The position numbers were made by a program, and so were the translations under genes. From Desulfarculia bacterium (lineage in GTDB: Bacteria > Desulfobacterota > Desulfarculia > Adiutricales > JAGVGV01): a stretch of DNA of 64,000 bases. Shown piece by piece: positions 1 through 64,000 of the stretch. The stretch spans positions 1,472,249 to 1,536,248 of the forward strand of contig OY759590.1 of assembly GCA_963662445.1 (NCBI GenBank). Direction: 5' to 3'. The notes under the pieces were generated by a model that saw only the letters and a program-made list of their open reading frames with translations, searched no databases and was not told the DNA's origin. Positions within the stretch are counted from its first letter, which is position 1; the number at the start of each line of letters is the position of its first letter.

Positions 1-426
1 GTTGCGTTCCGGCCTGCGGATCATGTTCCAGCCCACGTGAGGGACTTTGAGGACGCGGCCTTCATCATCCAGAGGCCTCTCGAACCCGGCCACCGAACCT
101 GAAATGAGGTCGAGCCCTCGATGCTGTCCGAATTCGCAGCTTTCCGACATCAGGAGCTGCTGGCCCAGGCATATCCCGAGCAAAGGTCTGCCCGCAGCGG
201 CTATATCCCGCAGAGGTGATACCAGATCAAGCCGGCGCAGGGTGTCCATGGCGTCGCCGAAAGCGCCCACGCCGGGCAGTATGACCGCGTCGGCCTGAAT
301 AACTTCCTCCCGGTCGGCCGTGATGAAGGCCTCAAGCCCCGCATGGCGGCAGGCCTGGAGGACGCTGAACAGATTGCCCAGGCTGTAGTCTATGATGGCT
401 GTTTGAATTCCCTGGTTGACTCGCAT
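1..426 (-). CDS. HisH-like glutamine amidotransferase (imidazole glycerol phosphate synthase subunit paralogue). The C-terminus runs off the left edge of the window.
   Basis: My translation from ATG at 426: MRVNQGIQTAIIDYSLGNLFSVLQACRHAGLEAFITADREEVIQADAVILPGVGAFGDAMDTL...LLGICLGQQLL. This contains the class-I amidotransferase GxCLGxQ motif. It starts 9 nt after the HisF-like stop codon. Confidence 0.8.
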   Translation of the reverse strand, partial: MRVNQGIQTAIIDYSLGNLFSVLQACRHAGLEAFITADREEVIQADAVILPGVGAFGDAMDTLRRLDLVSPLRDIAAAGRPLLGICLGQQLLMSESCEFGQHRGLDLISGSVAGFERPLDDEGRVLKVPHVGWNMIRRPERN

Positions 427-434
427 ATCCACCT

Positions 435-1289
435 CTAGTTCAGAGAGCGGCAGGGCAGACCGTTGGCCCCGAGAAAGGCTTTGAGCTCCCTCAGCCCGGT
501 TTCATGGATCTTGGAAAATCCCTTCCCGGTCTGAAGAAATTCGGTGTTGCCTTCGGCCGAGAAATCCTCGCCCACGAATAGTCCCTGTTTGACGCAATGG
601 TAATGCAGCAGGGAAGCCAGACAGACGGCGTCGGCCCGGCCGTCGCTGATAACTCTGTTCACGTGAGCCATTTCGCCCGCGCCTCCGGCGGCGATAACCG
701 GGATGGGGACGCTTGCGGCAATCCTTCTGGTCAGTTCCAGATCGAAGCCCTTCCCCGTACCCTCCTGGTTGATGGACGTGACCATCAACTCCCCCGCGCC
801 CAGTTCCGCCGCCCTGACGGCCCAGTTGAAGGCGTCCAGGCCGGTGGCTTCCCGCCCGAAATCCGTGTAGGCCTCGTAAGAACCGTCCGGGTGCCGTATG
901 GCTTCTATGGAGACGACAATGGTGGACGATCCGAAACTGCGGCTGGCCCGCCTGATGAGTTCGGGATCATTGACGGCGGCCGTGTTCAGGGAGACCTTGT
1001 CGGCCCCGGCCCGGAGCACTTCCCGGATGTCGTCCAGGGTGCGGAGCCCTCCGCCGACGGTCAACGGAATGAATATCTCGGCCGCGGTCCGGCGGATGAT
1101 ATCGGTCAGGCTGTTGCGGCCGTAAAGGCTGGCCACGGTATCCATGTAAATCAGCTCGTCCGCGCCTTGTTCGTAATAGTAGCGGGCGAAGTGTTCCGGC
1201 TTGCCCAGGACCCGGAGGCCTTCCATATGGATACCTTTGACCAGGTTGGGGCCTTTGATGTCCAGGCGGGGGATGATGCGCACGGTCAT
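435..1289 (-). CDS. HisF-like cyclase subunit (imidazole glycerol phosphate synthase paralogue, WbuZ-type, found in glycan clusters)
   Basis: 284 aa ORF. MTVRIIPRLDIKGPNLVKGIHMEGLRVLG...IPLTVGGGLRTLDDI...IPVIAAGGAG is typical of HisF TIM-barrel proteins. It overlaps the upstream gene by 4 nt. Confidence 0.85.
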   Translation of the reverse strand: MTVRIIPRLDIKGPNLVKGIHMEGLRVLGKPEHFARYYYEQGADELIYMDTVASLYGRNSLTDIIRRTAAEIFIPLTVGGGLRTLDDIREVLRAGADKVSLNTAAVNDPELIRRASRSFGSSTIVVSIEAIRHPDGSYEAYTDFGREATGLDAFNWAVRAAELGAGELMVTSINQEGTGKGFDLELTRRIAASVPIPVIAAGGAGEMAHVNRVISDGRADAVCLASLLHYHCVKQGLFVGEDFSAEGNTEFLQTGKGFSKIHETGLRELKAFLGANGLPCRSLN

Positions 1290-1963
1290 GCGAATGCCTC
1301 CGTCTGCATGTTTCTATCCTTGGTTTTTCCTTTCAGGTGGACGGCGGGCGTACCGGCGACGGTCAGGCCGTCGGGAACGTCCCGGATGACCACCGCCCCG
1401 GCTCCCACCAGGGCTCCGTCCCCGATGCGGATGCCTTGCCTGACGACCGCTCCGGCCCCGACATGGGCCATGGGGCCTACCTGGACGCCCCCGCAGAGCA
1501 CCGCGCCGGTGGCTATGTGGGCATGGTCGCCGATCCGGCAGTCATGCTCCACAACCGCCCCGGTGTTGATGATGACATTGTCGCCCAGGTCAGCCTCCGG
1601 ATTGACCACGGCGGCGGCGGCAATGATGACGCCCTTTCCCAATCTGCTTGAGCGGGCAACTACGGCCGTGGGATGGACAGCGGTTACCGGACTGAAACCG
1701 GCGGCCAGGATTTCTTCATACAACCTGACTCTCGGCCCTGCGTCTCCCACCGAACCCAAACCCACAAAGGCGTGTTCCACGCCTGACGTCCTCAGTTCCG
1801 GCATCAACTCGTCCCCGCCCAGAATCCCGATACCTCCGGCCTGGCTTCCCCAGAGACGGCTGTCCGTGTCCAGCAGTCCGATTATTTCCCAACCGCCGGT
1901 CAGGCGGAGGATATCCAGAATGACCTTGGCGTGGCCGCCCGCACCCAGACCGATAACTTTCAT
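1286..1963 (-). CDS. NeuD/PglD-family sugar N/O-acetyltransferase (left-handed beta-helix)
   Basis: 225 aa. The N-terminus has a Rossmann-like MKVIGLGAGGHAKV motif. The C-terminus has hexapeptide repeats (IGDHAHIATGAVLCGGVQVGPMAHVGAGAVV). ATGA overlaps at both ends. Confidence 0.8.
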   Translation of the reverse strand: MKVIGLGAGGHAKVILDILRLTGGWEIIGLLDTDSRLWGSQAGGIGILGGDELMPELRTSGVEHAFVGLGSVGDAGPRVRLYEEILAAGFSPVTAVHPTAVVARSSRLGKGVIIAAAAVVNPEADLGDNVIINTGAVVEHDCRIGDHAHIATGAVLCGGVQVGPMAHVGAGAVVRQGIRIGDGALVGAGAVVIRDVPDGLTVAGTPAVHLKGKTKDRNMQTEAFA

Positions 1964-3135
1964 CGTCCCCCTCCTTGCTTATCCGATGAGGGGTCGTGGA
2001 ATTTTTTGGCGGCCAGCTCGGCCGGATCTGCTTGGCGAAGGGCTTCGACTATTCTTTCCGCCGCGCATCCGTCGCCATAAGGGTTGTCCATACCGGAGAG
2101 CCGAGCCCGGAAATCCGATGAAACGGCCTTGTTCAGGGCGGCCTTTATGGCGTTACGCTCACCGGGCGCGTCTATGACGTTTTTCCCTCGGACCCTGCCT
2201 TGCTGCCGTGTTCCGACGTTGACCACGGGCAGTTCGAAAGAGGCTGCTTCTATTAGGCCCGAAGACGAATTACCGGCCATGGCCGCAACTCTGGACATCA
2301 GGGTGAAGTAGGCAGCTGTGCCCAGATGAGGGGCTACGGTCACGCCGGGGTGCTGGACGGCGAAAGTCTGAATCTTGGCTATAATGGCCCGTCCGCCCGC
2401 GTCGGCGTTGGGATAGGTGAAAACGAGCCGCAAGTCTGTTGCAGCCAGGGCGGCCAATAATTCGCCCAAGTCGGCCAGTCCTCCGTCAGGAGCCCTGGTG
2501 ACCGGGTGATAGGTGACCAGCAGGGTCGGCTTGGACAGGTCCAGACCGAAACGGCTGGCCAACTCCTGGTCGGAGAGGGGACTGAAATCTTTCAGATTGT
2601 CCAGGCCCGGTGCGCCTGAGACCGTCACCCGCCATGGTTCCTCGCCCAGTCGGCGGATGCGGGCCGCGTATTCTTCGGTGGCGGCGAAATGAAGGTGGCT
2701 CATTTTGGTCATGGCGTGGCGCAGGGCGTCATCCATGGCGCCTTCCGTGATCTCGCCCCCATGGATATGAGCCACGGGGATATTGAACGGCAGCGCGGCG
2801 GCCACGGCGGTGAACATCTCGAACCGGTCGCCCAGGACAAGGAGGATGTCCGGGCGTTTTTTTTCAAACGCTTGGGCGAAGCCGATGAGTCCCAGACCCA
2901 TGGATTTGGCCGTGCCCTGAGGTGTGTCCGAGGAGACAAGCATCTCTATCCGTTCGTGGATGGAAAAGCCTTCCGCTTCTATATCGCCTACGGTCAGGCC
3001 GAATTCGGGCGACAAGTGGGGACCGGCCGCGTACAGAAACAGCTCCAGCGCATCATCGGCCAGAATCCGCTTGATGATGGGACGATACAGGCCGAAATCG
3101 GCCCGCGAGGTGGTGACTACTCCTATGGTCTTCAT
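1960..3135 (-). CDS. neuC: UDP-N-acetylglucosamine 2-epimerase (hydrolysing), NeuC/LegG type
   Basis: 391 aa. MKTIGVVTTSRADFGLYRPI...HIHGGEITEGAMDD...LVTYHPVT are characteristic NeuC motifs. Confidence 0.85.
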   Translation of the reverse strand: MKTIGVVTTSRADFGLYRPIIKRILADDALELFLYAAGPHLSPEFGLTVGDIEAEGFSIHERIEMLVSSDTPQGTAKSMGLGLIGFAQAFEKKRPDILLVLGDRFEMFTAVAAALPFNIPVAHIHGGEITEGAMDDALRHAMTKMSHLHFAATEEYAARIRRLGEEPWRVTVSGAPGLDNLKDFSPLSDQELASRFGLDLSKPTLLVTYHPVTRAPDGGLADLGELLAALAATDLRLVFTYPNADAGGRAIIAKIQTFAVQHPGVTVAPHLGTAAYFTLMSRVAAMAGNSSSGLIEAASFELPVVNVGTRQQGRVRGKNVIDAPGERNAIKAALNKAVSSDFRARLSGMDNPYGDGCAAERIVEALRQADPAELAAKKFHDPSSDKQGGGR

Positions 3136-4190
3136 TCCAGGTCGCTCCAGGCCAGTATCTGGCCCTCAGCCAGGGGATGCCTGCTCCTCCGGCCGACAAT
3201 CTCGCCTGTCCGGACCGGAGAAATACCGTCGGCCGGCCGCAGGGCGGCCAGCATCTCCAACCCGATTGTTTCACCCTTGCCGATATGGCGGGCGGCGGTC
3301 AGGCTGCGCCGGACAACTACGCGGTTTTTTTCTTCCGAAGGGGCTGGCTCCTTGCGCCCGTGGCCCAGGGCTGCCTCCACGGTGCGGACGGTCCTCACCA
3401 GTTCCCGCAACTCGCCGGGTTCGAGCGAGGCCTGGTGGTCCGGTCCCGGCAGTTGCCTGTCCAGGGTGAAGTGCTTTTCGATGATGCAGGCCCCTAAAGC
3501 CGTTGCGGCGGCGGCCACGGCCAGCCCCGAGGTATGGTCGGAATACCCTACCGGAACCTGGAACGCCGCCGCCATTAACTCCATGGCCCTCAGATTCACC
3601 TGGGCCGGGTCGGCCGGGTAATCTGTCAGGCAATGCAAAAGAGCCAATTCGCCGCAACCGGAGCGGCGGAGAACCCGGACCGCTTCGTCCACTTCGCTCA
3701 GATAAGACAGTCCCGTGGACAGAATGACCGGCTTGTTCTGTTGGGCCACATGCTCCAGTAAGGGCCAGTTGGTTATCTCGCCGGAAGCTATTTTGAAGGC
3801 CGGGACATCCAGGGCGGCCAGAAGGTCCACTGATTCACGGTCAAAAGGCGTGGAAAGAAAGACCAATCCCCGGCTGGAGCAGTATCCGGCCAGTCCGGCA
3901 AAATCTTCGGCCGACAGCTCCAGGTTCTCCAGCATGGTCAACTGTGACTCGCCTGAACTTGCGGCTTTTTGCTGGTATTCGGCCTTGGGCGCGGCGGCTC
4001 CCGCCACCAGAGAGGCCTTGAAGGTCTGGAACTTGACCGCATTAGCTCCGGCGTCTATGGCTGCGTCCACCAGGCGTCTGGCCATTTCAACGTCGCCGTT
4101 GTGATTGACCCCGGCCTCGGCAATGATGAAACAGGGCAGGCCCGGACCGATCAGGCGTCCGCCTAGGTTAATTATTGTTTCGGTTCCCAT
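3132..4190 (-). CDS. neuB: N-acetylneuraminate / legionaminate synthase (NeuB family with a C-terminal SAF domain)
   Basis: 352 aa. PCFIIAEAGVNHNGDVEMARRLVDAAIDAGANAVKFQTFKA and the YSDHT motif. Confidence 0.9.
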   Translation of the reverse strand: MGTETIINLGGRLIGPGLPCFIIAEAGVNHNGDVEMARRLVDAAIDAGANAVKFQTFKASLVAGAAAPKAEYQQKAASSGESQLTMLENLELSAEDFAGLAGYCSSRGLVFLSTPFDRESVDLLAALDVPAFKIASGEITNWPLLEHVAQQNKPVILSTGLSYLSEVDEAVRVLRRSGCGELALLHCLTDYPADPAQVNLRAMELMAAAFQVPVGYSDHTSGLAVAAAATALGACIIEKHFTLDRQLPGPDHQASLEPGELRELVRTVRTVEAALGHGRKEPAPSEEKNRVVVRRSLTAARHIGKGETIGLEMLAALRPADGISPVRTGEIVGRRSRHPLAEGQILAWSDLE

Positions 4191-4905
4191 TGTTCAGCAC
4201 CAGTTCAGCCAACTGAAAGTCCAGGTAATTGTCTATATCCAGGGAACGTTCCGGAGGCATGACATAGGCCAGGGTCTTGTCTCCGTACCAGGTTTCCTTT
4301 TCCAGGACCAGGTCAAGCCTGGTCAGGTATACAGCTCCGTTCAAGGCGTAAACCGGTTCGAGTTCCTGGCGGCGGGAAGCCGACCCGGAACCGGGCAGGA
4401 AGTCCTTCATTCGGCCGTCGGAATCCAGAACCTTCATCCAGGCCGGATGGTCTTCTACCGGCGCGACGCTTATCACGGCGTCAGCTTCCTTTCCCGCCGC
4501 CAGCCGGATTGCTTCTTCCAGATCGGAGCTGGTCCGCAAAGGGCTGGTCGGCTGGAGAAGCATGACGTAATCCGGCCGGTAACCCTGGTTTTCTTCCAGC
4601 CATCTGATGGCGTGGATGACAGCCTTGATGGTCGGCGTTGCGTCGTCGGCCAGTTCGGCCGGCCTCATGAACGGGGTGTCCGCGCCCCAGGTCCGGGCGG
4701 TTCCGGCTATCTCCTGGTCGTCCGTGGACACAATCACCCGGTCCAGCCAGCGGCAGCCCAAAGCGGCCTGAATTGTCCAGGCGATCAGAGGCTTGCCGGC
4801 CAAAGGCCGGATGTTTTTGCCCGGCAGACCCTTGGAGCCTCCCCGGGCGGGGATGACACCAAGTATGCGCCCCAGCGGCGTTTTGTTATCGGTTGTGCGG
4901 CTCAT
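4168..4905 (-). CDS. neuA: Acylneuraminate cytidylyltransferase (CMP-nonulosonate synthetase)
   Basis: 245 aa. GVIPARGGSKGLPGKNIRPLAGKPLIAWTI is the CMP-sugar synthetase P-loop-like motif. It overlaps neuB by 23 nt. Confidence 0.85.
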   Translation of the reverse strand: MSRTTDNKTPLGRILGVIPARGGSKGLPGKNIRPLAGKPLIAWTIQAALGCRWLDRVIVSTDDQEIAGTARTWGADTPFMRPAELADDATPTIKAVIHAIRWLEENQGYRPDYVMLLQPTSPLRTSSDLEEAIRLAAGKEADAVISVAPVEDHPAWMKVLDSDGRMKDFLPGSGSASRRQELEPVYALNGAVYLTRLDLVLEKETWYGDKTLAYVMPPERSLDIDNYLDFQLAELVLNNGNRNNN

Positions 4906-5264
4906 ATACGTTCCCGCGTCAAAAAATCGGCGACAACCGCCCGGACGGCTTCAGCCACCCGGCGGGCCAGCAGGTCCAGTTTTTCTTCACTGGAGACCGG
5001 TTCTGGAAGCGAGCCGTTAAGGTCGAAAGTGGTCCTTATCTCGGCCAGGCTCAGTCCCTGTTGCCTCAGACTGCATACGGCGGACAGCAATTCCACATTC
5101 TCCTCCGTATAGCGCCTTTGCCCGCCCGGGGTGCGTAGAGGCACTATGAGCCCGTCGAACTCCTTTTCCCAGAAACGGAGAGTATGCGTGGTCACGTCAA
5201 GCCTGCGGCTGACCTGCTGAATGGTCAGTAACTCTTTATTATCCCGCCCTGGTGTTGCCCTCAA
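4902..5264 (-). CDS. MerR-family transcriptional regulator, first gene of the nonulosonate operon
   Basis: 120 aa. LLTIQQVSRRLDVTTHTLRFWEKEFDGLIVPLRTPGGQRRYTEENV is a MerR-type HTH. TTG start with AGGAGG 7 nt upstream. 4 nt overlap with neuA. Confidence 0.75.
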   Translation of the reverse strand: MRATPGRDNKELLTIQQVSRRLDVTTHTLRFWEKEFDGLIVPLRTPGGQRRYTEENVELLSAVCSLRQQGLSLAEIRTTFDLNGSLPEPVSSEEKLDLLARRVAEAVRAVVADFLTRERI

Positions 5265-5329
5265 ACTCCGGCCTCCTGTGCTTCTTATCGAAAAACTTAG
5301 GGCGAACTTTAAACTCTAAAGTTTACTAA

Positions 5330-5344
5330 GCAATTAGCATGCCA
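5330..5344 (-). promoter_or_regulatory. Candidate sigma-54 (-24/-12) promoter for the merR-neuABC operon
   Basis: The minus strand reads TGGCATgctaaTTGCT, against the consensus TGGCAC-N5-TTGCW. It lies about 64 nt upstream of the TTG start at 5264. Confidence 0.45.
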
Positions 5345-5778
5345 CGCTCTTGTTTGGTTTAAAAACAGTAAAAACAGCATGTTGTATTTGGGATGCTCCG
5401 CCAGGGCGGTTAGATTTGCCAGCGGTTTGACGGTTGAAGTTGAATTTTTTGCCGACCTTCAGAATAAGACCGGAGCTGTTTTGGGGGACGGGAAAAGGGT
5501 GGGGCTTTTTGGTTGCTAAGGCGCCTGTGTAATAGTATCATGGCCGAATTCTGAAATGGAGATATGCATAAATTATATGCAAATCAGTCGGTTAACGAGA
5601 ATGATGCCTCGATGTCCTTTTTTTTCGGCGCAAAATAGCTCCGGCGGCCATCCGCTCCGGTGCTGTTTCCGGCTATCCTCACCGGTCAACCGTTAAGTCC
5701 ACTCTCCAACCGAATGAGTGAAAAATAACCGGGGTTTCGTCCCCATGACACGCTGTCATCAGGTTTTGGAAAAAACAA

Positions 5779-6465
5779 ATGCTGCTGCCCGTTGGAACAC
5801 TGACAAATACAGCCGCCATAATCGTCGGCAGCCTCCTCGGCTTGCTCCTCGGACGCCGTTTCCCCGAGAACATCAAAAATATCGTCTTCCAGGGGTTGGG
5901 GTTGTCTGTCCTGCTGATCGGTATGCAGATGGCCTTCAAGTGCCAGCACCCTCTGATTCTTGTCTTCAGCATCATCCTGGGCGGGATTGCCGGAGAACTC
6001 CTCAAGCTGGAAGACTTCTTCGCCAGCCTGGGCGACCGCCTCAAAAAGAAGATCAGAAGCCGTAACGAGGCCTTCACCCAAGGCCTGATTACCGCTTCGC
6101 TCATCTTCTGCGTCGGCTCCATGGCCATCATCGGCTCCTTTGACGAAGGGCTCCGCGGCGACCACACCCTGCTCTTGACCAAGGCTATCCTGGACGGTTT
6201 CATGTCCATCGCCCTGGCTTCCAGCTACGGTACCGGCGTCATCTTCTCCGCCGTCCCCGTCTTTCTCTATCAGTTCGGCCTGACCCTCTTTGCCGCCCAG
6301 TTCCGGGAAGCTTTTTCCCCGGTGATGATCAATGAACTGACTGCTGTGGGCGGCCTGTTAATCCTGGGCATAGGCATAAACGTTCTGCAACTGACCTATA
6401 TCAAGATCGGCAATCTTCTGCCTTCATTGCTGGCAGTGATCTTTCTGGTCGCTGTCTTTCTCTGA
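5779..6465 (+). CDS. DUF554 (YqgA-like) integral membrane protein
   Basis: 228 aa. MLLPVGTLTNTAAIIVGSLLGLLLGRRFPENIKNIVFQGLGLSVLLIGMQMAFK...LFCVGSMAIIGSFDEGLRGDHTLLLTKAILDGFMSI matches the DUF554 pattern. Confidence 0.85.
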   Translation: MLLPVGTLTNTAAIIVGSLLGLLLGRRFPENIKNIVFQGLGLSVLLIGMQMAFKCQHPLILVFSIILGGIAGELLKLEDFFASLGDRLKKKIRSRNEAFTQGLITASLIFCVGSMAIIGSFDEGLRGDHTLLLTKAILDGFMSIALASSYGTGVIFSAVPVFLYQFGLTLFAAQFREAFSPVMINELTAVGGLLILGIGINVLQLTYIKIGNLLPSLLAVIFLVAVFL

Positions 6466-6555
6466 GGCGGCGACAGGCTTGTATTAAGGAAAACAATTTC
6501 TGTAAAATAATCGGCGCCATCTTGACTGCGCCGAAAGCTTTTGAGGTTATATGAT

Positions 6556-7101
6556 ATGAAAAGAGTCGTTGTTTCCATTCTTGGTGAAGACCGGCCGGGC
6601 ATTGTTCATGCCGTTGCGGCCGCTATGAGCGACGTCTCGTGCAATATAAGAGAAGTCAGCCAGACCATTCTGCAAACTGAATTCGCCGCCATAATCGTGG
6701 CCGATATCCCCGGCTCGATCACCCCTGCCCAGGTCCGGGAGCGCCTGGCCCTGGACCTCACCCCCATGGGACTGACCGTGGCCATTAAGGATTTCAAGGC
6801 CGCGACTCCGGCCGTCATCGACGGAGAACCCTTCGTCATTACCCTGCGCGGCAACGATCAGCAGGGCATGATTGCCGCCTTCAGCGGCGTTATCGCCGGT
6901 TTTGGCGTCAATATTGTCAATCTCAAGGCCATATCGCGCAAAGACGAACCGACCCAGGTGGTCATCGTTTTTGAAGTCGATGTACCCCAGGATGTGGAAA
7001 GGATGGCCTTCCGCCAGGCCCTCCGTTTCAAGGCCGAGGAGCTCGGTGTGGAAATCAGCGTCCAGCACCGGGACATCTTCGAAGCCATTCACCGTATTTA
7101 A
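6556..7101 (+). CDS. Tandem ACT-domain protein (GcvR/UPF0237-like), partner of UPF0210
   Basis: MKRVVVSILGEDRPGIVHAVAAAMSDVSCNIREVSQTIL is followed by a second ACT-like repeat (FVITLRGNDQQGMIAAFSGVIAGFGVNIVNL). I chose ATG at 6556. The ORF is open from TTG at 6541. Confidence 0.75.
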   Translation: MKRVVVSILGEDRPGIVHAVAAAMSDVSCNIREVSQTILQTEFAAIIVADIPGSITPAQVRERLALDLTPMGLTVAIKDFKAATPAVIDGEPFVITLRGNDQQGMIAAFSGVIAGFGVNIVNLKAISRKDEPTQVVIVFEVDVPQDVERMAFRQALRFKAEELGVEISVQHRDIFEAIHRI

Positions 7102-7138
7102 TTTTTTGAGCCATGTTTGACGAAAGAGAGAAACAGCC

Positions 7139-8512
7139 ATGCTAACCGACCGGGAAGTCATCAGCACCCTGGAAATGCTCAAGAACGAGCACTTGGACGT
7201 CCGGGCCGTAACCTTGGGCATAAGCCTTTTTGATTGCGCCAGCGACGACTTTGAACGTTTCACCGCCAGAATATTCAACAAAATAATCCGCTTGTCGAAA
7301 AACCTTGTCTCCTTCTGCAACGACGTAGGAGATAAATACGGGATTCCCGTCGTCAACAAGCGCATCTCCCTCAGCCCCATCGGCGTGGTGGGTGCGCCCT
7401 TCAACAGCGACCAGATGGTCAAGATAGCCGGAGTCCTCGACCGGGCGGCCAAGGAAGTCGGCGTTGATTTTGTCGGCGGTTTCGGCGCACTGGTGGAAAA
7501 AGGCGCGGCCCGCGGCGACCTGGCCCTCATCAAAGCCATACCCCAGGCCCTGGCCGAAACAGACCGGGTATGTTCATCGGTCAATGTGGCCTCCTCCCGC
7601 GCCGGAATCAATATGGACGCCGTGGCCCTGATGGGCCGCACCATAAAGGACGCCGCCGCACGCTCCGCCGACCGGGACGGACTGGCCTGCGCCAAGCTGG
7701 TCATCTTTGCCAATATCCCGCAGGATGTTCCCTTCATGGCCGGAGCCTACCTTGGCGTTGGAGAGCCTGACGCCGTGATCAACGTGGGCGTCAGCGGACC
7801 CGGAGTGGTCAAGAAGGCCATCGACCGGGCCATGGCCGGGGAAGGCAAACGCACCCTTGGCGATCTGGCTGAAGTCATCAAGCACACCGCTTTCAAGGTC
7901 ACCAGGGTCGGTGAGATAATCGGCCGTGAAGTCGCCGGACATCTGGGCGTCCCCTTCGGAGTGGTCGACCTTTCCCTGGCCCCTTCGCCCCAGATCGGCG
8001 ATTCCGTGGGCGAAATATTCCAGAGCCTCGGCCTGGCCTGCATCGGTGCGCCAGGCTCCACCGCCGTCCTGGCCATGCTCAACGACGCCGTCAAAAAAGG
8101 CGGGGCCTTTGCCAGCTCCCACGTCGGCGGGCTCTCAGGAGCTTTCATCCCGGTCAGCGAAGACCTCAATATCGCCGAAGCCGCCGGAGCCGGCCGCCTG
8201 TCCCTGGAAAAACTCGAAGCCATGACCTCGGTCTGTTCCGTCGGACTGGACATGGTCCCCATACCCGGCGATACCTCGGCCGAAACCATCGCCGCCATCA
8301 TCGCCGACGAAATGGCCATCGGGATGGTCAATCATAAGACCACGGCCGTCAGGGTCATCCCCGTGCCCGGTAAAAAAGCCGGTGACTTGGTTTCCTTCGG
8401 CGGACTGCTCGGAGAAGGCACCATCATGCCGGTGCGCAACGAGCTGAATGTGGAGCAGTTCATCAACCTGGGCGGCCGCATTCCCGCCCCCATCCACAGC
8501 CTGAAAAACTGA
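7139..8512 (+). CDS. UPF0210 / DUF711 family protein
   Basis: 457 aa. Long near-identities to the family as I remember it: VRAVTLGISL, IPVVNKRISLSP, VDFVGGFGALV, DRVCSSVNV, GVSGPGVV, GGLSGAFIPVSED, SVGLDM, TTAVRVIP, RIPAPIHSLKN. Confidence 0.9.
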   Translation: MLTDREVISTLEMLKNEHLDVRAVTLGISLFDCASDDFERFTARIFNKIIRLSKNLVSFCNDVGDKYGIPVVNKRISLSPIGVVGAPFNSDQMVKIAGVLDRAAKEVGVDFVGGFGALVEKGAARGDLALIKAIPQALAETDRVCSSVNVASSRAGINMDAVALMGRTIKDAAARSADRDGLACAKLVIFANIPQDVPFMAGAYLGVGEPDAVINVGVSGPGVVKKAIDRAMAGEGKRTLGDLAEVIKHTAFKVTRVGEIIGREVAGHLGVPFGVVDLSLAPSPQIGDSVGEIFQSLGLACIGAPGSTAVLAMLNDAVKKGGAFASSHVGGLSGAFIPVSEDLNIAEAAGAGRLSLEKLEAMTSVCSVGLDMVPIPGDTSAETIAAIIADEMAIGMVNHKTTAVRVIPVPGKKAGDLVSFGGLLGEGTIMPVRNELNVEQFINLGGRIPAPIHSLKN

Positions 8513-8547
8513 TTATCCCCGGCTGAACAAGCCGCTGTCCGCTCAAA

Positions 8548-8571
8548 AAGCCGCCCCCTCCGGGGCGGCTT
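8548..8571 (+). terminator. GC-rich hairpin downstream of the UPF0210 gene (possible terminator, no clear U-tract)
   Basis: AAGCCGCCCC-ctcc-GGGGCGGCTT, a perfect 10 bp stem, 36 nt after the stop codon. Confidence 0.4.
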
Positions 8572-8578
8572 CCAGACT

Positions 8579-9010
8579 GTTGACAAACCCCTTTGTTGTC
8601 TTTAGCAAGCTGACTGGCACCCCCAAAGCCGATTTTCCGGTTTCCTCTTTCTCCGGCGAACACGGACGTTCACCCCCCGGCGAAGGGCTGATTTGGGGTA
8701 GCGACCAGCGGGAGCGTAGGGGACAACGTCCCCTCGTGGCGTGCAGGCGCAGCCTGCCGTTCGACGGGTTAAAAGAGGCCGGGGGTTCCAAGGGGACGCG
8801 GCCGCTTGGGCGTCCCCTTGGTCTGGCAGGCTTTCGCCTGCACCCGGCTCCGGAGGCTGACGCCTCCGGTTTTATATTCCATCTTTACGCGGGGGCAGCG
8901 ACCAGCGGGAGCGCTGGGGGCGGCCAGCCCCAGAGTGGGTCCAGGCGACAGCCTGGGGCGAAGCATCCCGCCTGAACAGTCATTCTCGGAGTCTTCTTTT
9001 CTTTTGCTTG
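8579..9010. repeat. Mosaic intergenic repeat, locus 1 (chain of hairpin modules, E-D-C-B-A-F')
   Basis: 8579-8822 is about 96% identical by eye to the reverse complement of 27089-27332. 8801-8975 is about 93% identical to the reverse complement of 24538-24722. The element is built from consecutive 6-10 bp GC stems. Confidence 0.8.
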
Positions 9011-9258
9011 TATCCAACTTTTTGGGCTCTGTATTTTTCTTTTTGTATAAACCAGTTCAACTGGCCTGTTTTTTGACGAAAGCGGCCGGTTGGTATTTAC
9101 AAAATGACGATAAATAAATAAGTTATAATCAGGAAAGCCCCAAATATGGTGGCTGGAATTGACTTACCCATTCCCTCGAAGGCCAACAAAAGGAAACAAA
9201 AAAGAAAACTCCGCCGAAACCTTCTTGGGGAAAAATGGATTGCCGGATTGGAGGCCTC

Positions 9259-10032
9259 ATGATTACCAATCTTTTTTCGCGGCTCACTGCTCTGGCTCTG
9301 TTTGTCTCCCTCGCCTTGCTCCTGACCCCCGCTACGGCTCCGGCCGCTCAGGTGACGGCCCGCGAAATCCTGGACAGGGTGGATGATCTTTACCGCGGCC
9401 GCTCCAGCCGGGGCGTAATGACCATGACCATCACCACCGCCCACTGGACCCGTTCCCTGACCCTCGAGGCCTGGACCGAAGGCAAGGACAAATCCCTGAT
9501 CCGCATCCTGGCTCCCAACAAGGAAAAAGGCACCGCCACCCTGCGCGTGGTCAACGATATCTGGAATTACCTGCCCAAAGTCAACCGGGTCATCAAGTTG
9601 CCTTCCTCCATGATGTCCGCCTCCTGGATGGGCTCACACTTCACTAATGACGATTTGGTCAAGGAAAGCCGCATGACCGAGGATTTCGACTTCGAGGTCA
9701 CCTTTCAGGGGGAAAAAGACGGCCGGGAAATCCTGGAACTCACCTGCATCCCCAAACCTGAAGCCGCCGTGGTCTGGGGCCGGATACTGGTGGTTGTCCA
9801 GCCTGTGGATTATCAGCCCATCCGCATACTCTATTACGACGAAGACCTCAATCTGGCCCGGACCATGTCTTTTGGCGAAGTCAGGCAGTTCGGCGACCGG
9901 ACCTTGCCGTCGCTCATGACCATTGTCCCGGTTGACAAACCGCAAGAAAAAACCGAGATTCTTTACGAGGAAATAGCTTTCAACCTGGATCTCGAACCGG
10001 AAACTTTCTCTCTGCGCTCCCTGACACAATAA
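9259..10032 (+). CDS. Outer-membrane lipoprotein-sorting (LolA-like) periplasmic protein
   Basis: Signal peptide MITNLFSRLTALALFVSLALLLTPATAPAAQ. ILDRVDDLYRG...MTMTITTAHWTRSLTLEAWTEGKDKSLIRILAPNKEKGTATLRV is typical of the LolA-like family found next to FtsX permeases. GGAGG 5 nt before ATG at 9259. Confidence 0.8.
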   Translation: MITNLFSRLTALALFVSLALLLTPATAPAAQVTAREILDRVDDLYRGRSSRGVMTMTITTAHWTRSLTLEAWTEGKDKSLIRILAPNKEKGTATLRVVNDIWNYLPKVNRVIKLPSSMMSASWMGSHFTNDDLVKESRMTEDFDFEVTFQGEKDGREILELTCIPKPEAAVVWGRILVVVQPVDYQPIRILYYDEDLNLARTMSFGEVRQFGDRTLPSLMTIVPVDKPQEKTEILYEEIAFNLDLEPETFSLRSLTQ

Positions 10033-10043
10033 GGAGAACGACC

Positions 10044-11261
10044 GTGAGCCTGCTGGTCTTCGCCTGGCGCAACCTCTGGCGCAATTCCCGGCGCACCATG
10101 ATCACCCTGGCCGCCGTGGGCCTTAATACGGCCGTGCTCATTGCCAGCTTCGCCCTCATGGACGGCCTGATGAACAACGCCCTCTCCAACGCCACCAATC
10201 TGGTGGTGGGCGAAGCCCAGCTCCATAACCCGGCCTACCTGGCCCGCCGCTCTTTTTACGAAAGCCTGGATACCCCCGACGAAATCCTCGCCCGCCTGGA
10301 TCGGCAGGGTCTGTCTGCTTCCGCCCGCAGTTACGGTTACGGGCTGGTGGCCCACCAGACCAAGTCGGCGGGCGCTCTCTTCTGGGGCATAGACCCCGCA
10401 AGGGAAAGGACCGCCTTCGATCTGTCCGGACACCTTGCAACCGGCCGTTTCCTGACCTCGGCAGCCGCCCGCGAACTGGTTCTGGGCCGCAAGCTGGCCC
10501 GTTCCCTCAATGTGCACGAGGGCGACGAACTGGTCGTGGTCGTCCAGGCCGCCGACGGTTCACTGGGTAATGAACTTTACACCGTGGCCGGGGTTCTCAA
10601 GTCGGCTGGAGACGCAATAGACCGCAACGCGGTCATCATGCACCGGGACGATTTTGCCGAACTCTTTGTCTCGGATGGCCGGGTCCACGAAATAGCCCTC
10701 AATTCCCGTGGCGCACTACCTTTGGAACAACTGACCGCCGAAGCGGGCCTGGCCGCGCCGGAAGCTGAAGTCAAGACCTGGCGTCAGCTCCTGCCTGCCC
10801 TCTCCGACATGGTCAACATCTTTGACGTCAGTATCGCCATCTTCGGCCTCATTTTTTTCCTGGCGGCCGGACTGGGCGTCATGAACACCATGCTCATGGC
10901 CACGTTTGAACGGACACGCGAGTTCGGCATCATCAAGGCCCTGGGAGGCACCCCCTGGCGCATCGTCCGCGACGTGGCCGCCGAAGCCCTGGTTCTGGGC
11001 GTTTTCGCTTCGCTCGCGGGCGTTATTTTGGGTGTGGCCGTCGCATGGTACCTGCAAGAATTCGGCCTGGACACGACCTCTCTGGCCGGTCAGTACACCG
11101 TGGTAGGCGTGGCGTTCGACCCGGTCTGGCGGGCCGTGCTGAGCATCAAGGCCGTGGTCTGGCCCGTGCTCGGCATGTGGCTGGTCTCCCTGCTGGCCGC
11201 CTTGTACCCGGCCTGGCTGGCCGCCCGGCTCAACCCGGTCAAGGCCATACATCAGGCCTGA
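10044..11261 (+). CDS. ABC transporter permease, FtsX/MacB type
   Basis: 405 aa. FAWRNLWRNSRRTMITLAAVGLNTAVLI N-terminal motif, a large loop between TM1 and TM2, and a C-terminal FtsX domain (ERTREFGIIKALGGTPWRI). Confidence 0.85.
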   Translation: MSLLVFAWRNLWRNSRRTMITLAAVGLNTAVLIASFALMDGLMNNALSNATNLVVGEAQLHNPAYLARRSFYESLDTPDEILARLDRQGLSASARSYGYGLVAHQTKSAGALFWGIDPARERTAFDLSGHLATGRFLTSAAARELVLGRKLARSLNVHEGDELVVVVQAADGSLGNELYTVAGVLKSAGDAIDRNAVIMHRDDFAELFVSDGRVHEIALNSRGALPLEQLTAEAGLAAPEAEVKTWRQLLPALSDMVNIFDVSIAIFGLIFFLAAGLGVMNTMLMATFERTREFGIIKALGGTPWRIVRDVAAEALVLGVFASLAGVILGVAVAWYLQEFGLDTTSLAGQYTVVGVAFDPVWRAVLSIKAVVWPVLGMWLVSLLAALYPAWLAARLNPVKAIHQA

Positions 11262-11281
11262 GAACTGATGGAGGACTGCGC

Positions 11282-12508
11282 ATGATCCTGAAACTGGCTT
11301 GGCGAAGCCTCTGGCGCAACCGCCGCCGGACCGTCATCACGGTCTGCTCCATCGGCTTCGGACTGGCCTTTGCCATCTTCTTCGTGGCTCTGGGCGAAGG
11401 CATGTACAACCAGATGATCGAGCAGGTGGTGCGCATGCAGGCCGGGCACATCACCATCGAACACCCCGAATATGCGTCCGCTCCGGCGGTCGATCTTTAT
11501 ACCCCCCAGTCGCCTGAACTGGCCGGAACTCTGGTTTCGTGGCCGGACATCGAATTGACCAAGGAAATCATCCTCGGTCAGGGCATAGCCAAATCCGGCG
11601 CCGGTTCCGTGGGGGCGGCCCTGATGGGCGTGACGCCTTCCGTTGAAGCCCGCAGCTCACCCCTGGCCCGCAATCTGGTCAAGGGGACCTACCTTGAGGA
11701 CGGCGACGACCGCCTAGTGGTGATCGGCGCGGACATGGCCGAAACTCTCAATCTGGACCTGGGTAAGAAAATGGTTCTGACCACCAACGATGTGGACGGC
11801 AATCTGGTTGAAGAACTTTGCCGGGTCAAAGGCATCTTCCGGACCGGCAGCCAGGAGATCGACGCCTATTTTGTCCAGGCCCCGCTGGATTTCACCCGGC
11901 GGCTCTTCCGGCTGCCCGCCGATGCGGCCACCCAGGTCGGCCTGATCCTGCGGGATCCCGATCACCAGGGCAGGGTCATGAGCGAGGTCCGGGACAGCCT
12001 GCGGAACCGGTCTCTGGCTGTCCGGCCCTGGCAGGAAGTCATGCCGGAACTGTCCTCGTACATCAAGATGGACCGGGGTTCCAATATCATCTTTCAGGGC
12101 ATTCTCATTTTTCTGGTCCTCTTCACCATCTTCAACACCATCCTCATGTCGGTGCTGGAAAGGCAAAGGGAGTTCGCCATCCTGTTGGCCGTGGGCACCC
12201 GCCCGCTCCAGTTGAGGCTCCAGATACTGGCCGAATCGGCCTTTCTCGGCCTGCTCGGCTGTTCCGTGGGACTCCTGTGCGGAGCGCTGGCTTCCTGGCT
12301 GGTCAACTACATCGGGGTGGATCTCAGTTCCTTTCTCCAGGAAGGCATACAGATATCCGGTTTCGCCATGTCCACCACCCTGCGGACCAGAATCACGCCC
12401 CAGATTCTCTTCACGTCATCCGCCATCGTCTTCGGGGCGACCCTTATTATCAGCCTCCTGCCCATGAAGCGCGCCGTCGGCGTGCCCATGGCCGACCTGC
12501 TGCGCTGA
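11282..12508 (+). CDS. ABC transporter permease, FtsX/MacB type (second paralogue)
   Basis: MILKLAWRSLWRNRRRTVITVCSIGFGLAF...ERQREFAILLAVGTRPLQL. I took ATG at 11282 rather than the long upstream ORF extension that overlaps the preceding gene. Confidence 0.85.
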   Translation: MILKLAWRSLWRNRRRTVITVCSIGFGLAFAIFFVALGEGMYNQMIEQVVRMQAGHITIEHPEYASAPAVDLYTPQSPELAGTLVSWPDIELTKEIILGQGIAKSGAGSVGAALMGVTPSVEARSSPLARNLVKGTYLEDGDDRLVVIGADMAETLNLDLGKKMVLTTNDVDGNLVEELCRVKGIFRTGSQEIDAYFVQAPLDFTRRLFRLPADAATQVGLILRDPDHQGRVMSEVRDSLRNRSLAVRPWQEVMPELSSYIKMDRGSNIIFQGILIFLVLFTIFNTILMSVLERQREFAILLAVGTRPLQLRLQILAESAFLGLLGCSVGLLCGALASWLVNYIGVDLSSFLQEGIQISGFAMSTTLRTRITPQILFTSSAIVFGATLIISLLPMKRAVGVPMADLLR

Positions 12509-12517
12509 GGTGTCCTT

Positions 12518-13234
12518 TTGACCGGTATAGTCAAGGTGAACGGCCTGATGAAAGACTACGGCGAAGGCCGTACGGTGATAACTCAGGCCCTGCGGGGCGT
12601 GGAACTGACCCTGGAGGCCGGTGAGTTCACGGCCATGGCCGGACCGTCCGGTTCGGGCAAGAGCACCCTTCTCAACATCATCGGCGGATTGGACCGGCCG
12701 ACCAGCGGCCATGTTTCCGTGGAAGGCCGGGACCTGACCGGGCTGTCGGACACGGAACTCAGCGTGCTGCGCCGCGAAAGGATCGGCTTCATCTTTCAGT
12801 CTTACAACCTCATCCCTGTCCTGACCGTGCTGGAGAACGCCGAATACGTCCTCATGCTCCAGGGACGTCCCGCCGATGAACGGCGCGCCCGCGTCCGGAC
12901 CATCCTCCGGGAAGTCGGACTTGATGGACTGGAGAAACGTTTTCCCCGCGAACTGTCCGGAGGCCAGCAGCAGCGGGTGGCCATCGCCCGGGCCATCGCC
13001 CCGGAACCTGCCCTGGTGCTGGCCGACGAGCCCACGGCCAACGTGGATTCCAAGACCGCCGGAGGGCTTCTGGAACTGATGAGGAGGCTCAACGAGGAAA
13101 AGGGAACCACCTTCCTCTTTTCCACTCATGATCCGGCGGTCATGAAGAAAGCCCGCCGTTTGCTCCTGCTCAAGGACGGCCGCATTCAGACCGACGGCGG
13201 TCCCGGTGAAACCCCGCATGAAATGCCGGACTGA
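12518..13234 (+). CDS. ABC transporter ATP-binding protein (LolD/MacB-like)
   Basis: Walker A GPSGSGKST, signature LSGGQQQRVAIARA, Walker B LVLADEPT. Confidence 0.9.
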   Translation: MTGIVKVNGLMKDYGEGRTVITQALRGVELTLEAGEFTAMAGPSGSGKSTLLNIIGGLDRPTSGHVSVEGRDLTGLSDTELSVLRRERIGFIFQSYNLIPVLTVLENAEYVLMLQGRPADERRARVRTILREVGLDGLEKRFPRELSGGQQQRVAIARAIAPEPALVLADEPTANVDSKTAGGLLELMRRLNEEKGTTFLFSTHDPAVMKKARRLLLLKDGRIQTDGGPGETPHEMPD

Positions 13235-14528
13235 AATCCTGACGATTGGCTTTGCCCTGGCTCTGCTGTTTTTTCCGGCCTCGGCGGCCTTGGCCCTGTG
13301 CGGCAACACGGAGAGCGCTTTCGGTCTTGACGGCAGCCTGCGCACCGTGGCCGCCGCCGTGCGTAATTACGACTTCAGCCCTCTGTTCGGCCCGGACAAC
13401 GAAGAGGATGAATACTCCCAGACCCTCCTGCGCCTGACCGCCGCCGGACGCCCGACCGACAATCTGGCCTATCAGGTGCATCTGGTTCAGAGCCTGACCA
13501 CCTTTTCAGGACAAGAAGGGAACTCGTCCGGTGCTTTCAACCTTTCCGGGAATCGCACCCGTTACCGGTCCCTGGACGATTCCTGGAACTGGCTCAGCGG
13601 CGAGCACACCTCCGCCGGACTCTGGCTGGACCGCTTCAATGTCCGCATAATCTTTCCCAACGCCGATCTGACCCTGGGCCGCCAGGCCGTCACCTTCGGC
13701 AAGGCCTATTTCTGGAACCCGCTCGACGTCTACCTGCCTTTCGATCCACGCCAGTTCGACCGGGACTACAAGGCCGGAGTTGATGCCGTGCGCCTAGACG
13801 TGCCTCTGGGCTTCTTTTCGGGAATCAATCTGGTCGCCGTCTTCGGCCGTGAGATATTTTCGGACGGTTCGTCCACAGATGGACAACGGTTCCTGGAGGC
13901 CGATTGGAACGGTTCTTCTCTGTTGGCCCGTTTTTTCACCAACGCGGCCGGCTGGGACCTGGCCGTTCAAGGCGGAAAGATATACGGAGGATGGCAAATC
14001 GGCGGCGGTCTGGTGGGCGAGCTGTTCGGTCTGGAAATACGCGCCGAAGCCGCTCTGTTTTGGGCGGAAGACAGCCCGGACATGCCTTTCCCCTATCAGG
14101 GACAGGTTTATGAAAACAGCTTCACCGCCGTCCTGGGACTGGGACGCCGCTTCGAAAACTCCCTGACCGTCGAAGCCGAATACCTTTACAACGGAGCCGG
14201 GTCGGAAAATCTGAATGAATCCATGGTCCGCTCGGCCTCTGGAGGGTTGCTGCACCTTGGCCGCCATCTGGCCGGACTGACCGTTGCCTACGACCTCCTG
14301 CCCATCCTGGTCGGCCGGCTGGCCATAATCCATTCCTTTACCGACGCCTCCACCCAGATTCAGCCCACCCTGACCTGGTCGGCCGCCGACAACGCGGAAG
14401 TGATCGCCGGAGCCAGCCTGAATTACGGTGAACGTCCCGCAACGAATAATTCGGGATTGACCGACATTCGCAGCGAATTAGGTCTCAACCCCGATTACTA
14501 TTTTGCCGAGTTCAAGATTTATTTCTGA
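13206..14528 (+). CDS. Putative outer-membrane beta-barrel protein of unknown family
   Basis: 440 aa. Signal peptide (ILTIGFALALLFFPASAALA), alternating aromatic/polar composition, and a C-terminal ...YFAEFKIYF ending in Phe, as in many OMPs. Overlaps the ATPase gene by 29 nt. Confidence 0.55.
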   Translation: MKPRMKCRTEILTIGFALALLFFPASAALALCGNTESAFGLDGSLRTVAAAVRNYDFSPLFGPDNEEDEYSQTLLRLTAAGRPTDNLAYQVHLVQSLTTFSGQEGNSSGAFNLSGNRTRYRSLDDSWNWLSGEHTSAGLWLDRFNVRIIFPNADLTLGRQAVTFGKAYFWNPLDVYLPFDPRQFDRDYKAGVDAVRLDVPLGFFSGINLVAVFGREIFSDGSSTDGQRFLEADWNGSSLLARFFTNAAGWDLAVQGGKIYGGWQIGGGLVGELFGLEIRAEAALFWAEDSPDMPFPYQGQVYENSFTAVLGLGRRFENSLTVEAEYLYNGAGSENLNESMVRSASGGLLHLGRHLAGLTVAYDLLPILVGRLAIIHSFTDASTQIQPTLTWSAADNAEVIAGASLNYGERPATNNSGLTDIRSELGLNPDYYFAEFKIYF

Positions 14529-14781
14529 GAAAGATCGGTCTGTTGCCAAACCATGCGGCTGATGGCTGGTTTGATTACCGGCTCCAATGCTTGTTTAAGC
14601 CGCCCTTGTCTTTTTATCCTTTCCAGTCAATCCCGCCGTGGGCAAACGGCCAACGGCCGCCACCAAATGTTCCGCAGGGAGACTTGGTCGGCAAGCTCAA
14701 CGGCGCTTTTTGCCGTCCGGCTGGCGAACCGGTTCTTTCCGATGTATCATTAAAGAGGACATCCGAGGGGAGAGATATCGT

Positions 14782-17064
14782 ATGCGCAACCTCTGGTTGG
14801 TGGTTGGATTGTGTTTTGCTGTCTTTTGGGCGGGAGTGTTTTGGGTGCTTCAGACCCCTGAAACTCCGGAATACAGCCCGGCGACTGCGGCGAAAAATGA
14901 AATTCCGGCTGATTCTGACAACATATCGGCGGAGGCCAAGGGGCGGCCTGTCCTTTTGGCCGTGATAGCCCCTCTGACGGGTCTGTCGACAGGAGTGGAA
15001 CCGGTCATATCGGCGGTAGTGGATTTCTGTGCGGAAAAAATCAACTCCAGCGGCGGAATTCTGGGCCGCAAGGTTGAGGTGTTGCACCTGGACAATCACA
15101 ACACGCCTCTGGGTTCCAAACGGGCGGCCGAGGAGGCTGTCAAGGCTCGGGTTTCGGCGGTCATTGGCGGCCGGAACAGTTCCGACGTCATGGCCATGGG
15201 GGTGGTCCTTCAGGAAGCTGGCATCCCCCTGGTGGCGGCAAGTGCCAGCAACCCTCAGGTGACCCGGCTGGGGGATTACATCTTCCGGGTGCATTACACG
15301 GATTCTTTCCAGGGAGCCGCCCTGGCCCGTTTCGCCAGGGAGGACCTGGGGGCGAGGACCGCGGCTCTGGCTGTGAATGTGAGCAATTCCTACAGCCCTT
15401 TTCTGGCGGAGGTCTTCATCGAGCAGTTCAGCCAGTTGGGCGGCCAGGTGGTGAGCCGGGTCGATTATGTCTCCGAAACCCACGATTTCGGGGAGGTGGG
15501 GGCAAAGATCGCCAAGGCCGCCGCTGATCTGGTCTTTATACCCGGTTACGAGACAGACAGCGCCCTGCTTGTGGCCGCAGCCCGGCGGGCTGGCGCGGCT
15601 TCGGTCTTCATGGGCGGCGACGGTTGGGACAAGCCCATGTACCGCATTGCCGGGCAAGCCGTGGAAGGCGGTTATTTCGCCGCCGCCTGGCATCCACGGG
15701 CGGAATCTTACCCAGGCTTGGCTGGCGAATTGGGCCAGTGGATAGAGCGCAGAGGGGACGGGAATATGGATATAGAAGCCCTGACCCTGGACGCAGCCTT
15801 TCTGGTTTTCGACGCCATACGGCGGGCCGGAACGGACGAGCCCGGACCTGTAAGGGACGCCCTGGCTGCGACCGACGGTTTTGAAGGTATAACGGGCAGC
15901 TACAGTTTCGACCGGAACGGCGACCCCGAGAAGGCCCTGGTTATGGTCCGTCTGGCTGGCGGAAGCATTGATTATGTCAAAACCCAATCTCCCGAGCGGG
16001 TCCCTGTGGCCGTGATTTTCGCCAAGACAGGAAATGCGGCCGAGCTCAATCTGTCCGGCTTTGAAGCGGCGCGCTTCGCGGCGGAAGAAATCAACTTGCG
16101 GGGGGGGGGGCTGGGGCGCCGCATCGTGCTTCTGGAATACGACAACGAAAGCACGTCCCTCGGTTCCCGCCGGGCGGCCGAACAGTCCGTGGCAGACGGA
16201 GCGGCCGCCGTCATCGGCGCTTCCTGGAGTTCCCATTCAGAGGCCATGGCCGCCGTGCTGCAACAGGCTGGAATACCCATGATTACCCCGATTTCGACAC
16301 ATCCTGGGGTAACTTTGGATCGGGACTTTGTCTTTCGCATCTGTTTCAACGACCAGCAGCAGGCCGACGCGATGGCCTTGTTCGCTTTGAGAGATCTGAG
16401 GGCGAAGACCGCCGCGGTCCTGGTCAACGCCAACAATCAGTATTCGGCGGATCTGGCGGATTTTTTCATCAGGCGCTTCAGAGAGGATGGCCTGGTCGTC
16501 TCGAAACTCGACTATCTGAATGAAACAAACGACTTCCGGCCAATATTGGAGACACTGATACTCCTGCGCCCGGACGTGGTTTTTATCCCCGGCTACGCCA
16601 GGGATTCGGCCTTCATCATCAGACAGGCCCGGAGCATGGGGCTGGGGAGCATATTTTGGGGCGGTGACGGCTGGGTGGAAAACATGTATGAATATGCTCC
16701 TTCGGAGATCGAGGGCAGCTACTTCACCGGGCACTGGCATGTGGACAACCCTGACCCGCGCAGCCGGGACTTTGTCGCCCGTTATGCTTCCGGGAATAAG
16801 CTTTATCGGCAGAGCCTGGCTGCCTTGACTTACGACTCTGTGTTTCTGCTGGCCGACGCTATGCGCCGGGCAGCTTCCACGGACCCGGCGGCCGTAAGGG
16901 ACGCTCTGGCCGCCACTCGTGATTTTATCGGCGTCACAGGCCCTGTGGCTTTTGACTCAAACGGCGACCCGGATAAACCCGTGGGCATACTGCGTTTTGA
17001 CCGGGGGAGAGCCGGTTTCGAAAAGTCTGTGCATTCGCGGCTTCCCGGACGGAACCGGGATTGA
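14782..17064 (+). CDS. Membrane-anchored protein with two tandem LivK-type (type-1 periplasmic binding protein) domains
   Basis: MRNLWLVVGLCFAVFWAGVFWVL anchor, followed by two repeats of the same about 340 aa pattern (GGILGRKVEVLHLDN...AVIGG... / GGGLGRRIVLLEYDN...AVIGASWSS...). I took ATG at 14782, which has an upstream GAGGGGAG. Confidence 0.8.
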   Translation: MRNLWLVVGLCFAVFWAGVFWVLQTPETPEYSPATAAKNEIPADSDNISAEAKGRPVLLAVIAPLTGLSTGVEPVISAVVDFCAEKINSSGGILGRKVEVLHLDNHNTPLGSKRAAEEAVKARVSAVIGGRNSSDVMAMGVVLQEAGIPLVAASASNPQVTRLGDYIFRVHYTDSFQGAALARFAREDLGARTAALAVNVSNSYSPFLAEVFIEQFSQLGGQVVSRVDYVSETHDFGEVGAKIAKAAADLVFIPGYETDSALLVAAARRAGAASVFMGGDGWDKPMYRIAGQAVEGGYFAAAWHPRAESYPGLAGELGQWIERRGDGNMDIEALTLDAAFLVFDAIRRAGTDEPGPVRDALAATDGFEGITGSYSFDRNGDPEKALVMVRLAGGSIDYVKTQSPERVPVAVIFAKTGNAAELNLSGFEAARFAAEEINLRGGGLGRRIVLLEYDNESTSLGSRRAAEQSVADGAAAVIGASWSSHSEAMAAVLQQAGIPMITPISTHPGVTLDRDFVFRICFNDQQQADAMALFALRDLRAKTAAVLVNANNQYSADLADFFIRRFREDGLVVSKLDYLNETNDFRPILETLILLRPDVVFIPGYARDSAFIIRQARSMGLGSIFWGGDGWVENMYEYAPSEIEGSYFTGHWHVDNPDPRSRDFVARYASGNKLYRQSLAALTYDSVFLLADAMRRAASTDPAAVRDALAATRDFIGVTGPVAFDSNGDPDKPVGILRFDRGRAGFEKSVHSRLPGRNRD

Positions 17065-17087
17065 ATGATATCAAGGGGTAAGGTTTG

Positions 17088-20000
17088 ATGAGAGTCCCTT
17101 TACAACGCCGGATCAACCGATCTCTTCTGGCCACTTTCGTGGTTCTGGCGTTCATCTTCGGCCTGACCTTTCTGTTTCTGCTGGGCATGCAGACGGATTC
17201 CATCGTGAAGAAGAGCCGGACGGTCCTGGAAATGCTGGTGCAACGGGAAAGCGGCCATCTCGCCAATGAAATATTCGAGGGCCGGGTTCGTGCTTTGGAC
17301 CTGCGGGTGGAGGAAATCCTGGCCCTGGACAGCATCGTGTCGGTGACTGTTTACGACCGCTCCGGAAGGCCTTTGGCTCATCAGGACCGCCTGGGCGGCT
17401 CTCCGCCTTCCCTCAAGGACAGGGCCGGATTGCTGGTGGGAGAATCCTGGACCGGGATGGAGAAATGGCGCGAGATACCTGCTTTGAGTTTCGAAGCGCC
17501 CGTGGCTGCTCTGGGTGAAATTAACGGATATGTGAGAATAATCTATTCCCTGGCCGACGTGGAGCGCACCAGAAGACTGTCCTGGCTGCTCGTGGCCGGC
17601 CTCCTGGCGACTACTTTTCTGGTCATGCTGGTTCTTTTAAACCGTTTGCTGGCCGGTGGGGTTGTCCGCCCAATAAAGAGGCTGCGGGAAGCCATGTCAA
17701 GAGTGGCGGCAGAGGGACCCGGCGGAGTGATCGGGATTGACCGGGAGGACGAAATCGGGGATCTGACCACGACCTTCAACAGTATGAGCTTGCAGTTGGC
17801 CGAATTGCTGCAACAAGTCCAGATGGAAGCCGAGGAGCGCCGGAAAGTCCAGGAGGAGCTGGCCAGGACTCACCGCGCCGCTCAGACGCTCATCGACACC
17901 ACGGACGATTTTATAATCATGGTGGATCTGGACGGCATCATCCTGGCGGCCAACATGGCCGCAGCCAAGTGGTTCGGCCGAAAGCCGGAGGAGATAAGGG
18001 GTCTTTCCTACCGGGAACTGGCTTCAAGTGAAGATATTGAGTCGAGTAACCGCTGGGCGCGGGAAGCCATGGCCAGCGGACGCCCGGTCCGGCATGAGGT
18101 CATCCAGCGGGGTCTGGTGCTAGACCGGCTTTTTTATCCCGTGCAGGATGCCGAGGGACGGGTGACGGCGGTAGCCACCTATGGCCGGGATGTCACGGAA
18201 ATACGCCAGGCCCAGACAGCCCTTGGCGACAGGATGAGGGAACTGCTGGCCCTGAACGAGTTCAGCCGCAGGCTGGGGACAAGTCTTTCCCTGGAGTCGA
18301 CTCTCGATACCATCCTTGAACACATGGCCGGGATTCTCAAGCCGGACCAGGCCATGGTTTTTCTGCGCAAAGGGAGCGACTTGCTTCTGAAAGCCCGCTT
18401 GCCGCTGAATCACGCCGATGAACTCGAACTGGAAGCGCCGTACAAGGCGGACGACTGTCTTTGCGGACGGGCGGCTGAAGAGAACAAGGCCTTTTATTCC
18501 CTGGACATCAAGCATGACCACAGATTCGGCGGCCCGAGGTGCAAAAACAGCGGCCTGCGTTCGGCGGCGGCTCTGCCTCTGGTTTCGGGAAAAGAAAATC
18601 TTGGAGTTTTATTCCTGGGTTACCGGGAAACGGTTGACTTGGCCGGTCAGGCCAATTTCGTCGAGGCCTTCGGCAATGAAGCGGCTATTGCCCTGAAGAA
18701 CGCCCTGCTCTTCGAGCAATTGAGGCTGTCGGAAGAGAAATTTTTCAGCGCTTTTCAGGCCTCTCCGGATTCAATATCCATCATCAGCGAAGACGGCCGG
18801 ATCGTCGAGGTTAACGAGGGCTTTGAAAAGATAACCGGCTGGTCGAGAGAGGACGCTCTGGGCCGGACTGTCATCGACCTGGGTTTATGGGCGGATGCCG
18901 ACCAGCGGCGGCAAGCTATTGAAAAAATGAATTTTACGGGGGAACTGGATAATCTGGAATTCCCGTTTGTGACCAAGTCCGGGGTGCGCCGTCAGGGTTT
19001 GCTTTCCCTGCGCCGGATAACGGTCAAAGATGACCGTTTGCTGGTTTCGGTGGTGCGGGACCTCACCGAGCACCTGCGTGCCCAGGAGGATCTGCGAAAA
19101 TCACGCGAAATGCTGGATTCTATAATCCGCAGTATTCCCGATATCCTGTACCGTCTGGACGTGGAAGGGCGGATCGTCTTCATCAACGATGCGGTCAAGG
19201 ACTACGGTTTCAGTCCGGAAGAACTGATCGGCCAGGATGTGCTGGAACTGGTTCACCCTGACGACCGTCAGGCCGTGGCGCGCCAGATCAAAGAGCGCAG
19301 GACCGGGGAACGCAAAACCCGCGATCTGACGGTCCGTCTGCTCAGCAGGACGAAGCGCGAGGAGTCTTTTGAGACTCGGAGCGCCGGTATACACAACGAG
19401 CATATCGTGCTGCTGGACGCGGAAGGTCTGTACGACGGGGACCCGGTTGCAGAGGGCAAATTTTTCGGCACCCAGGGCATAGCCCGGGATATCACGGAGC
19501 TGAAAAACCTGGAAAACCAGTTGCGGCAGTCTCAGAAGATGGAGGCCATCGGCACTCTGGCCGGAGGCATCGCCCATGATTTCAATAACATTCTGACCGC
19601 AATTCTCAGTTACGCTGAACTGGGCAAGCTGAAAGCTCAGCGGCGGGAGAAGGTGGAAAATTATATAGACGAAGTACTCAAGGCCGGTCTGCGCGCCCGG
19701 GACCTGGTGAGCCAGATACTGACCTTCAGCCGCCAGTCCAGGGTTGAGAAGCATCCATTGGACATGGCTTTGATCGTCGAGGAGGCCTTGAAGCTGTTAC
19801 GGGCTTCGATTCCGGCTACAATCGGGATAGTAAGCGACATACCTTCCGGACTGGGGCTGGTGCTGGGCGATTCCACGCATATGCACCAGTTGACCCTGAA
19901 TCTCTGCACCAACGCCGCTCACGCCATGCGCCGGAGCGGCGGGACCCTGACCGTGACCCTGGACAGACACGAAGTCAGTCCCGGCGAGGCCCGGCATCTT

Positions 20001-20660
20001 TCGGATTTGATTCCGGGCAGGTATATACGGCTGGAGGTTGCCGACAGCGGTGAAGGGATCAAACCCGAAGTCAGAGAGCGGATATTCGATCCTTTTTTTA
20101 CCACCAAGGGGCGGGGAGAGGGCACTGGTTTAGGACTGGCCACGGTGCACGGTATTGTCAAGGAGATGGGTGGTGCCATTCTCGTGGACAGCGAGGTGGG
20201 CGAAGGGACCCGTTTCAAGGTGCTGTTGCCTGTTTATGACGGCCAGGCCCGGCAACAGAGAGAGGAATCGCCTTCACTGGCCGGAGGGGATGAAACTCTT
20301 CTGGTTGTGGATGACGAGAAAACAGTGGCCGAGGCCACGGCCGAGCTGTTGCAGTTTCTGGGGTACAAGGTAACGAGTTTTTATGAACCCGCCTTGGCCT
20401 TGGAGCATTTCCGTCTGCACCGGGACGAAATAGACCTGGTAATGACAGACCAGACCATGCCGGGCATGACCGGTCTGGAGTTGGGGGCCAGGTTGCGGCA
20501 AGAGCGGAAAGATTTGCCGGTGATCCTTATGACCGGTTTCAGCGACGGCCTCTCCGCGGAGACAATCAAAAACCTTGGGTTCAGTGCAGTGGTGAATAAG
20601 CCTTTGATGCTGAAGGAACTGGCGGAGCAGATCAGGAAAGCTTTGGAGGCGGCCGGTTGA
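17088..20660 (+). CDS. Hybrid sensor histidine kinase / response regulator (2 TM, HAMP, PAS, GAF, PAS x2, HisKA, HATPase, REC)
   Basis: About 1190 aa. H-box GGIAHDFNNILTAI, G-boxes DSGEGI...GTGLGLATVHG, C-terminal receiver LLVVDDE...DLVMTDQTMPGMTG. Confidence 0.9.
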   Translation: MRVPLQRRINRSLLATFVVLAFIFGLTFLFLLGMQTDSIVKKSRTVLEMLVQRESGHLANEIFEGRVRALDLRVEEILALDSIVSVTVYDRSGRPLAHQDRLGGSPPSLKDRAGLLVGESWTGMEKWREIPALSFEAPVAALGEINGYVRIIYSLADVERTRRLSWLLVAGLLATTFLVMLVLLNRLLAGGVVRPIKRLREAMSRVAAEGPGGVIGIDREDEIGDLTTTFNSMSLQLAELLQQVQMEAEERRKVQEELARTHRAAQTLIDTTDDFIIMVDLDGIILAANMAAAKWFGRKPEEIRGLSYRELASSEDIESSNRWAREAMASGRPVRHEVIQRGLVLDRLFYPVQDAEGRVTAVATYGRDVTEIRQAQTALGDRMRELLALNEFSRRLGTSLSLESTLDTILEHMAGILKPDQAMVFLRKGSDLLLKARLPLNHADELELEAPYKADDCLCGRAAEENKAFYSLDIKHDHRFGGPRCKNSGLRSAAALPLVSGKENLGVLFLGYRETVDLAGQANFVEAFGNEAAIALKNALLFEQLRLSEEKFFSAFQASPDSISIISEDGRIVEVNEGFEKITGWSREDALGRTVIDLGLWADADQRRQAIEKMNFTGELDNLEFPFVTKSGVRRQGLLSLRRITVKDDRLLVSVVRDLTEHLRAQEDLRKSREMLDSIIRSIPDILYRLDVEGRIVFINDAVKDYGFSPEELIGQDVLELVHPDDRQAVARQIKERRTGERKTRDLTVRLLSRTKREESFETRSAGIHNEHIVLLDAEGLYDGDPVAEGKFFGTQGIARDITELKNLENQLRQSQKMEAIGTLAGGIAHDFNNILTAILSYAELGKLKAQRREKVENYIDEVLKAGLRARDLVSQILTFSRQSRVEKHPLDMALIVEEALKLLRASIPATIGIVSDIPSGLGLVLGDSTHMHQLTLNLCTNAAHAMRRSGGTLTVTLDRHEVSPGEARHLSDLIPGRYIRLEVADSGEGIKPEVRERIFDPFFTTKGRGEGTGLGLATVHGIVKEMGGAILVDSEVGEGTRFKVLLPVYDGQARQQREESPSLAGGDETLLVVDDEKTVAEATAELLQFLGYKVTSFYEPALALEHFRLHRDEIDLVMTDQTMPGMTGLELGARLRQERKDLPVILMTGFSDGLSAETIKNLGFSAVVNKPLMLKELAEQIRKALEAAG

Positions 20661-20786
20661 ATTCTGACCGTGCTCCGGGATAACTGCTTTTATGTCTCGG
20701 GCCGGGCCTGTGAATTCTTTTAACCTGCTGGTTTTCCGGCCGCCAAGGGGTTGTTCCTTGTTAGCCGTTTTTATGCACCTTGTCTT

Positions 20787-20814
20787 TTGACAGTTAAAAA
20801 TCAGATGTTATAAT
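20787..20814 (+). promoter_or_regulatory. Strong sigma-70-type promoter candidate upstream of the PocR kinase
   Basis: TTGACA (20787-20792), 16 nt spacer, TATAAT (20809-20814). Both hexamers match the consensus. Confidence 0.5.
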
Positions 20815-20997
20815 ACCCCGTAAGAATAAAATCCCGCACCACTCTTTGAATGACGCCCGGCTTTTACTTGCCTGGCAGAGTTAATGGCATTATCTCCTGG
20901 CATGGAGTCAGATGGCCGGTCCGGTCTGCCGGTCTGAAGCCGGACCGGGAAGTGCTTCTCTTGACCGGCCGACAACCGTATTTCCCGCCTTTGGGGG

Positions 20998-23900
20998 GTG
21001 GAGGAGGTTTGCTTGGATTATTCATTCAAGGAACTGTTCGACCTTGAGGTCTTGGCGAATCTTTGTGAAAGCTTCACTAAGGCAACAGGAGCGGCTACAG
21101 CTATTCTTGATCTCGAGGGAAACGTTCTGGTAGCCACGGGCTGGCGGGACATCTGCACCTGTTTTCATCGCCGGAATCCGGAAACCGCCATCCGCTGCAC
21201 GGAAAGCGACACCGTGCTGGCCGGCCGGCTGAAGATGGGTGAGCAATACAATATCTACAGATGCCGGAACGGGATGCTGGACGCAGCTACGCCCATTGTC
21301 ATCGCCGGCACCCACATAGGCAACCTTTTTACCGGCCAGTTTCTCTTTGAACCCCCCGACAGGGATTTTTTTCGCCGGCAGGCGGCTGAATTCGGTTTTG
21401 AAGAAAAGACCTATCTCAAGGCTTTGGACGAAGTCCCGATTTTTTCCGAGGAACAGATCCGCTCGATCATGGATTTTCTGAGCAGGTTGGCCGAGGTAAT
21501 CGGCGAAACCGGGCTGGCCAGATTGAAGCTTCTTGAAACCAACCGGGAATTGAAACGCGAAATCGCGGAACGGGCCAAGGCCGAGGATGAATTGGCTCAA
21601 CAGTCGGAACTGTTGAACAATATCCTGAGCAACATACCTCACGGGGTCTTCTGGAAAGACCGGAATTCGGTCTACCTCGGCTGTAACAAGGTCTGCGCCG
21701 AAACCTTCGGCCTGAAAGACACCGAGAGCATTGTCGGCAAAACCGAATACGATCTTCCCGGAGACGAGGAAGAAGTGAAAAGCTACCTGCGAGTGGACCG
21801 GTCCGTCATCGACAGGGGAGTCTCCCTGCTGGGAATCGAGGAAACCCTGACCACGGCCGCAGGGGGCAAGATGTCGGTGGTCACCAGCAAGGCTCCTCTC
21901 CGGAACAAAGATGGTGAGATTTTCGGCCTTTTAGGGATATTTCACGACGTTACGGAACTCAAACAGGCTGAGGAAGCCTTGAAGGAGAGCGAGGAGCGTT
22001 TTCGCCTGATCTTCAAAACCAGCCCGGAGGCTATCAGCCTCAGCCGTCTGGCCGACGGAGTGTATATGGACGTTAACGAGGGATACACTCTGCTGAGCGG
22101 CTTCAGCCGTGAAGACGTTCTCGGCAAGACGTCTCTCGAAACAGGCTTGTGGCATGATCCATCGGAACGGGAGCGGGTGATTCAACAGCTTTCCACCCAA
22201 GGATACTGCGACAACATGGAGGTTCGTCTGCGGCGCAAAGACGGGTCCGCGGCTGTAGGCCTACTTTCGGCGAGGATAATACAACTCAACGGCGTCAAGC
22301 ACGTGATTTCCATCGTTCGCGACATAACCGAGCGCAAAAGGATAGAAGATGAGCTGTCCCGCAGGGAAAACCTGCTGCAAAAGATATTCGAAATCCTGCC
22401 GGTGGGTTTGTGGATAACCGATCGTCATGGACGGCTGCTTTCCGGCAATCCCACGGGCGTGAAGATCTGGGGCGGGGAGCCGAAAGTGGGGAAAGAGGAA
22501 TACGGCGTTTTCAAGGCCCGCCGCCTTCCTTCCGGCGAGGAGATCGCGCCGGATGACTGGTCTCTGGCTCATACCGTGAATAAAGGCGTTACCATAGCCG
22601 GTGAAATGCTGGAAATAGACGCCTTTGACGGCCAAAAAAGGATTGTCCTGAATTACACCGCGCCGGTGCTGAATGAAGCTGGTTCGCTCGAAGCTGCCAT
22701 CGTGGTCAACCAGGACATCACGGAACTCAAGCGGGCCGAAGAACTGCTCAGGGCCGGGGAAGAAAAATACCGCTCACTTTTCCAGGAAGCCAAGCGGGCC
22801 GAAGAGGTTTACCGCCGCCTGCTGGATTCCTCGGCCGACGCCATAGCAATATACGACATCGACGGCAATGCCCAGTTTGTCAGTCCGGCCTTCACGAGAA
22901 TTTTCGGCTGGACTCCGGATGAAGTGCTGGGGCGGAGAATCGACTTCGTCCCCGAAACGGAAAAAGAATCCAGTCTGGCGGAAATTCAGCGGGTGTTGGC
23001 CGGGGGGTTTTCCGCCAACTATCAGACCAGGAGGCTGGATAAAAACGGCCGGGTGCTCGACGTCACCATCAGCGCCTCCCGCTTCGACGATCACGAAGGG
23101 AACCCCGCAGGCATGCTGGTCATTCTCCGCGATGTGACCCAGACAAAGGATATGGAGATCCAACTGCGGCAAGCCCTGAAGATGGAGGCCATTGGCACCC
23201 TGGCCGGAGGCATAGCCCACGATTTCAATAATCTTTTGCAGGCCATCAACGGTTACACTCAGCTTCTGCTCATGGACAGGACCGAGGAGAGCCCCGACTA
23301 TGCGGAGCTGTCGGCTATCGGCAAGGCAGCCGACCGGGCCGCCGGGCTGGTCAGGCAGCTTCTTCTTTTCAGCCGGAAACTGGAGGGAGCACGCCGCCCG
23401 GTCGATCTTAACAAGGTGGTTTCCGAAGCGGAAGCCGTTCTCAGGCGGACCATTCCCAAAATGATCGACGTCGATCTGCATCTGAGCGGCGACCTTTGGA
23501 GCATCAACGCCGACCCTGTCCAGATGGAGCAGATACTGCTGAACCTGGGCAGCAACGCGGCCGACGCCATGCCGGACGGCGGACAACTCTTCATTGAGAC
23601 CCGGAATATCATCCTGGACGAGGACTATTGCCGCGAGCACCTTGTCGCCACAGTGGGCAGATATGTGCTCCTGACTGTTTCCGACACCGGCCACGGCATG
23701 GACAAGGAGACGATTGAACATATCTTCGAACCCTTTTATACCACCAAGGAAGTAGGCCGTGGTACGGGGCTGGGGCTGGCTTCGGTTTATGGCGTCGTCA
23801 AGGGGCAAGGCGGATTCATTCAGTGCTACAGTGAACCGGGCCAGGGAACGACTTTCAGAATATATCTGCCTGCTGGCGGCCTGACTGACAGCGGGAGTCT

Positions 23901-24303
23901 TGAAGCCAAAGGCAAGGTCAAACCCCGGGGCGGGACGGAAACAATCCTCGTTGTCGATGATGACGCGGCCATCAGGGATTTCGCCGCCCAGGCCTTGCAG
24001 CGTTTCGGATACACAGTAATCCCGGCCGACAGCGGAGAAAACGCCTTGGAAGCCTACGCCCGGCAGGGGGCAAAAATAGACCTGGTGATTCTGGACCTGG
24101 GCATGCCCGGCATGGGGGGGCACAAATGCCTGGTCGAATTGTTGCGGATGAATCCGTCGGCCAGGGTCCTCATAGCCAGCGGCTACTCCGAAAACAGCCT
24201 GGCCCGGCGGACACTGGAATCGGGCGCGGCCGGGTTTATCGGCAAACCTTACCTGCTGGGGGACTTGCTGGCTTCGGTGAGGCGGGTTCTGGAAACTGCT
24301 TAG
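20998..24303 (+). CDS. Hybrid sensor histidine kinase with an N-terminal PocR sensory domain, multiple PAS domains, HisKA, HATPase and REC
   Basis: 1101 aa. PocR-like region LANLCESFTKATGAATAILDLEGNVLVATGWRDICTCFHR...YRCRNGMLDAATPIVIAGTHIGNLFTGQF. H-box GGIAHDFNNLLQAI. Receiver ILVVDDD...DLVILDLGMPGMGG. The start may instead be the in-frame TTG at 21013, just after GGAGGAGG. Confidence 0.9.
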   Translation: MEEVCLDYSFKELFDLEVLANLCESFTKATGAATAILDLEGNVLVATGWRDICTCFHRRNPETAIRCTESDTVLAGRLKMGEQYNIYRCRNGMLDAATPIVIAGTHIGNLFTGQFLFEPPDRDFFRRQAAEFGFEEKTYLKALDEVPIFSEEQIRSIMDFLSRLAEVIGETGLARLKLLETNRELKREIAERAKAEDELAQQSELLNNILSNIPHGVFWKDRNSVYLGCNKVCAETFGLKDTESIVGKTEYDLPGDEEEVKSYLRVDRSVIDRGVSLLGIEETLTTAAGGKMSVVTSKAPLRNKDGEIFGLLGIFHDVTELKQAEEALKESEERFRLIFKTSPEAISLSRLADGVYMDVNEGYTLLSGFSREDVLGKTSLETGLWHDPSERERVIQQLSTQGYCDNMEVRLRRKDGSAAVGLLSARIIQLNGVKHVISIVRDITERKRIEDELSRRENLLQKIFEILPVGLWITDRHGRLLSGNPTGVKIWGGEPKVGKEEYGVFKARRLPSGEEIAPDDWSLAHTVNKGVTIAGEMLEIDAFDGQKRIVLNYTAPVLNEAGSLEAAIVVNQDITELKRAEELLRAGEEKYRSLFQEAKRAEEVYRRLLDSSADAIAIYDIDGNAQFVSPAFTRIFGWTPDEVLGRRIDFVPETEKESSLAEIQRVLAGGFSANYQTRRLDKNGRVLDVTISASRFDDHEGNPAGMLVILRDVTQTKDMEIQLRQALKMEAIGTLAGGIAHDFNNLLQAINGYTQLLLMDRTEESPDYAELSAIGKAADRAAGLVRQLLLFSRKLEGARRPVDLNKVVSEAEAVLRRTIPKMIDVDLHLSGDLWSINADPVQMEQILLNLGSNAADAMPDGGQLFIETRNIILDEDYCREHLVATVGRYVLLTVSDTGHGMDKETIEHIFEPFYTTKEVGRGTGLGLASVYGVVKGQGGFIQCYSEPGQGTTFRIYLPAGGLTDSGSLEAKGKVKPRGGTETILVVDDDAAIRDFAAQALQRFGYTVIPADSGENALEAYARQGAKIDLVILDLGMPGMGGHKCLVELLRMNPSARVLIASGYSENSLARRTLESGAAGFIGKPYLLGDLLASVRRVLETA

Positions 24304-24454
24304 GATTCATGTCTGTGTACCGGCGCAGGTGAAGATTCTCTGTTTTCCCATATACCAATCGGAGGCGATAACTCCGCCTCGGGTTCTTGCTCAGCCCCGT
24401 TAATTACCACGGCGTTCATGCTTGCCGCTCAATCTGCTCCGAAGTCTATGCTCC

Positions 24455-24745
24455 GGAGGCTTTCGCCTCCGGTGCGTTTGTTGACAAAGTGGCTCCCAAG
24501 GCCGTTGAAAGAAAAGAAGGCTCCGAGAAAAACTATACAGGCGGGGTGCTTCGCCCCAGGCTGTCGCCTGGCCCCTCTCTGGGGGCTGGCCGCCCCCAGC
24601 GCTCCCGTTGGTCGCTGCCCCCGCGTAAAGATGGAATATAAAACTGGAGGCGTCAGCCTCCGGAGCCGGGTGCAGGCGAAAGCCTGCCAGACCAAGGGAA
24701 CGCCTGAGCGGCCGCGTCCCCTTGGTCTGGGCGGGAAAGACTATC
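24455..24745. repeat. Mosaic intergenic repeat, locus 2 (modules F-A-B-C, inverted relative to locus 1)
   Basis: See locus 1. Lies in the convergent gap between the kinase and tag. Confidence 0.8.
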
Positions 24746-24773
24746 ACTCCTTTATTCAAAAAAGGCCGGTCAG

Positions 24774-25349
24774 CTACCGGTCCGCCTGCACCTCATGGTA
24801 ACGGAAACAGCCGACCTCATGGTCGTTGACCATCCCCACGGCCTGCATGAACGCATAGCAGCTCGTGGACCCGACGAACTTGAAGCCGCGTTTCTTCATG
24901 GCCTTGCTCACTCTGTCCGAAAGCTCCGTCCGGGCTGGCAGTTCTTTCAGACTCCTCCAGGAGTTCACTATCGGCTGTCCGTCCACAAAGTCCCAGATAT
25001 AGCGGTCGAAGGAACCGAATTCCTCTCTGACCGCCAGGAAAATTCGGGCGTTGTGTATGGTTGCTTCCAGCTTGCGCCGGTTGCGGATGAGGCCCTGATC
25101 GGTGAGCATGTCCGCCACTTTGTTTTCGTCATAACCGGCGATGATCTCCGGATCGAAACCATCCATGGCCCGGCGGTAGTTTTCCCGCTTGCGCAGCACC
25201 GTCAGCCAGCTCAGTCCGGCCTGGGCCGTTTCCAGCACCAGGTGCTCGAAAAGGTGGCGGTCGTCATGGGACGGCGCTCCCCATTCCAGGTCATGATAAT
25301 CGCGCATGAGTTCATTCCCCACAGCCCAGGCGCAACGTTTCTTTTCCAT
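24774..25349 (-). CDS. tag: DNA-3-methyladenine glycosylase I
   Basis: MEKKRCAWAVGNELMRDYHDLEWGAPSHDDRHLFEHLVLETAQAGLSWLTVLRKRENYR... is a typical Tag sequence. I took ATG at 25349. The upstream ORF extension has no coding look. Confidence 0.9.
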   Translation of the reverse strand: MEKKRCAWAVGNELMRDYHDLEWGAPSHDDRHLFEHLVLETAQAGLSWLTVLRKRENYRRAMDGFDPEIIAGYDENKVADMLTDQGLIRNRRKLEATIHNARIFLAVREEFGSFDRYIWDFVDGQPIVNSWRSLKELPARTELSDRVSKAMKKRGFKFVGSTSCYAFMQAVGMVNDHEVGCFRYHEVQADR

Positions 25350-25539
25350 CCGGCCCTCCTCGCCCCGCTCGTGTTTGCGGCCATTATAATCAACCTTCGG
25401 CCCGCACGCCAGCCGGATGCTCCGGCTATTCTTGTCAGCCCCGGTGTTTGGAGCAATTTGGCTTTGACCCTTAATAGACCTTTTGCTAAACTGCACGGAT
25501 TGTATTCGTGGCGATTCCTGTAAAATCAAGGAGTAATAA

Positions 25540-26121
25540 ATGAAGTCCATCACTTTTCATGCGCGGAAAGCTCTTATTCTTTTCGTGGTGCTGGCCGTCT
25601 TCTGCGCCGCACCGGCTCTGGCCTCCGATGAACAGAAGACACATCATCGTATCGGAGGCTGGCTAGGTTACGCGCAGTCCTACGATGGTGAAGACGATTA
25701 TAATTTCGTCAGCCTCAATCCTTACTGGAGCGTCTTCCTGACTGATCCGGGACCGGACTGGAAATGGTCCGTGGAATTGGCCGTCGAAGGTTTTTACAAC
25801 AAATACGTCGGCGACTATTCCGAGTATTTTGAAGTCGGCTTTTCCCCGACCTTCCGTTTTCATTACGGCTTCGAAAAGACTGTCTCGCCTTACGCCGAAA
25901 TCTCCATCGGCGCTCTTTACAACAATATGGACACCGACGCGACGCACAGCGACCTCATGTTCGATGTCCATTGGGGCCTGGGCCTGAATTTCCGCCTGAC
26001 TCAGGACCTATATCTCAGCGCCGGGTACCGCTGGAGGCACATCTCCAACGCCAATTCTCACCGCCGCAACCCCGGTCTGGATTTCAACCAGGCCGTGGTG
26101 GGCCTCTCTTATTATTATTAG
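25540..26121 (+). CDS. PagL-like lipid A deacylase / acyloxyacyl hydrolase family outer-membrane protein
   Basis: 193 aa. Signal peptide, small beta-barrel composition, and the catalytic-type motif GYRWRHISNA...NPGLDF near the C-terminus. Confidence 0.75.
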   Translation: MKSITFHARKALILFVVLAVFCAAPALASDEQKTHHRIGGWLGYAQSYDGEDDYNFVSLNPYWSVFLTDPGPDWKWSVELAVEGFYNKYVGDYSEYFEVGFSPTFRFHYGFEKTVSPYAEISIGALYNNMDTDATHSDLMFDVHWGLGLNFRLTQDLYLSAGYRWRHISNANSHRRNPGLDFNQAVVGLSYYY

Positions 26122-26167
26122 GCTTCAGCCCGGAAGCTTAATTTAGAGTACAGGAGTGTTCAGACCC

Positions 26168-26896
26168 ATGCCCTCGCTCAGTGAACTGGCCGTGCGCCTC
26201 AAGGCGGCTTTGCGGCTTGAACTCGAACCGGTCGGCGTCAAGCTTGTCGGTCCCGACGACCGGGACCCCGATTTTCCCGACGGCCCGCCGCCGGAAATAG
26301 TCCTCAAAAGCTACTGTCAGGGCCTGACCATGGCCGCCAGGGGACGGACATTTTACGGGCCGGCCTCAAGCCTTGGCTGCACTCTGGGCACTGTGGCCCT
26401 GGGGTTGGAAAAAGACCCTGCCCCGCTTCTGGCCGCCACCGCCCAGGAAAAAGCCGCCGCCGGCCTCTTTCGTGACGAGGACGCCAGCCGCTCCAGCGTG
26501 TCCGGAGCCCCCAGGCTAACCCCCGGCAGCAGCCGGGCTGCTCTTATCAGCCCTCTGGCCGATCTGACTGCGGAACCGGATGTGGTTATTCTGGAAGTCA
26601 CCCCGGAACAGGCCATGTGGCTGCTCTATGCCGCCAACTATCAAAGCGGCGGTGGGCAGAACCTGCCTCAGGCCGGAGGCGTGGCCGGAGGCTGCGCCGA
26701 CGTCACCGCCTATCCTCTGCTGACCGGCAGCCCCAACATCACCTTTCTCGGTCTGGCCTGCCGGCTCAAATCGGCCATCCCGGCCGGGCATCTCTTTTTC
26801 GGGCTTCCCGGTTCCGGCCTGGAAGAACTGCTGAAGCACCTGGAAAAAATGGCTAAGCCCATAGGCAAACTGGCCGAAGCCAGCCGGGCGAACTGA
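26168..26896 (+). CDS. DUF169-like protein
   Basis: LELEPVGVKLV...SYCQGLTMAARGRTFYG...LGCTLGTVALGL resembles DUF169. The start is uncertain (GTG at 26156 or ATG at 26168). Confidence 0.6.
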   Translation: MPSLSELAVRLKAALRLELEPVGVKLVGPDDRDPDFPDGPPPEIVLKSYCQGLTMAARGRTFYGPASSLGCTLGTVALGLEKDPAPLLAATAQEKAAAGLFRDEDASRSSVSGAPRLTPGSSRAALISPLADLTAEPDVVILEVTPEQAMWLLYAANYQSGGGQNLPQAGGVAGGCADVTAYPLLTGSPNITFLGLACRLKSAIPAGHLFFGLPGSGLEELLKHLEKMAKPIGKLAEASRAN

Positions 26897-26934
26897 AGAT
26901 AAAGGAGTCCGCCTTCGGGACCGCCATCCATGAT

Positions 26935-27435
26935 AAACCCCGCATCTGTTTGCGGGGTTTGAGCTTGTTGACAAAGTCCCATCAAAGGCCCTTGAAAGAG
27001 AAGAAGGCTCCGAGAATGACTGTTCAGGCGGGGTGCTTCGCCCCTGCCGCGAACGGCGGCGACTTCGGACAGTTTTTCCCGCCCAGACCAAGGGGACGCC
27101 CAAGCGGCCGCGTCCCCTTGGAACCCCCGGCCTTTTTAACCCGTCGAACGGCAGGCTGCGCCTGCACGCCACGAGGGGACGTTGTCCCCTACGCTCCCGC
27201 TGGTCGCTACCCCAAATCAGCCCTTCGCCGGGGGGCGAACGTCCGTGTTCGCCGGAGAAAGAGGAAACCGGAAAATCGGCTTTGGGGGTGCAGGTCAGCT
27301 TGATAAAGACAAGAAAGGGGTTTGTCAACAGTCTGAACCCCCGCATCTGTTTGCGGGGGTTGAGTTTGGTGACAAAGCCGCTCCAAAAGCAGTTATGAAG
27401 ATAAGACGGCTCCGAGAATGACCGTTCAGGCGACA
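26935..27435. repeat. Mosaic intergenic repeat, locus 3 (F - C - D - E - F; a core bracketed by about 100 bp direct repeats)
   Basis: 26935-27035 and 27333-27432 are direct repeats. 27089-27332 is the reverse complement of 8579-8822. Confidence 0.8.
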
Positions 27436-27458
27436 GCCTGGCGGAGGCCTCTTTCTTT

Positions 27459-27487
27459 TTGCCCTTGCCGCCGCATCATTGTATAAT
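27459..27487 (+). promoter_or_regulatory. Sigma-70-type promoter candidate positioned for a leaderless transcript
   Basis: TTGCCC (27459-64), 17 nt spacer, TATAAT (27482-87). ATG at 27495 begins 7 nt after the -10 hexamer, and there is no Shine-Dalgarno sequence. Confidence 0.4.
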
Positions 27488-27494
27488 CCCCTCC

Positions 27495-28418
27495 ATGGCC
27501 AAATCCAACTACAACCCAATGGCAAAACCGCCCAAATACCGGGCCCGCTGGCCTTGGCTCGTCCTCGGCCTGATCGTCGTCCTGGTTATCGTCAACCACC
27601 TCTTCCAGTTCTGGCCCTGGCCGGGAACATCGCCCGAGACCCCTCGGACCGCCGAACCCAAGGCTCCGGCCGCCGCCTCAGGTGAAGTCATCGACTACGG
27701 CAAGATCGAACAGCACTCGGACCTCAAACTCGGTGAAATGATCCTGGAGCGAAAAAAGGAATTCGGTATCGGCGACAGTCTGGATATGGTTGTCGGCTCG
27801 GAAGAGTCAATCAAGGTCGGCAATGAGACCATCTCCATCAAGGACATCCTGGCAGAAATAGAATCCGGCGGCGGAGAGGTCCCCATTGAAGAGATACTCC
27901 CTCAACTCGGCGGCGGCCCGGTTATGGAACAGGACCTGACCGAGAAGCCCGCAGATGCTCAGCCCCCGGCCGCACCGGCGGCTCCGGTTTCTCTGCGCAG
28001 GTCGGTCAAATACTACGGCGTCTACGTGGTCCGGCCCGGCGACAACCTCTGGGATATACATTTCTCCTTTCTTCGTGACTACTTCAGCCACCGGGGCGTG
28101 GAGATATCTTCACGGGCCGATGAATCGCCCAACGGGCGCAGCACGGGCGTGGCCAAGATCCTCAAATATGCGGAAAATATGGTCCATGTCTTCAACATGA
28201 AGACCAAACGCCTGGATCAGGATGTCAATCTGCTCGAACCTTACGAAAAAGTCGTGGTCTTCAATCTGACACATCTCAACCTGATACTCGGTTCCCTCAA
28301 GCCCGAGCAGATCAATGAGATACGTTACGACGGCGACCGCATCTATCTGCCTGGAGCCGAGCCCGCTCCCAAGACCGACGGGCCGCCCCAATCGCCTGCC
28401 TCAGGGGCGAACGGATAG
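27495..28418 (+). CDS. Membrane-anchored hypothetical protein with a LysM-like segment
   Basis: MAKSNYNPMAKPPKYRARWPWLVLGLIVVLVIV (one TM), a Pro/Ala-rich linker, then YYGVYVVRPGDNLWDIHFSFL (LysM-like). Confidence 0.6.
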   Translation: MAKSNYNPMAKPPKYRARWPWLVLGLIVVLVIVNHLFQFWPWPGTSPETPRTAEPKAPAAASGEVIDYGKIEQHSDLKLGEMILERKKEFGIGDSLDMVVGSEESIKVGNETISIKDILAEIESGGGEVPIEEILPQLGGGPVMEQDLTEKPADAQPPAAPAAPVSLRRSVKYYGVYVVRPGDNLWDIHFSFLRDYFSHRGVEISSRADESPNGRSTGVAKILKYAENMVHVFNMKTKRLDQDVNLLEPYEKVVVFNLTHLNLILGSLKPEQINEIRYDGDRIYLPGAEPAPKTDGPPQSPASGANG

Positions 28419-28422
28419 AAAC

Positions 28423-28959
28423 GTGGAGAGAAAAATCCGCAATCTGGGCGTTCTCAACGCCTCTTCATTCCACGTCGAGCTTGACGAAGTCGAACGTGCC
28501 GGAGGCCGGACCACCCGGCGTCTGGCCGTCCGCCACCCCTCGGCCGTGGCCGTCCTCCCTTTGCTGGGGGATGACGAAACCCTGCTGGTCGTCCAGCATC
28601 GTTATCCCCTGGACCGGGAAACCCTGGAATTCCCGGCCGGCAAGATGGAGCGCGGTGAAAAACCGGAGCAGGCCGCCTTGCGTGAACTGGCCGAAGAGAC
28701 CGGCTTCAGCGCCGGCCGGCTGACCCCTCTGCTCTCCTTCGCCCCCTCTGTGGGCTACTCGGATGAGATAATCCACGTCTTCACCGCCCATGAACTGCAA
28801 CCCCTGGACCAGGGCCGGGATGAACTGGAAATATCCGGGGTGGAAAGGATTAAGCTCTCCCGTCTCAAGGAAATGGTCCTGGCTGGCGAAATCATTGACG
28901 GCACCACCATCCTCGTTCTGGCCGCCTATGAATGGCTTGGCCAGGGGCGGAAGATGTGA
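28423..28959 (+). CDS. NUDIX hydrolase (ADP-ribose pyrophosphatase-like)
   Basis: Nudix box GKMERGEKPEQAALRELAEETGF. GTG start at 28423, just after the upstream stop codon. Confidence 0.85.
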   Translation: MERKIRNLGVLNASSFHVELDEVERAGGRTTRRLAVRHPSAVAVLPLLGDDETLLVVQHRYPLDRETLEFPAGKMERGEKPEQAALRELAEETGFSAGRLTPLLSFAPSVGYSDEIIHVFTAHELQPLDQGRDELEISGVERIKLSRLKEMVLAGEIIDGTTILVLAAYEWLGQGRKM

Positions 28960-29210
28960 CGCCTCTGGACTATTGAAGAAATATTCTCCTGAGTTATCTT
29001 TGACTCATCCGCCTGACCTCTTGCAGCACCGCCGAACGCTTCATAGGCAACCTCCTGAAGGGACGATGCCTAATCGGTCAATTCATCTGCTACTTTATTC
29101 GGTCATATCATGTGCTCTCTACATTTTTTGACATTCAGGGTTGACTTGACCGGCTGACAGTGGTAAAAAGTCCCCTTCAGAGAGGCCACGCCTCTCTGAC
29201 AAGACAATAT

Positions 29211-29286
29211 GCGCCGCTAGCTCAACTGGCAGAGCAAATGACTCTTAATCATTAGGTTGTAGGTTCGATTCCTACGCGGCGCACCA
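29211..29286 (+). tRNA. tRNA-Lys (anticodon CTT), CCA encoded
   Basis: Cloverleaf folded by hand. Acceptor stem GCGCCGC/GCGGCGC, D stem GCTC/GAGC, anticodon stem AATGA/TCATT with loop CTCTTAA, T arm GTAGG-TTCGATT-CCTAC, then ACCA. Confidence 0.9.
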
Positions 29287-29294
29287 AGAAAATC

Positions 29295-29328
29295 AAGGGC
29301 TTAAGTCATATCGACTTAAGCCCTTTTT
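29295..29328 (+). terminator. Rho-independent terminator after tRNA-Lys
   Basis: AAGGGCTTAAGTC-atatc-GACTTAAGCCCTT (13 bp stem) followed by TTT. Confidence 0.65.
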
Positions 29329-29590
29329 ACTTACAGGCAGCCATGGGCAGCATTGGGAAAAATTCCAGTCGGTAATGCCGGAACCATAGATAATAGTGTG
29401 CGGTGGGGGGTTATGAGGGAACAGATAAGGTTAGAATTGTTGATGTGGCGCATTAGTTAACCGGAAGGCCATGGCTCGCCACTCGATAAAGCCTATAATT
29501 GTCAACGCTTATTGTGACCATGGTGCCTTATCTTCTCTCGTTGTTATCCATCTATTCATTTTTTCCGGCTGGATATGCCATAATGCCTCC

Positions 29591-30781
29591 ATGGAAAGGC
29601 GGAGCATCATTCATCTGGACATGGACGCCTTTTATGCGGCTGTGGAAGTCCTGGACAATCCGGAGCTGCGGGGGCGGCCGGTTATTGTGGGCGGCAGCGC
29701 CCGCCGGGGCGTGGTTTCGACCTGTTCCTACGAAGCCCGCCGTTTCGGCGTCCATTCGGCCATGCCCATGTCCCAGGCCCTGTGCCGCTGCCCGGACGCC
29801 GTGGTTTTGCCGGTCCGAATGTCCCGCTATAAAGAATTGTCGGAACTGATTTTCGATATCTACCGGCGCTATACCCCTCTCATAGAACCGCTCTCCCTGG
29901 ACGAAGCCTTTCTGGATGTTACGGCCTCCGAGCGTCTGTTCGGACCGGCGGCGGAAATGGCCCGGACAATAAAGATTCTGGTCAGAAACGAAACCGGGGG
30001 ACTGACCGTCTCCGCCGGAGTCGCTCCCAACAAGCTGACGGCCAAGATAGCTTCAGACATGAAAAAACCGGACGGCTTGACCGTGGTGTCGCCGGACCGG
30101 GTCCGGGAGTTTCTGGCCCCGCTGCCCATCGGGCGGCTGTGGGGAGTAGGTAGGGTCGGCCGGAATTCCCTGGCCATGCTGGGCGTGGAAACCATCGGCG
30201 ACCTGGTCCGGCTGCCGGAGGATCTGGTCCGCGCCAGGTTCGGAGACCATGGCCTGGACTTGCAGGCTCTGGCCAGAGGGGAAGACGACCGGCCGGTGGA
30301 GCCGGAGAGGGACGTCAAATCCGTCGGGGCCGAGGAAACTTATCTGGAAGACATTACGGCCCTGGATGCGGCCCGGCGGGAGATTCTCTGGCTGTCCACG
30401 CGCACGGCCCGCCGCCTCAGACGATCCGGCCTGGTCTGCCGCACTGTCACCGTCAAAGTCAAATATGCTGATTTCAAGCTGATTACCAGGGCCGAAACCC
30501 TGCATCGGGCCACGGACGACCACCGGGAGATATTCCGCACGGCGGATCGTCTGCTGGGGAAGACCGAAGTCGGCCGCCGTCCGGCTCGCCTGCTGGGGGT
30601 CTCTCTCTCCGGGCTGGATGTGGAAGGCGAACCCCGGCAGGGCAGCCTGTTCGCCGAGGAGCCCGGGGACGAAAGGGGCCGCCGCCTGAACCGGGCACTG
30701 GACCGTATTTCGGACAAATTCGGCGACCGGGCCCTGCTTCCGGCCACTCTTCTGCGCGGTAACGAAGATCCGGAAGACTGA
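29591..30781 (+). CDS. dinB: DNA polymerase IV (Y-family)
   Basis: MERRSIIHLDMDAFYAAVEVLDNPELRGRPVIVGG...SLDEAFLDVT...KLTAKIASD. I took ATG at 29591. Confidence 0.9.
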   Translation: MERRSIIHLDMDAFYAAVEVLDNPELRGRPVIVGGSARRGVVSTCSYEARRFGVHSAMPMSQALCRCPDAVVLPVRMSRYKELSELIFDIYRRYTPLIEPLSLDEAFLDVTASERLFGPAAEMARTIKILVRNETGGLTVSAGVAPNKLTAKIASDMKKPDGLTVVSPDRVREFLAPLPIGRLWGVGRVGRNSLAMLGVETIGDLVRLPEDLVRARFGDHGLDLQALARGEDDRPVEPERDVKSVGAEETYLEDITALDAARREILWLSTRTARRLRRSGLVCRTVTVKVKYADFKLITRAETLHRATDDHREIFRTADRLLGKTEVGRRPARLLGVSLSGLDVEGEPRQGSLFAEEPGDERGRRLNRALDRISDKFGDRALLPATLLRGNEDPED

Positions 30782-30918
30782 AAGGCGCAAAGTCCAGGCC
30801 TTGTTTCTTCTCAAGACTCCGGGCGGCCGGAATTCGGGGTAAAAACTGTTGTTATGCCGGGCCGAGTTTTGTTAAGTTATAACCGCGTAGATAAGAAGGG
30901 AAAAAGGGTTTTGAAACC

Positions 30919-31395
30919 ATGAAGATAGGCGTCATGTCGGACACCCACCTCTACAGCGTGACGGATGAACTCAAACGCATCGTCGAAGGGGTTTTCAGCC
31001 GGACCGACCTTGTCCTTCACGCCGGAGACATCGTTTCGGGCGAAGTGCTGGTCTATCTGGAAAGCTGCGGAGTGGTGGCCGTGCATGGAAACATGTGCCG
31101 ACCGGAAGTGGCCGAGTCCTTGCCGGATAAAAGAGTGGTCGAGGCGGCCGGCTTCCGCATCGGGCTCATGCATGGCTGGGGTGCGCGGGACGGTTTGGCT
31201 AGGCGCTTGCGCCGGGAATTCGGCGAAATAGACTGCCTGGTCTACGGCCACAGCCACAGAGCCGACAACACCCGCGTGGGCGGAGAGCTTGTCTTCAATC
31301 CCGGCACGGCTGTTATGGACTCATTCGGCCGCAATACTGTGGGCCTGCTGACCATCACCGACAGCATCCAAGGCGAGATAATACCGCTCGATTAG
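30919..31395 (+). CDS. YfcE/MJ0936-family metallophosphoesterase
   Basis: MKIGVMSDTHL...LHAGDIVS...VHGNMC...YGHSH motifs. Confidence 0.8.
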   Translation: MKIGVMSDTHLYSVTDELKRIVEGVFSRTDLVLHAGDIVSGEVLVYLESCGVVAVHGNMCRPEVAESLPDKRVVEAAGFRIGLMHGWGARDGLARRLRREFGEIDCLVYGHSHRADNTRVGGELVFNPGTAVMDSFGRNTVGLLTITDSIQGEIIPLD

Positions 31396-31405
31396 GAGGT
31401 CCGAT

Positions 31406-31915
31406 ATGAAAAACCTGTGGGCGCCCTGGCGGATGACCTACATTCTGGGCGAAGACGAAGCCGCCAGGAACCAATCCTGCATCTTCTGCGTGGATGAAGA
31501 CAAGGCTGTTCCGGATAAATCGCGGCTGATACTGCACGTAGGGCGGCTGAGCATGGTCATGATGAACCGCTATCCCTACAACAACGGACATCTGCTGGTC
31601 GCCCCCCGGCGTCATGTGCCGGACCTGTCACATCTGACCACGGAAGAGATGGCCAACCTGATGGAAACCCTGCGGGGGACCATCGAAATAATGAAGAAGG
31701 ATTTCAACCCCGACGGCTTCAACGTGGGCCTGAACATGGGCCGGGTGGCCGGGGCCGGGGTGGAAGACCACATGCACTTCCATATCGTGCCGCGCTGGAA
31801 CGGCGACACCAATTTCATGACCGTATTTGCCGACGTGCGGGTGGTGCCCGAACACCTGGAGGCCGCGTACGACCGCCTGCTGCCGCGTTTTCAGAATCTG
31901 GAGGTTGAGGCATGA
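31406..31915 (+). CDS. HIT-family (histidine triad) nucleotide hydrolase/transferase
   Basis: NRYPYNNGHLLVAPRRH and the triad HMHFHIVPR. Confidence 0.85.
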   Translation: MKNLWAPWRMTYILGEDEAARNQSCIFCVDEDKAVPDKSRLILHVGRLSMVMMNRYPYNNGHLLVAPRRHVPDLSHLTTEEMANLMETLRGTIEIMKKDFNPDGFNVGLNMGRVAGAGVEDHMHFHIVPRWNGDTNFMTVFADVRVVPEHLEAAYDRLLPRFQNLEVEA

Positions 31916-32271
31916 GAACGGCCAAGGCGTTCCTGTGGGGAGTCTTCATCGTGCTTCTGGTGCTCTTCGTGGTCCAGAACCTGGGGGCCTTGTCCCATAC
32001 GGAAAGCCTGCGGCTGAACCTCCTGCTCTTCTCCCTGGACAGCCCGCCGTTGCCGGTCTCGCTGCTGGCGGTGGTCTGCCTGGCCCTGGGCTATATGACG
32101 GCCTTCGGGCTTGGGCTGGTTCGCCGCCGCCGCCTCAAAAAGGAAATGAAGGAACTGAACTGGCGGCTGGGCCGGGCCGAAGAGGAACTCAAATCCCTGC
32201 GCAACCTGCCCATAACCGGCGAGATGTCAGCCGAAGCCGCTTCACGGCCATCCGTCCCGGGAGGTCGCTGA
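31912..32271 (+). CDS. lapA: LapA-like (DUF1049) inner-membrane protein
   Basis: 119 aa, two TM helices followed by a charged coiled tail. Sits immediately upstream of the LapB-like gene, with a 4 nt overlap with the HIT gene. Confidence 0.7.
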   Translation: MRTAKAFLWGVFIVLLVLFVVQNLGALSHTESLRLNLLLFSLDSPPLPVSLLAVVCLALGYMTAFGLGLVRRRRLKKEMKELNWRLGRAEEELKSLRNLPITGEMSAEAASRPSVPGGR

Positions 32272-32274
32272 GCC

Positions 32275-33594
32275 ATGTTCAATCAGACGGTGGCCCTGCC
32301 TGGTTTCAGCCTGACCATTTTTCAGCTTCTTATGGGCATCGCTCTTGCCGCCCTGCTGGCAGGGTGGCTCCTCGGCTGGCTCTTAAACCGTCCCAGGCCG
32401 GGCGGCAAAACGGAAAACCGGGCAGCCGACAAGGAGCGCCTGGTTTCCAACGCGGCGTTCATGAAGGGCATAAACTACATTCTGACCGACAAACCCGATT
32501 TGGCCATTGAGGAGCTGACCCGTGCGGTGACCCTGGATTCGGAAACCGTGGAGACCTATGTGGCCCTGGGCAACCTCTTCCGCAGCAAAGGCGAAATCGA
32601 CCGGGCGGTGCGTATTCGGCAGAGCATAATTCTCAGGCCCAATCTGGATGAAAAGGTGCGGCGGCAGGCCCTTTTCGATCTGGGGCTGGACTATCGCCGG
32701 GGCGGCCTTCTGGACCGGGCCGTCAAGACCTTCGAAGATGTTATCAAGGCCGATTCCACCTGGGTGGAGGCCTACCAGCAATTGGTGCGCATCTATGAAG
32801 ATGTCCGCGACTGGGACAAGGCCTTCGAGACTCAGCAGAAACTGGCCAAGCTGACCGGTGCGCCCTCCCGAGGGGTAATGGCCCATCATCAGGTCGAACT
32901 TGGCAAGGTGCATTTCGAAAAGGGCCGTCTGCCTCAGGCTCAGGCGGCCTACAAGAAAGCGTTGAGCCTCGATCCGTCCTGCGTGGACGCCTATCTGCAT
33001 CTGGGGGATCTGCATCTGCATGAAGGCAAACCCAAGAAGGCCGTCGAGGTCTGGCGCAAGATAGCCGCCGCCTCGCCGGAGATGACGTTTCTGGCTTTCG
33101 GCCGTCTGACCCGCGTGGCCGCTGTCTTGAAAGACCTGCGGCCCGTGGAAGAGTTCCTGGCTCAGTGCGCGGCCGGGGATCAGAGCGCCTTGGCCAGGCT
33201 CGTTCAGGGCAGGCTGTCGGCCCAGCGCGGCCGCATCGACGAAGCCCTGGCTGAACTCGGGCGGGCCGTGGACATGGACCCGGATCTGTACGAAGCCCGG
33301 CGGGAGATTGGTCTCATTCTGCTGACCAGGGGAAGGGACGCCGAGGCCTTGCAGGCCTACCGCGATCTGCTGGATCATCTGACCGTGCCCGACGCCGAGT
33401 TCCAGTGCGGGCGTTGCGGCCTGGTTTCCCCCGAACTGCAATGGCGCTGTCCCCAGTGTTGCGCCTGGGATTCCATGTCGCTCCACCGCCGCCACCCCCT
33501 GCTTTTTGACCGGGAGGAAATACCCGGACAACGGCAGGATGAAACCCCGTCCGAATCTTGCGCCGGGATTGAGACCGAAGAGGTTCGCAACTGA
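32275..33594 (+). CDS. lapB: LapB/YciM-like LPS assembly regulator (TM, TPR repeats, C-terminal rubredoxin-type zinc finger)
   Basis: 439 aa. TPR-rich, with C-terminal FQCGRCG...WRCPQCCAWDS. Confidence 0.8.
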   Translation: MFNQTVALPGFSLTIFQLLMGIALAALLAGWLLGWLLNRPRPGGKTENRAADKERLVSNAAFMKGINYILTDKPDLAIEELTRAVTLDSETVETYVALGNLFRSKGEIDRAVRIRQSIILRPNLDEKVRRQALFDLGLDYRRGGLLDRAVKTFEDVIKADSTWVEAYQQLVRIYEDVRDWDKAFETQQKLAKLTGAPSRGVMAHHQVELGKVHFEKGRLPQAQAAYKKALSLDPSCVDAYLHLGDLHLHEGKPKKAVEVWRKIAAASPEMTFLAFGRLTRVAAVLKDLRPVEEFLAQCAAGDQSALARLVQGRLSAQRGRIDEALAELGRAVDMDPDLYEARREIGLILLTRGRDAEALQAYRDLLDHLTVPDAEFQCGRCGLVSPELQWRCPQCCAWDSMSLHRRHPLLFDREEIPGQRQDETPSESCAGIETEEVRN

Positions 33595-33597
33595 AGC

Positions 33598-36213
33598 ATG
33601 TCCAAACTGACCCCGATGCTCAAGCAGTATTTTTCCATCAAGGAAAAGCATCCAGATGAAATTCTTTTCTTCCGCATGGGCGATTTTTACGAGATGTTTT
33701 TCGAGGACGCGGTCAAGGCCGCTCCGGTCCTGGAAATAGCCCTCACTTCCCGCTCCAAGTACGAAGATCGGGACATCCCCATGTGCGGGGTGCCCTACCA
33801 CGCCGCTGAAACCTACATCAACCGGATGATCGGGGCCGGACTCAAGGTGGCCGTCTGCGACCAGGTGGAAGACCCCCGGCTGGCCAAGGGCATCGTGGCC
33901 AGGGAAGTGACCCGCGTGGTTACGCCGGGCATGGTCGTTTCCCCGGAGATGGACGACCCCAAGACCTCCCGTTATCTGGCCGCCGCTGTCGGCCCGCCGG
34001 AAGACGCTCCGGAGCTGCGTTACGGGCTGGCCGCGCTGGATGTAAGCACCGGTGACTTTTTTCTGACCGAACTGCCCGATTCCCGTGCCCTGACCGCAGA
34101 ACTTTCCCGCGTTTCTCCGGCGGAGCTGCTTATCAGCGAAGAGGATTCCTCCGGCCTGGCCGACGCGGCCGCAGAACTGGGGCTTTACACCACCTCTTTC
34201 GAATCCGTGGCTTTTGACTATGCCCGTGCCAGGCTGGTGCTGACCGCCCGCTTCGGCGAACACGCCCTGGCCGGCTTCGGCGTGGCGGACATGCCGCTGG
34301 GACTGGCCGCCGCCGGGGCCGCCCTGCTTTACGCCCAGGAGAAACAGGGCCGGGATCTGGTGCATCTGGACCGTCTGCGGGCCTACCGCCTGGAAGACTT
34401 CATGGTCCTGGACGAAACGACCAAGCGCAACCTGGAACTCTTCGCCACGCTCAGGGACCGGGGCCGGGCCGGATCGCTCATCGGCCTGCTGGACATGACC
34501 GTGACGGCCATGGGCGGACGCAAACTCAAGCATTGGCTGGGCTATCCTCTGCTGGACCGCCGGGAAGTGGCCCAGCGCCACGATGCGCTGGAAGCTTTGG
34601 TCGTGGACGGACTGGCCCGCGCCGATTTCCGCGGCTTGCTGGGCGGGGTTCACGACCTGGAAAGGCTGACCGGAAGAATTTCCCTCAACCGGGCCACACC
34701 CAGGGACCTGTCTTCCCTGAAAAACAGCCTCCAGCGCTTGCCCGCCGTCAAGTCTCTGCTGCTCGGCCAGTCCGACGGGCGTCTGCGGGAGCTGGGGGAG
34801 AGCCTCGACGTGCTGGCCGATGTGGCCGGGCTGATCGCCTCGGCCCTGGTGGATGGCCCTCCGCTCAGTCTGAAGGAAGGCGGCCTTTTTCTGCGGGGGT
34901 TCAAGCCCGAACTGGACGAACTGATGGACATAATGTCCGACGGCAAGGGCTGGATCGCCAGGATGGAGAAGTCCGAGCGCGAACGCACCGGGATCAATTC
35001 GCTCAAGGTCGGCTTCAACCGGGTCTTCGGGTACTATATAGAAATAACCAGGGCCAATCAGCACCTGGTGCCCGAGGACTACATCCGCAAGCAGACCCTG
35101 GCCGGGGCTGAGCGTTTCATTACGCCCGAGCTCAAGGAGCAGGAGGAGAAAGTCCTTACGGCCGAGGAACGCCGCGTCTCGCTGGAGACCGAACTCTTCG
35201 ACGAACTGCGGCGGGAAATAACCGGGCATTCGTCCCGGCTGAGGCGCACGGCCGATCTGCTGGCCGAACTGGATGTCCTGGCTGCTCTGGCCGAGGCTGC
35301 GGTCAAGTTCGATTACGTCCGGCCGGAATTGCTGGACGGCGACCGCCTGGAGATAGAGGGCGGTCGGCACCCGGTCATAGAAAGGTCGCTGCGCGGTGAG
35401 ACCTTCGTGCCCAACGACGTGATTCTGGACAACGATTCGGAACAGATACTCATCATCACCGGACCCAACATGGCCGGTAAGTCGACCATCCTGCGCCAGA
35501 CGGCCCTTATCGTCCTGATGTGCCAGATCGGTTCCTTCGTCCCGGCCGAAAAGGCCCGGCTGGGTCTGGTGGACCGGATTTTCACCAGGGTGGGCGCGTC
35601 GGACGATCTGACCAGGGGACGTTCGACCTTCATGGTCGAGATGAACGAAACAGCTCAGATACTCAACCAGGCCACGCCCCGCAGCCTAGTCATCCTGGAT
35701 GAAATCGGACGCGGCACCAGCACCTTCGACGGACTCTCCATCGCCTGGGCCGTGGCCGAATACCTGCACGACCTTCAGGGAGTGGGGGTGCGGACCATGT
35801 TCGCCACTCACTATCATGAACTGGTCGATCTGGCCCGGACCCATGTCCGGGTGAGAAACTACAACGTGGCCGTGAAAGAGTGGCAGGGCTCCGTCATCTT
35901 TCTGCGCAAACTGGTTCCGGGCGGGGTCAGCCGCAGCTACGGCATCGCCGTGGCCCGCCTGGCCGGTCTGCCGGGACGGGTCCTGGCCCGGGCCACGGAG
36001 ATATTGGAAAACCTGGAAGACGGCGGGACCGCTTCAAACGGTCTGCCCAAGCCGCATCGTCCCCGGAGCAAATCCGGTAAATCCACGGTGCAGCTCAGCC
36101 TCTTCGGCCCCGCCGACAACGGTCTGGCCGATGAACTCCGCCGCCTTGACGTCGACGCCCTGACTCCTTTGGAAGCCTTGAACGAACTGGCCAAGCTGAA
36201 AAGAATGGTATGA
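33598..36213 (+). CDS. mutS: DNA mismatch repair protein MutS
   Basis: 871 aa. TPMLKQYFSIKEKHPDEILFFRMGDFYEMFFEDA, Walker A ITGPNMAGKST, STFMVEM, DEIGRGTSTFDG. Confidence 0.95.
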   Translation: MSKLTPMLKQYFSIKEKHPDEILFFRMGDFYEMFFEDAVKAAPVLEIALTSRSKYEDRDIPMCGVPYHAAETYINRMIGAGLKVAVCDQVEDPRLAKGIVAREVTRVVTPGMVVSPEMDDPKTSRYLAAAVGPPEDAPELRYGLAALDVSTGDFFLTELPDSRALTAELSRVSPAELLISEEDSSGLADAAAELGLYTTSFESVAFDYARARLVLTARFGEHALAGFGVADMPLGLAAAGAALLYAQEKQGRDLVHLDRLRAYRLEDFMVLDETTKRNLELFATLRDRGRAGSLIGLLDMTVTAMGGRKLKHWLGYPLLDRREVAQRHDALEALVVDGLARADFRGLLGGVHDLERLTGRISLNRATPRDLSSLKNSLQRLPAVKSLLLGQSDGRLRELGESLDVLADVAGLIASALVDGPPLSLKEGGLFLRGFKPELDELMDIMSDGKGWIARMEKSERERTGINSLKVGFNRVFGYYIEITRANQHLVPEDYIRKQTLAGAERFITPELKEQEEKVLTAEERRVSLETELFDELRREITGHSSRLRRTADLLAELDVLAALAEAAVKFDYVRPELLDGDRLEIEGGRHPVIERSLRGETFVPNDVILDNDSEQILIITGPNMAGKSTILRQTALIVLMCQIGSFVPAEKARLGLVDRIFTRVGASDDLTRGRSTFMVEMNETAQILNQATPRSLVILDEIGRGTSTFDGLSIAWAVAEYLHDLQGVGVRTMFATHYHELVDLARTHVRVRNYNVAVKEWQGSVIFLRKLVPGGVSRSYGIAVARLAGLPGRVLARATEILENLEDGGTASNGLPKPHRPRSKSGKSTVQLSLFGPADNGLADELRRLDVDALTPLEALNELAKLKRMV

Positions 36214-38054
36214 GGGTAACAAGAATACGCATATTGGCTCTTTTAGCCGCAACGATCCTGATGTTGGCGTTTATGGCCCCGGCGGCGGACGCTTCCACGT
36301 CCGACCTCTATACGGCCGCGCAGAAGGCCCGCCAGGAACTGGCCCGGGACAAGAAAGCTCAAGACCTGCGGCACAACTGGCTTAACGTCATCAAGCGCTA
36401 CCAGGCGGTCATAGACCGGGACCCCGGCGGCAAGCTGGCCGCCGAATCCTGGCTGGCCCAGGGCGATCTTTACATGGGGCTGTACACCAAGTCCCGCAGC
36501 TCCGAAGACCTGGAAAAGGGGCTGGACTGTTTCCGTCAGTTGACCAAACGTTTTCCCCAGCAGAACCTGGCCGCCCAGGCCCAGTTGCGTATCGGCAAGG
36601 TTTATGCCGACTATAACCGGGATATGGACCGGGCTTACGTGGAATATCTGAAGGTTGAACTCAACCACCCCGGAGCCAGGGAAGAGGTGGCCGAAGCCCG
36701 TAAACGCATGGCCAAGATTTCCGGACCGGCCCCCAGCGAGCCGCCGGAGCCGGAGACTCCCCCCAAGGCCGCGGCCAAGCCCGTGGCGGAAGAAAAACCG
36801 GCGGCCGAAGCCTCGGCTCAGCCTTCCGGCAACGGCAAGGCCTTGGTCCAGGGCATGCGCTACTGGGCCAACCCGACCTACAGCCGGATCGCCATAGATC
36901 TGACCGGCGAAGTGGGTTTCCGGGACCATCTGCTTCGTCCGGACAAAACCAACAACAAGCCCATGCGCCTTTATCTCGATTTGGGACCGGCCAAAATGGC
37001 GCCGGATGCCCGCGAAGAACTGCCGATATCCGACGGCCTGCTCAACGGCGCACGCATCGGCCAGCACGACCAGGATACGGTCCGGGTGGTGCTGGACATA
37101 CAGGAAATCTACAACTACCGCATCTTTTCCCTGACCAATCCTTCCCGCATCGTCATTGATGTGACCGGCCGCCAGAAGGAAAAGCCGGAAGCCGTGGCGT
37201 CGGCGGCCAAGCCCGAGACTGCCAAGCCCGAGACGGCCAAGCCGGGTGAAACCGCCTCAGTCAAACTGCCGCTGACCGATCTGCGGGCCGCCGCCGAAAA
37301 ACGCCCCAAGCTGCCCCGAGGCCCGGCCCATGTCCCGGTGGATCAGTCGTCACTGGCCCGTCAGCTCGGTCTGGGCATCAGCCGGGTGGTCATCGATCCC
37401 GGTCATGGCGGCAAGGACCACGGAGCCACCGGCATCACAGGTCTGCCGGAAAAGGACCTGACCCTGGAGCTGGCCCTCATGCTGGCCGACAAGATAAGGA
37501 AACAACTGGGTCTGGATGTGGTGCTGACCCGGACCAAGGACGTGTTTATCCCTCTTGAGGAGCGCACGGCCATTGCCAACACCAAAGGCGCGGACCTGTT
37601 CATTTCCATCCATGCCAACGCCCACCGGGACGCCAAGATAACCGGGCTGGAGACATATTTCCTCAACCTGGCGACGGATGAAGAGGCCATGCGCGTCGCG
37701 GCCCTGGAAAACGCGGCCACCCGCAAGAAGATGAGCGATCTGCAGGTCATACTCAACGACCTGCTGCTCAATTCCAAGATCACCGAGTCGGGACGCCTGG
37801 CCGGCAGAGTCCACCGGGCCATGGTCGGTAAGCTCCGGAACCATTACAAGGACATTCGCGACCTCGGCGTCAAACAGGCCCCGTTCTACGTTCTGATCGG
37901 AGCAAACATGCCTTCAATTCTGGTCGAGATAGGCTTCATATCCAGCAAATCAGAAGAGACCAGGCTCAAATCGAAAAAATACAAGGAGCGCCTTACCGAC
38001 GGACTGGTGGAAGGCGTCAAGGCTTACGCCGAAACCATAAAAAAAGCCGGGTGA
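36210..38054 (+). CDS. N-acetylmuramoyl-L-alanine amidase (TPR-like N-terminal region, AMIN domain, Amidase_3)
   Basis: 614 aa. Signal peptide, AMIN-like YWANPTYSRIAIDL...RVVLDI, then VIDPGHGGKDHGATG...SIHANA. Confidence 0.85.
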   Translation: MRVTRIRILALLAATILMLAFMAPAADASTSDLYTAAQKARQELARDKKAQDLRHNWLNVIKRYQAVIDRDPGGKLAAESWLAQGDLYMGLYTKSRSSEDLEKGLDCFRQLTKRFPQQNLAAQAQLRIGKVYADYNRDMDRAYVEYLKVELNHPGAREEVAEARKRMAKISGPAPSEPPEPETPPKAAAKPVAEEKPAAEASAQPSGNGKALVQGMRYWANPTYSRIAIDLTGEVGFRDHLLRPDKTNNKPMRLYLDLGPAKMAPDAREELPISDGLLNGARIGQHDQDTVRVVLDIQEIYNYRIFSLTNPSRIVIDVTGRQKEKPEAVASAAKPETAKPETAKPGETASVKLPLTDLRAAAEKRPKLPRGPAHVPVDQSSLARQLGLGISRVVIDPGHGGKDHGATGITGLPEKDLTLELALMLADKIRKQLGLDVVLTRTKDVFIPLEERTAIANTKGADLFISIHANAHRDAKITGLETYFLNLATDEEAMRVAALENAATRKKMSDLQVILNDLLLNSKITESGRLAGRVHRAMVGKLRNHYKDIRDLGVKQAPFYVLIGANMPSILVEIGFISSKSEETRLKSKKYKERLTDGLVEGVKAYAETIKKAG

Positions 38055-38066
38055 AAAACACCCGGC
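38046..38066. terminator. Hairpin in the convergent gap between the amidase gene and prfB (possible bidirectional terminator)
   Basis: GCCGGGTG-aaaaa-CACCCGGC, flanked by an A-run upstream. The amidase stop codon lies inside the stem. Confidence 0.35.
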
Positions 38067-38089
38067 TCGGCAGCTTTTGCTGAAAGTCT

Positions 38090-39215
38090 TTATTTCGCCG
38101 GAGTCAATCCTGCGTTTTTCTTGGCGTACTCCAGCAGATAAGCCTTGACGAAGTCTTCCAGATCGCCGTCCAGAACGGCGTCCACGTTGCCCATTTCCAC
38201 GCCGGTCCGGTGATCCTTGACCAGACGGTAAGGATGCAGGACATACGACCTGATCTGGCTGCCCCAGGCGATGTCCATCTTGCTGTCATGAAGCTTGCGC
38301 AGCTCCTCGGCCTTCTTCTCTTCTTCGAGAGCATAGAGCCGGGCGCGGAGCACCTTCATGGCGATATCCTTGTTCCTGTGCTGCGACTTTTCATCCTGGC
38401 ACTGCACCACGATATTGGTGGGCAGGTGGGTGATGCGCACGGCCGAGCTGGTCTTGTTGACGTGCTGGCCCCCGGCCCCGCTGGCCCGGTAGGTGTCTAT
38501 GCGCAGATCCTTTTCGTTGATCTCGATGACGATATCGTCGTCAATCTCCGGAGTGACGAAGACACTGGCGAAAGATGTGTGGCGGCGGCTGGAGGCGTCG
38601 TAGGGCGATATCCTCACCAGCCGGTGAATGCCCACTTCGGAACGCAGCAGGCCGAAGACATACTGGCCGGATACCGTGAAGGTCACACTTTTGATGCCGG
38701 CTTCTTCGCCGTCGAGCACATCGACTATCTTGGCTTGGAAACTGTTCCGGTCGGCCCAGCGCAGGTACATGCGCAAAAGCATTTCCGCCCAGTCCTGAGC
38801 TTCGGTGCCGCCTGCCCCGGCGTGGATGTCGATAATGGCGTTGCTCTGGTCGTGAGGTCCGGAAAGCATACGCTGAACCTCATACAGGTCCAGACGGCTG
38901 GTCAGGCCTTCAAGGCGCTCCTTTATTTCCGGCGCAACCCCCTCGTCCTCCTCTTCATCGGCCATTTCCATGAGGAGTTCCAGCTCCTCCATGTCCTTTT
39001 CCAGGGAGTTCCAGAGTTCGGTGCGCTGCGACAACTGCTGGCGTTCGCGGGTCACTTCACGGGCCGCCTGGGGATCGTCCCAGAAGCCCTGCTTGGCAAT
39101 CTCTTTATCCAACTCGGTCAGGCGGGTGTTTATGGCAGCAAGGTCAAAGATAACCTCTGAGCGTTTGAAAACGTTCCCGGATATCCTTTACCTGTGGTCT
39201 CAGATCAGCTAACAT
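38090..39215 (-). CDS. prfB: Peptide chain release factor 2, expressed through a programmed +1 frameshift
   Basis: Frame 0 runs from ATG at 39215 and reads [23 protein letters not shown], ending at TGA (39146-39144) within ...AGAGGT TAT CTT TGA C. After the shift, the +1 frame continues as [24 protein letters not shown]...[11 protein letters not shown] (GGQ motif). Confidence 0.9.
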
Positions 39216-40782
39216 TCTTTTTTCTCCTGTGAAAACCGGCCCCGAAAATCAGTATGGTCAAGGCGAGGCAGGCCTGCGGAACGATGTCTCCCGTCCGCGT
39301 GTAAAAGGTTTCTTCTCGGCACAGCGGAACATCCCGGATCAGGACGTCCCGCTGGAACAGATTCAGAGTCCCCAGGACCCGGCCGGCCGGGTCGATGAAG
39401 CCGCTGATGCCCGTATTGGCCGCCCGAGCCACGCTGCGGCGGGTCTCCACGGCCCTGAGCACCGCCTGGGAAAAATGCTGGTAAGGGGCCGAAGTCCGGC
39501 CGAACCAGGCGTCATTGGTGATGACCACCAGGAAATCGGCTCCGGCTCTGACCGCCTGGCGGGCCAGTCCGGGAAAGACCGATTCGAAACAGATCAGCAC
39601 CCCGATGCCGTCGCCGTTCAGGTCGAGTATCCGTCCGGGCTGCCCCGGTTCGTAATTGCCCACGGCCTGGGTTATCTTGGACAGAAACGGGAAGTACTTC
39701 TGGAGCGGGACGTATTCGCCGTAGGGCACGAGGTGCGATTTGTCATACCAGCCCAGCATCTCGGCCCGACCGTCGAGGAGATAGGCCCGGTTGTAATAGA
39801 CCGGTTCCCTGTCCGGCCTCTCGGCATATCCGGGCGCTCCGAAAAGCAACGGCCGCCCGGCGCGCCTGACCAGGTCGTCCACCCACTCCCGGGCCGCCGG
39901 ATCGCGCTCGTACAGAAGCGGCAAAGCCGTTTCCGGCCAGACGGTCAGCCAGGGATCGGACAGGCCGGCTTTCAGCGTGAGGTCCCGGTAAGCCATCATG
40001 GTTTCCACCCTGTGGCTTGGGTCCCACTTCAAGTCCTGGGGGATGGAACCCTGCACCGCGGCCATTCTGCGCACCGGGGCTTCTTGTACCAGCTTGTCCA
40101 CCTGGGTCAGCCGGGCCTGTCCGTATGTCCACATCAGGACCGGGACGGCTGCGGCCAGCAACAGCGGACCCGCTGCCGACCGCCGGAAAAAAGGTCGCGG
40201 ACGCATAAAAACAGCGGCGAGCGCCAGGTTGACCAAGGCGGTTAGGAAACCGAGTCCTCCAGGTCCGACTATATCGGAAACCTGGATCAATGGCAAGGCG
40301 GCGACCAGGGCCGCGCCCAGAGGTTCCCATGGGAAACCGGTCAGGAAGAAACCTTTGAAATATTCGAGCCCGCACCATAAAGCCGCTCCGGCCAGGGCCC
40401 AGAGCACCCCGCCGGCCTTCAGGCCCGGCAGGCGTTCGGCCCAGGTCAGCCCCCAGGCGAATAGACCGGGATACAGGGCCATGTATGCGGCCAGAGCCAG
40501 GAATACCGGCAAAGCCAGAAGAAAGTGCAGCCCGCCGTATTCGGTCATGACCGGGACAATCCAGTAGACCAGTGTAACTGCGTGCACCAGGCCGGTTATG
40601 AATCCCAGACGGAACGAGTCTTCTCCGTCAAGGCCTCCCCTGGCCAGGATGAGGGGGACCAGGCCGAAAAAGGCCAAGGGCCAGAGTTCCGGCCGGGGAA
40701 AGGCCAGCGTGAGCAGGACTCCGGAGAGTGCGGCCAGTATGGGCCGTCCCGGCCCCGTTGACAGGCGGAATAGCGGGGGCAT
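39205..40782 (-). CDS. lnt: Apolipoprotein N-acyltransferase
   Basis: 525 aa. Polytopic N-terminal region and a CN-hydrolase domain with VLICFESVFP. Confidence 0.9.
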   Translation of the reverse strand: MPPLFRLSTGPGRPILAALSGVLLTLAFPRPELWPLAFFGLVPLILARGGLDGEDSFRLGFITGLVHAVTLVYWIVPVMTEYGGLHFLLALPVFLALAAYMALYPGLFAWGLTWAERLPGLKAGGVLWALAGAALWCGLEYFKGFFLTGFPWEPLGAALVAALPLIQVSDIVGPGGLGFLTALVNLALAAVFMRPRPFFRRSAAGPLLLAAAVPVLMWTYGQARLTQVDKLVQEAPVRRMAAVQGSIPQDLKWDPSHRVETMMAYRDLTLKAGLSDPWLTVWPETALPLLYERDPAAREWVDDLVRRAGRPLLFGAPGYAERPDREPVYYNRAYLLDGRAEMLGWYDKSHLVPYGEYVPLQKYFPFLSKITQAVGNYEPGQPGRILDLNGDGIGVLICFESVFPGLARQAVRAGADFLVVITNDAWFGRTSAPYQHFSQAVLRAVETRRSVARAANTGISGFIDPAGRVLGTLNLFQRDVLIRDVPLCREETFYTRTGDIVPQACLALTILIFGAGFHRRKKNVS

Positions 40783-40791
40783 GATGGTTGT

Positions 40792-41694
40792 TCAGGCCGC
40801 GTTGGTATTCAGGTTGCCGTTTGGGGGAAGGCGCTTGATCTCAACCTTGTCGATCTTGCGCTCGTCGGCGACCTTGATGGTCAGAAGCAGGTTACGGAAT
40901 TCAATCTGTTCGCCTTCATCCGGCACACGCCCCAGAAGATCGGTGATGAAGCCGCCCACGGTTTCGTAATCGCCCTCGGGGAACTCGTAATCCATGAAAT
41001 CTTCCAGTTCCTCCAGGTTCATGCGGGCGTCAACCAATACGGTTTCATCGTCGATCCGCACCACCGGATCTTCCTCGTCGTCATACTCATCGCGGATTTC
41101 ACCGATGATCTCCTCGATGATGTCTTCGAGGGTGATGAGGCCGGCCGTGCCGCCGTATTCGTCCAGTATTACCGCCAGGTGGTTCTTTTTGCCCCGCAAC
41201 TCTCCCAGCAGTTCCACTATCTTCTTGCCTTCGGGGATGAAAATTGGTGTGCGGACCAGTTCATCCGGCATCGGATCTTCCGTCGGACGCCCCCATATCC
41301 CCAGCAGATCCTTGGCGTGGAGCACTCCGACTATGTGGTCTATGTCGCCGGTGTAGACAGGCAGCCGGGAATGTCCGGTTTTAATGATAAGTTCGAGGGC
41401 TTCGCCCAGGGAAGCTTCCCGGCTGACCCCGATGACCGCCGTACGCGGCACCATGATCTCCCGGGCAATGGTATCCTTGAACTCGAAAATGCTCTGAATC
41501 ATCTCGCCTTCGCCGGCGGAGATGACTCCCTTTTCAGCGCCCTGCTCGATCAGGTCCTGTATTTCTTCCTCGAATCGCTCAATGCCGTTGCCGGTTTTCA
41601 AGCGGCGGGCCAATGATCGGAGCCGATTGAGGAGACCTTGTGATGGAATGTCCTCCAACTCTGTAAAACCTCTTGCAACTATTATTTTTTTCAA
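40792..41694 (-). CDS. corC: CorC/YbeX-type protein (CBS pair plus CorC_HlyC transporter-associated domain)
   Basis: 300 aa. IAREIMVPRTAVIGV..., a second CBS domain, and a C-terminal GGFITDLLGRVPDEGEQIEF. The corC-lnt order matches that in enterobacteria. Confidence 0.85.
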   Translation of the reverse strand: MKKIIVARGFTELEDIPSQGLLNRLRSLARRLKTGNGIERFEEEIQDLIEQGAEKGVISAGEGEMIQSIFEFKDTIAREIMVPRTAVIGVSREASLGEALELIIKTGHSRLPVYTGDIDHIVGVLHAKDLLGIWGRPTEDPMPDELVRTPIFIPEGKKIVELLGELRGKKNHLAVILDEYGGTAGLITLEDIIEEIIGEIRDEYDDEEDPVVRIDDETVLVDARMNLEELEDFMDYEFPEGDYETVGGFITDLLGRVPDEGEQIEFRNLLLTIKVADERKIDKVEIKRLPPNGNLNTNAA

Positions 41695-41705
41695 CCGGAA
41701 CCGAT

Positions 41706-43589
41706 TTAGTTGCCGGTCCCCGTGATCTGAAGCTCCTGGCCGTGATCCAGAGAGATGTCGTAATTTCTCATCCGGCGTTCGAACTCTGTTTCGCTCAGGC
41801 CAAGAACCAGAGCCGCCTTGCCCCGGTCGCCGTCGGTGCGCGACAGGGCGCGGCGGATGTATATCTTTTCCGCTTCCATGACCGTATCCGGTATGCGTTC
41901 ACCCGGCGCGGTCCGGAAGACTTCACCCGACAGGCGCAGATCCATGGGCAGGTCGTCCAGAAGGATGGCCGAACCGTTGGAAAACATAACCTGCCGTTCA
42001 CACACGTTCTTCAATTCGCCTACGTTGCCTGGCCATGGATAAGCCCTCAGGCATTCCAGCGCGGCCGGGTCCACTTCCGGAACGGCCAGCCCCCTTGAAC
42101 GGGCGGCCTGGAGGACGAAATGCCGGACCAGACCGGCTATGTCGTCCCTGATTTCCCTGAGCGTGGGCATCTCCAGGCTCACATCCGAAAGCCGGTGCGC
42201 AAGGTCCTCGCGAAACTCTCCGTCCGCCACCATCGGGGCCAGTTCCACATTGGTGGAAGAGACCGTGCGGAACTTCACCGGACGGGGACGGGACGAACCG
42301 ACGCGGTATATAACACCTTCCTCGAAAGCCCGCAAGATGTCCACTTGGACCGACAAGGGAAGGTGATCTATATTCTTCAGGAACAGGGTCCCGCCGTCAG
42401 CCTCCTCCAGCAACCCTATGGCCCCGTCAGAGGTCATGGTGCCGGGCTCGTGTCCGAAAAGAGTGGCCTCGATCTGCGTCGGCGAAAGAGAGGCGCAGTT
42501 TATGGAAACAAAAGGACCGGAACGGCGCGGGCTCAAGGCATGAATCCGCTTGGCCAGAACCTCTTTCCCCGTGCCCATCTCCCCGGTCAGCAGTATGCGG
42601 GCGTCGGTCTGGGCCACCTGGGCCGCCGTGGCCAGCAAGGCTTTGACCTGGGCATGGTCGCCCACAAAGCCGCTCCCCGTCCGTAAATCTTCCTCCTCCC
42701 GGAAAATCCGGCGGTCAAGCTGAGCGATGAGGTGGGCGTTTTCCAGAGCCGATGCTATCAGCGAGGCCATGGCCGAAAAATAGCTGAGATCCTTCTCCGT
42801 ATACTGGCGGGTCTTGCTCTCCACATACAACAGTCCGCACGGCCCGCCCTGGGTCTTCAGCGGGGCGCACAAGCTGGTGCGGGCCTCGTCCAGAAGCATC
42901 CGTTCGCCCTGCACGTAATTCAGTTCCGTTATCACCTTGGGCCAGACCACCGTCCGGCCTTCTTTCAAAGCCAGCCGGACGCAAGGCTCCGGCAATACCA
43001 GCATCTGCTCGTTTGGTCTTACCAGCAATGCCGTCAGGCGCTGAATCTCGGTGCTCTCCGGCCAAAGCAGGGCCGTCCGGGAAGCGGAGAATATTTTTTC
43101 CAGGGTGTAGGCCGCCTGTTTCAGAACCCGGTTCAGCTTGGGGCGTTCGCTCAGAGCCGCAGCCACCTTGAACAGGACGCCCAATTGCGTCTTCTCGAGT
43201 CCTCCCACATCGGCGCTCGGCGGCGACAGCAAGGCCCCAGGGGGAGCCTCATCCACATCGCCGACGATCAGCACCACCCCGTCGCGGCCCACGGCCACGT
43301 CCAGGGACGGGTTGAAGAGAAAGACCTCCTGGCCGACACGTATCTCGTCGTTGGTCTTCAGAATGACCGGCGCCGTCACCGGGGCTTCGTTCAGAAGCGT
43401 TCCGTTGGTGCTTTTCAGGTCATTGAGTTGATAACCTTGGTCGGTGGCGGTGATTTCGGCGTGGAAACGCGACGAGGCCCGGTCGAAAAGTATCAGGTCG
43501 CACTCGGGCGAACGCCCCAGCACGGCCCTTTCGCCGAGCTCGAAACGGAAACCGAAGCGGTCTTCTCTAAAGGCAAAAAGGACAGGCAT
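41706..43589 (-). CDS. Sigma-54-dependent transcriptional activator with N-terminal FHA and GAF domains
   Basis: 627 aa. FHA-like GRSPECDLILFDRASSRFHAEI...LKSTNGTLLN, a GAF-like middle region, AAA+ ILLTGEMGTGKEVLAKRIH...GGTLFLKNI, and a C-terminal Fis-type HTH. Confidence 0.85.
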   Translation of the reverse strand: MPVLFAFREDRFGFRFELGERAVLGRSPECDLILFDRASSRFHAEITATDQGYQLNDLKSTNGTLLNEAPVTAPVILKTNDEIRVGQEVFLFNPSLDVAVGRDGVVLIVGDVDEAPPGALLSPPSADVGGLEKTQLGVLFKVAAALSERPKLNRVLKQAAYTLEKIFSASRTALLWPESTEIQRLTALLVRPNEQMLVLPEPCVRLALKEGRTVVWPKVITELNYVQGERMLLDEARTSLCAPLKTQGGPCGLLYVESKTRQYTEKDLSYFSAMASLIASALENAHLIAQLDRRIFREEEDLRTGSGFVGDHAQVKALLATAAQVAQTDARILLTGEMGTGKEVLAKRIHALSPRRSGPFVSINCASLSPTQIEATLFGHEPGTMTSDGAIGLLEEADGGTLFLKNIDHLPLSVQVDILRAFEEGVIYRVGSSRPRPVKFRTVSSTNVELAPMVADGEFREDLAHRLSDVSLEMPTLREIRDDIAGLVRHFVLQAARSRGLAVPEVDPAALECLRAYPWPGNVGELKNVCERQVMFSNGSAILLDDLPMDLRLSGEVFRTAPGERIPDTVMEAEKIYIRRALSRTDGDRGKAALVLGLSETEFERRMRNYDISLDHGQELQITGTGN

Positions 43590-43996
43590 TGCCCTATTCA
43601 GGTGTTGCGCGGGCCGGGTCCGCGGGGACTCGCCCGCAAAAGATTAAAGAAGAGTAAAATACCACACACTATGAAGATGACACAAATATCGGCTTAAGTC
43701 AATAAGTTAGAATACGTAAGGCGCAACGGTCCGATAAGTGTTGCCCGCCTTCCGCATACAGCCCATCAGCCTCGTAAAAATTAATCCGCCGAAGGACAAA
43801 TACACCCCTCAAGACCAAAAGGTCTTTCGGAAATTATTCCGCATTATTAACCGGTAAGCGTCGGGACTGTCAAGTATTGATTATCCCGGTCATTCCGCCC
43901 GCAGCCAGAGAATGTCGGCCAGAATCGCCTTGACGGCTGCCATATGATATGATAGCCGACTAAAGTCATTTTGATTGAAAGGCAGGGTTCTTCTAA

Positions 43997-45361
43997 ATGG
44001 CGGTAATAGCACCCTTTAAGGGTATACTCTACGATCAGGGCAAGACCGGTGGACTCGGCCGCGTGGTCGCCCCCCCCTATGACGTGGTCAGTCCCGAGGA
44101 ACAGGCCGCTTATCATCAATCGCACCCGAACAACGTGCTGCATATCGATCTGGGTCCCAGGCTCCCCGAAGACCAGAGCGCCCACGACTGGCACCACCGG
44201 GCCGCTTTGACTTACAACCGCTGGCTGGCCGAAGGCATCCTGGTTAGGGACCTCAAACCGGCCTACTACTATGTGGAAACCGATTTCACCGATCCCCAGA
44301 GCGGGCAGCGCCTCACCCGGCACGGTTTCATCGGTCTTCTGAGGCTTGAGGAATTCGGTGCCTCCTCTGCCGTCAAGCCCCATGAGCGGACCTTCTCCGC
44401 CCACAAGGCCGAACGCCTCCACCTGATGAAGCACGTCCAGGCCAACCTAAGCCAGATATTCACCGTTTTCCCGGATGAAAATCTCAAATCGCGGGAAATT
44501 CTCCAGGCCGGACTCCGCTCCAAACCGCTCTTCGATTTCACCGACGCCCAAGGTTCCGGACACCGGCTCTGGACCATCCACGATAACGGAGTGCACCGGG
44601 CCATCTGCGATTTCATGAAAAACAAGACTATCTATATCGCTGACGGGCACCACCGTTACGAAACCGCCCTGAACTACCGCCGGTACAAAGCCGAATCCGG
44701 CGTCAAGATCGGACCGGATTCTCCGCTCAACTACATAATGGTCTACTTCTGCCCGGTCTCCGACCCCGGACTCTCCATTCTTCCGGCCCACCGCCTGCTG
44801 CTGAGCGGCGGCCCGGACAATCTTGAAGACTTCGAAGCCTCTCTGGCCCGGTTCTTCCAGATTCAGAAGTTTTCTTACAATGTGGTTGAAGAACGCATGG
44901 CCCGGCAAGCCTTTATCCGCCGCCTACACGAAACCGGGCGCAGGCACAGTTCCATCGGTCTCTTCAGCCGGTTGGCCAATACCTATTATCTGCTGGAAAA
45001 AAAGAATGGGGCGGGTCTGAAGGGCGCTCTGGGAGCTTGGCCGGAACCGTTGCAGAAGCTGGATACGGTAGTACTGACCTCCCTGGTCTTACAGGAAGTC
45101 CTGGGCATGACCGACGAGGACCTCGACGACGCCGACCGTCTGGCCTACACCAGCCGCGTCAACGAGGCTATCAACCGTGTCCGGAACGGCGGAGCCGAAC
45201 TGGCCGCCATCCTCAACTCCACGCCCATGGAACAGGTCCAGGCCGTGGCCGAGGAAGGTTTGGTCATGCCGCGCAAGTCCACCTATTTCTACCCCAAGGT
45301 GACCACAGGCCTGGTCTTCAATCCGGTCAATCCTTACGAGGCCATCGACCCGGTCTGCTGA
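43997..45361 (+). CDS. DUF1015 family protein
   Basis: MAVIAPFKGILYDQ...VVAPPYDVVSPEEQ...IADGHHRYETAL are typical DUF1015 motifs. Confidence 0.85.
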   Translation: MAVIAPFKGILYDQGKTGGLGRVVAPPYDVVSPEEQAAYHQSHPNNVLHIDLGPRLPEDQSAHDWHHRAALTYNRWLAEGILVRDLKPAYYYVETDFTDPQSGQRLTRHGFIGLLRLEEFGASSAVKPHERTFSAHKAERLHLMKHVQANLSQIFTVFPDENLKSREILQAGLRSKPLFDFTDAQGSGHRLWTIHDNGVHRAICDFMKNKTIYIADGHHRYETALNYRRYKAESGVKIGPDSPLNYIMVYFCPVSDPGLSILPAHRLLLSGGPDNLEDFEASLARFFQIQKFSYNVVEERMARQAFIRRLHETGRRHSSIGLFSRLANTYYLLEKKNGAGLKGALGAWPEPLQKLDTVVLTSLVLQEVLGMTDEDLDDADRLAYTSRVNEAINRVRNGGAELAAILNSTPMEQVQAVAEEGLVMPRKSTYFYPKVTTGLVFNPVNPYEAIDPVC

Positions 45362-45389
45362 AGTCCGGCCGCCGCGGAGGCGAATCTGT

Positions 45390-46226
45390 TTGACGGCTGA
45401 CCAGAAACCGCCGGAACCGGTTATTGTTCCCGGTACCGAAAACGAACTCCTGGCCGCATACGGTCTGGACGCCTCCGCCGTCACTCTTGACGCCGTGTAC
45501 CGGGGCCGCCTGGCCCTGGCGCAGCCCCGCGACGGGTACCGTTTCGCTGTTGACGCTCTTCTCCTGGCCGATTTCGCCCGTCCCGCTCCGGGGCAGACTG
45601 TTATCGACCTGGGAACCGGCGTGGGCGTCGTCGCCCTGGCCCTGGCCTGGCGGCTGGGGCGGGGCCGGGTGCTGGCCGTGGAAGTTCAGCCGAGGCTGGC
45701 CGCCTGTGCCCGTTTCAACTCAGCCGTGAATCCCTGCGGAAGCCTGGTCCGTGTGCTCAAAACGGATTGGCGCAGTCTGACCAGGGAAGAATGCGGCGGT
45801 CCGGCCGACTGCATCGTCTGCAACCCCCCGTACCGGAAAAAAGGGACCGGCCGCCTCAATCCCGGACAGGAAGAGGCTGAAGCGCGCCACGAAGTCGCCG
45901 GATCGGCCGACGACGCCGCCCGGACGGCTGCCCGGCTGCTCAAGCCCGGCGGACTCCTCTCCCTGGTCTACCCCGCCGCCAGGCTGGCCGGACTCATCGC
46001 CGTTCTCAAGGCTGCCGGTCTCGAACCAAAAAGGTTCAGAACAGTCCACAGCCGCCGGGATCAACCCGCCCGTCTGGTTCTTCTGGAAGCCCGTCTGGGC
46101 GGAGGGGAAGAACTGAGAATAGAACCGCCTCTTTTCCTCTACCGACCCGGAAAAACCCGCGACTACACCGAAGAAGCCGACGCCATCCTGGCCGGTCCGG
46201 AGCCGGTCCCGCAAAAAGCAGACTGA
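45390..46226 (+). CDS. TrmN6/YfiC-like SAM-dependent methyltransferase (tRNA m6A37 type)
   Basis: LALAQPRDGYRFAVDALLLADF, DLGTGVGVVALALA, and the CNPPY motif. TTG start, so the exact start is uncertain. Confidence 0.75.
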   Translation: MTADQKPPEPVIVPGTENELLAAYGLDASAVTLDAVYRGRLALAQPRDGYRFAVDALLLADFARPAPGQTVIDLGTGVGVVALALAWRLGRGRVLAVEVQPRLAACARFNSAVNPCGSLVRVLKTDWRSLTREECGGPADCIVCNPPYRKKGTGRLNPGQEEAEARHEVAGSADDAARTAARLLKPGGLLSLVYPAARLAGLIAVLKAAGLEPKRFRTVHSRRDQPARLVLLEARLGGGEELRIEPPLFLYRPGKTRDYTEEADAILAGPEPVPQKAD

Positions 46227-46297
46227 TTTTATCTTTTGATATCAAGGTTTCCCATTAGGGAATAAGAATGAGCGACTTGGAGTGGACCTTGGGTTGT

Positions 46298-46650
46298 GGG
46301 GGGCAGCGACCAGCGGGAGCGCTGAGGGCGGTCAGCCCCCATAGATGGTCCAGGCGACAGCCTGGCAGCAAGGGGGGCAGGCTTTCGCCTGCACCCTGCT
46401 CCGGAGGCTGCCGCCTCCGGTTTAATTCTTTGGTCTTCCGCAGGGGCAGCGACCAGCGGGAGCGCTGGGGGCGGTCAGCCCCCATAGATGGTCCAGGCGA
46501 CAGCCTGGCAGCAAGGGGGGCAGGCTTTCGCCTGCACCCTGCTCCGGAGGCTGCCGCCTCCGGTTTAATTCTTTGGTCTTCCGCAGGGGCAGCGACCAGC
46601 GGGAGCGCTGGGGGCGGCCAGCCCCCAGAGATGGTCCAGGCGACAGCCTG
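46298..46650. repeat. Tandem array (about 2.4 copies, 143 bp period) of repeat modules A+B
   Basis: GGGCAGCGAC recurs at 46301, 46444 and 46587. The units are nearly identical. Confidence 0.9.
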
Positions 46651-46653
46651 GCC

Positions 46654-47130
46654 TTAATCGCGCCTTTGGCGGGCCAGCAAGGCGGCCAGGCTTTTGCGCA
46701 ATTCCTCGTCCTTGACCGCGGCCAAGGCCTCGCGTATACCCGGCCGGTCCGATTCGGAAGGTGCGGGCCGCCCTGTGCGCTGGGCTTCACGAGCCTCGGC
46801 CCATTGGCGGGGGGTGCCCAACTCGCCTACCCGGAAACGGATATCCTTGACCACGGGAGCCCCCACTTCGTGGTTGATCTTGTCCACAAAATCGGCCTTG
46901 AAATAGCTGAAACGGTCTATCCAGACAGAGCCTTCCACCGCCACGGACAAGACCCCGTTATGGATGGATTCCGGCCTGGTTCGGGCCGCGTTGAACTCGC
47001 CGACCGCCTTGGGCCAGGCTTCAAAGACACGGACCATCTCCCGGGCCAGGCCGAGAAATCCGTTGCCCATGGATTCGTCCAGCAGCTCCCCCACGGGCCT
47101 GGGCTCGCTTTTTTCCCGTTTCTTCTCCAT
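46654..47130 (-). CDS. DUF721 / DciA-like protein
   Basis: 158 aa. WPKAVGEFNAARTRPESIHNGVLSVAVEGSVWIDRFSYFKADFVDKIN matches the DUF721 pattern. Confidence 0.7.
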   Translation of the reverse strand: MEKKREKSEPRPVGELLDESMGNGFLGLAREMVRVFEAWPKAVGEFNAARTRPESIHNGVLSVAVEGSVWIDRFSYFKADFVDKINHEVGAPVVKDIRFRVGELGTPRQWAEAREAQRTGRPAPSESDRPGIREALAAVKDEELRKSLAALLARQRRD

Positions 47131-47410
47131 ACCGATACTCTATCTGCACTTACCCGTCCCCGTCAATGGCCCGAATCAACTCCTGCTCATCCGGCCATGG
47201 GGTGTCATGACATCGGGAATCCCGGCCTTCGGAACAATCGCCCTTCCGTTCACTGCCGGTCGTATAACCTGCTGTCGGGATTTTTGCATGGATAGGCCGA
47301 ACGCTTTGATAAAACAGAAAAACAAAATACAGCCACTTGACCTAGGTCAAGGCCTGATCTCCTTGTCCGGGGTATTCTATAATCAAGTTGCGGACAAGGA
47401 GGTTTCACCC

Positions 47411-48211
47411 ATGGCGGTCAGAAACATCATTCAGATAGACGAAGACAAGTGCGACGGATGCGGCCTTTGCGTGATCGGCTGCGCGGAAGGCGCTCTGAAG
47501 GTCATCAACGGCAAGGCGAAACTGGTCAGCGAAATCTATTGCGACGGTTTGGGCGCCTGTCTGGGCGAATGTCCCACAGGGGCCCTGACGGTCATCCGGA
47601 GAGATGCCGAAGAGTTCGACGAGTCGGCGGCCATGGCTCATGTGGCTTCCCGGCAGGACGAGAACAACCGGCAATCCACCCAGGGGCCGGAGCCGGTTCA
47701 GATTCAGCCCGCCCCGGTCCATGCCTCGCATGGTCAGGGGACTCTGGCTTGCGGCTGCCCCGGAAGCATGTCTCGGGAACTCAGTCCGGCCGACTCACGT
47801 CAGACCAGGGAAGCGGCTCCGGCTTCGGCTCTGCGCAACTGGCCGGTCCAGTTGCATCTGGTCCCGGTCAAGGCGCCTTATTTTCAGGACGCGGAACTGC
47901 TCATCTCCGCCGACTGCGCGGGTTTCTCGGCCACGAATCTGCACCGGGAATACCTGCCCGGCAAGACCCTGGTCATCGCCTGCCCCAAGCTGGACGAGAC
48001 GAGTGGCTACGAAGACAAGCTGGCGGAAATTATAAAGAATAACCATATCAAATCCCTGACGGTTCTTTATATGACTGTGCCTTGCTGCTTCGGCCTGGTC
48101 CACCTGGTCAGGCAGGCTGTCAGGAAGAGCGGCCGGGTGGTGCCTCTGCGGCTGGTCCAGATTGAACCGACCGGAGAAGTGGCTGAAGTTCTGGAGGAAG
48201 CGGCCTCATAG
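47411..48211 (+). CDS. 4Fe-4S dicluster domain protein with a Cys-containing C-terminal domain of unknown function
   Basis: CDGCGLCVIGCAEG and CDGLGACLGECPTG. AAGGAGG lies 8 nt upstream of ATG at 47411. The long upstream ORF extension was rejected. Confidence 0.8.
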   Translation: MAVRNIIQIDEDKCDGCGLCVIGCAEGALKVINGKAKLVSEIYCDGLGACLGECPTGALTVIRRDAEEFDESAAMAHVASRQDENNRQSTQGPEPVQIQPAPVHASHGQGTLACGCPGSMSRELSPADSRQTREAAPASALRNWPVQLHLVPVKAPYFQDAELLISADCAGFSATNLHREYLPGKTLVIACPKLDETSGYEDKLAEIIKNNHIKSLTVLYMTVPCCFGLVHLVRQAVRKSGRVVPLRLVQIEPTGEVAEVLEEAAS

Positions 48212-48360
48212 CCGCTGGAACACGCGGTATTGGATTCTGAAAGGCCGGGCCCATGATGGACTTGTCCTGAATCGTGATTATGTTTTTCTGAAGAGCAGAT
48301 GAACGGAGCCGCAGGCGGTCCGGGAAGACGAGCCGCCATGGCGGAGGAAGGAGCGGAAAG

Positions 48361-48618
48361 ATGTCTTTTACCCAATGTCCGGGTCAGGATACGGCTTTTT
48401 GGAAACCTGGCGACATTTTTGAAATAACCTGCCCCAACTGCGGGGAATCGGTGGAGTTTTTCAAGGACGAGGGCAAGCGCAAATGCAAGGGATGCGGGCA
48501 CGTCTTTCCGAATCCCAAGCTCAACGAAGGCTGCGCCAAATGGTGTAAATTCGCCGACAAATGCCTGGGGCTCAATCGCCAGTCCGAAGGAACGGAAGAA
48601 ACTGCGGCGTCTGAATAG
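48361..48618 (+). CDS. Small Cys-rich zinc-ribbon protein (85 aa)
   Basis: CPNCG...CKGCG...CAKWCKFADKC. AAGGAG upstream of the start, and codon usage typical of the window. Confidence 0.6.
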   Translation: MSFTQCPGQDTAFWKPGDIFEITCPNCGESVEFFKDEGKRKCKGCGHVFPNPKLNEGCAKWCKFADKCLGLNRQSEGTEETAASE

Positions 48619-48689
48619 AATAATAGCAGCCCTTGCCAGTGCGGGCCGCGAAGGTTCATGCTTGCCGGGGAATAGGAACGAGAAACCCA

Positions 48690-48812
48690 TCCCTTGGTTT
48701 GCGGGGGCAGCGACCAGAGGGAGCGCCGGGGGCGGCAAGCCCCCGGAAACAGGTCCAGGCGACAGCCTGGGGGCCGGGGCGACAGCCTGAGGGCCGGGGC
48801 GACAGTCTGGGG
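48690..48812. repeat. Mosaic intergenic repeat, locus 5 (module A variant plus a micro-tandem)
   Basis: GGGGCAGCGACCAGAGGGAGCGCCGGGGGCGGCAAGCCCCC...GGTCCAGGCGACAGCCTGG, followed by two further GGCCGGGGCGACAGyCTG units. Confidence 0.65.
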
Positions 48813-51800
48813 TCAGGGTGAACCAACCGGGACCTGTTTTATGGGCAGACGGACGATAAACAGCGCTCCTCCGCCTTGGTTTTCGTCTGCTTCGATCTTT
48901 CCTCCATGCCGGTCCACTATGCTGGAATAAGCCATGGAAAGACCCTGGCCCGTGCCTTGGCCGACTTCTTTGGTGGTGAAGAAAGGATCGAATATCCGTG
49001 GTTTGACATGTGCGGGGATGCCAGGACCGTTGTCGGCCACCCGTATTTCCGCCCAATCTCCATCCCTTCGGCTGGTTATTTCTATAAGACCCCGAGGCTT
49101 ATTTCCGGGCCGGTTTTCCCCGGCAATGGCCTGGGCCGCGTTTATGACGAGGTTGAGCATGGCCTGGTTGAATTCGGCCGGGTAACCCTGTATCACCGGC
49201 AGATCCGGGGCTAATTCCATTTCCAGATCCGCCCATTGTTGCCATTCATACTGGGAGATGATAACGGCGTTTTCCACGGCCTGGTTGATATCCAGATCGC
49301 TTTTTTTCTCGCGTCCGGGATGCGCGAAATATCGCATGGAGGAAACGATCTTGCCCACCCTTTCCACGCCTTCCAGGGACCCTCTGATGGCGTCCAGGGC
49401 GTCGTCCTTGGTCTGGTTGATTCCTGCGCACCTGTCACGGCAAGCAGCGGCTTGCGTGTCATGGGGGAATGCTTCCGCCAGTTCGGCGCAGATTCGGGAA
49501 ATCTCGCCCAGTATCTCATTGTTCCTGTCGAATTCGCCGGAAAGGTATTCTATGTTGGAACGGATATACTGCATGGGCGTGTTGATTTCGTGGGCGATGC
49601 CTGCGGCCAGATGCCCGATGGCTTCCAGCCTTTGAGCCTGACCCAGTTGGCCTTCGATCATTTTCAACCGCGTGATATCGGTAATTGCGGCCATGCTGCC
49701 CCTGAATTTGCCTTCCCGGTCCATCACCGGCTGGGCCGAAACCAGAGTAAAGACCTGTTTGCCGTCTTTTCGCCTCATGGTCAGTTCATATTGTTCAGAC
49801 TGCCCCTTTTGTCTTTGGGCAAAACGGTCCCGCCAGGGCGAAACCTGGTCCGGATCTATGAAATCCGTTATGCTGCGGCCGATAAATTCGCTCCTCTCAT
49901 AGCCCAGGATTCCGGCCAAGCCCTGGTTCACGTACGTCAGCCGGGTCTGCTCATCCACGAGGCAGAACCCTTCACTGATGGTTTCCAGCAGTGTGCGGTA
50001 TTTCTCTTCCGATTCCTCCAGGGCGGCCCGGGCTTTTCTTTCCAAGGTGATATCACGGAAAATGCAGACCGTTCCCACGGCCTGTCCCTTATAATTCCGC
50101 AGCACGGACGCGGATAGGCGGCAGGGAAACACTTCGCCGTTCTGGCGCACGTTTTTTGTTTCCCCCACAAAGACGCCTTTCTCCAGAATGACCTCGGCCA
50201 CAGTCCGGCCGGTTCCAGGTGTGGCGAAAAGAGAGTCCACCAGGCGGCCCGTGATTTCCTCGGATTCGTATCCGAAAGTCTGGCTGGCGGCCCGGTTGAA
50301 TTCGACAATCCTTCGTTCCATGTCCAGGGCTACGATCATGTCCAGGGAACTCTGGACTATATTGTGCGCGTAATCGCGGGCCTCCAGATAGGCGGCCTGG
50401 GCCCGGCGGCTCTCCGTGACATCCTGAACCACGGACAGAATAAGTTTTCTGCCGCCGGCCGTTATGGGTCCGCTGAACATCTCCACTTCCCTAACAAGAC
50501 CTGATTTGGTCCGGTGCCTTACCTGTCCGGCTTCCCCCGCCCCCTGGCCGCCGCCCGCGTCAGGTTCGGTCAGGTCGGCCAGCTTCATTTTCAGCAAGAC
50601 CTCCTTGCTGAAACCGTAGAAACGGACGGCGGCCGGGTTGGCGTCCACCACGTTCCCATCGACCGGGTCGGTCAGCAGCATCACTGAGTGTTCATTGTCG
50701 AAAATACTCCGGTAACGGTCTTCGCTCTCCGCCAGAGCCAGTGCGGCCAGGTGCTGTTCCGTGATGTCGTAAAAAAAGTTGAGCGTGGCCGGCCGGCCTT
50801 CCACTTTTATCAATACTGAATTGACTATGGCCCAGCGGTTCCGCCCTTCGTGGTCGATAAAACGAAAACGGTTGGAAGAAGGCACCGAAAGGCCCTGAAG
50901 ACGCCGCAGGTAGTTGTCCCGGATTCTCTCCCTGTCGTCAGGGTGGATCAGATCGAAAAGACTGGCGTTTCGGAATTCTTCCTCCGTATATCCTGTCAGT
51001 TCCAGGGTGCGACGGTTGAAAAATACCGGAGTTTCCCCCCTGATTATCATTATGCTCTCGCTGGCGTTTTCCACGACCAGCCGGTAGTTTTCGTCGCTTT
51101 TTCTTTGAGCCTCCTCGGCCTGCCGACGCCAGGTTACGTCCGTGCAGGTCCCCACGATTCTTTCGGGCTGCTTCTCGGATGACTGCACCCTGCCGCCCTT
51201 CATCCAGCACCAGGCAAACCCGCCTTCCTTCCGGATGGCCCGGAATTCAAAGGAACAGGCCGATACTTCGCCCCGGACAAGCTCATCCAGCCGTTGTGCG
51301 GCGTTTGGCCGGTCTTCCGGGTGGACCAGGCTCAACCAGTCGTCAATCAAAACATCTGTGGCCTCCGGACCCCAGCCGAGAAGCTCATTGAGGTCGTCAT
51401 CGGCCGTGATCTTCCGGGTCAAAGGCTCTATCTCCCAGGCGGCGGTCCGTCCGGCCCGGACAGCCAAGGCATGTTTTTCCGCCGCATGGGCCAGCTCCGC
51501 CCGGCTCTCCACGGTCTTCTCCAGAGCCAGCAGAAAAAAGAAAAGAAGAGCGGACGTCAGCAGTGAAACACTCAGGTTGACCAGCAGGCGGATATTGTTC
51601 TCGCGGGGCAGATGGGCGAGGGTGCTGTCGCTGCGGGGAAAGACTACCACCCGCCAGGCGCGCCCCAAGGTGGAAAAAACATGGCTGGCCAGAAAACGGT
51701 CTATGGACGAAGGCGGCGATTGCTCGGGAGCCGAATTGAATATCTCCGCGCCGTCCTCGAAAATGCGGACCACGAATTCAGGATGCTCGCTGCTGCTGAC

Positions 51801-52403
51801 AATAGTGCGGAAGATGTCCGCGATCAGGAACTGGCCGCCGATAAAGCCTGAAGATACCTCTCTTTCCCCTGATTTTGCTTTCAGGGGGACATGAATGCAG
51901 ACCACTAACCGGTCGTCTTTCAGTTGCCGGGCCGGAGTGGCCACCGGCTCGTCGGAAAGTTCCGTCAGGCGGAGCATCCGCCTGATTTCTTCCTGCGAAG
52001 GGAGCGGCGGCTCGGAAGGATGCAAGGGAGATACGGCGCTTGAAACAGGCCTCCCCTCGGCATCGAAATATTTGATGAACAGATATTGCGGTTCACGCTC
52101 GACAATGCCCCGTGCGTCGCGGAGAAAAAATTCTTTACGCAGGTGTTCCGGTGAATTCTGCCAGAGATTGGCCAGATGGGTCAGGTCCTTGGTCCGCTCG
52201 AAGAAGAGGTTCTGAATGCGCAGGGCCAATTCCTTGGCTACGAACTGGTTCTGCCTGCGGGCCAGGGTCGCGGCCAGGTCCCGGCTGTACGACCAGAGCG
52301 TCAGGTTGCCTGCCACCAGCAGGACCAGGACGGCCGTCGGGACCAGGTAAGTCAGTATGGCCCTGCGGCTTATCGCTCCGCTCCGGTTCGTCCGGAAAGG
52401 CAT
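48813..52403 (-). CDS. Sensor histidine kinase with a periplasmic/Cache-like N-terminal region, at least 5 PAS domains, HisKA and HATPase (no receiver domain)
   Basis: 1196 aa. H-box AAGIAHEINTPMQYI, G-boxes DNGPGI...GTGQGLSMA. Confidence 0.9.
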   Translation of the reverse strand: MPFRTNRSGAISRRAILTYLVPTAVLVLLVAGNLTLWSYSRDLAATLARRQNQFVAKELALRIQNLFFERTKDLTHLANLWQNSPEHLRKEFFLRDARGIVEREPQYLFIKYFDAEGRPVSSAVSPLHPSEPPLPSQEEIRRMLRLTELSDEPVATPARQLKDDRLVVCIHVPLKAKSGEREVSSGFIGGQFLIADIFRTIVSSSEHPEFVVRIFEDGAEIFNSAPEQSPPSSIDRFLASHVFSTLGRAWRVVVFPRSDSTLAHLPRENNIRLLVNLSVSLLTSALLFFFLLALEKTVESRAELAHAAEKHALAVRAGRTAAWEIEPLTRKITADDDLNELLGWGPEATDVLIDDWLSLVHPEDRPNAAQRLDELVRGEVSACSFEFRAIRKEGGFAWCWMKGGRVQSSEKQPERIVGTCTDVTWRRQAEEAQRKSDENYRLVVENASESIMIIRGETPVFFNRRTLELTGYTEEEFRNASLFDLIHPDDRERIRDNYLRRLQGLSVPSSNRFRFIDHEGRNRWAIVNSVLIKVEGRPATLNFFYDITEQHLAALALAESEDRYRSIFDNEHSVMLLTDPVDGNVVDANPAAVRFYGFSKEVLLKMKLADLTEPDAGGGQGAGEAGQVRHRTKSGLVREVEMFSGPITAGGRKLILSVVQDVTESRRAQAAYLEARDYAHNIVQSSLDMIVALDMERRIVEFNRAASQTFGYESEEITGRLVDSLFATPGTGRTVAEVILEKGVFVGETKNVRQNGEVFPCRLSASVLRNYKGQAVGTVCIFRDITLERKARAALEESEEKYRTLLETISEGFCLVDEQTRLTYVNQGLAGILGYERSEFIGRSITDFIDPDQVSPWRDRFAQRQKGQSEQYELTMRRKDGKQVFTLVSAQPVMDREGKFRGSMAAITDITRLKMIEGQLGQAQRLEAIGHLAAGIAHEINTPMQYIRSNIEYLSGEFDRNNEILGEISRICAELAEAFPHDTQAAACRDRCAGINQTKDDALDAIRGSLEGVERVGKIVSSMRYFAHPGREKKSDLDINQAVENAVIISQYEWQQWADLEMELAPDLPVIQGYPAEFNQAMLNLVINAAQAIAGENRPGNKPRGLIEITSRRDGDWAEIRVADNGPGIPAHVKPRIFDPFFTTKEVGQGTGQGLSMAYSSIVDRHGGKIEADENQGGGALFIVRLPIKQVPVGSP

Positions 52404-52652
52404 AAGTGTTATCCTCCACCGGACAAGGCAGGTGCGCCCACCGACCGGCTGGCTTGACGCTGTGTTCGTTGTTTGCTGAACTTAATTTAACATGTAAAGC
52501 CTCAAACGACCAGATGCCCTGGCTTTGCCCCAACCCGTGCCGGTTTCTTTCGGCCGTGCCGGAGTATTTTCTCGTTTCTCCCGACGAGTCTCCTGAAAAT
52601 GTGTCCGGGCGTCATTTTTTTCTTGACCACATCGTTTGCTTCCTGTAATTGT

Positions 52653-52670
52653 TTCCATCAAATGCTGGAA
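52653..52670. promoter_or_regulatory. Candidate TetR operator (imperfect palindrome) at the tetR promoter
   Basis: TTCCATCAAATGCTGGAA. 15 of 16 core positions are identical to the site at 53421-53438. It lies downstream of a possible TTGACC-17-TAATTG promoter. Confidence 0.4.
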
Positions 52671-52691
52671 GAAAGGGTTTGGACTTTCCGC

Positions 52692-53327
52692 ATGCCTTCA
52701 CCACTCGAAAAAGCCCGAAAAGATCCGGACTCCATGAAAGCCAAGATACTGGCCGTGGCCAAGCGCGTCTTCGGGCAATACGGGTATCATGGCGCGACCA
52801 CCCGCATCATCGCCAAGGAAGTCGGTATCGACATCTCCACTCTCTATTATCACTGGGGTGAGAAGAACGACCTGTATGAAGCGGTTATCCTCGACATTAC
52901 CGAGGATCTCCGGCAGCAGCTCGGTCGGGTCGAGAAGACGGTCCGCGGACGGCCTCTGGCCGAGCGTATGGACATCGCCATAGACATGATGACCGACTAC
53001 CTGTTCCAGAATTCCGAAATAGCCAACCTGACCTTTTTCCGTTATTTCGCCAAGACCCGGGAAAAAATGAAGTGGCAGGACAAAATTCCCGACTTTGTCT
53101 CGGACATCGCCCGGTCCATGGGCATAGCGGAAGAGGACGGCACCGTCTCCATCCACGCCCGTATGCGCATCCTCTGCATGATGAACTCCATCTACGATTT
53201 CATTTCCGGCGAGGAATTTTTCCGTGCGGCCCTGGAACTGGAGCGCGACGAGTATATTCCCCTGGCCATAGAAACGCTGAAATTCATTCTCATACCGGCC
53301 TTTGCCGGAGTTAAGCCAGCCGCCTGA
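52692..53327 (+). CDS. TetR/AcrR-family transcriptional regulator
   Basis: KAKILAVAKRVFGQYGYHGATTRIIAKEVGIDISTLYYHWGEKNDLYEAV is a TetR HTH. The start could also be ATG at 52662. Confidence 0.85.
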   Translation: MPSPLEKARKDPDSMKAKILAVAKRVFGQYGYHGATTRIIAKEVGIDISTLYYHWGEKNDLYEAVILDITEDLRQQLGRVEKTVRGRPLAERMDIAIDMMTDYLFQNSEIANLTFFRYFAKTREKMKWQDKIPDFVSDIARSMGIAEEDGTVSIHARMRILCMMNSIYDFISGEEFFRAALELERDEYIPLAIETLKFILIPAFAGVKPAA

Positions 53328-53420
53328 GCGCGGCCGCCCATATAGTTTCAGTTTCAAGCGGCGAATAAAAAGGACCCTCCGACCGGCGGAGCGGGCCTTG
53401 GCGTTTTGGCAGACTCTTTT

Positions 53421-53438
53421 CTCCATCAAATGATGGAG
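53421..53438. promoter_or_regulatory. Candidate TetR operator (perfect 8 bp inverted repeat) upstream of the acyl-CoA operon
   Basis: CTCCATCA-AA-TGATGGAG, 63 nt upstream of ATG at 53501. Confidence 0.45.
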
Positions 53439-53500
53439 TATTTGCGCAACTGTAACGTTCCCGAATAATAAAACTCAATTTCCACAAAGGAGGAACCGGG

Positions 53501-55636
53501 ATGGCCCTCAATCTGGACGCCATCGGCAAGAAGATCGGCCCCCTCAGCAAGGACTATGACTGGAAAGACATAGTCCTCTATGCCCTGGGCGTAGGGGCCG
53601 GCTTTGACGAGTTGGACTACGTGTACGAAAACCGCCTCAAGGTGATCCCCAGCTACTCCATCGCCAGTGTCTTCGATTTTCTGGCTGAAGCGGCTCTTTC
53701 GGCCAACGCCAACCTGGCCGGGATTCTCCATGGGGAACAGGACATCATTTTCCACAATCCAATACCTGTCGAAGGCACCCTGACCACCGAGGGCGCGGTT
53801 ACCCACATGTTCGACAAGGGTGAGGGCAAAGGCGCGCTGGTGGTGGCCAAGGCCGACACCTACCATTCCAACGGCCAGAAACTCTTCACCAATATCTTCA
53901 CCCTGTTCAGCCGTCTGGACGGAGGCTTCGGCGGCGAAAAGGGTGACGAGGAGAAGGTGGATTTCCCCGACCGCGCTCCGGATTTCGAGGAACTGGCCAA
54001 TCCTTCGGAGGATCAGCCGCTTCTGTACCGGCTTTCCGGGGACATCTTCACCCTCCATGTCGATCCCGATTTCGCCAAGGCCTCGGGCTTTGAAAAACCC
54101 ATCATGCACGGGCTCTGCACGCACGGGTACACCTGCCGCGCAGTCATCAAACACCTGTTCCCCGGCGAACCGGAGCGCATGTCCCGTTTCCGCGTCCGTT
54201 TCTCCCGGACGCTCTATCCCGGCATCGCCATCAAGACTCAGATCTGGAAGACCGAAGAGGGGCGGGCTGTTTTCCGGGTGGTCAACACGGCCAACAACGA
54301 CGTTGTCATCGACAAGGGCGTGGTGGAATGGCTCAGCAAGGAAGAGTATGAGCGCCGCCAGCGTCTGGGCGGTCTGCGTTTTGAAGACAAGGTTGCTGTG
54401 GTTACCGGTGCCGGGGCCGGTCTCGGCCGGGTGTACGCCTTGGAACTGGCCAAGAGGGGGGCCAAGGTTGTGGTCAACGACCTGGGCGGTTCCCGCGACG
54501 GGGCCGGGGGCTCATCGGCTCCGGCCGACACTGTGGTCAAGGAGATCAAGGCGATGGGCGGCGAGGCTGTGGCCAACTACGATTCCGTGGCCACCGCCGA
54601 GGGCGGTCAGGCCATAATCGACGCGGCTGTGGCCGCTTTCGGCCGGGTGGACATCGTCATCAACAACGCCGGCATCCTCCGGGACAAGACCCTGGTCAAG
54701 ATGGACCCGGAAAACTGGGACACGGTCATGGACGTGCATCTCAAGGGTGCTTACAACGTCACCCGTCCGGCCTATGTCAAGATGCGGGAACAGGGTTACG
54801 GCCGGATAGTCTTTACCACCTCGGCCGCCGGTTTGTACGGCAACTTCGGCCAGACCAACTACTCGGCCGCCAAGATGGGGCTGGTAGGCTTTATGAACAC
54901 ATTGAAGATAGAGGGCGGGAAGAACGACATCAAGGTCAACACCGTGGCTCCGGTGGCGGCCACCCGGCTGACCGAAGACATCCTGCCGCCTGAGATGCTG
55001 GCCAAGCTCAAGCCTGAATTCGTGGCTCCCCTGGTCCTTTATCTCTGTTCGGAGCAGTGCCCTGATTCCGGCCGGATCTACAACGCCGGCATGGGGTACT
55101 TCAACCGTGCGGCGGTTCTGACCGGTCCTGGTGCGGTGGTCGGCGACGGCAAGTCCATACCCACGCCCGAGCAGGTGGCCGAGGCCATGCCCAAGATCAA
55201 AGCCATGGGCGGGGCCAAGGAATACCCCAATCTCAACGCGGCTCTGACGCCCATGCTGGAAGCCTTTTCGCCCAAGAAAGAGGCGCCGGCGGCCGGGGCG
55301 CAGGGGGGCGGAGGCGGCTTGACCGTGCCCGGAATCTTCGCGGCCATGAAGGATGCCTTCCAGGCCGACAAGGCCGCCGGGGTCGAGGTGGTTTTTCAGT
55401 ATGACATCAGCGGCGCGGGCGGCGGTTCCTGGAACGTCCAGATCAAGGACGGGGCCTGCTCCATCGCGGAGGGCAAACACGCCAGCCCCACCACCACCCT
55501 GGGCATGGGTGATGAAGACTTCATCCGGATGATCCGGGGCGAACTGAACGCCATGACGGCTTTCACCAGCGGCAAGCTCAAGATCGGCGGCGATGTCATG
55601 AAGTCTCAACTCATCGAAAAACTCTTCAAGTTCTGA
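53501..55636 (+). CDS. MFE-2-like multifunctional enzyme: double hot-dog (R)-specific enoyl-CoA hydratase 2, then SDR (3R)-hydroxyacyl-CoA dehydrogenase, then an SCP2 domain
   Basis: 711 aa. Hydratase-2-type motif YRLSGDIFTLHVDPDFA. The SDR region (VAVVTGAGAGLGRVYALELAKRGAKVVVNDLGG, NNAGILRD, GNFGQTNYSAAK) resembles the HSD17B4 dehydrogenase domain as I remember it. The C-terminal SCP2-like region is GDEDFIRMIRGELNAMTAFTSGKLKIGGD. Confidence 0.9.
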   Translation: MALNLDAIGKKIGPLSKDYDWKDIVLYALGVGAGFDELDYVYENRLKVIPSYSIASVFDFLAEAALSANANLAGILHGEQDIIFHNPIPVEGTLTTEGAVTHMFDKGEGKGALVVAKADTYHSNGQKLFTNIFTLFSRLDGGFGGEKGDEEKVDFPDRAPDFEELANPSEDQPLLYRLSGDIFTLHVDPDFAKASGFEKPIMHGLCTHGYTCRAVIKHLFPGEPERMSRFRVRFSRTLYPGIAIKTQIWKTEEGRAVFRVVNTANNDVVIDKGVVEWLSKEEYERRQRLGGLRFEDKVAVVTGAGAGLGRVYALELAKRGAKVVVNDLGGSRDGAGGSSAPADTVVKEIKAMGGEAVANYDSVATAEGGQAIIDAAVAAFGRVDIVINNAGILRDKTLVKMDPENWDTVMDVHLKGAYNVTRPAYVKMREQGYGRIVFTTSAAGLYGNFGQTNYSAAKMGLVGFMNTLKIEGGKNDIKVNTVAPVAATRLTEDILPPEMLAKLKPEFVAPLVLYLCSEQCPDSGRIYNAGMGYFNRAAVLTGPGAVVGDGKSIPTPEQVAEAMPKIKAMGGAKEYPNLNAALTPMLEAFSPKKEAPAAGAQGGGGGLTVPGIFAAMKDAFQADKAAGVEVVFQYDISGAGGGSWNVQIKDGACSIAEGKHASPTTTLGMGDEDFIRMIRGELNAMTAFTSGKLKIGGDVMKSQLIEKLFKF

Positions 55637-55656
55637 TTGCCAGAGGAGGTAGTCCC

Positions 55657-58398
55657 ATGATCGGCATCACAGCATACGGCGGTTACATCCCCCGGCTCAG
55701 GCTTAACCGCATGTCCATCTACCAGGCCATGGGCTGGTTCGCCCCGGCCCTGATCGCGGTGGCCCAGGGGGAGAGGTCATTCTGCAACTGGGATGAAGAC
55801 AGCCTGACCATGGCCGTGGCCGCGGGCAAGGACTGTCTGACCGGACAGGATAAATCCCTGATCGACGGTGTATTTCTAGGTTCGACAACCCTGCCGTTCA
55901 GCGACCGGCTGAACTCGGGGGTTCTCAAAACGACCCTCAACCTGGGCGACGAGATCAAGGCGGCGGACTTCACGTCGTCTCTCCGTGCCGGGACCACGGC
56001 GCTGGTGGAGGCTCTGACGGCGGTCAAGAGCGGGGACAACAACCAGGTCCTGGTTGCGGCCTCGGACAAGCGCCAGGCCAAGATGGGTTATTTCTACGAG
56101 ATGTGGTTCGGCGACGGAGCCGCGTCGGTTCTGGTCGGGCGGGAAAACGTCATCGCCGAACACCTGGGCTCCCATACGGTGACCAGCGACTTCGTGGATC
56201 ACTACCGGGGCCAGAACAACCAGTTCGATTACATGTGGGAAGAGCGCTGGGTCCGCGATGAAGGGTATTCCAAGATAGTTCCGGCCGCCGTCAACGGCCT
56301 GCTGAAGAAGCTTTCCCTGTCCATGGACGACATCAGCCGGTTTGTTTTCCCCTGTTTCTTCAAGGCCGAGCATCTGAAGATAGGCAAGGGCCTTGGGGCC
56401 GGGGGCGGCAAGCTGATGGACAACCTGCACGAGGTCTGCGGCGAGACCGGGGCGGCTCATCCCCTGGTCATGCTGGTCAAGGCGCTGGAGGAAGCCAAGC
56501 CCGGAGACCGGATTCTGGTGGCCGGTTTCGGGCAGGGCTGCGACGCCATGTGCTTTCAGGTCACCGAGGCTATCCTGGACCTGCCGGCCCGCCGGGGCAT
56601 AAACGGTTCCCTGGCCCAGAAGAAGACCACGGACAACTATCAGAAGTTTCTGAAGTTCCGGGACCTGATACAGCCGGAGATGGGCATCAGGGCGGAAGCG
56701 CCGACCCAGACGGCCATGACGGTGCTGTACCGCAAGAGGGACATGCTGTTCGGGCTGGTCGGCGGGAAGTGTTCCAAGTGCGGCACTCCCCAGTTCCCGC
56801 GCATGGATATATGCGTCAACCCGGACTGCCGCGCCGTGCATACTCAGGAGCCTTATGAATTCGCCGGTGTTCCGGCCAAGGTCAAGACCTTTACCGGTGA
56901 CCTGCTGGCCGTTTCGGTCGATCCGCCCGCCATCTACGGCATGGTTCAGTTTGAAGGCGGCGGACGCTTCATGGCCGACTTCACGGATTGCGAACTCGGC
57001 GATGTCCGGGTGGGACAGCCGGTGGAGATGAGCTTCCGGAGGCGTTACCTTGACCGGGAGCGTGGTTTTTCGGGGTATTTCTGGAAAGCCGTTCCGCTGC
57101 CCGTGAAGGAAGCCCCTGCGGCTTCCGAGGAGCGCATCCGTTTTGACGATCAGGTGGCAGTGGTCACCGGGGCCGGGGCTGGTCTTGGGCGGGTATATGC
57201 GCTCGAACTGGCCAAACGGGGAGCCAAAGTCGTCGTCAACGACCTGGGTGGGGCTCGCGACGGCGCCGGAGGCTCCTCGACCCCGGCCGACACTGTGGTC
57301 AAGGAGATCAAGGAGCTGGGCGGCGAGGCCGTGGCCAACTACGATTCCGTGGCTACGCAGGAAGGCGGACAGTCCCTTATCGACGCAGCCGTGGCCGCTT
57401 TCGGCCGGGTGGACATCGTGGTCAACAACGCCGGCATCCTCCGGGACAAGACCCTGGTGAAGATGGACCCGGAAAACTGGGACGCGGTCATGGCGGTTCA
57501 TCTTAAGGGCGCTTACAACGTCACCCGCCCGGCCTTTATAAAGATGCGCGAACAGGGTTACGGCCGCATAATTTTCACCACTTCCGCCGCCGGACTGTAC
57601 GGCAATTTCGGCCAGACCAACTATTCGGCCGCCAAGATGGCCCTGGTGGGCTTCATGAACACCCTCAAAGCCGAAGGCGAGAAGCACAACATCCGGGTCA
57701 ACACAGTGGCCCCCATCGCCGCTACCCGGTTGACTGAAGACGTGATGCCGCCGGATCTGTTCGCCAAGCTCAAGCCGGAATTCGTGGCTCCGCTGGTGCT
57801 TTATCTGGCTTCTAACGAATGCTCCGAAACCGGCCAGATATTCAACGCGGGCATGGGGTACTTCAACCGGGCGGCCATAGTCACCGGTCCGGGCGCGGTA
57901 GTCGGCGACGGCAAGACTCCCCCGGCCCCGGAAGAGCTGCACAAGAATTGGGAGGCGGTCAATTCGCTGGAGGGCGGTCAGGAATACCCCAACGCCACCG
58001 CGGCTTTCAGCCCCATGCTGGATGCTTTTTCGCCCAAGAAGGCTGAAGCGGCGGAAGGCGGGGCCGGTTCCGGCGGCGGACAGGCCGTGGCCGGTATTTT
58101 CGAGGGCATGCCGGGAGCTTTCCAGGCGGACAAAGCCGCAGGGGTGGACGTGGTCTTCCAGTTCTCCATCACCGGGCCCGAAGGCGGCGACTGGTTCGCC
58201 GTGGTCAAGGACGGCAAGCTGGAAGTGGGCCAGGGCCGGCACGGTTCGCCGACCACCACCATAAAGATGGCCGATCAGGACTTCGTCAAGCTCATCACCG
58301 GCGAACTGAACGCCATGGCCGCCTTCACGGGGGGCAAGCTCCGTATAGATGGCGACCTGATGAAGTCCCAGCTCATAGAGAAGCTTTTCAAGTTCTGA
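55657..58398 (+). CDS. Four-domain fusion: HMG-CoA-synthase-like thiolase-fold domain, DUF35 (zinc ribbon plus OB fold), SDR dehydrogenase, SCP2
   Basis: 913 aa. N-terminus MIGITAYGGYIPRLRL (HMGCS/COG3425-like). CSKCGTPQFPRMDICVNPDC followed by an OB-fold region (DUF35). The SDR and SCP2 part is about 80-85% identical to the upstream gene. Confidence 0.85.
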   Translation: MIGITAYGGYIPRLRLNRMSIYQAMGWFAPALIAVAQGERSFCNWDEDSLTMAVAAGKDCLTGQDKSLIDGVFLGSTTLPFSDRLNSGVLKTTLNLGDEIKAADFTSSLRAGTTALVEALTAVKSGDNNQVLVAASDKRQAKMGYFYEMWFGDGAASVLVGRENVIAEHLGSHTVTSDFVDHYRGQNNQFDYMWEERWVRDEGYSKIVPAAVNGLLKKLSLSMDDISRFVFPCFFKAEHLKIGKGLGAGGGKLMDNLHEVCGETGAAHPLVMLVKALEEAKPGDRILVAGFGQGCDAMCFQVTEAILDLPARRGINGSLAQKKTTDNYQKFLKFRDLIQPEMGIRAEAPTQTAMTVLYRKRDMLFGLVGGKCSKCGTPQFPRMDICVNPDCRAVHTQEPYEFAGVPAKVKTFTGDLLAVSVDPPAIYGMVQFEGGGRFMADFTDCELGDVRVGQPVEMSFRRRYLDRERGFSGYFWKAVPLPVKEAPAASEERIRFDDQVAVVTGAGAGLGRVYALELAKRGAKVVVNDLGGARDGAGGSSTPADTVVKEIKELGGEAVANYDSVATQEGGQSLIDAAVAAFGRVDIVVNNAGILRDKTLVKMDPENWDAVMAVHLKGAYNVTRPAFIKMREQGYGRIIFTTSAAGLYGNFGQTNYSAAKMALVGFMNTLKAEGEKHNIRVNTVAPIAATRLTEDVMPPDLFAKLKPEFVAPLVLYLASNECSETGQIFNAGMGYFNRAAIVTGPGAVVGDGKTPPAPEELHKNWEAVNSLEGGQEYPNATAAFSPMLDAFSPKKAEAAEGGAGSGGGQAVAGIFEGMPGAFQADKAAGVDVVFQFSITGPEGGDWFAVVKDGKLEVGQGRHGSPTTTIKMADQDFVKLITGELNAMAAFTGGKLRIDGDLMKSQLIEKLFKF

Positions 58399-58454
58399 AA
58401 ACAGCGTCATCTCGCCCCGGCCGGGTTCCGGGCGGGGCGGAGGAGGAATAAATA

Positions 58455-59663
58455 ATGGCCACAGGAATCAAGGACAAAGTCGCTATTATCGGCATGGGCT
58501 GCACCCGTTTCGGCGAGCGCTGGGACGTGGGGGCGGAGGAGCTCATGGTCGAGGCCTACTCCGAGTGCCTTGAAGACGCCGGTATCGAGACCAAGGATAT
58601 CCAGGCTGCCTGGCAGGGCACCTGCATGGAAGAGATAAACGTGGGCAAGAGCGCCCTGCCTCTGGCGACCACTCTGCGCCTGCCCTTCATCCCGGTCACG
58701 CGGGTGGAAAACTATTGCGCTTCCGGCACGGAGGCCTTTCGCGGGGCGGTGTACGCCGTGGCTTCCGGGGCTTACGATGTCTGTCTGGCCCTGGGGGTGG
58801 AGAAGCTGAAGGACACCGGCTACGGCGGCCTGCCGAACCCCGGATCGAACTTCGGCTCTTTGCAGTGGCTCTGGATGCCCAACATGACCGCCCCCGGCGT
58901 CTTTGCCCAGCTCGCTTCGGCCTATGCCGCCAAATTCAAGGTCAAGGACCAGGATCTGAAGAGGGCCATAGCCCAGGTATCGGTCAAGAGCCACGAGAAC
59001 GGGGCTCTCAATCCCAAGGCCCACCTGCGCAAGCGGGTAACCATCGATCAGGTCATGGCCGCGCCCATCATCGCCCATCCGCTGGGGCTCTTCGACTGCT
59101 GCGGGGTTTCGGACGGCTCGGCCTGCGCCATCGTCACTACGGTGGAAAAGGCCAAGGACATGGGCATCAAGAACCCGGTCACCGTCAAGGCTCTCCAACT
59201 CTCTCTTTCCAATGGCGAGGAGATGGGGTTCAACGAGTGGGAGGGGGCCAATTTCGCGACCACCGACAAGTGCAGTGTCAAGGCCTACAAGGAGGCCGGA
59301 ATAACCGACCCCCGCGAGGAAATTTCCATGATGGAGCTGCACGACTGTTTCTCCATCACCGAACTTGTCACTTACGAGGACCTGCATATCTCCGACAGGG
59401 GCAGCGCCTGGAAAGACGTGCTCGCGGGCTTCTACAACCGGGACGGCAAGGTTCCGGCCCAGGTCGACGGCGGCCTGAAATGCTTCGGCCATCCCATAGG
59501 CGCTTCAGGTCTGCGCATGCTCTACGAGATGTATCTGCAACTGCTGGGGCGGGCGGGTGACAGGCAGATCGAGAATCCCCGGCATGGCCTGACCCATAAC
59601 CTGGGCGGTTTTCCTTTCCAGAATGTTTGCAGCATCGCCATAGTCGGGCGGCTCAACGATTAG
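58455..59663 (+). CDS. SCPx/Ltp-type thiolase (thiolase-domain protein of the kind that partners with DUF35)
   Basis: 402 aa. VAIIGMGCTRFGERW, nucleophile-type NYCASGTEAF, and C-terminal CFGHPIGASG. Confidence 0.9.
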   Translation: MATGIKDKVAIIGMGCTRFGERWDVGAEELMVEAYSECLEDAGIETKDIQAAWQGTCMEEINVGKSALPLATTLRLPFIPVTRVENYCASGTEAFRGAVYAVASGAYDVCLALGVEKLKDTGYGGLPNPGSNFGSLQWLWMPNMTAPGVFAQLASAYAAKFKVKDQDLKRAIAQVSVKSHENGALNPKAHLRKRVTIDQVMAAPIIAHPLGLFDCCGVSDGSACAIVTTVEKAKDMGIKNPVTVKALQLSLSNGEEMGFNEWEGANFATTDKCSVKAYKEAGITDPREEISMMELHDCFSITELVTYEDLHISDRGSAWKDVLAGFYNRDGKVPAQVDGGLKCFGHPIGASGLRMLYEMYLQLLGRAGDRQIENPRHGLTHNLGGFPFQNVCSIAIVGRLND

Positions 59664-59672
59664 GAGGCAGGA

Positions 59673-60017
59673 ATGCTGGAAATCCGGGCGATCATGGATT
59701 CGGCCGTGGAAGACGTTTTGAATTTCAAGACCTGCTGCGGAGCGCGAACTTTCGATCAGAACCTGGAGATCCACGTCAAGAATACTGGTTCCGACCCGGT
59801 GGTGGTCCCCAGCCGCTTCGATCTGGAGGGCGGCTTCGGGACCTACCGGGTCGAGACTCTCATCCCTCACGGAGACCAGTACATAGCGCCGGGTGTGACC
59901 ATAGCCTTCTACTGCACCATGGAGCCCGGCCGCTGGGCCGACGCCCGGCGCATGATTTTTCAGGACAATCAAGGCCGCAGTTACCCCGTGGACATCATCC
60001 ACGAGCAGAAGGAGTAA
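59673..60017 (+). CDS. Hypothetical protein (114 aa) with no family I recognise
   Basis: AGGAGG lies 6 nt upstream of the start. The gene begins 9 nt after the thiolase stop and ends 4 nt before the ACAD start. Codon usage resembles its neighbours. Confidence 0.6.
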   Translation: MLEIRAIMDSAVEDVLNFKTCCGARTFDQNLEIHVKNTGSDPVVVPSRFDLEGGFGTYRVETLIPHGDQYIAPGVTIAFYCTMEPGRWADARRMIFQDNQGRSYPVDIIHEQKE

Positions 60018-60021
60018 GAAA

Positions 60022-61164
60022 ATGAATATCCTCTCCTATACCGAAGAACACCGCATTTTCCGCGAGAGTCTCCGTAAATTTTTTGAAAAGGAAGTCATTC
60101 CTCATGTGGAGGAATGGGAAGAGGCCGGCATTGTCCCCAAGTCCGTCTGGAAAAAGATGGGCGACCAGGGCTTCCTGTGCATGACGGTGCCGGAGGAATA
60201 CGGCGGTCTGGGGGCTGATTTCCTTTATTCGGTCATCATGACCGAGGAACTGGCCCGCACGAACCATTCCGGGCTGGCCGTCCCTCTGCACAGCGACATA
60301 GTGATTCCTTACATCCTGTCCTTCGCCTCGGAGGAACTGAAGCACAAATATCTGCCCGGCTGCGTGTCCGGCGACACGATCACAGCCGTGGCCATGACCG
60401 AGCCCAACGCTGGTTCGGACCTTGCGTCGATGCGGACCACGGCTGTGCAGGACGGAGACCATGTTGTCATCAACGGGCAGAAGACCTTCATTTCCAACGG
60501 CATAAATTCCGACCTGGTCGTTCTGGCGGCCAAGGACCCGTCGGTTACGAACCCTCACCAGTCGATAGACCTTTATCTGGTGGAAGCCGGGACGCCCGGT
60601 TTCGAGAAGGGCAAGAAGATCAAGAAGGTGGGCTGGCACAGCCAGGATACGGCGGAGCTGTTTTTCACTGACTGCCGCGTGCCCGTGGCCAACCGGCTGG
60701 GCATGAAGGGCGGCGGCTTCCTGATGCTCATGGAGAAACTCCAGCAGGAGCGCCTGATGTGTGCGCTGGTCGCGGTGGCTTCGGCGGAGAACATGATCGA
60801 AATGACGACCCGGTATGTCAAGGAACGCACCGCCTTCGGCCGGCCCATTTCCAAGTTCCAGAACACTCAGTTCCGCATGGTGGAAATGGCCACCGAGGTG
60901 AAGCTGGGGCGTACTTTCATCGACAAGCTCATTGCCGAACACGTGGAAGGCAAGAACGTGGTGGTGGAAGTTTCCATGGCTAAATACTGGACCACGGAGA
61001 TGGCCATGCGGGTGGCCGACGGCTGCGTGCAACTCCACGGCGGTTACGGGTACTGCGAGGAATACCCCATTGCCAGGGCCTGGCGTGACACGCGGGTACT
61101 TTCGATTTTCGCGGGCACCAACGAGATCATGAAGGGTATCGCGGCCAAGTTCATGGGACTCTGA
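60022..61164 (+). CDS. Acyl-CoA dehydrogenase
   Basis: 380 aa. AVAMTEPNAGSDLASMRTTA, and C-terminal YGYCEEYPIARAWRDTRVLSIFAGTNEIM. Confidence 0.9.
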   Translation: MNILSYTEEHRIFRESLRKFFEKEVIPHVEEWEEAGIVPKSVWKKMGDQGFLCMTVPEEYGGLGADFLYSVIMTEELARTNHSGLAVPLHSDIVIPYILSFASEELKHKYLPGCVSGDTITAVAMTEPNAGSDLASMRTTAVQDGDHVVINGQKTFISNGINSDLVVLAAKDPSVTNPHQSIDLYLVEAGTPGFEKGKKIKKVGWHSQDTAELFFTDCRVPVANRLGMKGGGFLMLMEKLQQERLMCALVAVASAENMIEMTTRYVKERTAFGRPISKFQNTQFRMVEMATEVKLGRTFIDKLIAEHVEGKNVVVEVSMAKYWTTEMAMRVADGCVQLHGGYGYCEEYPIARAWRDTRVLSIFAGTNEIMKGIAAKFMGL

Positions 61165-61219
61165 TCCCGGGCCTTTTTGTTCCGGCAGCGTTGCCTGCGA
61201 ATATTCCAGCCTACAAATT

Positions 61220-61253
61220 GGGGCCGCCGCCCATCCCGCCGGGCGGCGGCCCC
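61220..61253 (+). other. Very stable intra-operon hairpin (13 bp G+C stem)
   Basis: GGGGCCGCCGCCC-atcccgcc-GGGCGGCGGCCCC. No U-tract follows. Confidence 0.5.
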
Positions 61254-61301
61254 GCAACCTTATCCGGCCGCCGGGCCGCCGGCGGGGCAGGGGACGGGGA
61301 T

Positions 61302-61754
61302 ATGAACAGTCTTACGCCTGAACTTATTGCCAAGTATGTCGAGGAGGCGGTGCCTTTTGTCCACAGGACGGGCATTCGCTCGATCTCCCTGGAGCCGCGC
61401 CGGGTCAAGATGATGGTCCCGCTGGCCGGTAACGAGAACCACATCGGCTCCATGTACGCCGGCGCTCTCTTTACCCTGGCGGAGATGCCCGGCGGAGCCG
61501 TCTTTCTGACCACTTTCGATGCGTCAGTTTTTTATCCCGTGGTCAAGGAGATGAACATCCGGTATCTGAAGCCCGCCCGTTCCGATGTGACCATTGAAAT
61601 CGCCATAGCCGCCGACGAGGCCGAGCGCATAGAAAAGGAGGCCCGGGAAAAAGGCAAGGCCGAATTCATCCTGGAGGGCGAACTGATAGACCGTGACGGC
61701 CAGGTCGTCGCCCGCAGTCATGGCGTTTACCAGATAAGACTCATTGGCCGCTGA
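61302..61754 (+). CDS. PaaI/YiiD_C-type hot-dog thioesterase
   Basis: VPLAGNENHIGSMYAGALFTLAEMPGGAVF is typical of the family. I took ATG at 61302. Confidence 0.75.
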   Translation: MNSLTPELIAKYVEEAVPFVHRTGIRSISLEPRRVKMMVPLAGNENHIGSMYAGALFTLAEMPGGAVFLTTFDASVFYPVVKEMNIRYLKPARSDVTIEIAIAADEAERIEKEAREKGKAEFILEGELIDRDGQVVARSHGVYQIRLIGR

Positions 61755-61774
61755 CTCCTACGGAGGGAAAAGAC

Positions 61775-63469
61775 GTGAGCTACGATGACCGTCCCTGGTT
61801 GAAATGGTATGACGATGGCGTCAAGCCGGAAGTCCGGGTTCCCGATGAAACAGCTCTCGACCGCCTCCTGCGCGTCCGGGACAAATACTCGGGCAGGCCT
61901 GCCTTGTACTTTCTTGGCCGGACCATAACCTATGCCCGGCTCTTCGAGCATTCCGCCCGCTTCGCCCAGGCCCTTTCCAAGGCCGGGTGCCGTCCCGGCG
62001 ATGTCGTGGCCATCAACCTCCCCAACATCCCTCAATACCTGGTCGCCCAGATCGGCGCGATCATGGCCGGTTGCGCAGCCTCGGGCCTTTCGCCTCTGCT
62101 CACTGCGCCGGAGATGGTCCACCAGCTCAAGGACAGCCGGGCCGCCGCCCTGGTCACTCTGGACGCGGTTTTTGAAAAGCGTTTTCTGGAGATAGAAAAA
62201 CAGCTCCCTGACCTGAAGTTCGTCGCCGCCGCCGGGCTGCTCGACTACGCCAGTCCGGTCAAACGTTTGCTGGGGAACTGGCTGAAAAAGGTACCCACCG
62301 GCAAGGTCACCCCTCTGCCCGGACGCACGGTCGCCCGCTTCAAGGAAATGCTCAAGGAGAACGAGCCCAATCCGCCGGAAGTGAAGATCACTCCGGACCA
62401 CACCATGCTGGTCCAGTACACCGGCGGGACCACCGGTTTGCCGAAGGGGGCCATGCTGACTCACCGGAATTTCATTTCGAACCTGGCCCAGTTCGATCAC
62501 TGGATGGGGCTGGAGCCTGGCCGCGAGGTATTCCTGTCCGGTTTTCCTTTCTTTCACCTAGCCGGGCTCGGCGTGGGCATGCTGGGATTGAGCCTGGGGG
62601 CGGCCCAGATACTCATCCCCAACCCTCGGGACACCAAGTTCATAGTCAAGGAAATGTCATCCCGGCCGCCGACCTTCATGACCAACGTTCCTTCCCTTTA
62701 CATGATGCTGACCGAGGATGAGGGATTCAGGAAGCTTGATTTTTCGGTCCTGAGCTGCTGCATATCGGGAGCCGCTCCGTACCCCGCGGAATCCATCCTG
62801 GAGCTCGAAAAGATCATCGGTCCGGGCAAGGTCGTGGAAGTGTACGGCATGACGGAGACCAGTCCTCTCATCACCATGAATCCCAGGCGGGGCCGGAAGA
62901 AGATCGGCTCCGTAGGCCTGCCTCTGCCTTCCACCCGCATCCGGCTAGTCGACCTGGAAAACGGCGTGGACCAGGTTCCGGTCGGCGAAGAAGGAGAACT
63001 GATCTGCCAGGGGCCTCAGGTCATGAAAGGCTACCATGGAAAACCGGCCGAGACGGCGGCCGTTCTCCGTCAGGCGGAAGACCAAATATGGATTCATACC
63101 GGCGACATTGCCCGGATGGATGAAGATGGTTTTTTCTATATCGTCGACCGGGCCAAGGACATGCTCAATGTGGGAGGATACAAGGTTTTTTCCCGCGAAC
63201 TGGAAGACAAATTTTACAGTCACCCGGCCATAGAGCTCTGCGCCGTCGTCGGATTGCCCAACCGGAAACGTCCCGGCAGCGAGATAGTCAAGCTGGTTGT
63301 CCAGAAATCGGCGGCCTGGCAGGACCGCACCGACGAAGAAACCCGTGCTGCCATTGATGAATACGCCCGGGCCAATCTTTCTGCGTACAAGGTGCCCAAG
63401 GTGATCGAATTCGTATCCAGTATGCCTCTGACCAACGTGGGGAAGGTTGACAAAAAGGCTCTACGCTGA
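61775..63469 (+). CDS. Long-chain acyl-CoA ligase (AMP-forming), FadD-like
   Basis: 564 aa. AMP-binding motifs YTGGTTGLPKGAMLTH, YGMTETS, TGDIARMDEDGFFYIVDRAKD, and a C-terminal GKVDKKAL. Confidence 0.9.
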   Translation: MSYDDRPWLKWYDDGVKPEVRVPDETALDRLLRVRDKYSGRPALYFLGRTITYARLFEHSARFAQALSKAGCRPGDVVAINLPNIPQYLVAQIGAIMAGCAASGLSPLLTAPEMVHQLKDSRAAALVTLDAVFEKRFLEIEKQLPDLKFVAAAGLLDYASPVKRLLGNWLKKVPTGKVTPLPGRTVARFKEMLKENEPNPPEVKITPDHTMLVQYTGGTTGLPKGAMLTHRNFISNLAQFDHWMGLEPGREVFLSGFPFFHLAGLGVGMLGLSLGAAQILIPNPRDTKFIVKEMSSRPPTFMTNVPSLYMMLTEDEGFRKLDFSVLSCCISGAAPYPAESILELEKIIGPGKVVEVYGMTETSPLITMNPRRGRKKIGSVGLPLPSTRIRLVDLENGVDQVPVGEEGELICQGPQVMKGYHGKPAETAAVLRQAEDQIWIHTGDIARMDEDGFFYIVDRAKDMLNVGGYKVFSRELEDKFYSHPAIELCAVVGLPNRKRPGSEIVKLVVQKSAAWQDRTDEETRAAIDEYARANLSAYKVPKVIEFVSSMPLTNVGKVDKKALR

Positions 63470-63591
63470 ACGTGGTTCCTGTTTCGGTGTCCGGTTTTGG
63501 TTGACGAAAGCGATGAAATGACACATCCTTGACTCTGGAATAACGGCTTCAGGCCGGCCTAATTACCGAAACAGGGGATGAAAATCCGGCA

Positions 63592-64000
63592 ATGCACGCG
63601 GAACCGCACAACGGTCGGTTGCCCGACTCCGCCCGAGTCCTGATTATTGACGACGACGCAGAGGTCTGCCTCGCCCTGGCCGACATGATCCAGGCCATAG
63701 GGCACGAGGCTGAATGCGCTTATACGCTCAGCGGGGGGCTGCATCAGGCTGTCCGCGGGCGTTACGACGTAGTCTTTCTGGATGTGAACATGCCGGACGG
63801 CAACGGGTTGGAAGCCCTGCCGGGCATCCGCAAGGCTGAATTCGCACCGGAAGTCATCATCATCACCGGGCAGGGCGACGCCGATGGAGCCGAACTGGCC
63901 ATCAAAAGCGGTGCCTGGGATTATATCGCCAAACCCGCGTCGCTGAATTCCATGACCCTGCCGCTGGTCCGGGCTCTTCAGTACCGGGCCGAAAAAAGAA
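63592..64000 (+). CDS. Response-regulator receiver domain protein (probably NtrC family). The C-terminus runs off the right edge of the window.
   Basis: My translation: MHAEPHNGRLPDSARVLIIDDDAEVCLALADMIQAIGHEAE...YDVVFLDVNMPDGNGLEALPGIRK...VIIITGQGDADGAELAIKSGAWDYIAKP. Confidence 0.8.
   Translation, partial: MHAEPHNGRLPDSARVLIIDDDAEVCLALADMIQAIGHEAECAYTLSGGLHQAVRGRYDVVFLDVNMPDGNGLEALPGIRKAEFAPEVIIITGQGDADGAELAIKSGAWDYIAKPASLNSMTLPLVRALQYRAEKR

Follow-up and report, generated by a model that had tools for sequence, protein, structure and literature searches.

The window, a 64,000-nucleotide stretch of the genome of a Desulfarculia bacterium, contains five loci built of G+C-rich hairpin modules, whose flanking genes were checked against Pfam. 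As the initial annotation had reported, all five are intergenic: those beginning at 8579 and 26935 lie between genes in tandem, and those at 24455, 46298 and 48690 between convergent genes, the last ending (48703..48812) at the stop codon of a minus-strand PAS histidine-kinase gene. The repeats described there were likewise found to be real. Positions 8573-8794 and 27114-27335 are 94% complementary over 222 nt, 8788-8931 and 24582-24725 are 97% complementary over 144 nt, and 8928-9004 and 24508-24584 are 90% complementary. About 2.5 repeats of a 143-bp unit occupy 46300-46728, and module A sites are located at 8885, 46293, 46436, 46579 and 48697. To the left of the second, fourth and fifth loci the sequence is unique and contains no extra modules. 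The coordinates of all features are compiled in Table 1.

Table 1. Elements, modules and adjoining hairpins at the five repeat loci of the window.
Feature	Position	Strand	Description
Terminator stem-loop of upstream DUF711 gene	8545..8571	+	AAAAAGCCGCCCC-CTCC-GGGGCGGCTT; abuts D end of copy 1; BLAST depth 1-2
Element copy 1, 432 bp	8573..9004	-	Order D-H-C-b-a-F(32-81), from module map and repeat pairs
Copy 1, module D	8573-8689	-	Inverted end CAGACTGTTGACAAAC at 8573-8588
Copy 1, module H (rare A-like insert)	8690-8755	-	
Copy 1, module C	8756-8825	-	
Copy 1, modules b-a	8825-8956	-	
Copy 1, module F	8955-9004	-	F-end terminus missing
Target-site hairpin	24451..24472	+	CTCCGGAGGCTTTCGCCTCCGG; abuts F end of copy 2; BLAST depth 5 versus at least 35 for F
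Element copy 2	24474..24745	+	F-a-b-C, then inverted module G; D absent
Target duplication, left copy	26935..26960	+	AAACCCCGCATCTGTTTGCGGGGTTT; terminator hairpin of upstream DUF169 gene
Full-length element copy 3, 375 bp	26961..27335	+	Order F-G-C-H-D
Copy 3, inverted ends	26961-26976; 27320-27335	+	GAGCTTGTTGACAAAG; GTTTGTCAACAGTCTG
Copy 3, three-hairpin core	starts 27084	+	Interrupted by H at 27153-27218
Target duplication, right copy	27336..27361	+	AACCCCCGCATCTGTTTGCGGGGGTT; 24/26 positions match left copy
Older degenerate F-end fragment fused to A-unit tail	27362..27441	+	GAGTTTGGTGACAAAG... fused to GGCGACAGCCTGG; BLAST depth 2-3
Tandem array A-B-A-B-A	46298..46652	+	REP/BIME-like, period 143 bp; between convergent methyltransferase and DciA genes
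Solo A unit	48703..48812	+	A at 48703-48770, then two more 20-nt copies of its last hairpin

The mosaic formed by these loci would consist of two interleaved families of non-coding repeats. The first (family 1) would be a MITE-like non-autonomous transposable element without an open reading frame, and the second (family 2) would comprise the REP/BIME-like hairpin units A, B-A and H, placed solo, in tandem or nested within family 1. The modules of family 1 had been described as interchangeable, occurring in different orders and orientations. Module mapping revealed instead a largely fixed order that fits 132 loci, F-(G or a-b)-C-(H)-D in most copies, with another module occasionally in the middle slot, and a canonical element of 315 or 407 bp; whole elements invert, individual modules do not. 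Forty-five copies retain both termini, and their lengths fall into two main size classes of about 315 bp (22 copies of 310–320 bp) and about 407 bp (15 copies of 400–410 bp). The element is bounded by imperfect 16-bp inverted ends (GAGCTTGTTGACAAAG...TTTGTCAACAGTCTG), conserved across the 45 copies; 12 of the 16 positions are the same in GAGCTTGTTGACAAAG and CAGACTGTTGACAAAC, including a perfect core of 11 bp. Copies are 88–96% identical to one another, and the element folds into a long panhandle. Its small size (315/407 bp), lack of coding capacity, many copies and terminal inverted repeats are those of a MITE. A coding hypothesis was ruled out, as there is no conserved reading frame and the open frames differ from copy to copy. 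Two variants of the plan were noted, a subfamily in which a-b stands in place of G and another in which H lies inside a core hairpin.

Several departures from this plan were traced within the window. The target-site hairpin beside copy 1 is single because the other end of this copy is truncated. The rearrangement of copy 2 is a palindrome-mediated inversion at the C palindrome (24688-24745). Beyond copy 3, the fused older fragment indicates that the hairpin flanking a resident copy served again as the target of a later one (27336-27441). The mosaic look would result from subfamilies with different internal modules, many truncated copies, the inversion at 24688-24745 and the repeated use, as targets, of hairpins lying within or next to resident copies, as at 27336-27441.

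Strict direct duplications of 18–30 bp (mean 23 bp) flank 25 of the 45 full copies, compared with a maximum of 11 bp in a control that used mismatched pairs of left and right flanks. Degenerate duplications were recognised by eye in about six more copies, and about 13 of the 45 have no recognisable duplication. Recombination between copies was rejected as the cause of these missing duplications, as a search for flank exchange between the copies concerned found no cross-matching flanks. The duplicated sequence is different at every locus, and the duplications are G+C-rich terminator stem-loops. In 15 of the 25, the dyad falls exactly on the midpoint of the duplication, and in 21 it is no more than half a base off; two duplications that are not hairpins measure 11–12 bp. 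A duplication of variable length and hairpin size is atypical: a classical DDE transposase would be expected to cut with a fixed stagger. The empty sites, when rebuilt, read A-tract, G+C stem-loop and T-tract. Since the duplication is the stem-loop itself, the element sits between two copies of a host terminator hairpin. The terminator-like hairpin that the initial annotation had included in module F is the locus-specific duplicated target, with a BLAST depth of 2–8 versus 36–76 for F.

Internal equivalents of an empty site were available in this genome. Two B-A units, at genome positions 3282409 and 4425533, have their b hairpin interrupted by an FGCD element, and the b hairpin TCCGGAGGCTGACGCCTCCGGT, in the form seen in uninterrupted copies, stands on both sides of the insert, whereas about 50 uninterrupted B-A copies carry a single hairpin. 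The element is shown to have integrated at predicted Rho-independent terminator stem-loops downstream of genes, and the insertions are shown to be flanked by a direct, dyad-centred duplication of the G+C stem-loop.

The interior of the element contains a nearly invariant 115-nt core of three hairpins. Private substitutions amount to 0.002–0.016 per site in the core versus 0.02–0.034 in the ends; variability is about 10-fold lower in the core than in the ends, and private substitutions are about 3-fold fewer. A purely selfish MITE would not typically have an interior so strongly conserved relative to its ends. The core folds at z = -6.0 and includes an invariant T6-AA tract with hairpins on either side. 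A covariance model, which had been proposed as a check for a structured RNA, retrieved 75 cores from this genome, as well as full-length matches from a single sister genus, in which the core is part of an abundant family of repeats (171 left-end motifs). In the joint alignment of the two genera, which had been fitted to the model and amounts to only about three independent lineages, 95.9% of cells pair versus 40–49% when the partners are slid, and 19 core pairs have changed on both sides in a compensatory manner. The loop and linker motifs AACCCCCGGC-T6 and RTCCAT are conserved in both genera. In the family of the sister genus the right end is different and the left end has no more than a short xAG-TTGT motif in common with the element, and the footprint of the element was not replicated there, the flanks being themselves repeats. 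The core is probably a cis-acting structured module.

The low variability, the strong folding, the motifs kept in two genera and the double-sided pair changes could belong to a functional structured RNA, that is, an sRNA or 3'-UTR module acting on the stability, processing or termination of upstream-gene transcripts, with the mobile ends as a mere vehicle. Because the insertion replaces the T-tract that follows the upstream hairpin, read-through into the element would be plausible. However, the orientation of the copies relative to the upstream gene is unbiased (15 versus 12), and the promoter scan, in which no sigma-70-type promoter passed, does not support an internal one; the conserved TTGACA-N17-TATCAA lacks the final T. 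Rfam 15 yielded no gathering-score match in the loci, where all matches were below threshold, the sole match in the window being a tRNA at 29211-29283. Furthermore, palindromes can also be maintained at the DNA level, and the alignment behind the compensatory changes has the few lineages and the fit to the model mentioned above. We regard an RNA function of this kind as rather unlikely.

None of the 45 full copies overlaps a predicted gene. Convergent gaps hold 31% of them versus 15% of all gaps, and divergent gaps 9% versus 20%; the typical distance from the stop codon to the copy is 35–70 bp. The location of all copies at gene 3' ends and their enrichment between convergent genes would suit a host function at the DNA level, with the elements serving as bidirectional terminators, insulators, or nucleoid-protein or gyrase sites as proposed for BIMEs. 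Orientation independence fits an action through palindromes or DNA, as do the terminator-like hairpins and T-runs inside modules b and D and the T6-AA tract placed between hairpins in the core. Nevertheless, target choice at insertion explains the 3'-end location equally well, and the function would be a candidate role only. In addition, the family is absent from 93 of the 95 genomes of the class, so any DNA-level host function must be dispensable, and we find this explanation distinctly unlikely. Insertion into single-stranded DNA was also rejected, because the bias relative to the replication strand that it predicts was looked for and is absent (25 versus 20).

Regarding family 2, unit A comprises 67 bp with three hairpins, unit B-A comprises 133–143 bp with palindromic ends similar to each other, and unit H is an A-like, rare insert. 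Units A and B-A occur solo, in tandem (46298-46652) or nested in the element, and no target duplication was found at either of them. They behave like REP/BIME units, yet they measure 67–143 bp with 3–5 hairpins, and the F...D element does not fit this type. A REP/BIME-type system, in which short palindromes and mosaics are spread by a RAYT acting on single-stranded hairpins, would account for hairpin-rich, intergenic units of this behaviour, for the folding of B-A well beyond that of shuffled sequence (z = -4.5), and for compensatory changes that keep hairpins, as in elements recognised as folded DNA. Against it, the 100%-complete genome contains no Y1_Tnp/RAYT gene (PF01797), extending to the whole genome an absence first noted in the window, while the same search scored in six control genomes. 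Besides, REP/REPIN systems do not make inverted ends and long target duplications such as those of the main element, and their units are of 20–40 bp. As an origin of the whole mosaic it is thus very improbable; the REP/BIME resemblance perceived in the initial annotation holds for the behaviour of A and B-A and fails for the main element, which is MITE-like.

BLAST detected 137 merged repeat loci covering 34,098 bp of the 4.83-Mb genome (0.7%, rounded to about 130 loci and 34 kb), which agrees with the earlier view of a dispersed family rich in G+C hairpins and not confined to the region. The copy count that had been suggested gave 50–85 copies per module genome-wide, with sharp boundaries. 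A purely local origin by segmental duplication or gene conversion, which five loci in the window versus an average of about 1.7 per 64 kb across the genome could evoke, is refuted by the even spread of full copies along the chromosome (3–7 per 0.5 Mb) and by the flanking duplication proper to each copy, and its probability is practically negligible.

A search for the mobilising enzyme and for relatives of the family was undertaken. The integrase-core model PF00665 detected no rve-type transposase in the genome. No autonomous partner was found in the genome either by the ends of the element (exact or with 1–3 mismatches, paired at 0.6–8 kb) or by the ends of all long repeats. Three DDE_Tnp_1 genes were discarded as the source because their inverted repeats are unrelated to the element ends, and three Cas1 genes because they adjoin ordinary CRISPR arrays and have no link to the elements. 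BLAST against 40 relatives detected neither the element nor the B-A unit, and no autonomous element was found in them. Module C is absent from genome and metagenome collections, a 20-mer of the inverted end gave only three chance matches in public collections, and plasmid and phage collections returned nothing; none of these collections yielded an autonomous element. Neither these sequences nor duplications the size of a hairpin were found described in the literature searched, and the loci have no match to a known IS, MITE or ncRNA family.

High identity between copies had been taken as a sign of recent mobility. The copies, however, differ by 4–12%, and the two halves of the target duplications differ by 4.5%; copies that are 88–96% identical and duplicated hairpins that lie 4.5% apart indicate that the burst is old. 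This looks like an old burst of a family that is now orphan, its partner transposase being absent. As far as the sequences reveal, it is an orphan MITE-like family with an apparently unusual, hairpin-duplicating target choice. Taken together, we consider it probable that a family of small non-coding mobile elements, spread over the whole genome and inserted into terminator hairpins, gave rise to the five loci as copies and fragments, with REP-like units nested among them.

For such a mobile family, the mobilising enzyme would perform two strand transfers symmetric about the palindrome, having recognised either an extruded hairpin or cruciform or a symmetric duplex bound by a dimer, and gap repair after the strand transfers would duplicate the hairpin. 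We tentatively propose, as a possibility clearly short of even, that this represents a mode of target choice that to our knowledge is undescribed: an enzyme outside the Y1, rve and IS4/IS5-like DDE classes would recognise terminator palindromes, which would probably be extruded as hairpins or cruciforms, and attach the element symmetrically to either side, so that the duplication equals the hairpin, and the conserved, covarying core common to the two genera would, as a folded DNA or RNA module acting in cis, recruit or guide that enzyme.

If the footprint reflects the insertion chemistry, the element would be a transposon for which terminator hairpins are safe havens that become duplicated on insertion, which would widen the range of target-site duplications, normally short and of fixed length, and point to structure-specific target capture. 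Each insertion rebuilds the 3' end of a gene as a hairpin, 0.3–0.4 kb of structured DNA and another hairpin, and could, for dozens of genes, alter termination, read-through and the stability of the mRNA. For annotation purposes, the family explains about 130 odd intergenic loci of this genome and the breaks of the sister-genus assembly at such repeats, and the hairpin beside an element should be read as host terminator DNA, outside the repeat.

Among known systems, the bacterial MITEs considered (Correia/CREE, RUP, ERIC, Chunjie, Nezha and MITEAba12), with duplications of 2–9 bp and fixed length, resemble the element in being small (0.3–0.4 kb here) and non-coding, with inverted repeats and flanking duplications, and in their tens of intergenic copies, subfamilies, truncated copies and long panhandle. 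The element differs from them in that its duplication is of 18–30 bp, variable, and a whole terminator stem-loop centred on its dyad, in that its interior is more conserved than its ends, and in that no parent IS is known for it. The MITE duplications given in a review are likewise short and fixed in length, at 2–9 bp (PMC10969869).

The BOX elements of Streptococcus pneumoniae share with the element fixed end modules around a variable middle, boxA-boxB(n)-boxC being comparable with F-(G|ab)-C-(H)-D. We know of no report of BOX, BIME, NIME or RIME elements duplicating a terminator hairpin. Elements of these types cluster and insert into one another (PMC10969869, PMC3049150), in a manner similar to the clustering, mutual insertion and REP-like tandem mosaics observed here. 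Yet there is no sequence relationship, and BIMEs depend on REP/RAYT, absent here.

Very long duplications are also characteristic of the IS1202 family, at 27–28 bp and 16–17 bp in two subgroups, with inverted repeats that begin TGT (bioRxiv 10.1101/2022.12.17.520857), to be compared with the end core TGTTGACAAA here; a distant relationship of its transposases to those of the IS481 and IS3 families has been described (bioRxiv 10.1101/2022.12.17.520857). Nevertheless, IS1202 duplications are of fixed length per subgroup (5–6, 16–17 or 27–28 bp) and are not described as palindromes, whereas here they range from 18 to 30 bp and follow the hairpin, and the conserved termini of the element run 5 nt outside the TGT. 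The rve model PF00665, which would be expected to detect a transposase of the IS481/IS3-like type and served as proxy for it, found nothing in the genome. An IS1202-family derivative was rejected on the grounds that the duplication length varies with the hairpin and that PF00665 has no match.

A terminator or palindrome as target is shared with two further systems. IS231A (IS4 family) prefers a short symmetric GGG-N5-CCC flanked by bent A/T-rich DNA and duplicates 11 bp (fixed, 10–12 bp), to be compared with the 11–12 bp of the two non-hairpin duplications here. Class C group II introns, which are ribozymes at least 0.6 kb long, find a safe haven in the stem-loops of intrinsic terminators, to which they home without any duplication. 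Unlike the element, neither leaves a whole hairpin on each side. Group II intron families had no match in the window at the Rfam gathering score and no sub-threshold match in the two loci scanned more permissively, and a class C intron was rejected given the lack of an Rfam match, the size of 0.3–0.4 kb versus at least 0.6 kb, and the duplications that flank the elements. Finally, Cas1-Cas2 attacks twice, on either side of the partly palindromic 24–37-bp CRISPR repeat, and thereby duplicates the repeat, and casposons have inverted ends and duplications of 14–15 bp. These systems are alike in the two-sided attack that duplicates a palindrome and unlike in being sequence-specific for one site, whereas the element is flanked by a different terminator stem-loop at every locus.

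The initial annotation described a dispersed family of mosaic hairpin repeats at five intergenic loci of the window. Repeats were recovered at all five, both as complementary matches (94% between 8573-8794 and 27114-27335, 97% between 8788-8931 and 24582-24725, and 90% between 8928-9004 and 24508-24584) and as a tandem repetition of a 143-bp unit at 46300-46728, with copies of module A, a 67-bp unit of three short hairpins, at 8885, 46293, 46436, 46579 and 48697. All five loci lie outside genes, as had been proposed: two have same-strand neighbours and three occupy gaps where genes converge. The neighbours were verified by Pfam. The genome is a single contig (4,829,436 bp, 57.7% G+C) in which the window occupies positions 1472249-1536248, and its proteins resemble those of Desulfobacterota-type bacteria. 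BLAST of the five window loci against the whole genome returned 137 merged loci (34,098 bp in total), depth profiles gave module copy numbers of 50-85 with sharp edges, and full copies are evenly distributed around the chromosome, confirming a dispersed family. Elsewhere in the window, a tRNA gene (29211-29283) was the sole feature at the Rfam gathering score, and two adjacent large paralogous genes (53501-55636 and 55657-58398) form a tandem duplication with a 2762-bp period, showing 72-84% identity over the segments compared (54377-54676/57139-57438 and 55470-55636/58232-58398). The minus-strand DciA gene (46654-47130) shares approximately 170 bp with the long plus-strand ORF of the Fer4-domain gene (46964-48211); the Fer4 gene probably starts further downstream.

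Repeat loci of the window, and Cas1 genes and repeated k-mer regions outside it
Feature	Position	Orientation	Structure or remark	Neighbouring genes (Pfam)
Locus 1	8573-9004	minus	D-H-C-b-a-F, F terminus lost	DUF711/LolA-like
Locus 2	24474-24745		F-a-b-C then inverted G; D absent; rearranged at the C palindrome	PocR-PAS kinase/adenine glycosylase
Locus 3	26961-27335		complete F-G-C-H-D; entered a hairpin already beside an older F fragment (27362-27441)	DUF169/unknown
Locus 4	46298-46652		A-B-A-B-A, array of B-A units	methyltransferase/DciA
Locus 5	48703-48812		solo A, last hairpin of A triplicated	Fer4 protein/PAS kinase
Cas1 gene	2553569		close to a highly repeated k-mer region
Cas1 gene	2687877		close to a highly repeated k-mer region
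Cas1 gene	3854761		close to a highly repeated k-mer region
k-mer region	C1:2555056-2562098		near a Cas1 gene
k-mer region	C1:2686138-2687293		near a Cas1 gene
k-mer region	C1:3843570-3847326		near a Cas1 gene

Mapping of seven modules across the genome resolved 132 loci, which follow one recurring order on either strand, F-(G or a-b or diverged filler)-C-(H)-D; the free shuffling of modules into differing orders and orientations suggested initially was therefore not borne out. Both termini are present in 45 copies, comprising 22 of 310-320 bp (subfamily FGCD), 15 of 400-410 bp (subfamily FabCD) and, as most of the remainder, seven of 360-440 bp, of which those mapped hold a 66-nt insert, H. 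An imperfect inverted repeat forms the two ends (5'-GAGCTTGTTGACAAAG and 5'-CAGACTGTTGACAAAC, agreeing at 12 of 16 positions), and extra subterminal complementarity enables the entire element to fold as a panhandle. Mean pairwise identity is 91% within FGCD (range 88-96%) and 94% within FabCD, and no conserved reading frame was found, the open frame varying between copies. Since the a-b block exactly substitutes for the 38-nt G segment and is never inverted with respect to F and D, FabCD is a subfamily whose members spread as one entity rather than the product of reshuffling at each locus.

The flanks directly outside both termini repeat each other, with a repeated sequence that differs at every locus. 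Under a strict test (repeat within 4 nt of both termini, no more than roughly one mismatch every 9 nt), duplications of 18-30 bp (mean 23.0 bp) were detected in 25 of the 45 full copies, compared with a maximum of 11 bp in a control that matched the left flank of one copy to the right flank of another. One additional duplication extends over 40 bp, and approximately six more copies carry recognisable but more diverged hairpin pairs. The reconstructed pre-insertion sites resemble Rho-independent terminators, in which a G+C stem-loop stands between an A-tract and a T-tract (for example caaaaatacGGCGGGGCGCCAAGCCCCGCCGtatttttg). The best dyad coincides exactly with the duplication centre in 15 of the 25 cases and lies at most half a base off in 21; in most cases the duplication covers the entire palindrome, the stem running past it in a few long palindromes. 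Two clear duplications, of 11 and 12 bp, are not hairpins.

Locus 3 is flanked by AAACCCCGCATCTGTTTGCGGGGTTT (26935-26960) and AACCCCCGCATCTGTTTGCGGGGGTT (27336-27361), a duplicated terminator of the DUF169 gene. The terminator-like hairpin originally assigned to module F is thus host DNA duplicated on insertion, which explains why its depth is only 2-8, as opposed to 36-76 for F. Furthermore, two B-A units, at genome positions 3282409 and 4425533, are each interrupted in their b hairpin by an FGCD element. Approximately 50 uninterrupted B-A copies read ...ACCCGGC-TCCGGAGGCTGACGCCTCCGGT-TTTATATT... as one hairpin, whereas in the two interrupted copies that 22-mer stands on either side of the insert; judged from sequence, these two insertions would stand in, within this one genome, for an empty-site comparison.

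Gene context was taken from a rough in-house gene caller, by which no full copy (0 of 45) runs into a predicted gene. Convergent gaps hold 31% of full copies but represent 15% of all intergenic gaps, whereas divergent gaps hold 9% of full copies and represent 20% of gaps. Between tandem genes, the element typically starts 35-70 bp past the upstream stop codon. This enrichment at gene 3' ends fits terminator targeting. No orientation preference was found among full copies relative to the upstream gene (15 vs 12) or to replication direction (25 vs 20), and the lack of strand bias offers no support for a mode of insertion confined to a particular single strand of replication forks.

Collectively, the family is non-coding, has inverted ends and resides at gene 3' ends; duplicated terminator stem-loops, specific to each locus and centred on the dyad, border its elements, which nest in each other's hairpins. 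Transposition would have proceeded by two strand transfers placed symmetrically about the palindrome, followed by repair, the sole simple route to direct duplication of an entire hairpin. The variable spacing (18-30 bp at hairpins, 11-12 bp where there is none) suggests that the target was captured as an extruded hairpin or cruciform, or that its two arms were read by a flexible dimer. After insertion, most of the T-tract appears to be lost from the upstream hairpin copy and kept by the downstream one, so that read-through would place the element in the upstream 3' UTR.

The REP/BIME-like appearance of the loci is attributable to a second repeat family, the A and B-A units. B-A units (133-143 bp) occur solo, within FabCD or in tandem arrays, including A-B-A-B-A in the window (46298-46652) and (B-A)3 at genome position 3877794, and no target duplication was found at A or B-A units. 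At its two ends B-A carries palindromes that resemble each other, GCAGGC-TTTC-GCCTGC and CCAGGC-GACA-GCCTGG, and are able to pair mutually; module b holds a terminator-like hairpin followed by a T-run, and H is an A-like paralogue located in a core hairpin. Folding as single-stranded DNA gave z = -4.5 for B-A and -2.5 for A. The likeness to REP/BIME proposed at the outset thus applies to these units, but not to the main element, which is MITE-like, and no Y1/RAYT transposase was found in the genome.

The element interior is far more conserved than its periphery. Its core, module C plus proximal D (115 nt), contains three hairpins and a AACCCCCGGCC-T6-AA linker; it carries approximately 0 shared variants per site (0.03-0.10 in the periphery) and 0.002-0.016 private substitutions per site (0.02-0.034), and two divergent copies retain the hairpins although their sequences differ. 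When a covariance model was built for the core, the check suggested in the initial annotation, it detected 75 copies in this genome and full-length matches in one other, of a different genus of the same family; among 95 genomes of the class, from 35 genera, an improved model placed the core in just two genomes, of two genera. In this sister genus (G001), the core lies within an intergenic mosaic repeat of approximately 540-585 bp (for example L114:1742-2284, L115-L132), present in at least 40 copies at 86-94% identity, with its left-end motif occurring 171 times and many copies lying at contig ends, where they break the contigs. The left end has only a short xAG-TTGT motif in common with the window family, the right end differs, and copies are flanked by further repeat modules such as the palindrome GCTGGTTCCCAAGCT-NN-AGCTTGGGAACCAGC. 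In a joint alignment, which was fitted to the structure model and represents only about three independent lineages, 95.9% of cells pair, compared with 40-49% once the partner columns are displaced by 1-3 positions; both sides changed in 19 of 32 pairs, and none of 500 shuffles matched the observed values. Helix 1 is altered at 6 of 12 pairs and helix 3 at 6 of 7, and the linker and an RTCCAT loop stay constant. Palindromes can, however, be preserved as DNA too. Candidate roles of the core lie in transposition, in an RNA function or in a host function of the DNA; the absence of orientation bias is mild evidence against the RNA one.

No long element bearing the family's ends was found in the genome, where insertion sequences are very few. 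Three DDE_Tnp_1 genes (one intact and IS4-like, one with two in-frame stop codons) were rejected as partners, their inverted repeats being unrelated to the element ends. The only obvious multi-copy IS (1376 bp; C1:929117-930492 and 2189706-2191081) was likewise rejected for its different ends, which share AAATATTTTTCGC as inverted sequence, and its 8-bp duplication (CGGCGGTC, flanking the 929117 copy). A search with the rve model, taken as a proxy for IS3, IS481 and IS1202-type transposases, found no such gene in the genome, which argues against a resident transposase of these families. Among the repeated regions near Cas1 genes, the one inspected, at 2686138, has ends resembling a CRISPR repeat (GTGAGTTGACAGGAATCGCGGCTCAAGTACACT), and the genome probably contains three CRISPR-Cas loci. 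Left and right copies of the duplications diverge by 4.5% (26/576 positions) and no two copies of the element exceed 96% identity, which points to an old burst whose driver has since been lost and gives no indication of the recent mobility that was one of two readings of the high copy identity.

Apart from the absent parent IS, the element corresponds to the structural definition of a MITE, with a duplication longer than the usual 2-9 bp (PMC10969869). The nearest known duplication length is that of the IS1202 family, whose transposase has been described as a distant relative of those of IS481 and IS3; there the length is fixed, at 16-17 or 27-28 bp, whereas here it varies, and the genome lacks an rve-type gene. 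With the modular BOX, BIME and NIME elements it has only its layout in common. Terminators or short palindromes are chosen as targets by class C group II introns and IS231A; to our knowledge, neither duplicates the whole hairpin. A survey reporting terminator-like sequences over-represented beside several IS families is consistent with terminator-proximal niches being common, and does not describe their duplication (PMC13548323). Geobacter genomes also contain abundant intergenic multicopy sequences (PMC2700814), which have no sequence relation to the window family. The family is best described as an orphan, lineage-restricted MITE-like family that targeted and duplicated terminator hairpins, interleaved with REP-like units.

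Follow-up and report, generated by a model that had tools for sequence, protein, structure and literature searches.

What does a bacterium gain from a gene cluster that pairs peroxisome-like enzymes with an apparent dead-HMGS/DUF35 scaffold? The cluster lies in a 64-kb window, the whole stretch of DNA analyzed here. We found no paper characterizing this arrangement and, in line with the original prediction, no characterized example of its architectures in the literature. That prediction described a seven-gene operon encoding a dedicated pathway for a bulky acyl-CoA. We asked what each protein is likely to do, which genes belong together and in which direction the pathway would run.

Results

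The features of the locus are collected in Table 1. ORF coordinates give gaps of 20, 56, 9, 4, 137 and 20 nt from the 711-aa gene to the ligase gene, so the seven same-strand genes, their order and all six gaps are exactly as first described. Upstream, on the same strand, is the TetR gene that had also been claimed. The domain assignments were checked by Pfam and NCBIfam scans and all calls hold. Hydratase-2, MaoC, adh_short, SCP2, OB_ChsH2_C, ACP_syn_III_C, thiolase, ACAD, DUF4442/YiiD_C/4HBT and AMP-binding pass the Pfam gathering cut-off; the zf-ChsH2 and N-terminal ACP_syn_III matches fall slightly under it. The Pfam scan gave no match to the crotonase or 3S-HADH families in any of the eight cluster proteins. 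Housekeeping genes flank the cluster in the window.

Table 1. Coordinates of genes, domains and candidate signals in the window
Feature	Position	Strand	Basis or remark
TetR-family regulator gene	52599-53327	+	ORF list
Promoter-like TTGGCA-17-AATGAT	53406-53434 (whole element 53406..53438)	+	Sequence match
Perfect palindrome CTCCATCAAATGATGGAG	53421-53438	+	Overlaps promoter-like site
711-aa protein gene	53501-55636	+	ORF list
Double hot-dog 2-enoyl-CoA hydratase 2, residues 1-280	53501..54340	+	Pfam MFE-2_hydrat-2_N + MaoC
MFE-2-type (3R)-hydroxyacyl-CoA dehydrogenase (SDR), residues ~291-540	54371..55120	+	PDB matches, motifs
SCP2 lipid-binding domain, residues 620-711	55358..55636	+	Pfam SCP2, 62.6 bits (cut-off 21.3)
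913-aa protein gene	55657-58398	+	ORF list
HMG-CoA-synthase-like (PhlA-like) domain, residues 1-339	55657..56673	+	NCBIfam, PDB matches
DUF35 (zinc ribbon + OB fold), residues 362-463	56740..57045	+	Pfam zf-ChsH2 + OB_ChsH2_C
Second MFE-2-type dehydrogenase, residues ~493-742	57133..57882	+	PDB matches, motifs
Second SCP2 domain, residues 825-913	58129..58398	+	Pfam SCP2, 67.2 bits
402-aa thiolase gene	58455-59663	+	ORF list
orf114 (114-aa ORF)	59673-60017	+	ORF list
380-aa ACAD gene	60022-61164	+	ORF list
Terminator-like hairpin + T-run	61154-61169	+	Overlaps ACAD stop codon; 137-nt gap 3' of hairpin
Hot-dog protein gene	61302-61754	+	ATG start backed by PA5026 alignment
564-aa acyl-CoA ligase gene	61775-63469	+	ORF list

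The 711-aa protein has the Pfam architecture MFE-2_hydrat-2_N, MaoC, adh_short and SCP2. In the PDB its hydratase matches 3khp, human 1s9c and Drosophila 3oml, among others, and all 45 orthologues keep residues E79, D181 and H186. The hydratase signature is non-canonical, reading GD[IV]F[AQT]LH rather than GDxNPxH, with the N-P pair replaced by F183 plus A, Q or T. This is a point against the reading of the locus that we favor below. The SDR is best matched in the PDB by 2et6, 3oml, 1gz6 and 1zbq, and its core is 55% identical to the Drosophila MFE-2 dehydrogenase. Invariant in the orthologues are TGxxxGxG, the NAD-type Asp of NDLG and S441/Y454/K458; the Asp of VVVNDLG marks NAD-preferring SDRs. 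A Gly/Ala-rich linker precedes the SCP2 domain. The proposed parallel with MFE-2 (hydratase-2, SDR and SCP2) is borne out by this Pfam set, and the eukaryotic peroxisomal MFE-2 enzymes are the closest solved structures to the hydratase and to both SDR domains of the cluster.

The 913-aa protein joins an ACP_syn_III-type (HMGS-like) domain to zf-ChsH2/OB_ChsH2_C (DUF35), adh_short and SCP2 (Pfam). Its HMGS-like domain scores 188 bits against the archaeal HMGS model PRK04262, under the 244 cut-off (NCBIfam), and its best PDB matches are PhlA (9skh_A, 5m3k_A), followed by archaeal HMGS 6esq_I. In the alignment, the archaeal catalytic tetrad E82/C114/H238/N270 (E-C-H-N) is replaced by T77/L109/P232/E263. 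Of these replacements, T77, P232 and E263 do not vary among the orthologues, and L109 is shared by 38/45. Because the tetrad is replaced, the domain appears to be a catalytically dead pseudoenzyme. The earlier label "HMGCS-like" is right as to homology but overlooked this loss. The DUF35 part matches 6esq_E, the DUF35 subunit of the archaeal complex, and its zinc-ribbon cysteines C372/C375/C386/C391 are invariant.

The second half of this protein resembles its neighbor. Its last 420 residues give an ungapped alignment with the 711-aa protein (74.5% identity). The SDR has the same best PDB matches in another order (2et6, 1gz6, 1zbq, 3oml), and G505/G507/G511, D529, S643, Y656 and K660 are invariant. 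In several lineages gene conversion has homogenized the two SDR-SCP2 modules, whose identity inside a single genome reaches 99.5%, compared with ~77% for the best orthologue; this agrees with equivalent, possibly dimerizing modules.

The 402-aa protein is predicted to be an active 3-ketoacyl-CoA thiolase of the SCP2/archaeal type. It matches Pfam Thiolase_N/Thiolase_C_1 and NCBIfam PRK06157 (693 bits, cut-off 403), and its PDB matches are 7yvy, 6esq_A, BbsB (7pxp_C) and SCP2-thiolase (6hsj), the last in keeping with the suggested thiolase-plus-SCP2 parallel. Cys88, HDCF and GHP are invariant in 67/67 orthologues. A retro-aldolase reading of this protein was rejected, Cys88 and HDCF being kept where aldolases have YDHF/YDCY.

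The 114-aa product of orf114 had no family match in Pfam or NCBIfam. It has 20 homologues, in which C21, C22 and C81 are invariant, and an AF2 model (pLDDT 84) with weak matches to ApaG-like folds (TM 0.40-0.46); a conserved small beta-sandwich protein is predicted. The ACAD has all three ACAD domains (Pfam) and scores 505 bits against 2pg0_A, 357 bits against human LCAD 8w0t and 277 bits against the Bcd type, which identifies it by similarity as an LCAD-like (long-chain-type) acyl-CoA dehydrogenase. The hot-dog protein (Pfam DUF4442/YiiD_C/4HBT) is a homologue of PA5026 (PDB 1sh8_A, 164 bits) and a putative acyl-CoA thioesterase. The ligase carries AMP-binding and AMP-binding_C (Pfam). In NCBIfam it scores best against long-chain-fatty-acid-CoA ligase models, in every case sub-cut-off, and we classify it by homology as a FadD-like, long-chain-type acyl-CoA ligase.

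The regulator matches Pfam TetR_N (54 bits) and, weakly and always sub-cut-off, the NCBIfam models of the acyl-CoA-responsive regulators FasR, PsrA and Bacillus FadR. As the HTH is not reached until residue 50, translation probably starts downstream of 52599. The palindrome CTCCATCAAATGATGGAG is a weak candidate for a TetR operator, in some lineages only: TCCATCA-N2-TGATGGA (≤2 mismatches) occurs in 5/65 orthologous upstream regions, that of D. alkanivorans among them, versus 0.05 expected from shuffles. The hairpin at the end of the ACAD gene may be a partial terminator ahead of the accessory genes.

Genomes of at least 564 species, mostly Desulfobacterota and spread over several orders, encode relatives of the 913-aa protein, which form at least 1,254 clusters at 90% identity. 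The best 120 clusters are 66-77% identical to the window protein and full-length except two (94% and 98% coverage). Synteny was counted in 80 related loci, with denominators corrected for contig ends, and the counts show that the arrangement exceeds what chance would give. The 913-aa gene is adjoined by the 711-aa gene in 65/66 loci and by the thiolase in 64/66; a same-strand TetR gene precedes the cluster in 44/63, ACAD is present in 40/52 and orf114 in 23/52. The hot-dog gene is found in only 4/46 loci and a FadD orthologue (≥50% identity) in 5/46, with other ligases in many loci. The conserved core is TetR–711–913–thiolase–(orf114)–ACAD; particular lineages add the hot-dog and FadD genes to it. 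The operon appears to be real and widely conserved in sulfate-reducer-type bacteria. The seven-gene unit first proposed is better viewed as a five-gene core (711, 913, thiolase, orf114, ACAD) and a two-gene add-on, because the last two genes are rarely present and follow the 137-nt gap with its terminator-like hairpin. That the core is usually found without FadD and the hot-dog protein is a second point against our favored reading.

Related loci also carry other genes. An alpha-methylacyl-CoA racemase (AMACR) homologue with catalytic His126/Asp127/Asp156 lies inside the orthologous Desulfosarcina widdelii cluster, and AMACR-like genes occur in ~10/80 loci. A FadH-like 2,4-dienoyl-CoA reductase is present in 8/80, and there are extra acyl-CoA ligases. 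The window's own cluster has neither a racemase nor a dienoyl-CoA reductase.

Discussion

We think it probable that the locus specifies a self-contained R-specific beta-oxidation cycle, catabolic in direction and acting on long-chain acyl-CoAs. The adjacent TetR probably represses the cluster until acyl-CoA is present. The free acid would be activated by FadD (step 1), and the LCAD-like ACAD would form the 2-enoyl-CoA (step 2). The 711-aa protein, through its hydratase-2 domain, would then yield (3R)-hydroxyacyl-CoA (step 3), to be oxidized by either of two near-identical NAD-type MFE-2 dehydrogenase domains, its own or that of the 913-aa protein (step 4). Finally, the SCP2-type thiolase would release acetyl-CoA or propionyl-CoA (step 5). 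The parts list for this NAD-type, MFE-2-like cycle appears complete. With neither crotonase nor 3S-HADH found, the 3R stereochemistry that had been proposed is likely.

The N-terminal half of the 913-aa protein, dead HMGS plus DUF35, would do no chemistry. Because an HMGS-like domain, DUF35 and a thiolase occur together, we recognize the scaffold of the archaeal thiolase/HMGS/DUF35 complex and of PhlACB, here with the HMGS tetrad lost; the original parts list was correct but missed this likeness. In Pseudomonas fluorescens a fused dead-HMGS-DUF35 with an intact ACAT carries out thiolysis without condensation, and 1,001 bacterial loci of the dead-HMGS-DUF35/ACAT kind are unexplained (PMC12960953). 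The cluster shares the thiolase, dead HMGS and DUF35 with that system and differs in the further fusion to an MFE-2-type dehydrogenase and SCP2. By analogy with the archaeal complex, PhlACB and PfACAT/HMGS-DUF35, the dead half would dock the thiolase, physically joining it to the dehydrogenase. Formation of a complex centered on the thiolase is plausible, with the chances about even. MFE-2 dehydrogenases are dimers, so the 711-aa protein may join the complex by pairing its SDR with that of the 913-aa protein. On their flexible Gly/Ala linkers, the two SCP2 domains would grip the hydrophobic tail. Both the heterodimer and the tail-holding are conjecture.

Substrate range is less certain. Long-chain acids generally may be accepted, probably including 2-methyl-branched and unsaturated ones, as the AMACR and 2,4-dienoyl-CoA reductase homologues in related loci suggest. 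Since these loci recruit extra ligases and the FadH-like reductase, the cluster fits a broad-specificity, general long-chain system. A pathway reserved for bulky or 2-methyl-branched acyl-CoAs, as originally predicted, would mirror peroxisomal pristanate and bile-acid beta-oxidation; it overlaps with this reading and differs solely in substrate exclusivity. Isoprenoid acids, mid-chain methyl-branched fatty acids and alkylsuccinate-derived 4-methyl- or 2-methyl-alkanoyl-CoAs could be its substrates. MFE-2-type hydratase/dehydrogenase and SCP2-type thiolase are the peroxisomal enzymes for 2-methyl substrates, and their homology, the LCAD-like ACAD, the racemase homologues and the hydrocarbon degraders D. 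alkanivorans and D. widdelii among the carriers all speak for exclusivity. The window's cluster, however, lacks a racemase, and no hydrocarbon or isoprenoid island flanks it. The branched-chain idea gains new support from the AMACR homologues, but "dedicated" is overstated, because the 913-aa protein occurs in so many species across several orders, the flanks are housekeeping genes, and the generic ligases and FadH-like reductase of other loci are typical of ordinary fatty-acid degradation. We regard exclusivity as unlikely.

Could the cluster instead run toward synthesis, as a Sulfolobus-like, CoA-dependent R-specific fatty-acid or (R)-3-hydroxyacyl synthase? In Sulfolobus, DUF35 holds ketothiolase, SDR and MaoC together, and this R-specific set is biosynthetic while beta-oxidation is S-specific, so the parts alone leave the direction unfixed. 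All parts of the archaeal fatty acid synthase complex (thiolase, DUF35, SDR, MaoC) are present with R stereochemistry, and the reversible use of beta-oxidation enzymes by some Desulfobacterota also favors synthesis. Against this, the SDR domains have the NAD-type Asp of NAD-dependent MFE-2, unlike the NADPH-specific archaeal reductase, and Pfam finds an ACAD in the cluster but no MDR-type enoyl-CoA reductase. The characterized dead-HMGS-DUF35/ACAT complex performs thiolysis only, the ligases, racemase and dienoyl-CoA reductase are catabolic auxiliaries, and a TetR repressor is typical of catabolic operons. We consider synthesis improbable and the catabolic direction likely.

Steroid or hopanoid side-chain degradation of the ChsH/Ltp2/Sal/ChsE type, with the thiolase-like protein as a DUF35-docked retro-aldolase, is very improbable. 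DUF35, MaoC hydratase, a thiolase-fold protein, ACAD, ligase and TetR are all in the cluster, and DUF35-mediated hydratase-aldolase complexes are known. Yet the thiolase has HDCF, DUF35 is fused to a dead HMGS and not to the MaoC hydratase, in place of a ChsH1/ChsH2 pair the cluster has a single-chain hydratase of the MFE-2 double hot-dog type, its ACAD is encoded by one gene and not by a heteromeric pair, and ring-degradation genes are absent from the 64-kb window; the sterol parallel first drawn (ChsH/Ltp2/ChsE) does not hold.

Finally, minimal dead-HMGS-DUF35/ACAT loci have been read as a functionless evolutionary intermediate (PMC12960953), but that the trio here is such a relic, in a cluster forming no coherent pathway, is extremely doubtful, because near full-length conservation of the 913-aa protein in the 120 best-matching clusters, invariant scaffold residues and zinc-ribbon cysteines, and fixed synteny with the hydratase, thiolase and ACAD genes are unexpected of a relic.

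Organization of the acyl-CoA gene cluster

The ORF map places a TetR gene ahead of seven tightly packed genes on the same strand. Two of these encode large multidomain proteins of 711 and 913 aa, each of which current annotation calls "SDR family oxidoreductase" and nothing more. Gaps of 20, 56, 9, 4, 137 and 20 nt separate the seven genes, and 173 nt lie between the TetR gene and the gene for the 711-aa protein. Gene order and spacing had been proposed in the original prediction, made from the sequence alone, and were reproduced exactly. Every domain named there was confirmed by the Pfam scan it had proposed, the major ones scoring above the gathering cut-offs. The absence of crotonase and 3S-HADH genes was likewise borne out, with neither family found by Pfam in the cluster.

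Genes of the cluster, with window positions
Feature	Position	Strand	Basis
TetR gene	52599-53327	+	ORF map
711-aa protein gene	53501-55636	+	ORF map; Pfam hydratase-2 N + MaoC + SDR + SCP2
913-aa protein gene	55657-58398	+	ORF map; Pfam KAS-III/HMGS-like + DUF35 (zinc ribbon + OB) + SDR + SCP2
Thiolase gene	58455-59663	+	ORF map; SCP2-type thiolase
orf114	59673-60017	+	ORF map
ACAD gene	60022-61164	+	ORF map
Hot-dog protein gene	61302-61754	+	ORF map; DUF4442/YiiD_C
Ligase gene	61775-63469	+	ORF map; AMP-forming ligase

For the hot-dog gene, a TTG start at 61191 was dropped for the ATG at 61302, following the alignment with PA5026. The TetR ORF as called has an N-terminal extension of ~45 residues ahead of the HTH (52599-52745). 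TetR translation probably begins at an internal Met, such as residue 22 (~52662).

A predicted HMGS pseudoenzyme beside an intact thiolase

The 913-aa protein carries an HMGS-like part (residues 1-339) and a DUF35 part (residues 362-463) on one ORF. Among PDB structures, the best match to the HMGS-like part is PhlA of the PhlACB acyltransferase, with the archaeal HMG-CoA synthase 6esq_I second. The DUF35 part matches 6esq_E, the DUF35 subunit of the archaeal complex. The E-C-H-N tetrad of HMG-CoA synthase has been shown to be essential (PMC12960953). Its members in 6esq_I (E82, C114, H238 and N270) align to T77, L109, P232 and E263 of the 913-aa protein. Across 45 orthologues T77, P232 and E263 never vary, and L109 is shared by 38. 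Judged by these residues, the HMGS-like domain is a pseudoenzyme. A true HMG-CoA synthase is ruled out by the replacement of all four tetrad residues, together with a score of 188 bits against the NCBIfam archaeal HMGS model PRK04262 (cut-off 244). Because the HMGS domain is inactive, the window system would make no HMG-CoA. In the DUF35 part the zinc-ribbon cysteines C372, C375, C386 and C391 are all invariant; Pfam places OB_ChsH2_C above its cut-off and zf-ChsH2 just below.

The 402-aa thiolase scores 693 bits against NCBIfam PRK06157 (cut-off 403). Its Cys88 (in N[YF]CA[ST]G), HDCF and FGHP motifs are kept in all 67 orthologues. The nearest structures in the PDB are archaeal acetoacetyl-CoA thiolases, BbsB and SCP2-thiolases.

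When 1.8 billion representative proteins were searched, the full 913-aa architecture formed essentially one cluster at 50% identity. Stand-alone dead-HMGS-DUF35 proteins of ~485 aa made up dozens of clusters (37-59% identical to residues 1-481). One such relative, the 488-aa protein P0148 (59% identical), sits in a minimal TetR-488aa-thiolase locus, L081. An 800-aa variant, P0147, has the order dead-HMGS-DUF35-SDR, and its match stops at query residue 785, before SCP2. The 800-aa and 488-aa forms look like architectural intermediates and suggest a stepwise accretion of the 913-aa protein.

MFE-2-like dehydrogenase, hydratase and SCP2 domains, and an LCAD-like ACAD

Both SDR domains match eukaryotic MFE-2 dehydrogenases in the PDB at 300-450 bits, whereas other SDRs reach ~165 bits or less. 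Identity to Drosophila MFE-2 is 55% in the SDR core and 37% in the hydratase. The Gly-rich motif, the Ser-Tyr-Lys triad and the Asp of VVVNDLG are invariant in both SDR copies. By established SDR rules this Asp marks NAD-preferring enzymes, and both dehydrogenase domains are thus predicted to be NAD-type by signature (Asp after beta-2).

In the hydratase, E79, D181 and H186 are invariant. The hydratase-2 signature (residues 179-187, window 54035-54061) reads GD[IV]F[AQT]LH where GDxNPxH is canonical, a deviation found family-wide. F183 and a variable A, Q or T residue replace the N-P pair, and the PROSITE-type motif is kept in part. The two SCP2 domains score 62.6 and 67.2 bits in Pfam (cut-off 21.3). 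The 380-aa ACAD, product of the single ACAD gene in the cluster, is LCAD-like: its best matches are Geobacillus 2pg0 at 505 bits and human LCAD at 357 bits, ahead of butyryl-CoA dehydrogenases at 277 bits.

The SDR-linker-SCP2 module is duplicated

Over their C-terminal 420 residues (window 54371-55633 and 57133-58395) the 711-aa and 913-aa proteins can be aligned without gaps, at 74.5% protein and 76% DNA identity. Across 28 genomes the two modules of one genome are on average 75% identical, against 67% for orthologues between genomes. In 10-11 of the 28, a module is more similar to its own neighbour than to any other module. Three MAGs have within-genome identities of 99.5%, 97.9% and 89.5%, against ~77-80% for the best orthologues, and for the extremes collapse during MAG assembly is possible. 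These sequence comparisons indicate recurrent gene conversion between the two modules.

Since such homogenisation implies equivalence, the two modules would share one function. Because MFE-2 dehydrogenases form dimers, a 711/913 heterodimer through the SDR domains is plausible. Such an SDR-SDR pairing would bring the hydratase to the thiolase scaffold. Concerted evolution of adjacent modules was seen at the orthologous loci L033, L002 and L001.

Distribution and conserved neighbourhood

The 913-aa protein is represented by at least 1,254 clusters at 90% identity. The top 120 of these are 66-100% identical to it, all at full length except two (94% and 98% coverage). Its closest relatives, from Desulfobacteraceae and Ca. 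Desulfacyla MAGs, share 76-77% identity. Scanning a single genome for each species gave at least 564 carriers. Among the matches listed, carriers are mostly Desulfobacterales, Desulfomonilales, Syntrophales and Desulfarculales, with a few MAGs labelled Myxococcota; cultured carriers among them are Desulfosarcina alkanivorans PL12 and D. widdelii PP31.

Synteny across 80 loci, corrected for flanks, defines a conserved core of TetR-711-913-thiolase-(orf114)-ACAD. The hot-dog and FadD (ligase) genes are missing from most orthologous clusters and are a local addition. A terminator-like hairpin spans the ACAD stop codon and is followed by the 137-nt gap and then this pair (window 61154-61301), which may form a separate or attenuated transcription unit.

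Other loci of the 80 carry extra acyl-CoA ligases. A FadH-like 2,4-dienoyl-CoA reductase (Oxidored_FMN + Pyr_redox_2) adjoins the cluster in 8 of the 80: L072 (17171-19177), L049, L017, L001, L003, L004, L010 and L034. A gene of the family-III CoA-transferase fold is found in ~10 of the 80 (for example L053, L069, L049, L078 and L060) and is not in the window's cluster. In D. widdelii PP31 (L072, 15150-16286) this gene is an alpha-methylacyl-CoA racemase homologue and lies inside the cluster, directly after ACAD. Its match to M. tuberculosis MCR reaches 221 bits, compared with 165 bits for other members of the family, and the catalytic His126, Asp127 and Asp156 are conserved.

The small orf114 and candidate regulatory sites

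The 114-aa orf114 is a real conserved gene. Among its 20 homologues the Cys-Cys pair C21, C22 and C81 are invariant, and orf114, when present, always lies between thiolase and ACAD. AF2 gave a pLDDT of 38 from the single sequence and 84 from the alignment. The alignment-based model is a confident beta-sandwich, weakly ApaG/DUF525-like. An adaptor role would be a guess.

Upstream of the 711 gene, a perfect palindrome (53421-53438) overlaps the -10 of the sole promoter-like site. Overall, the promoter/terminator scan counted as many promoters as in shuffled sequence. The palindrome recurs in a few distant promoters of orthologues (5 of 65, with 0.05 expected) and is a candidate TetR operator. 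Counting of k-mers gave no universal TetR operator, and the palindrome is restricted to some lineages. Rfam and tRNA scans returned nothing relevant to the locus.

Relationship to thiolase/HMGS/DUF35 assemblies

In the P. fluorescens PfACAT/HMGS-DUF35 system, a fused dead HMGS-DUF35 accompanies an intact ACAT, and the pair carries out acetoacetyl-CoA thiolysis with no condensation (PMC12960953, 2026). The window locus is alike in having HMGS-like and DUF35 parts in one polypeptide, in the loss of the E-C-H-N tetrad, and in a partner thiolase that keeps its catalytic Cys, HDxF and GHx. It differs in that the window fusion adds an MFE-2-type dehydrogenase and SCP2, and in that it lies in a full beta-oxidation operon with hydratase 2 and ACAD. 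The same study counted ~1,001 similar "minimal" bacterial HMGS-ACAT-DUF35 loci without an assigned role and regarded them as possibly functionless intermediates (PMC12960953). The operon setting described here supplies a physiological context that PMC12960953 could not assign.

The archaeal thiolase/HMGS/DUF35 complex has the same three folds, with significant matches to 6esq_A, 6esq_I and 6esq_E, and its DUF35 likewise combines a four-Cys zinc ribbon with an OB fold. Unlike the archaeal proteins, the HMGS and DUF35 parts of the window are fused, and their context is probably degradative whereas the archaeal complex serves the mevalonate pathway. PhlACB (PDB 5M3K, 9SKH) is also a tripartite assembly of dead HMGS, DUF35 and a thiolase fold. 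PhlC, which acylates phenols, lacks HDxF, whereas the window thiolase keeps HDCF; no type III PKS lies nearby and no PKS was found in the 64-kb window, and a PhlACB-type Friedel-Crafts acyltransferase is rejected on these two grounds. On its domain matches and motifs, the window locus belongs structurally with the thiolase/HMGS/DUF35 assemblies, in a dead-HMGS subclass predicted to be competent for thiolysis.

Comparison with peroxisomal and steroid-degrading systems

The original prediction had drawn parallels both with peroxisomal beta-oxidation and with actinobacterial sterol side-chain degradation, and this interpretation is partly supported. The sterol parallel (ChsH/Ltp2/ChsE) fails the defining motif and architecture tests. 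ChsH1-ChsH2-Ltp2 and Shy-Sal are similar in that DUF35 docks a thiolase-fold enzyme beside the preceding enzyme of the pathway. Their aldolases carry YDHF or YDCY, whereas the window thiolase has Cys88 and an HDCF motif. DUF35 of the ChsH/Ltp2 system is on the MaoC hydratase, whereas the window DUF35 stands between dead HMGS and SDR, and the 711-aa hydratase protein has no DUF35 by Pfam. ChsE enzymes are heteromeric ACAD pairs; the window has one LCAD-like ACAD gene, not an adjacent pair. A steroid side-chain system of the ChsH/Ltp2 or Shy/Sal type is thus rejected on HDCF, DUF35 placement and the lone ACAD gene.

The peroxisomal parallel holds further. Like MFE-2 (HSD17B4), the 711-aa protein joins hydratase 2, a (3R)-type SDR dehydrogenase and SCP2 on one chain, and its hydratase has the double hot-dog form of hydratase 2 and keeps the catalytic Glu, Asp and His. 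The cluster also has an SCP2-type thiolase, as in the MFE-2 and SCPx systems, and an AMACR partner in some genomes. The domain order is hydratase-SDR-SCP2 in the window but SDR-hydratase-SCP2 in MFE-2, and the window hydratase motif is without the N-P pair. The dehydrogenase-SCP2 module is duplicated, unlike in MFE-2/SCPx, with one copy grafted on dead-HMGS/DUF35. ACAD stands where the peroxisome has an acyl-CoA oxidase. The window thiolase, unlike SCPx, has no SCP2, which is found on the 711-aa and 913-aa proteins instead. With its different domain order and a thiolase free of SCP2, the cluster is a member of neither architecture. It would nevertheless work like peroxisomal MFE-2 plus SCPx, with AMACR added in some genomes.

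Direction, substrates and a possible mechanism

A complete cycle would run from ligase to ACAD, hydratase 2, (3R)-dehydrogenase and thiolase. The NAD-type dehydrogenase signature argues for a catabolic direction, as do the presence of ACAD without an enoyl-CoA reductase and the TetR regulator. Thiolysis as the only activity in the P. fluorescens dead-HMGS-DUF35/ACAT precedent points the same way. So do the auxiliary genes, which are catabolic (ligases, racemase and dienoyl-CoA reductase).

A biosynthetic role is kept as a minor alternative because of the DUF35 fatty acid synthase of Sulfolobus acidocaldarius. There, too, DUF35 is the hub for a ketothiolase, an R-specific SDR and a MaoC hydratase/dehydratase (bioRxiv 10.1101/2024.07.05.601840). 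The Sulfolobus complex depends on NADPH, serves biosynthesis and relies on a separate enoyl-CoA reductase, and beta-oxidation in Sulfolobus is S-specific. In contrast, the window SDR signature is NAD-type, and the cluster has ACAD and no MDR enoyl-CoA reductase. The window parts are also joined by covalent fusion, whereas the Sulfolobus association is purely non-covalent.

For the catabolic cycle, a broad substrate specificity is favoured. General long-chain fatty acids are the substrates suggested by how widely the cluster occurs, by its housekeeping surroundings and by the nearby FadH-like and ligase genes. The racemase, the LCAD-like ACAD and the MFE-2 and SCP2-thiolase types argue for competence on 2-methyl-branched chains.

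We also put forward, as an unlikely reading, that the 711-aa protein, the 913-aa protein and the thiolase form one processive beta-oxidation machine. The dead HMGS would retain the CoA-binding chamber that is shared in the archaeal complex, and would hold the CoA end, while SCP2 would hold the lipid tail. Hydratase, dehydrogenase pair and thiolase would then act in turn on unreleased intermediates. As a corollary, the peroxisomal MFE-2/SCP2 set could have close bacterial relatives in these proteins of the Desulfobacterota/Myxococcota type. Such kinship, if true, would be relevant to a bacterial ancestry of R-specific beta-oxidation in eukaryotes.

Significance of the locus

The cluster is a beta-oxidation locus with an uncharacterised fused and scaffolded architecture, widespread in anaerobic Desulfobacterota. 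A literature search, with supplements and most subscription journals outside its scope, found no paper describing the fused architectures or the operon. The main text of a Desulfobacteraceae proteogenomics paper does not mention the fused architectures.

Since the Desulfobacterota scaffold is welded to beta-oxidation enzymes, it suggests that the unexplained dead-HMGS/DUF35/thiolase loci are degradative thiolase complexes. The cluster is likely a major route of lipid breakdown in its carriers. The carriers comprise complete-oxidising sulfate reducers along with syntrophs, organisms responsible for mineralising much of the organic carbon in anoxic sediments. The locus also offers a bacterial model for peroxisome-type chemistry, R-specific and fused by nature, that could serve in studies of substrate channelling and SCP2 function, and in engineering for the handling of methyl-branched acyl-CoA.

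Other features of the window

Apart from the cluster, the 64-kb window holds housekeeping and signalling genes with no relation to it: MutS, amidase, RF2, Lnt, a sigma-54 activator, PAS kinases, a NeuB-type sugar cluster and a MacB-type ABC system. A response regulator gene lies downstream of the cluster. Three putative ORFs of 396, 440 and 319 aa (6547-7737, minus strand; 13206-14528 and 27459-28418, plus strand) had no Pfam match at E <= 1e-5. At 1286-4905 on the minus strand lies a nonulosonic (sialic-acid-like) sugar set of NeuB, UDP-GlcNAc 2-epimerase, CMP-sugar cytidylyltransferase and a PglD-like acetyltransferase. On the plus strand at 14638-24303, an 808-aa protein with two periplasmic-binding-protein stretches is followed by two very large hybrid sensor kinases (1191 aa and 1101 aa), the second of which carries a PocR sensory domain.

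Follow-up and report, generated by a model that had tools for sequence, protein, structure and literature searches.

What becomes of an HMG-CoA-synthase-like domain that has lost its catalytic residues and is fused to a dehydrogenase? The question is raised by a gene in a 64,000-nt stretch of the genome of a Desulfarculia bacterium (contig OY759590.1), the whole of which we call the window and whose numbering we use throughout. The gene (55657–58398; like every feature described below, on the forward strand) begins with an ATG that has GGAGG 8 nt upstream, and it encodes a protein of 913 aa. An earlier note on this DNA had described a fusion of HMGCS/KAS-III-like, DUF35, MFE-2-type SDR, and SCP2 domains, and both Pfam and alignments confirmed these four domains in this order: ACP_syn_III (110–171) and ACP_syn_III_C (216–297), zf-ChsH2 (367–392) and OB_ChsH2_C (419–461), adh_short (499–687), and SCP2 (825–912). 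An AF2 model of the protein had a mean pLDDT of 88.6; its pTM was only 0.64, the linkers were of low confidence, and the model does not fix how the SDR and SCP2 domains sit on the N-terminal hub. Current databases label such proteins only as “SDR family oxidoreductase” or “OB-fold protein” or, wrongly, as “HMG-CoA synthase.”

The HMG-CoA-synthase-like domain and its fused modules

We read the catalytic positions of the N-terminal pseudoenzyme domain, dHMGS (55657–56691, residues 1–345), from a HMMER alignment to the HMGCS of M. thermolithotrophicus (6esq_I). All four members of the E/C/H/N tetrad are replaced: Glu by T77 (GSESHP in 6esq_I vs. GSTTLP), Cys by L109 (EFACKAGT vs. TSSLRAGT), His by P232 (VFHQPNG vs. 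VFPCFFK), and the fourth residue, Asn, by E263 (LGNTYSG vs. CGETGAA). The alignment thus bears out the Leu in the nucleophile motif, the Thr in the general-base motif, and the missing His at FVFPCFF, which the earlier note had proposed by eye. The HMGS fold was likewise upheld. Using Foldseek, we found that the N-terminal domain of the AF2 model, where pLDDT is mostly >90, superposes on HMGCS 6et9_I with a TM score of 0.92 (rmsd 2.0 Å) and on PhlA 5m3k_A with 0.88 (0.88–0.89 for PhlA-type chains). The NCBIfam archaeal HMGCS model NF003274 gave residues 1–339 a score of 188 bits, short of its cut-off (244); with a dHMGS profile, PhlA-type subunits scored 246 and 238 bits, and archaeal HMGCS scored 210 bits. 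The nearest solved relatives of the domain are noncatalytic HMGS-like subunits, PhlA and MucA.

The substitutions extend across the family. Among 119 representatives, none has the original tetrad residue at the Glu, Cys, or His site. The Glu position is Thr in 104 of them, and the remaining sites vary: L, Q, R, M, A, or P for Cys; P, Y, A, S, or F for His; and D, N, H, E, Y, or F for Asn. Along with T77, R110 is well conserved, and the near-invariant residues DED 46–48, E148, R184, and R197 are identical in active archaeal HMGCS, with DED 46–48 and R184 identical in PhlA as well. Across 60 orthologues, identity is 66% in dHMGS, 73% in the SDR, and 80% in the thiolase encoded next door; because dHMGS retains this 66%, we consider it to be under selection. 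Judged from these comparisons, the loss of the tetrad is ancient and reflects neither chance nor decay. Since Thr is so strongly conserved at the old Glu site, the pocket may also keep a residual binding or catalytic role.

The DUF35 module (56692–57099, residues 346–481; Pfam zf-ChsH2 and OB_ChsH2_C) combines a Cys4 zinc ribbon with an OB fold, as the earlier note had stated, although the ribbon reads C372-x2-C375-x10-C386-x4-C391, with a middle spacing of 10 rather than the 11 given there. In 57 relatives, conservation of its four Cys is ≥90%, and the family profile matched the archaeal DUF35 subunit 6esq_E most closely (5e-26), with PhlB at 1.9e-15. The SDR domain (57148–58032, residues 498–792; Pfam adh_short, 6e-44) has all of its motifs intact (TGAGAGLG at 504, NNAG at 590, S643, Y656, and K660), and the acidic D529 in VVND, after strand β2, is of the NAD type. 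The best Foldseek matches were the MFE-2 dehydrogenase of rat (1gz6_A; 49% identity, 2.7e-31) and human HSD17B4 (1zbq_A; 49%). This domain is an intact NAD-type dehydrogenase, with predicted specificity for (3R)-hydroxyacyl-CoA. A low-confidence linker (793–808 in the AF2 model) leads into the SCP2 lipid-binding domain (58081–58398, residues 809–913 plus the stop codon; Pfam SCP2, 1.8e-18).

The adjacent thiolase and the conserved operon

The thiolase that the earlier note had placed next to this gene is present (58455–59663, 402 aa), as judged by Pfam and its catalytic residues. It is an SCP2-type enzyme, scoring 693 bits against NCBIfam NF004810 (cut-off 403), and carries Cys88 (YCAS), His296-Asp-Cys-Phe299 (HDxF), and Gly-His346-Pro; C88, H296, D297, F299, and H346 are invariant in all 60 partner thiolases compared. 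Its PDB matches include 7yvy_A (1.5e-54), the thiolase of the archaeal complex (6esq_A, 8e-53), and BbsB (1e-40), and its resemblance to PhlC is weak (8e-20, in the C terminus alone). This thiolase is fully equipped and is predicted to be the competent catalytic partner of the four-domain protein. In 61 of 63 readable loci, a thiolase starts ≤600 nt 3′ of a four-domain-type gene, and we regard the pairing as obligate. The short gap between the two genes holds a GC-rich hairpin (58405–58446) that lies just 5′ of the thiolase ribosome-binding site and overlaps part of it; its predicted RNA fold has −29.8 kcal/mol (z = −3.55), a stability reached by none of 200 shuffled sequences.

Both genes belong to a conserved operon of TetR, hydratase 2-SDR-SCP2, four-domain, thiolase, acyl-CoA dehydrogenase, and ligase genes. 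The TetR-family regulator (52599–53327; Pfam TetR_N, 1.4e-14) is the first gene of this module and lies 5′ of it in most related loci. An MFE-2-like protein of 711 aa follows (53501–55636), comprising a hydratase 2 (MaoC), a (3R)-hydroxyacyl-CoA dehydrogenase SDR, and SCP2 (Pfam MFE-2_hydrat-2_N, MaoC_dehydratas, adh_short, and SCP2). Its SDR motifs are also intact (TGAGAGLG at 302, NNAG at 388, and YSAAK at 454), and in 43 of the 45 loci with room for it, its gene immediately precedes the four-domain one. The MaoC domain thus resides in a separate protein without DUF35. Beyond the thiolase come a conserved ORF of 114 aa without a Pfam match (59673–60017), whose homologues occur within or just 3′ of the module in seven related loci, mostly beside the thiolase; an acyl-CoA dehydrogenase (60022–61164; Pfam Acyl-CoA_dh_N, _M, and _1), found downstream in many related loci; a hotdog-fold DUF4442/thioesterase-like protein (61191–61754; Pfam DUF4442, 4.6e-17, and YiiD_C); and an AMP-forming long-chain fatty-acid-CoA ligase (61775–63469; Pfam AMP-binding, 1.2e-86). 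The best NCBIfam matches of the ligase are long-chain-fatty-acid-CoA ligase models (top NF004114, 2.2e-124), all below their curated cut-offs. A Pfam scan of the neighbors of the four-domain gene found no PKS or NRPS genes. The cultured alkane degrader Desulfosarcina alkanivorans PL12 carries the module.

Relatives combine the same parts differently. A large family of ∼470–490-aa proteins consists of the dHMGS-DUF35 fusion, as in the Pseudomonas fluorescens type discussed below. Separate genes run SDR/MaoC/dHMGS-DUF35/ACAT/ACAD in Variovorax and SDR/MaoC/dHMGS-DUF35/ACAT in Sphingomonas; Syntrophaceae have dHMGS-DUF35/THL/SDR, and a myxobacterial MAG has dHMGS-DUF35/THL/SDR-SCP2-HYD2. Fusions include dHMGS-DUF35-SCP2 in an Anaerolineae MAG, dHMGS-DUF35-SDR, and dHMGS-DUF35-SCP2-SCP2, and the pairing of hub and thiolase also occurs on plasmids of Variovorax, Azoarcus, Sphingomonas, and Rhodococcus. 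These alternative fusions and gene orders point to a functional linkage of hub, SDR, MaoC, SCP2, and thiolase.

Relation to characterized complexes

Complexes of a dead HMGS, DUF35, and a thiolase have been published, namely PhlACB in 2018 (PMC6392133) and MucABC in 2026 (PMC12960953). PhlACB (PpATase, PDB ID code 5M3K) and MucABC (PDB ID code 9VBO) share with our locus the tripartite set, in which the dead subunit is structural and the thiolase-like subunit alone is catalytic. Active PhlC requires PhlA and PhlB, even though only PhlC residues perform the catalysis (PMC6392133), and MucB by itself is insoluble and inactive (PMC12960953). In these systems, unlike here, the three parts are separate polypeptides of secondary metabolism. 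Their thiolase-like subunit acylates aromatic or tetramic acceptors, and the HDxF motif is missing from PhlC and from MucB (PMC12960953), whereas the thiolase here has HDCF at 296–299. PhlA has C83 at the Glu position and G115 at the Cys position (PMC6392133); in our alignment, Q and D occupy its His and Asn positions, where the 913-aa protein has P232 and E263.

In P. fluorescens, an ACAT with a fused dead HMGS-DUF35 (PfACAT/HMGS-DUF35) cleaves acetoacetyl-CoA but fails to condense acetyl-CoA, and the exchange H294Y in its HDxF motif nearly abolishes activity (PMC12960953). The same study reported ∼1,000 bacterial HMGS/ACAT/DUF35 loci without secondary-metabolism neighbors, one representative of which showed thiolysis only, called the P. 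fluorescens complex an evolutionary intermediate, and left its physiological role open (PMC12960953). Every defining sequence feature of this type is present in our locus: the HMGS fold, loss of the E-C-H-N tetrad, a fused C-terminal DUF35, and an adjacent SCP2-type thiolase with CxS, HDxF, and GHx. PKS and NRPS neighbors are missing in both, and thiolysis would be expected here (we compared the two by published description). The difference is that the 913-aa protein adds an MFE-2-type dehydrogenase and SCP2 and that its gene lies within a complete, conserved β-oxidation operon.

Other systems share only some of these parts. The archaeal thiolase/HMGCS/DUF35 complex resembles ours in all three components (TM 0.92 for HMGCS and the DUF35 and thiolase matches given above), and its thiolase keeps HDxF. 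In contrast, its HMGCS is active (E82, C114, H238, and N270, all four substituted here), and the complex, which has no dehydrogenase or SCP2, serves anabolism by supplying the mevalonate pathway. Peroxisomal MFE-2 (HSD17B4) with the SCPx thiolase matches our operon in the (3R)-specific dehydrogenase, hydratase 2, SCP2, SCP2-type thiolase, and D-specific β-oxidation chemistry overall but differs in domain order and in how the domains are split over polypeptides; the eukaryotic system has no HMGS-like/DUF35 hub, and its thiolase bears its own SCP2. Certain SCP2-thiolase-fold enzymes of catabolic, β-oxidation-like pathways likewise require a DUF35 partner, as in the benzoylsuccinyl-CoA thiolase BbsAB (PDB ID code 7PXP), Ltp2-ChsH2, and Sal-Shy, none of which has an HMGS-like subunit.

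The earlier note had seen a new enzyme architecture in this protein, which holds in part. The core of dead HMGS-DUF35 and active thiolase is already known, because the P. fluorescens study characterized just such a pair. New here are the MFE-2-type dehydrogenase and SCP2 covalently attached to this core, together with the conserved operon; our literature search found no report of a dead-HMGS-DUF35 fused to these two domains or of such a β-oxidation operon.

Proposed function

We propose, with a probability of about 0.7, that the 913-aa protein is a noncatalytic hub and, at the same time, the dehydrogenase subunit of a D-specific (MFE-2/SCPx-like) β-oxidation complex. Homology and gene order indicate that it most likely holds the neighboring thiolase in one fatty-acid-degrading complex. 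The scaffold docking the adjacent thiolase, one of two options in the earlier note, is well supported by the PhlA and MucA relatives, the DUF35 match to 6esq_E, the intact thiolase, and the presence of a thiolase gene next door at nearly all readable loci. As in the solved archaeal, PhlACB, and MucABC complexes, dHMGS would dimerize and, with its fused DUF35, would clamp the thiolase dimer to form an interfacial CoA-binding chamber, which would keep the thiolase in a soluble, active state. The remaining steps are suggested by the fusion and the operon. The upstream hydratase 2-SDR-SCP2 protein would supply (3R)-hydroxyacyl-CoA, the tethered SDR would oxidize it to 3-ketoacyl-CoA beside the thiolase, and the thiolase would then cleave this product with CoA while the SCP2 domain grips the acyl chain; the acyl-CoA dehydrogenase and the ligase would close the cycle. 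True substrate channeling is speculative, as is recruitment of the upstream protein through heterodimerization of the two near-identical SDR modules. We infer the catabolic direction from the 49% identity to MFE-2, Asp529, the acyl-CoA dehydrogenase, the AMP-forming ligase, and the TetR regulator.

The same enzymes could in principle run in reverse, with the thiolase condensing, the SDR reducing to the (R)-alcohol, and MaoC dehydrating in a CoA-dependent fatty-acid elongation. In Sulfolobus, a ketothiolase/DUF35 does assemble with a MaoC dehydratase and an SDR reductase of (R) specificity into a fatty-acid synthase complex that works in biosynthesis (bioRxiv 10.1101/2024.07.05.601840), and our operon likewise codes for enzymes of all three types, again with (R) stereochemistry. 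That complex is anabolic, however, with unfused parts and no HMGS-like subunit, and its reductase is strictly NADPH-dependent, whereas the SDR here is of the NAD type and closest to catabolic MFE-2 dehydrogenases. The operon, moreover, encodes the AMP-forming ligase and, in place of an MDR enoyl reductase, an acyl-CoA dehydrogenase, and the P. fluorescens complex performs thiolysis without condensation, all of which makes elongation unlikely. Still less credible is a C-acyltransferase of the PhlACB/MucABC type, acting by Friedel-Crafts chemistry in secondary metabolism: in PDB sequence comparisons the N-terminal domain does match PhlA-type subunits best, but the HDCF of the thiolase, its poor match to PhlC, and neighbors that are β-oxidation genes and not PKS or NRPS genes leave this reading next to no room.

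Alternatively, dHMGS might have been retooled as a new catalyst, such as a retro-aldolase, thioesterase, or decarboxylase. Two reports describe Cys-less thiolase-superfamily proteins that act with DUF35 as aldolases, Ltp2/ChsH2 and Sal/Shy (PMC12329534, PMC11321319), and the conservation of T77 and R110 would fit an active site. In Ltp2 and Sal, however, the Cys-less member is the SCP2-thiolase-like protein itself, whose counterpart here keeps Cys88, and the fusion partner of their DUF35 is a MaoC hydratase, not an HMGS-like domain. The Cys and His sites of dHMGS vary within the family, as does the Asn site, which is unlike a retooled active site; most other near-invariant residues are shared with active archaeal HMGCS; and the pathway, whose enzyme set is already complete, needs no fifth activity. 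We regard a new catalyst as very unlikely, and the repurposed aldol-lyase that was the other option of the earlier note is not supported, given the intact Cys88/HDxF/GHP of the thiolase.

The operon may encode a hitherto unrecognized type of bacterial β-oxidation multienzyme complex, the prokaryotic counterpart of peroxisomal MFE-2/SCPx. Its dHMGS/DUF35 hub would join dehydrogenase, SCP2, and thiolase, and also the hydratase through heterodimers of the two coevolving SDR modules, with intermediates passing between active sites through an inherited, shared CoA-binding chamber. We offer this reading tentatively, at less than even odds. If it is true, the ∼1,000 bacterial “orphan” loci with HMGS/ACAT/DUF35 would code for catabolic thiolase complexes and not be evolutionary leftovers.

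The locus extends, in a way not described before, a complex type first characterized between 2018 and 2026. The MFE-2-type dehydrogenase/SCP2 fusion and the conserved operon place dead-HMGS/DUF35 complexes in D-specific β-oxidation and would give them a definite role in the final two steps of the cycle, which is also backed by the unfused SDR/MaoC/hub/thiolase order in proteobacteria. The assignment corrects the database names of these proteins and suggests a path to engineered modules for channeled β-oxidation or reverse β-oxidation. The dHMGS domain would be a clean case of a pseudoenzyme kept as an assembly platform.

Domain architecture and the lost synthase active site

The open reading frame at 55657-58398 (plus strand) has 913 codons, an ATG start, and a GGAGG 8 nt upstream. 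In Pfam, its product gave weak KAS-III-type matches (residues 110-171 and 216-297), the two parts of a DUF35 unit (a ChsH2-type zinc ribbon at 367-392 and an OB fold at 419-461), a strong SDR match (499-687), and SCP2 (825-912). The NCBIfam archaeal HMG-CoA synthase model spans residues 1-339 end to end, at 188 bits and hence below its trusted cutoff of 244. We obtained an AlphaFold2 model from 90 sequences (mean pLDDT of 88.6), which is poorly defined at the inter-domain linkers only and whose N-terminal domain superposes on 6et9_I with a TM score of 0.92 and an rmsd of 2.0 Å. These results confirmed the four-domain architecture described in an earlier note on this DNA; the zinc-ribbon spacing given there as C-x2-C-x11-C-x4-C is actually C-x2-C-x10-C-x4-C.

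The note had also claimed that the N-terminal domain lacks the catalytic residues of HMG-CoA synthase. A phmmer search of all PDB sequences aligned residues 2-338 to the HMG-CoA synthase of M. thermolithotrophicus (6esq_I), and each of the three losses was borne out in this alignment: Glu is replaced by Thr at T77 (GSESHP in 6esq_I, GSTTLP here), Cys by Leu at L109 (EFACKAGT, TSSLRAGT), and His is absent, with P232 at its position (VFHQPNG, VFPCFFK). The fourth residue of the E-C-H-N catalytic tetrad, Asn, has become E263 (LGNTYSG, CGETGAA). From the 6esq_I alignment and the superposition on 6et9_I, the domain therefore has neither a different fold nor a catalytic triad placed elsewhere, the two findings that the note had named as speaking against its reading. 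We refer to this domain, residues 1-345, as dHMGS.

With dHMGS as the query, an exhaustive HMMER search returned 2,400 matches among 1.84 billion cluster representatives, of which 416 fell below 1e-30. The majority have 470-490 residues, which corresponds to an HMGS-like domain plus DUF35 and no further domains. We aligned 119 of these relatives at the tetrad positions. The former Glu position holds Thr in 104 and Glu in none; L, Q, R, M, A, and others, never Cys, occupy the former Cys position, and P, Y, A, S, and others, never His, the former His position. ASTTxPF and GSLRAGT are the signatures of the family. Across 60 four-domain orthologues, mean identity to the window protein is 66% for dHMGS, 74% for DUF35, 73% for SDR, and 61% for SCP2, and the partner thiolase reaches 80% in the same comparison. 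Because the dHMGS domain is this well conserved (66% over 60 orthologues) and folds with a pLDDT above 90, we rejected the idea that it is a decaying pseudogene. It is a maintained pseudoenzyme, and the loss of its tetrad is old, family-wide, and selected.

The partner thiolase and related complexes

The next gene downstream (58455-59663) encodes an SCP2-type thiolase (NF004810, 693 bits against a cutoff of 403), most similar to 7yvy_A, the archaeal complex thiolase 6esq_A (8e-53), and BbsB (1e-40), with a weak resemblance to PhlC. Its catalytic motifs are present (YC88AS, H296-D-C-F299, and G-H346-P), and C88, H296, D297, F299, and H346 are invariant in 60 partner thiolases from related loci; judged by sequence, it is a real thiolase. 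The interval between the two genes contains a GC-rich hairpin (58405-58446; −29.8 kcal/mol, z = −3.55) with no T-run, the 3′ arm of which extends into the thiolase ribosome-binding site. This hairpin could tune thiolase translation or stabilize the mRNA.

The best solved sequence relatives of the N-terminal domain are the dead subunits of Friedel-Crafts acyltransferase complexes: the PhlA-type subunit of 9skh (2e-35), Pseudomonas protegens PhlA (5m3k_A, 6e-29), and S. macacae MucA (9vbo_A, 5e-25), with an active archaeal HMGCS at 4e-24. A family profile ranked PhlA-type proteins (246 and 238 bits) above archaeal HMGCS (210) and MucA (163), and its DUF35 half matched the archaeal complex DUF35 subunit 6esq_E (5e-26) and PhlB (1.9e-15). 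Each component of the three-part archaeal thiolase/HMGCS/DUF35 assembly therefore has a homologue in this system.

In PhlACB, Gly115 and Cys83 of PhlA correspond to the Cys and Glu of HMGCS, and catalysis relies on PhlC residues only, yet all three subunits must be coexpressed; within the dodecamer, Phl(A2C2)2B4, PhlB connects the dimers of PhlA with those of PhlC (PMC6392133). The structure of MucABC was solved in January 2026 in a study that set out formally that MucA and PhlA have lost the tetrad, and MucB and PhlC the HDxF motif (PMC12960953). Its authors also mined 1,030 bacterial HMGS/ACAT/DUF35 loci, of which 1,001 have no secondary-metabolism genes, and characterized a representative from P. 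fluorescens that pairs a fused, tetrad-less HMGS-DUF35 protein with a thiolase carrying Cys, HDxF, and GHx. This complex cleaved acetoacetyl-CoA, made neither acetoacetyl-CoA nor HMG-CoA, and was nearly inactive as an H294Y mutant; they saw it as an evolutionary intermediate that no pathway had yet recruited (PMC12960953).

Judged by that published description, the P. fluorescens complex has the same core as the window protein, the two-domain core of which is therefore of an already described kind. PhlACB and MucABC lack HDxF, whereas the window thiolase has HDCF. In the Ltp2 and Sal aldolases, it is the thiolase-fold protein that lacks the nucleophile, whereas C88 is kept here. The invariant C88, HDxF, and GHP thus set the window system apart from all four, and the earlier suggestion of a repurposed aldol-lyase is unsupported, since the thiolase is intact.

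Gene neighborhood and domain shuffling

The window module begins with a TetR gene (52599-53327), upstream of which lie unrelated housekeeping and regulatory genes. A hydratase 2 (HYD2)-SDR-SCP2 gene (53501-55636) precedes the four-domain gene and its thiolase; then come a conserved 114-aa ORF with no Pfam match (59673-60017), an acyl-CoA dehydrogenase, a hotdog protein of DUF4442/YiiD type that is a putative acyl-CoA thioesterase (61191-61754), and a long-chain acyl-CoA ligase. The set from TetR to thiolase also occurs in a Desulfomonile tiedjei MAG and in one 3.4-Mb genome.

We scanned one genome per species with an 11-sequence alignment as the query and found at least 587 loci. The best 80 are mostly from Desulfobacterales, Desulfomonilaceae, and Syntrophaceae, with some from Chloroflexi; Desulfosarcina alkanivorans PL12, a cultured alkane degrader, is among them. 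MAG loci were 78-80% identical to the window locus. A thiolase starts at most 600 nt downstream in 61 of the 63 loci with readable sequence. One of the two exceptions is cut off by a run of Ns, and the other still lists a thiolase ORF next. In 43 of 45 loci, the gene immediately upstream of the four-domain form encodes HYD2-SDR-SCP2. At least seven related loci (L001, L007, L009, L020, L056, L066, and L069) also have the 114-aa ORF, either within the module or shortly after its end and in most cases adjoining the thiolase; this ORF may encode an uncharacterized accessory of the module.

The two neighboring genes carry nearly duplicate SDR-SCP2 modules (54377-55636 and 57139-58398): protein identity between the SDR domains is 84%, and a 300-nt repeat at the DNA level shows the same identity, 84%. 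In 44 genomes, such within-genome pairs average 78% identity (maximum 99%) compared with 71-73% for orthologues between genomes, and in 8 genomes the upstream module's nearest relative is its own downstream copy. This pattern suggests gene conversion or repeated duplication, which perhaps maintains a dimer interface common to both.

Other lineages join the same parts differently. Syntrophaceae and Chloroflexi have dHMGS-DUF35, thiolase, and SDR; a myxobacterial MAG has dHMGS-DUF35, thiolase, and SDR-SCP2-HYD2; and an Anaerolineae MAG has HYD2, dHMGS-DUF35-SCP2, and thiolase. Further lineages carry dHMGS-DUF35-SDR, dHMGS-DUF35-SCP2-SCP2, or the four domains plus a second SCP2. Plasmids of Variovorax and Sphingomonas encode SDR, MaoC, dHMGS-DUF35, and acetyl-CoA acetyltransferase, followed in Variovorax by an acyl-CoA dehydrogenase, and on Azoarcus and Rhodococcus plasmids the dHMGS-DUF35/thiolase pair sits amid hydratase, dehydrogenase, and CoA ligase or transferase genes. 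Such surroundings speak for a role of the "orphan" complexes in catabolic pathways of the beta-oxidation type.

Individual cases of shuffling around this hub (loci L016, L042, L044, L047, and L058; database proteins P0121 and P0131) include proteins of about 1,040 aa with SCP2 in two copies, dHMGS-DUF35-SCP2 without SDR, dHMGS-DUF35-SCP2-SCP2, dHMGS-DUF35-SDR without SCP2, and tandem duplicated dHMGS-DUF35/thiolase/SDR units. We set aside database protein P0163 (723 aa; dHMGS, ATP-grasp, and molybdopterin-binding domains), which is probably chimeric or misassembled or a gene-calling artifact.

Pathway direction and proposed role

The SDR domain has the motifs TGAGAGLG (504), NNAG (590), S643, and Y656-x3-K660, and the structures it matches best are those of the MFE-2 (3R)-hydroxyacyl-CoA dehydrogenase units from rat and human (49% identity). 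An acidic residue after SDR strand β2 marks NAD preference; here, it is D529 in VVNDLGG. D529 and the likeness to MFE-2, together with HYD2, the acyl-CoA dehydrogenase, the AMP-forming ligase, and the thiolysis-only activity of the P. fluorescens complex, favor a degradative direction. The main rival is a biosynthetic role like that of the Sulfolobus ketothiolase/DUF35/SDR/MaoC fatty-acid synthase complex; however, the reductase of that complex is NADPH-specific, whereas the SDR here is of the NAD type. For degradation, long-chain or 2-methyl-branched acyl-CoAs are plausible substrates by analogy with MFE-2 and SCPx. Anaerobic alkane degradation also yields such acyl-CoAs.

The four-domain protein combines a dead HMGS fold, an intact DUF35, an intact NAD-type MFE-2 dehydrogenase, and SCP2, and an intact SCP2-type thiolase is invariably adjacent. 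By homology, the dHMGS dimer and fused DUF35 would clamp a dimer of the thiolase and supply the rest of its CoA-binding chamber, providing a platform for assembly and solubility as PhlA/PhlB do for PhlC and MucA/MucC for MucB. The fusion suggests that the tethered dehydrogenase would form 3-ketoacyl-CoA beside the thiolase, which would cleave it, with SCP2 accommodating the hydrophobic chain. More speculatively, there could be true channeling between active sites, and the upstream hydratase-dehydrogenase might dock through SDR heterodimers. The scaffold function proposed earlier gains support from homology to the tripartite complexes, the intact thiolase (60 partners), and the 61/63 adjacency.

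The proposal of a new architecture held in part: the dHMGS/DUF35/thiolase core was already known, but the variant seen here, with four fused domains and this operon, is undescribed. Our literature search found nothing specific on this fusion or on SCP2/MaoC/thiolase modules in sulfate reducers, and the Desulfococcus multivorans proteogenomics paper contains no mention of it. Family members bear database names such as "SDR family NAD(P)-dependent oxidoreductase," "OB-fold domain-containing protein," [quoted passage not shown] and "hydroxymethylglutaryl-CoA synthase," the last of which is wrong for proteins in which the entire catalytic tetrad is missing. Widely distributed in Desulfobacterota, the four-domain variant accounts for more than 120 protein clusters at ≥70% identity, and the sole annotation they carry is "SDR family oxidoreductase." The fusion and its operon give these complexes a physiological context that was absent from the 2026 study (PMC12960953).
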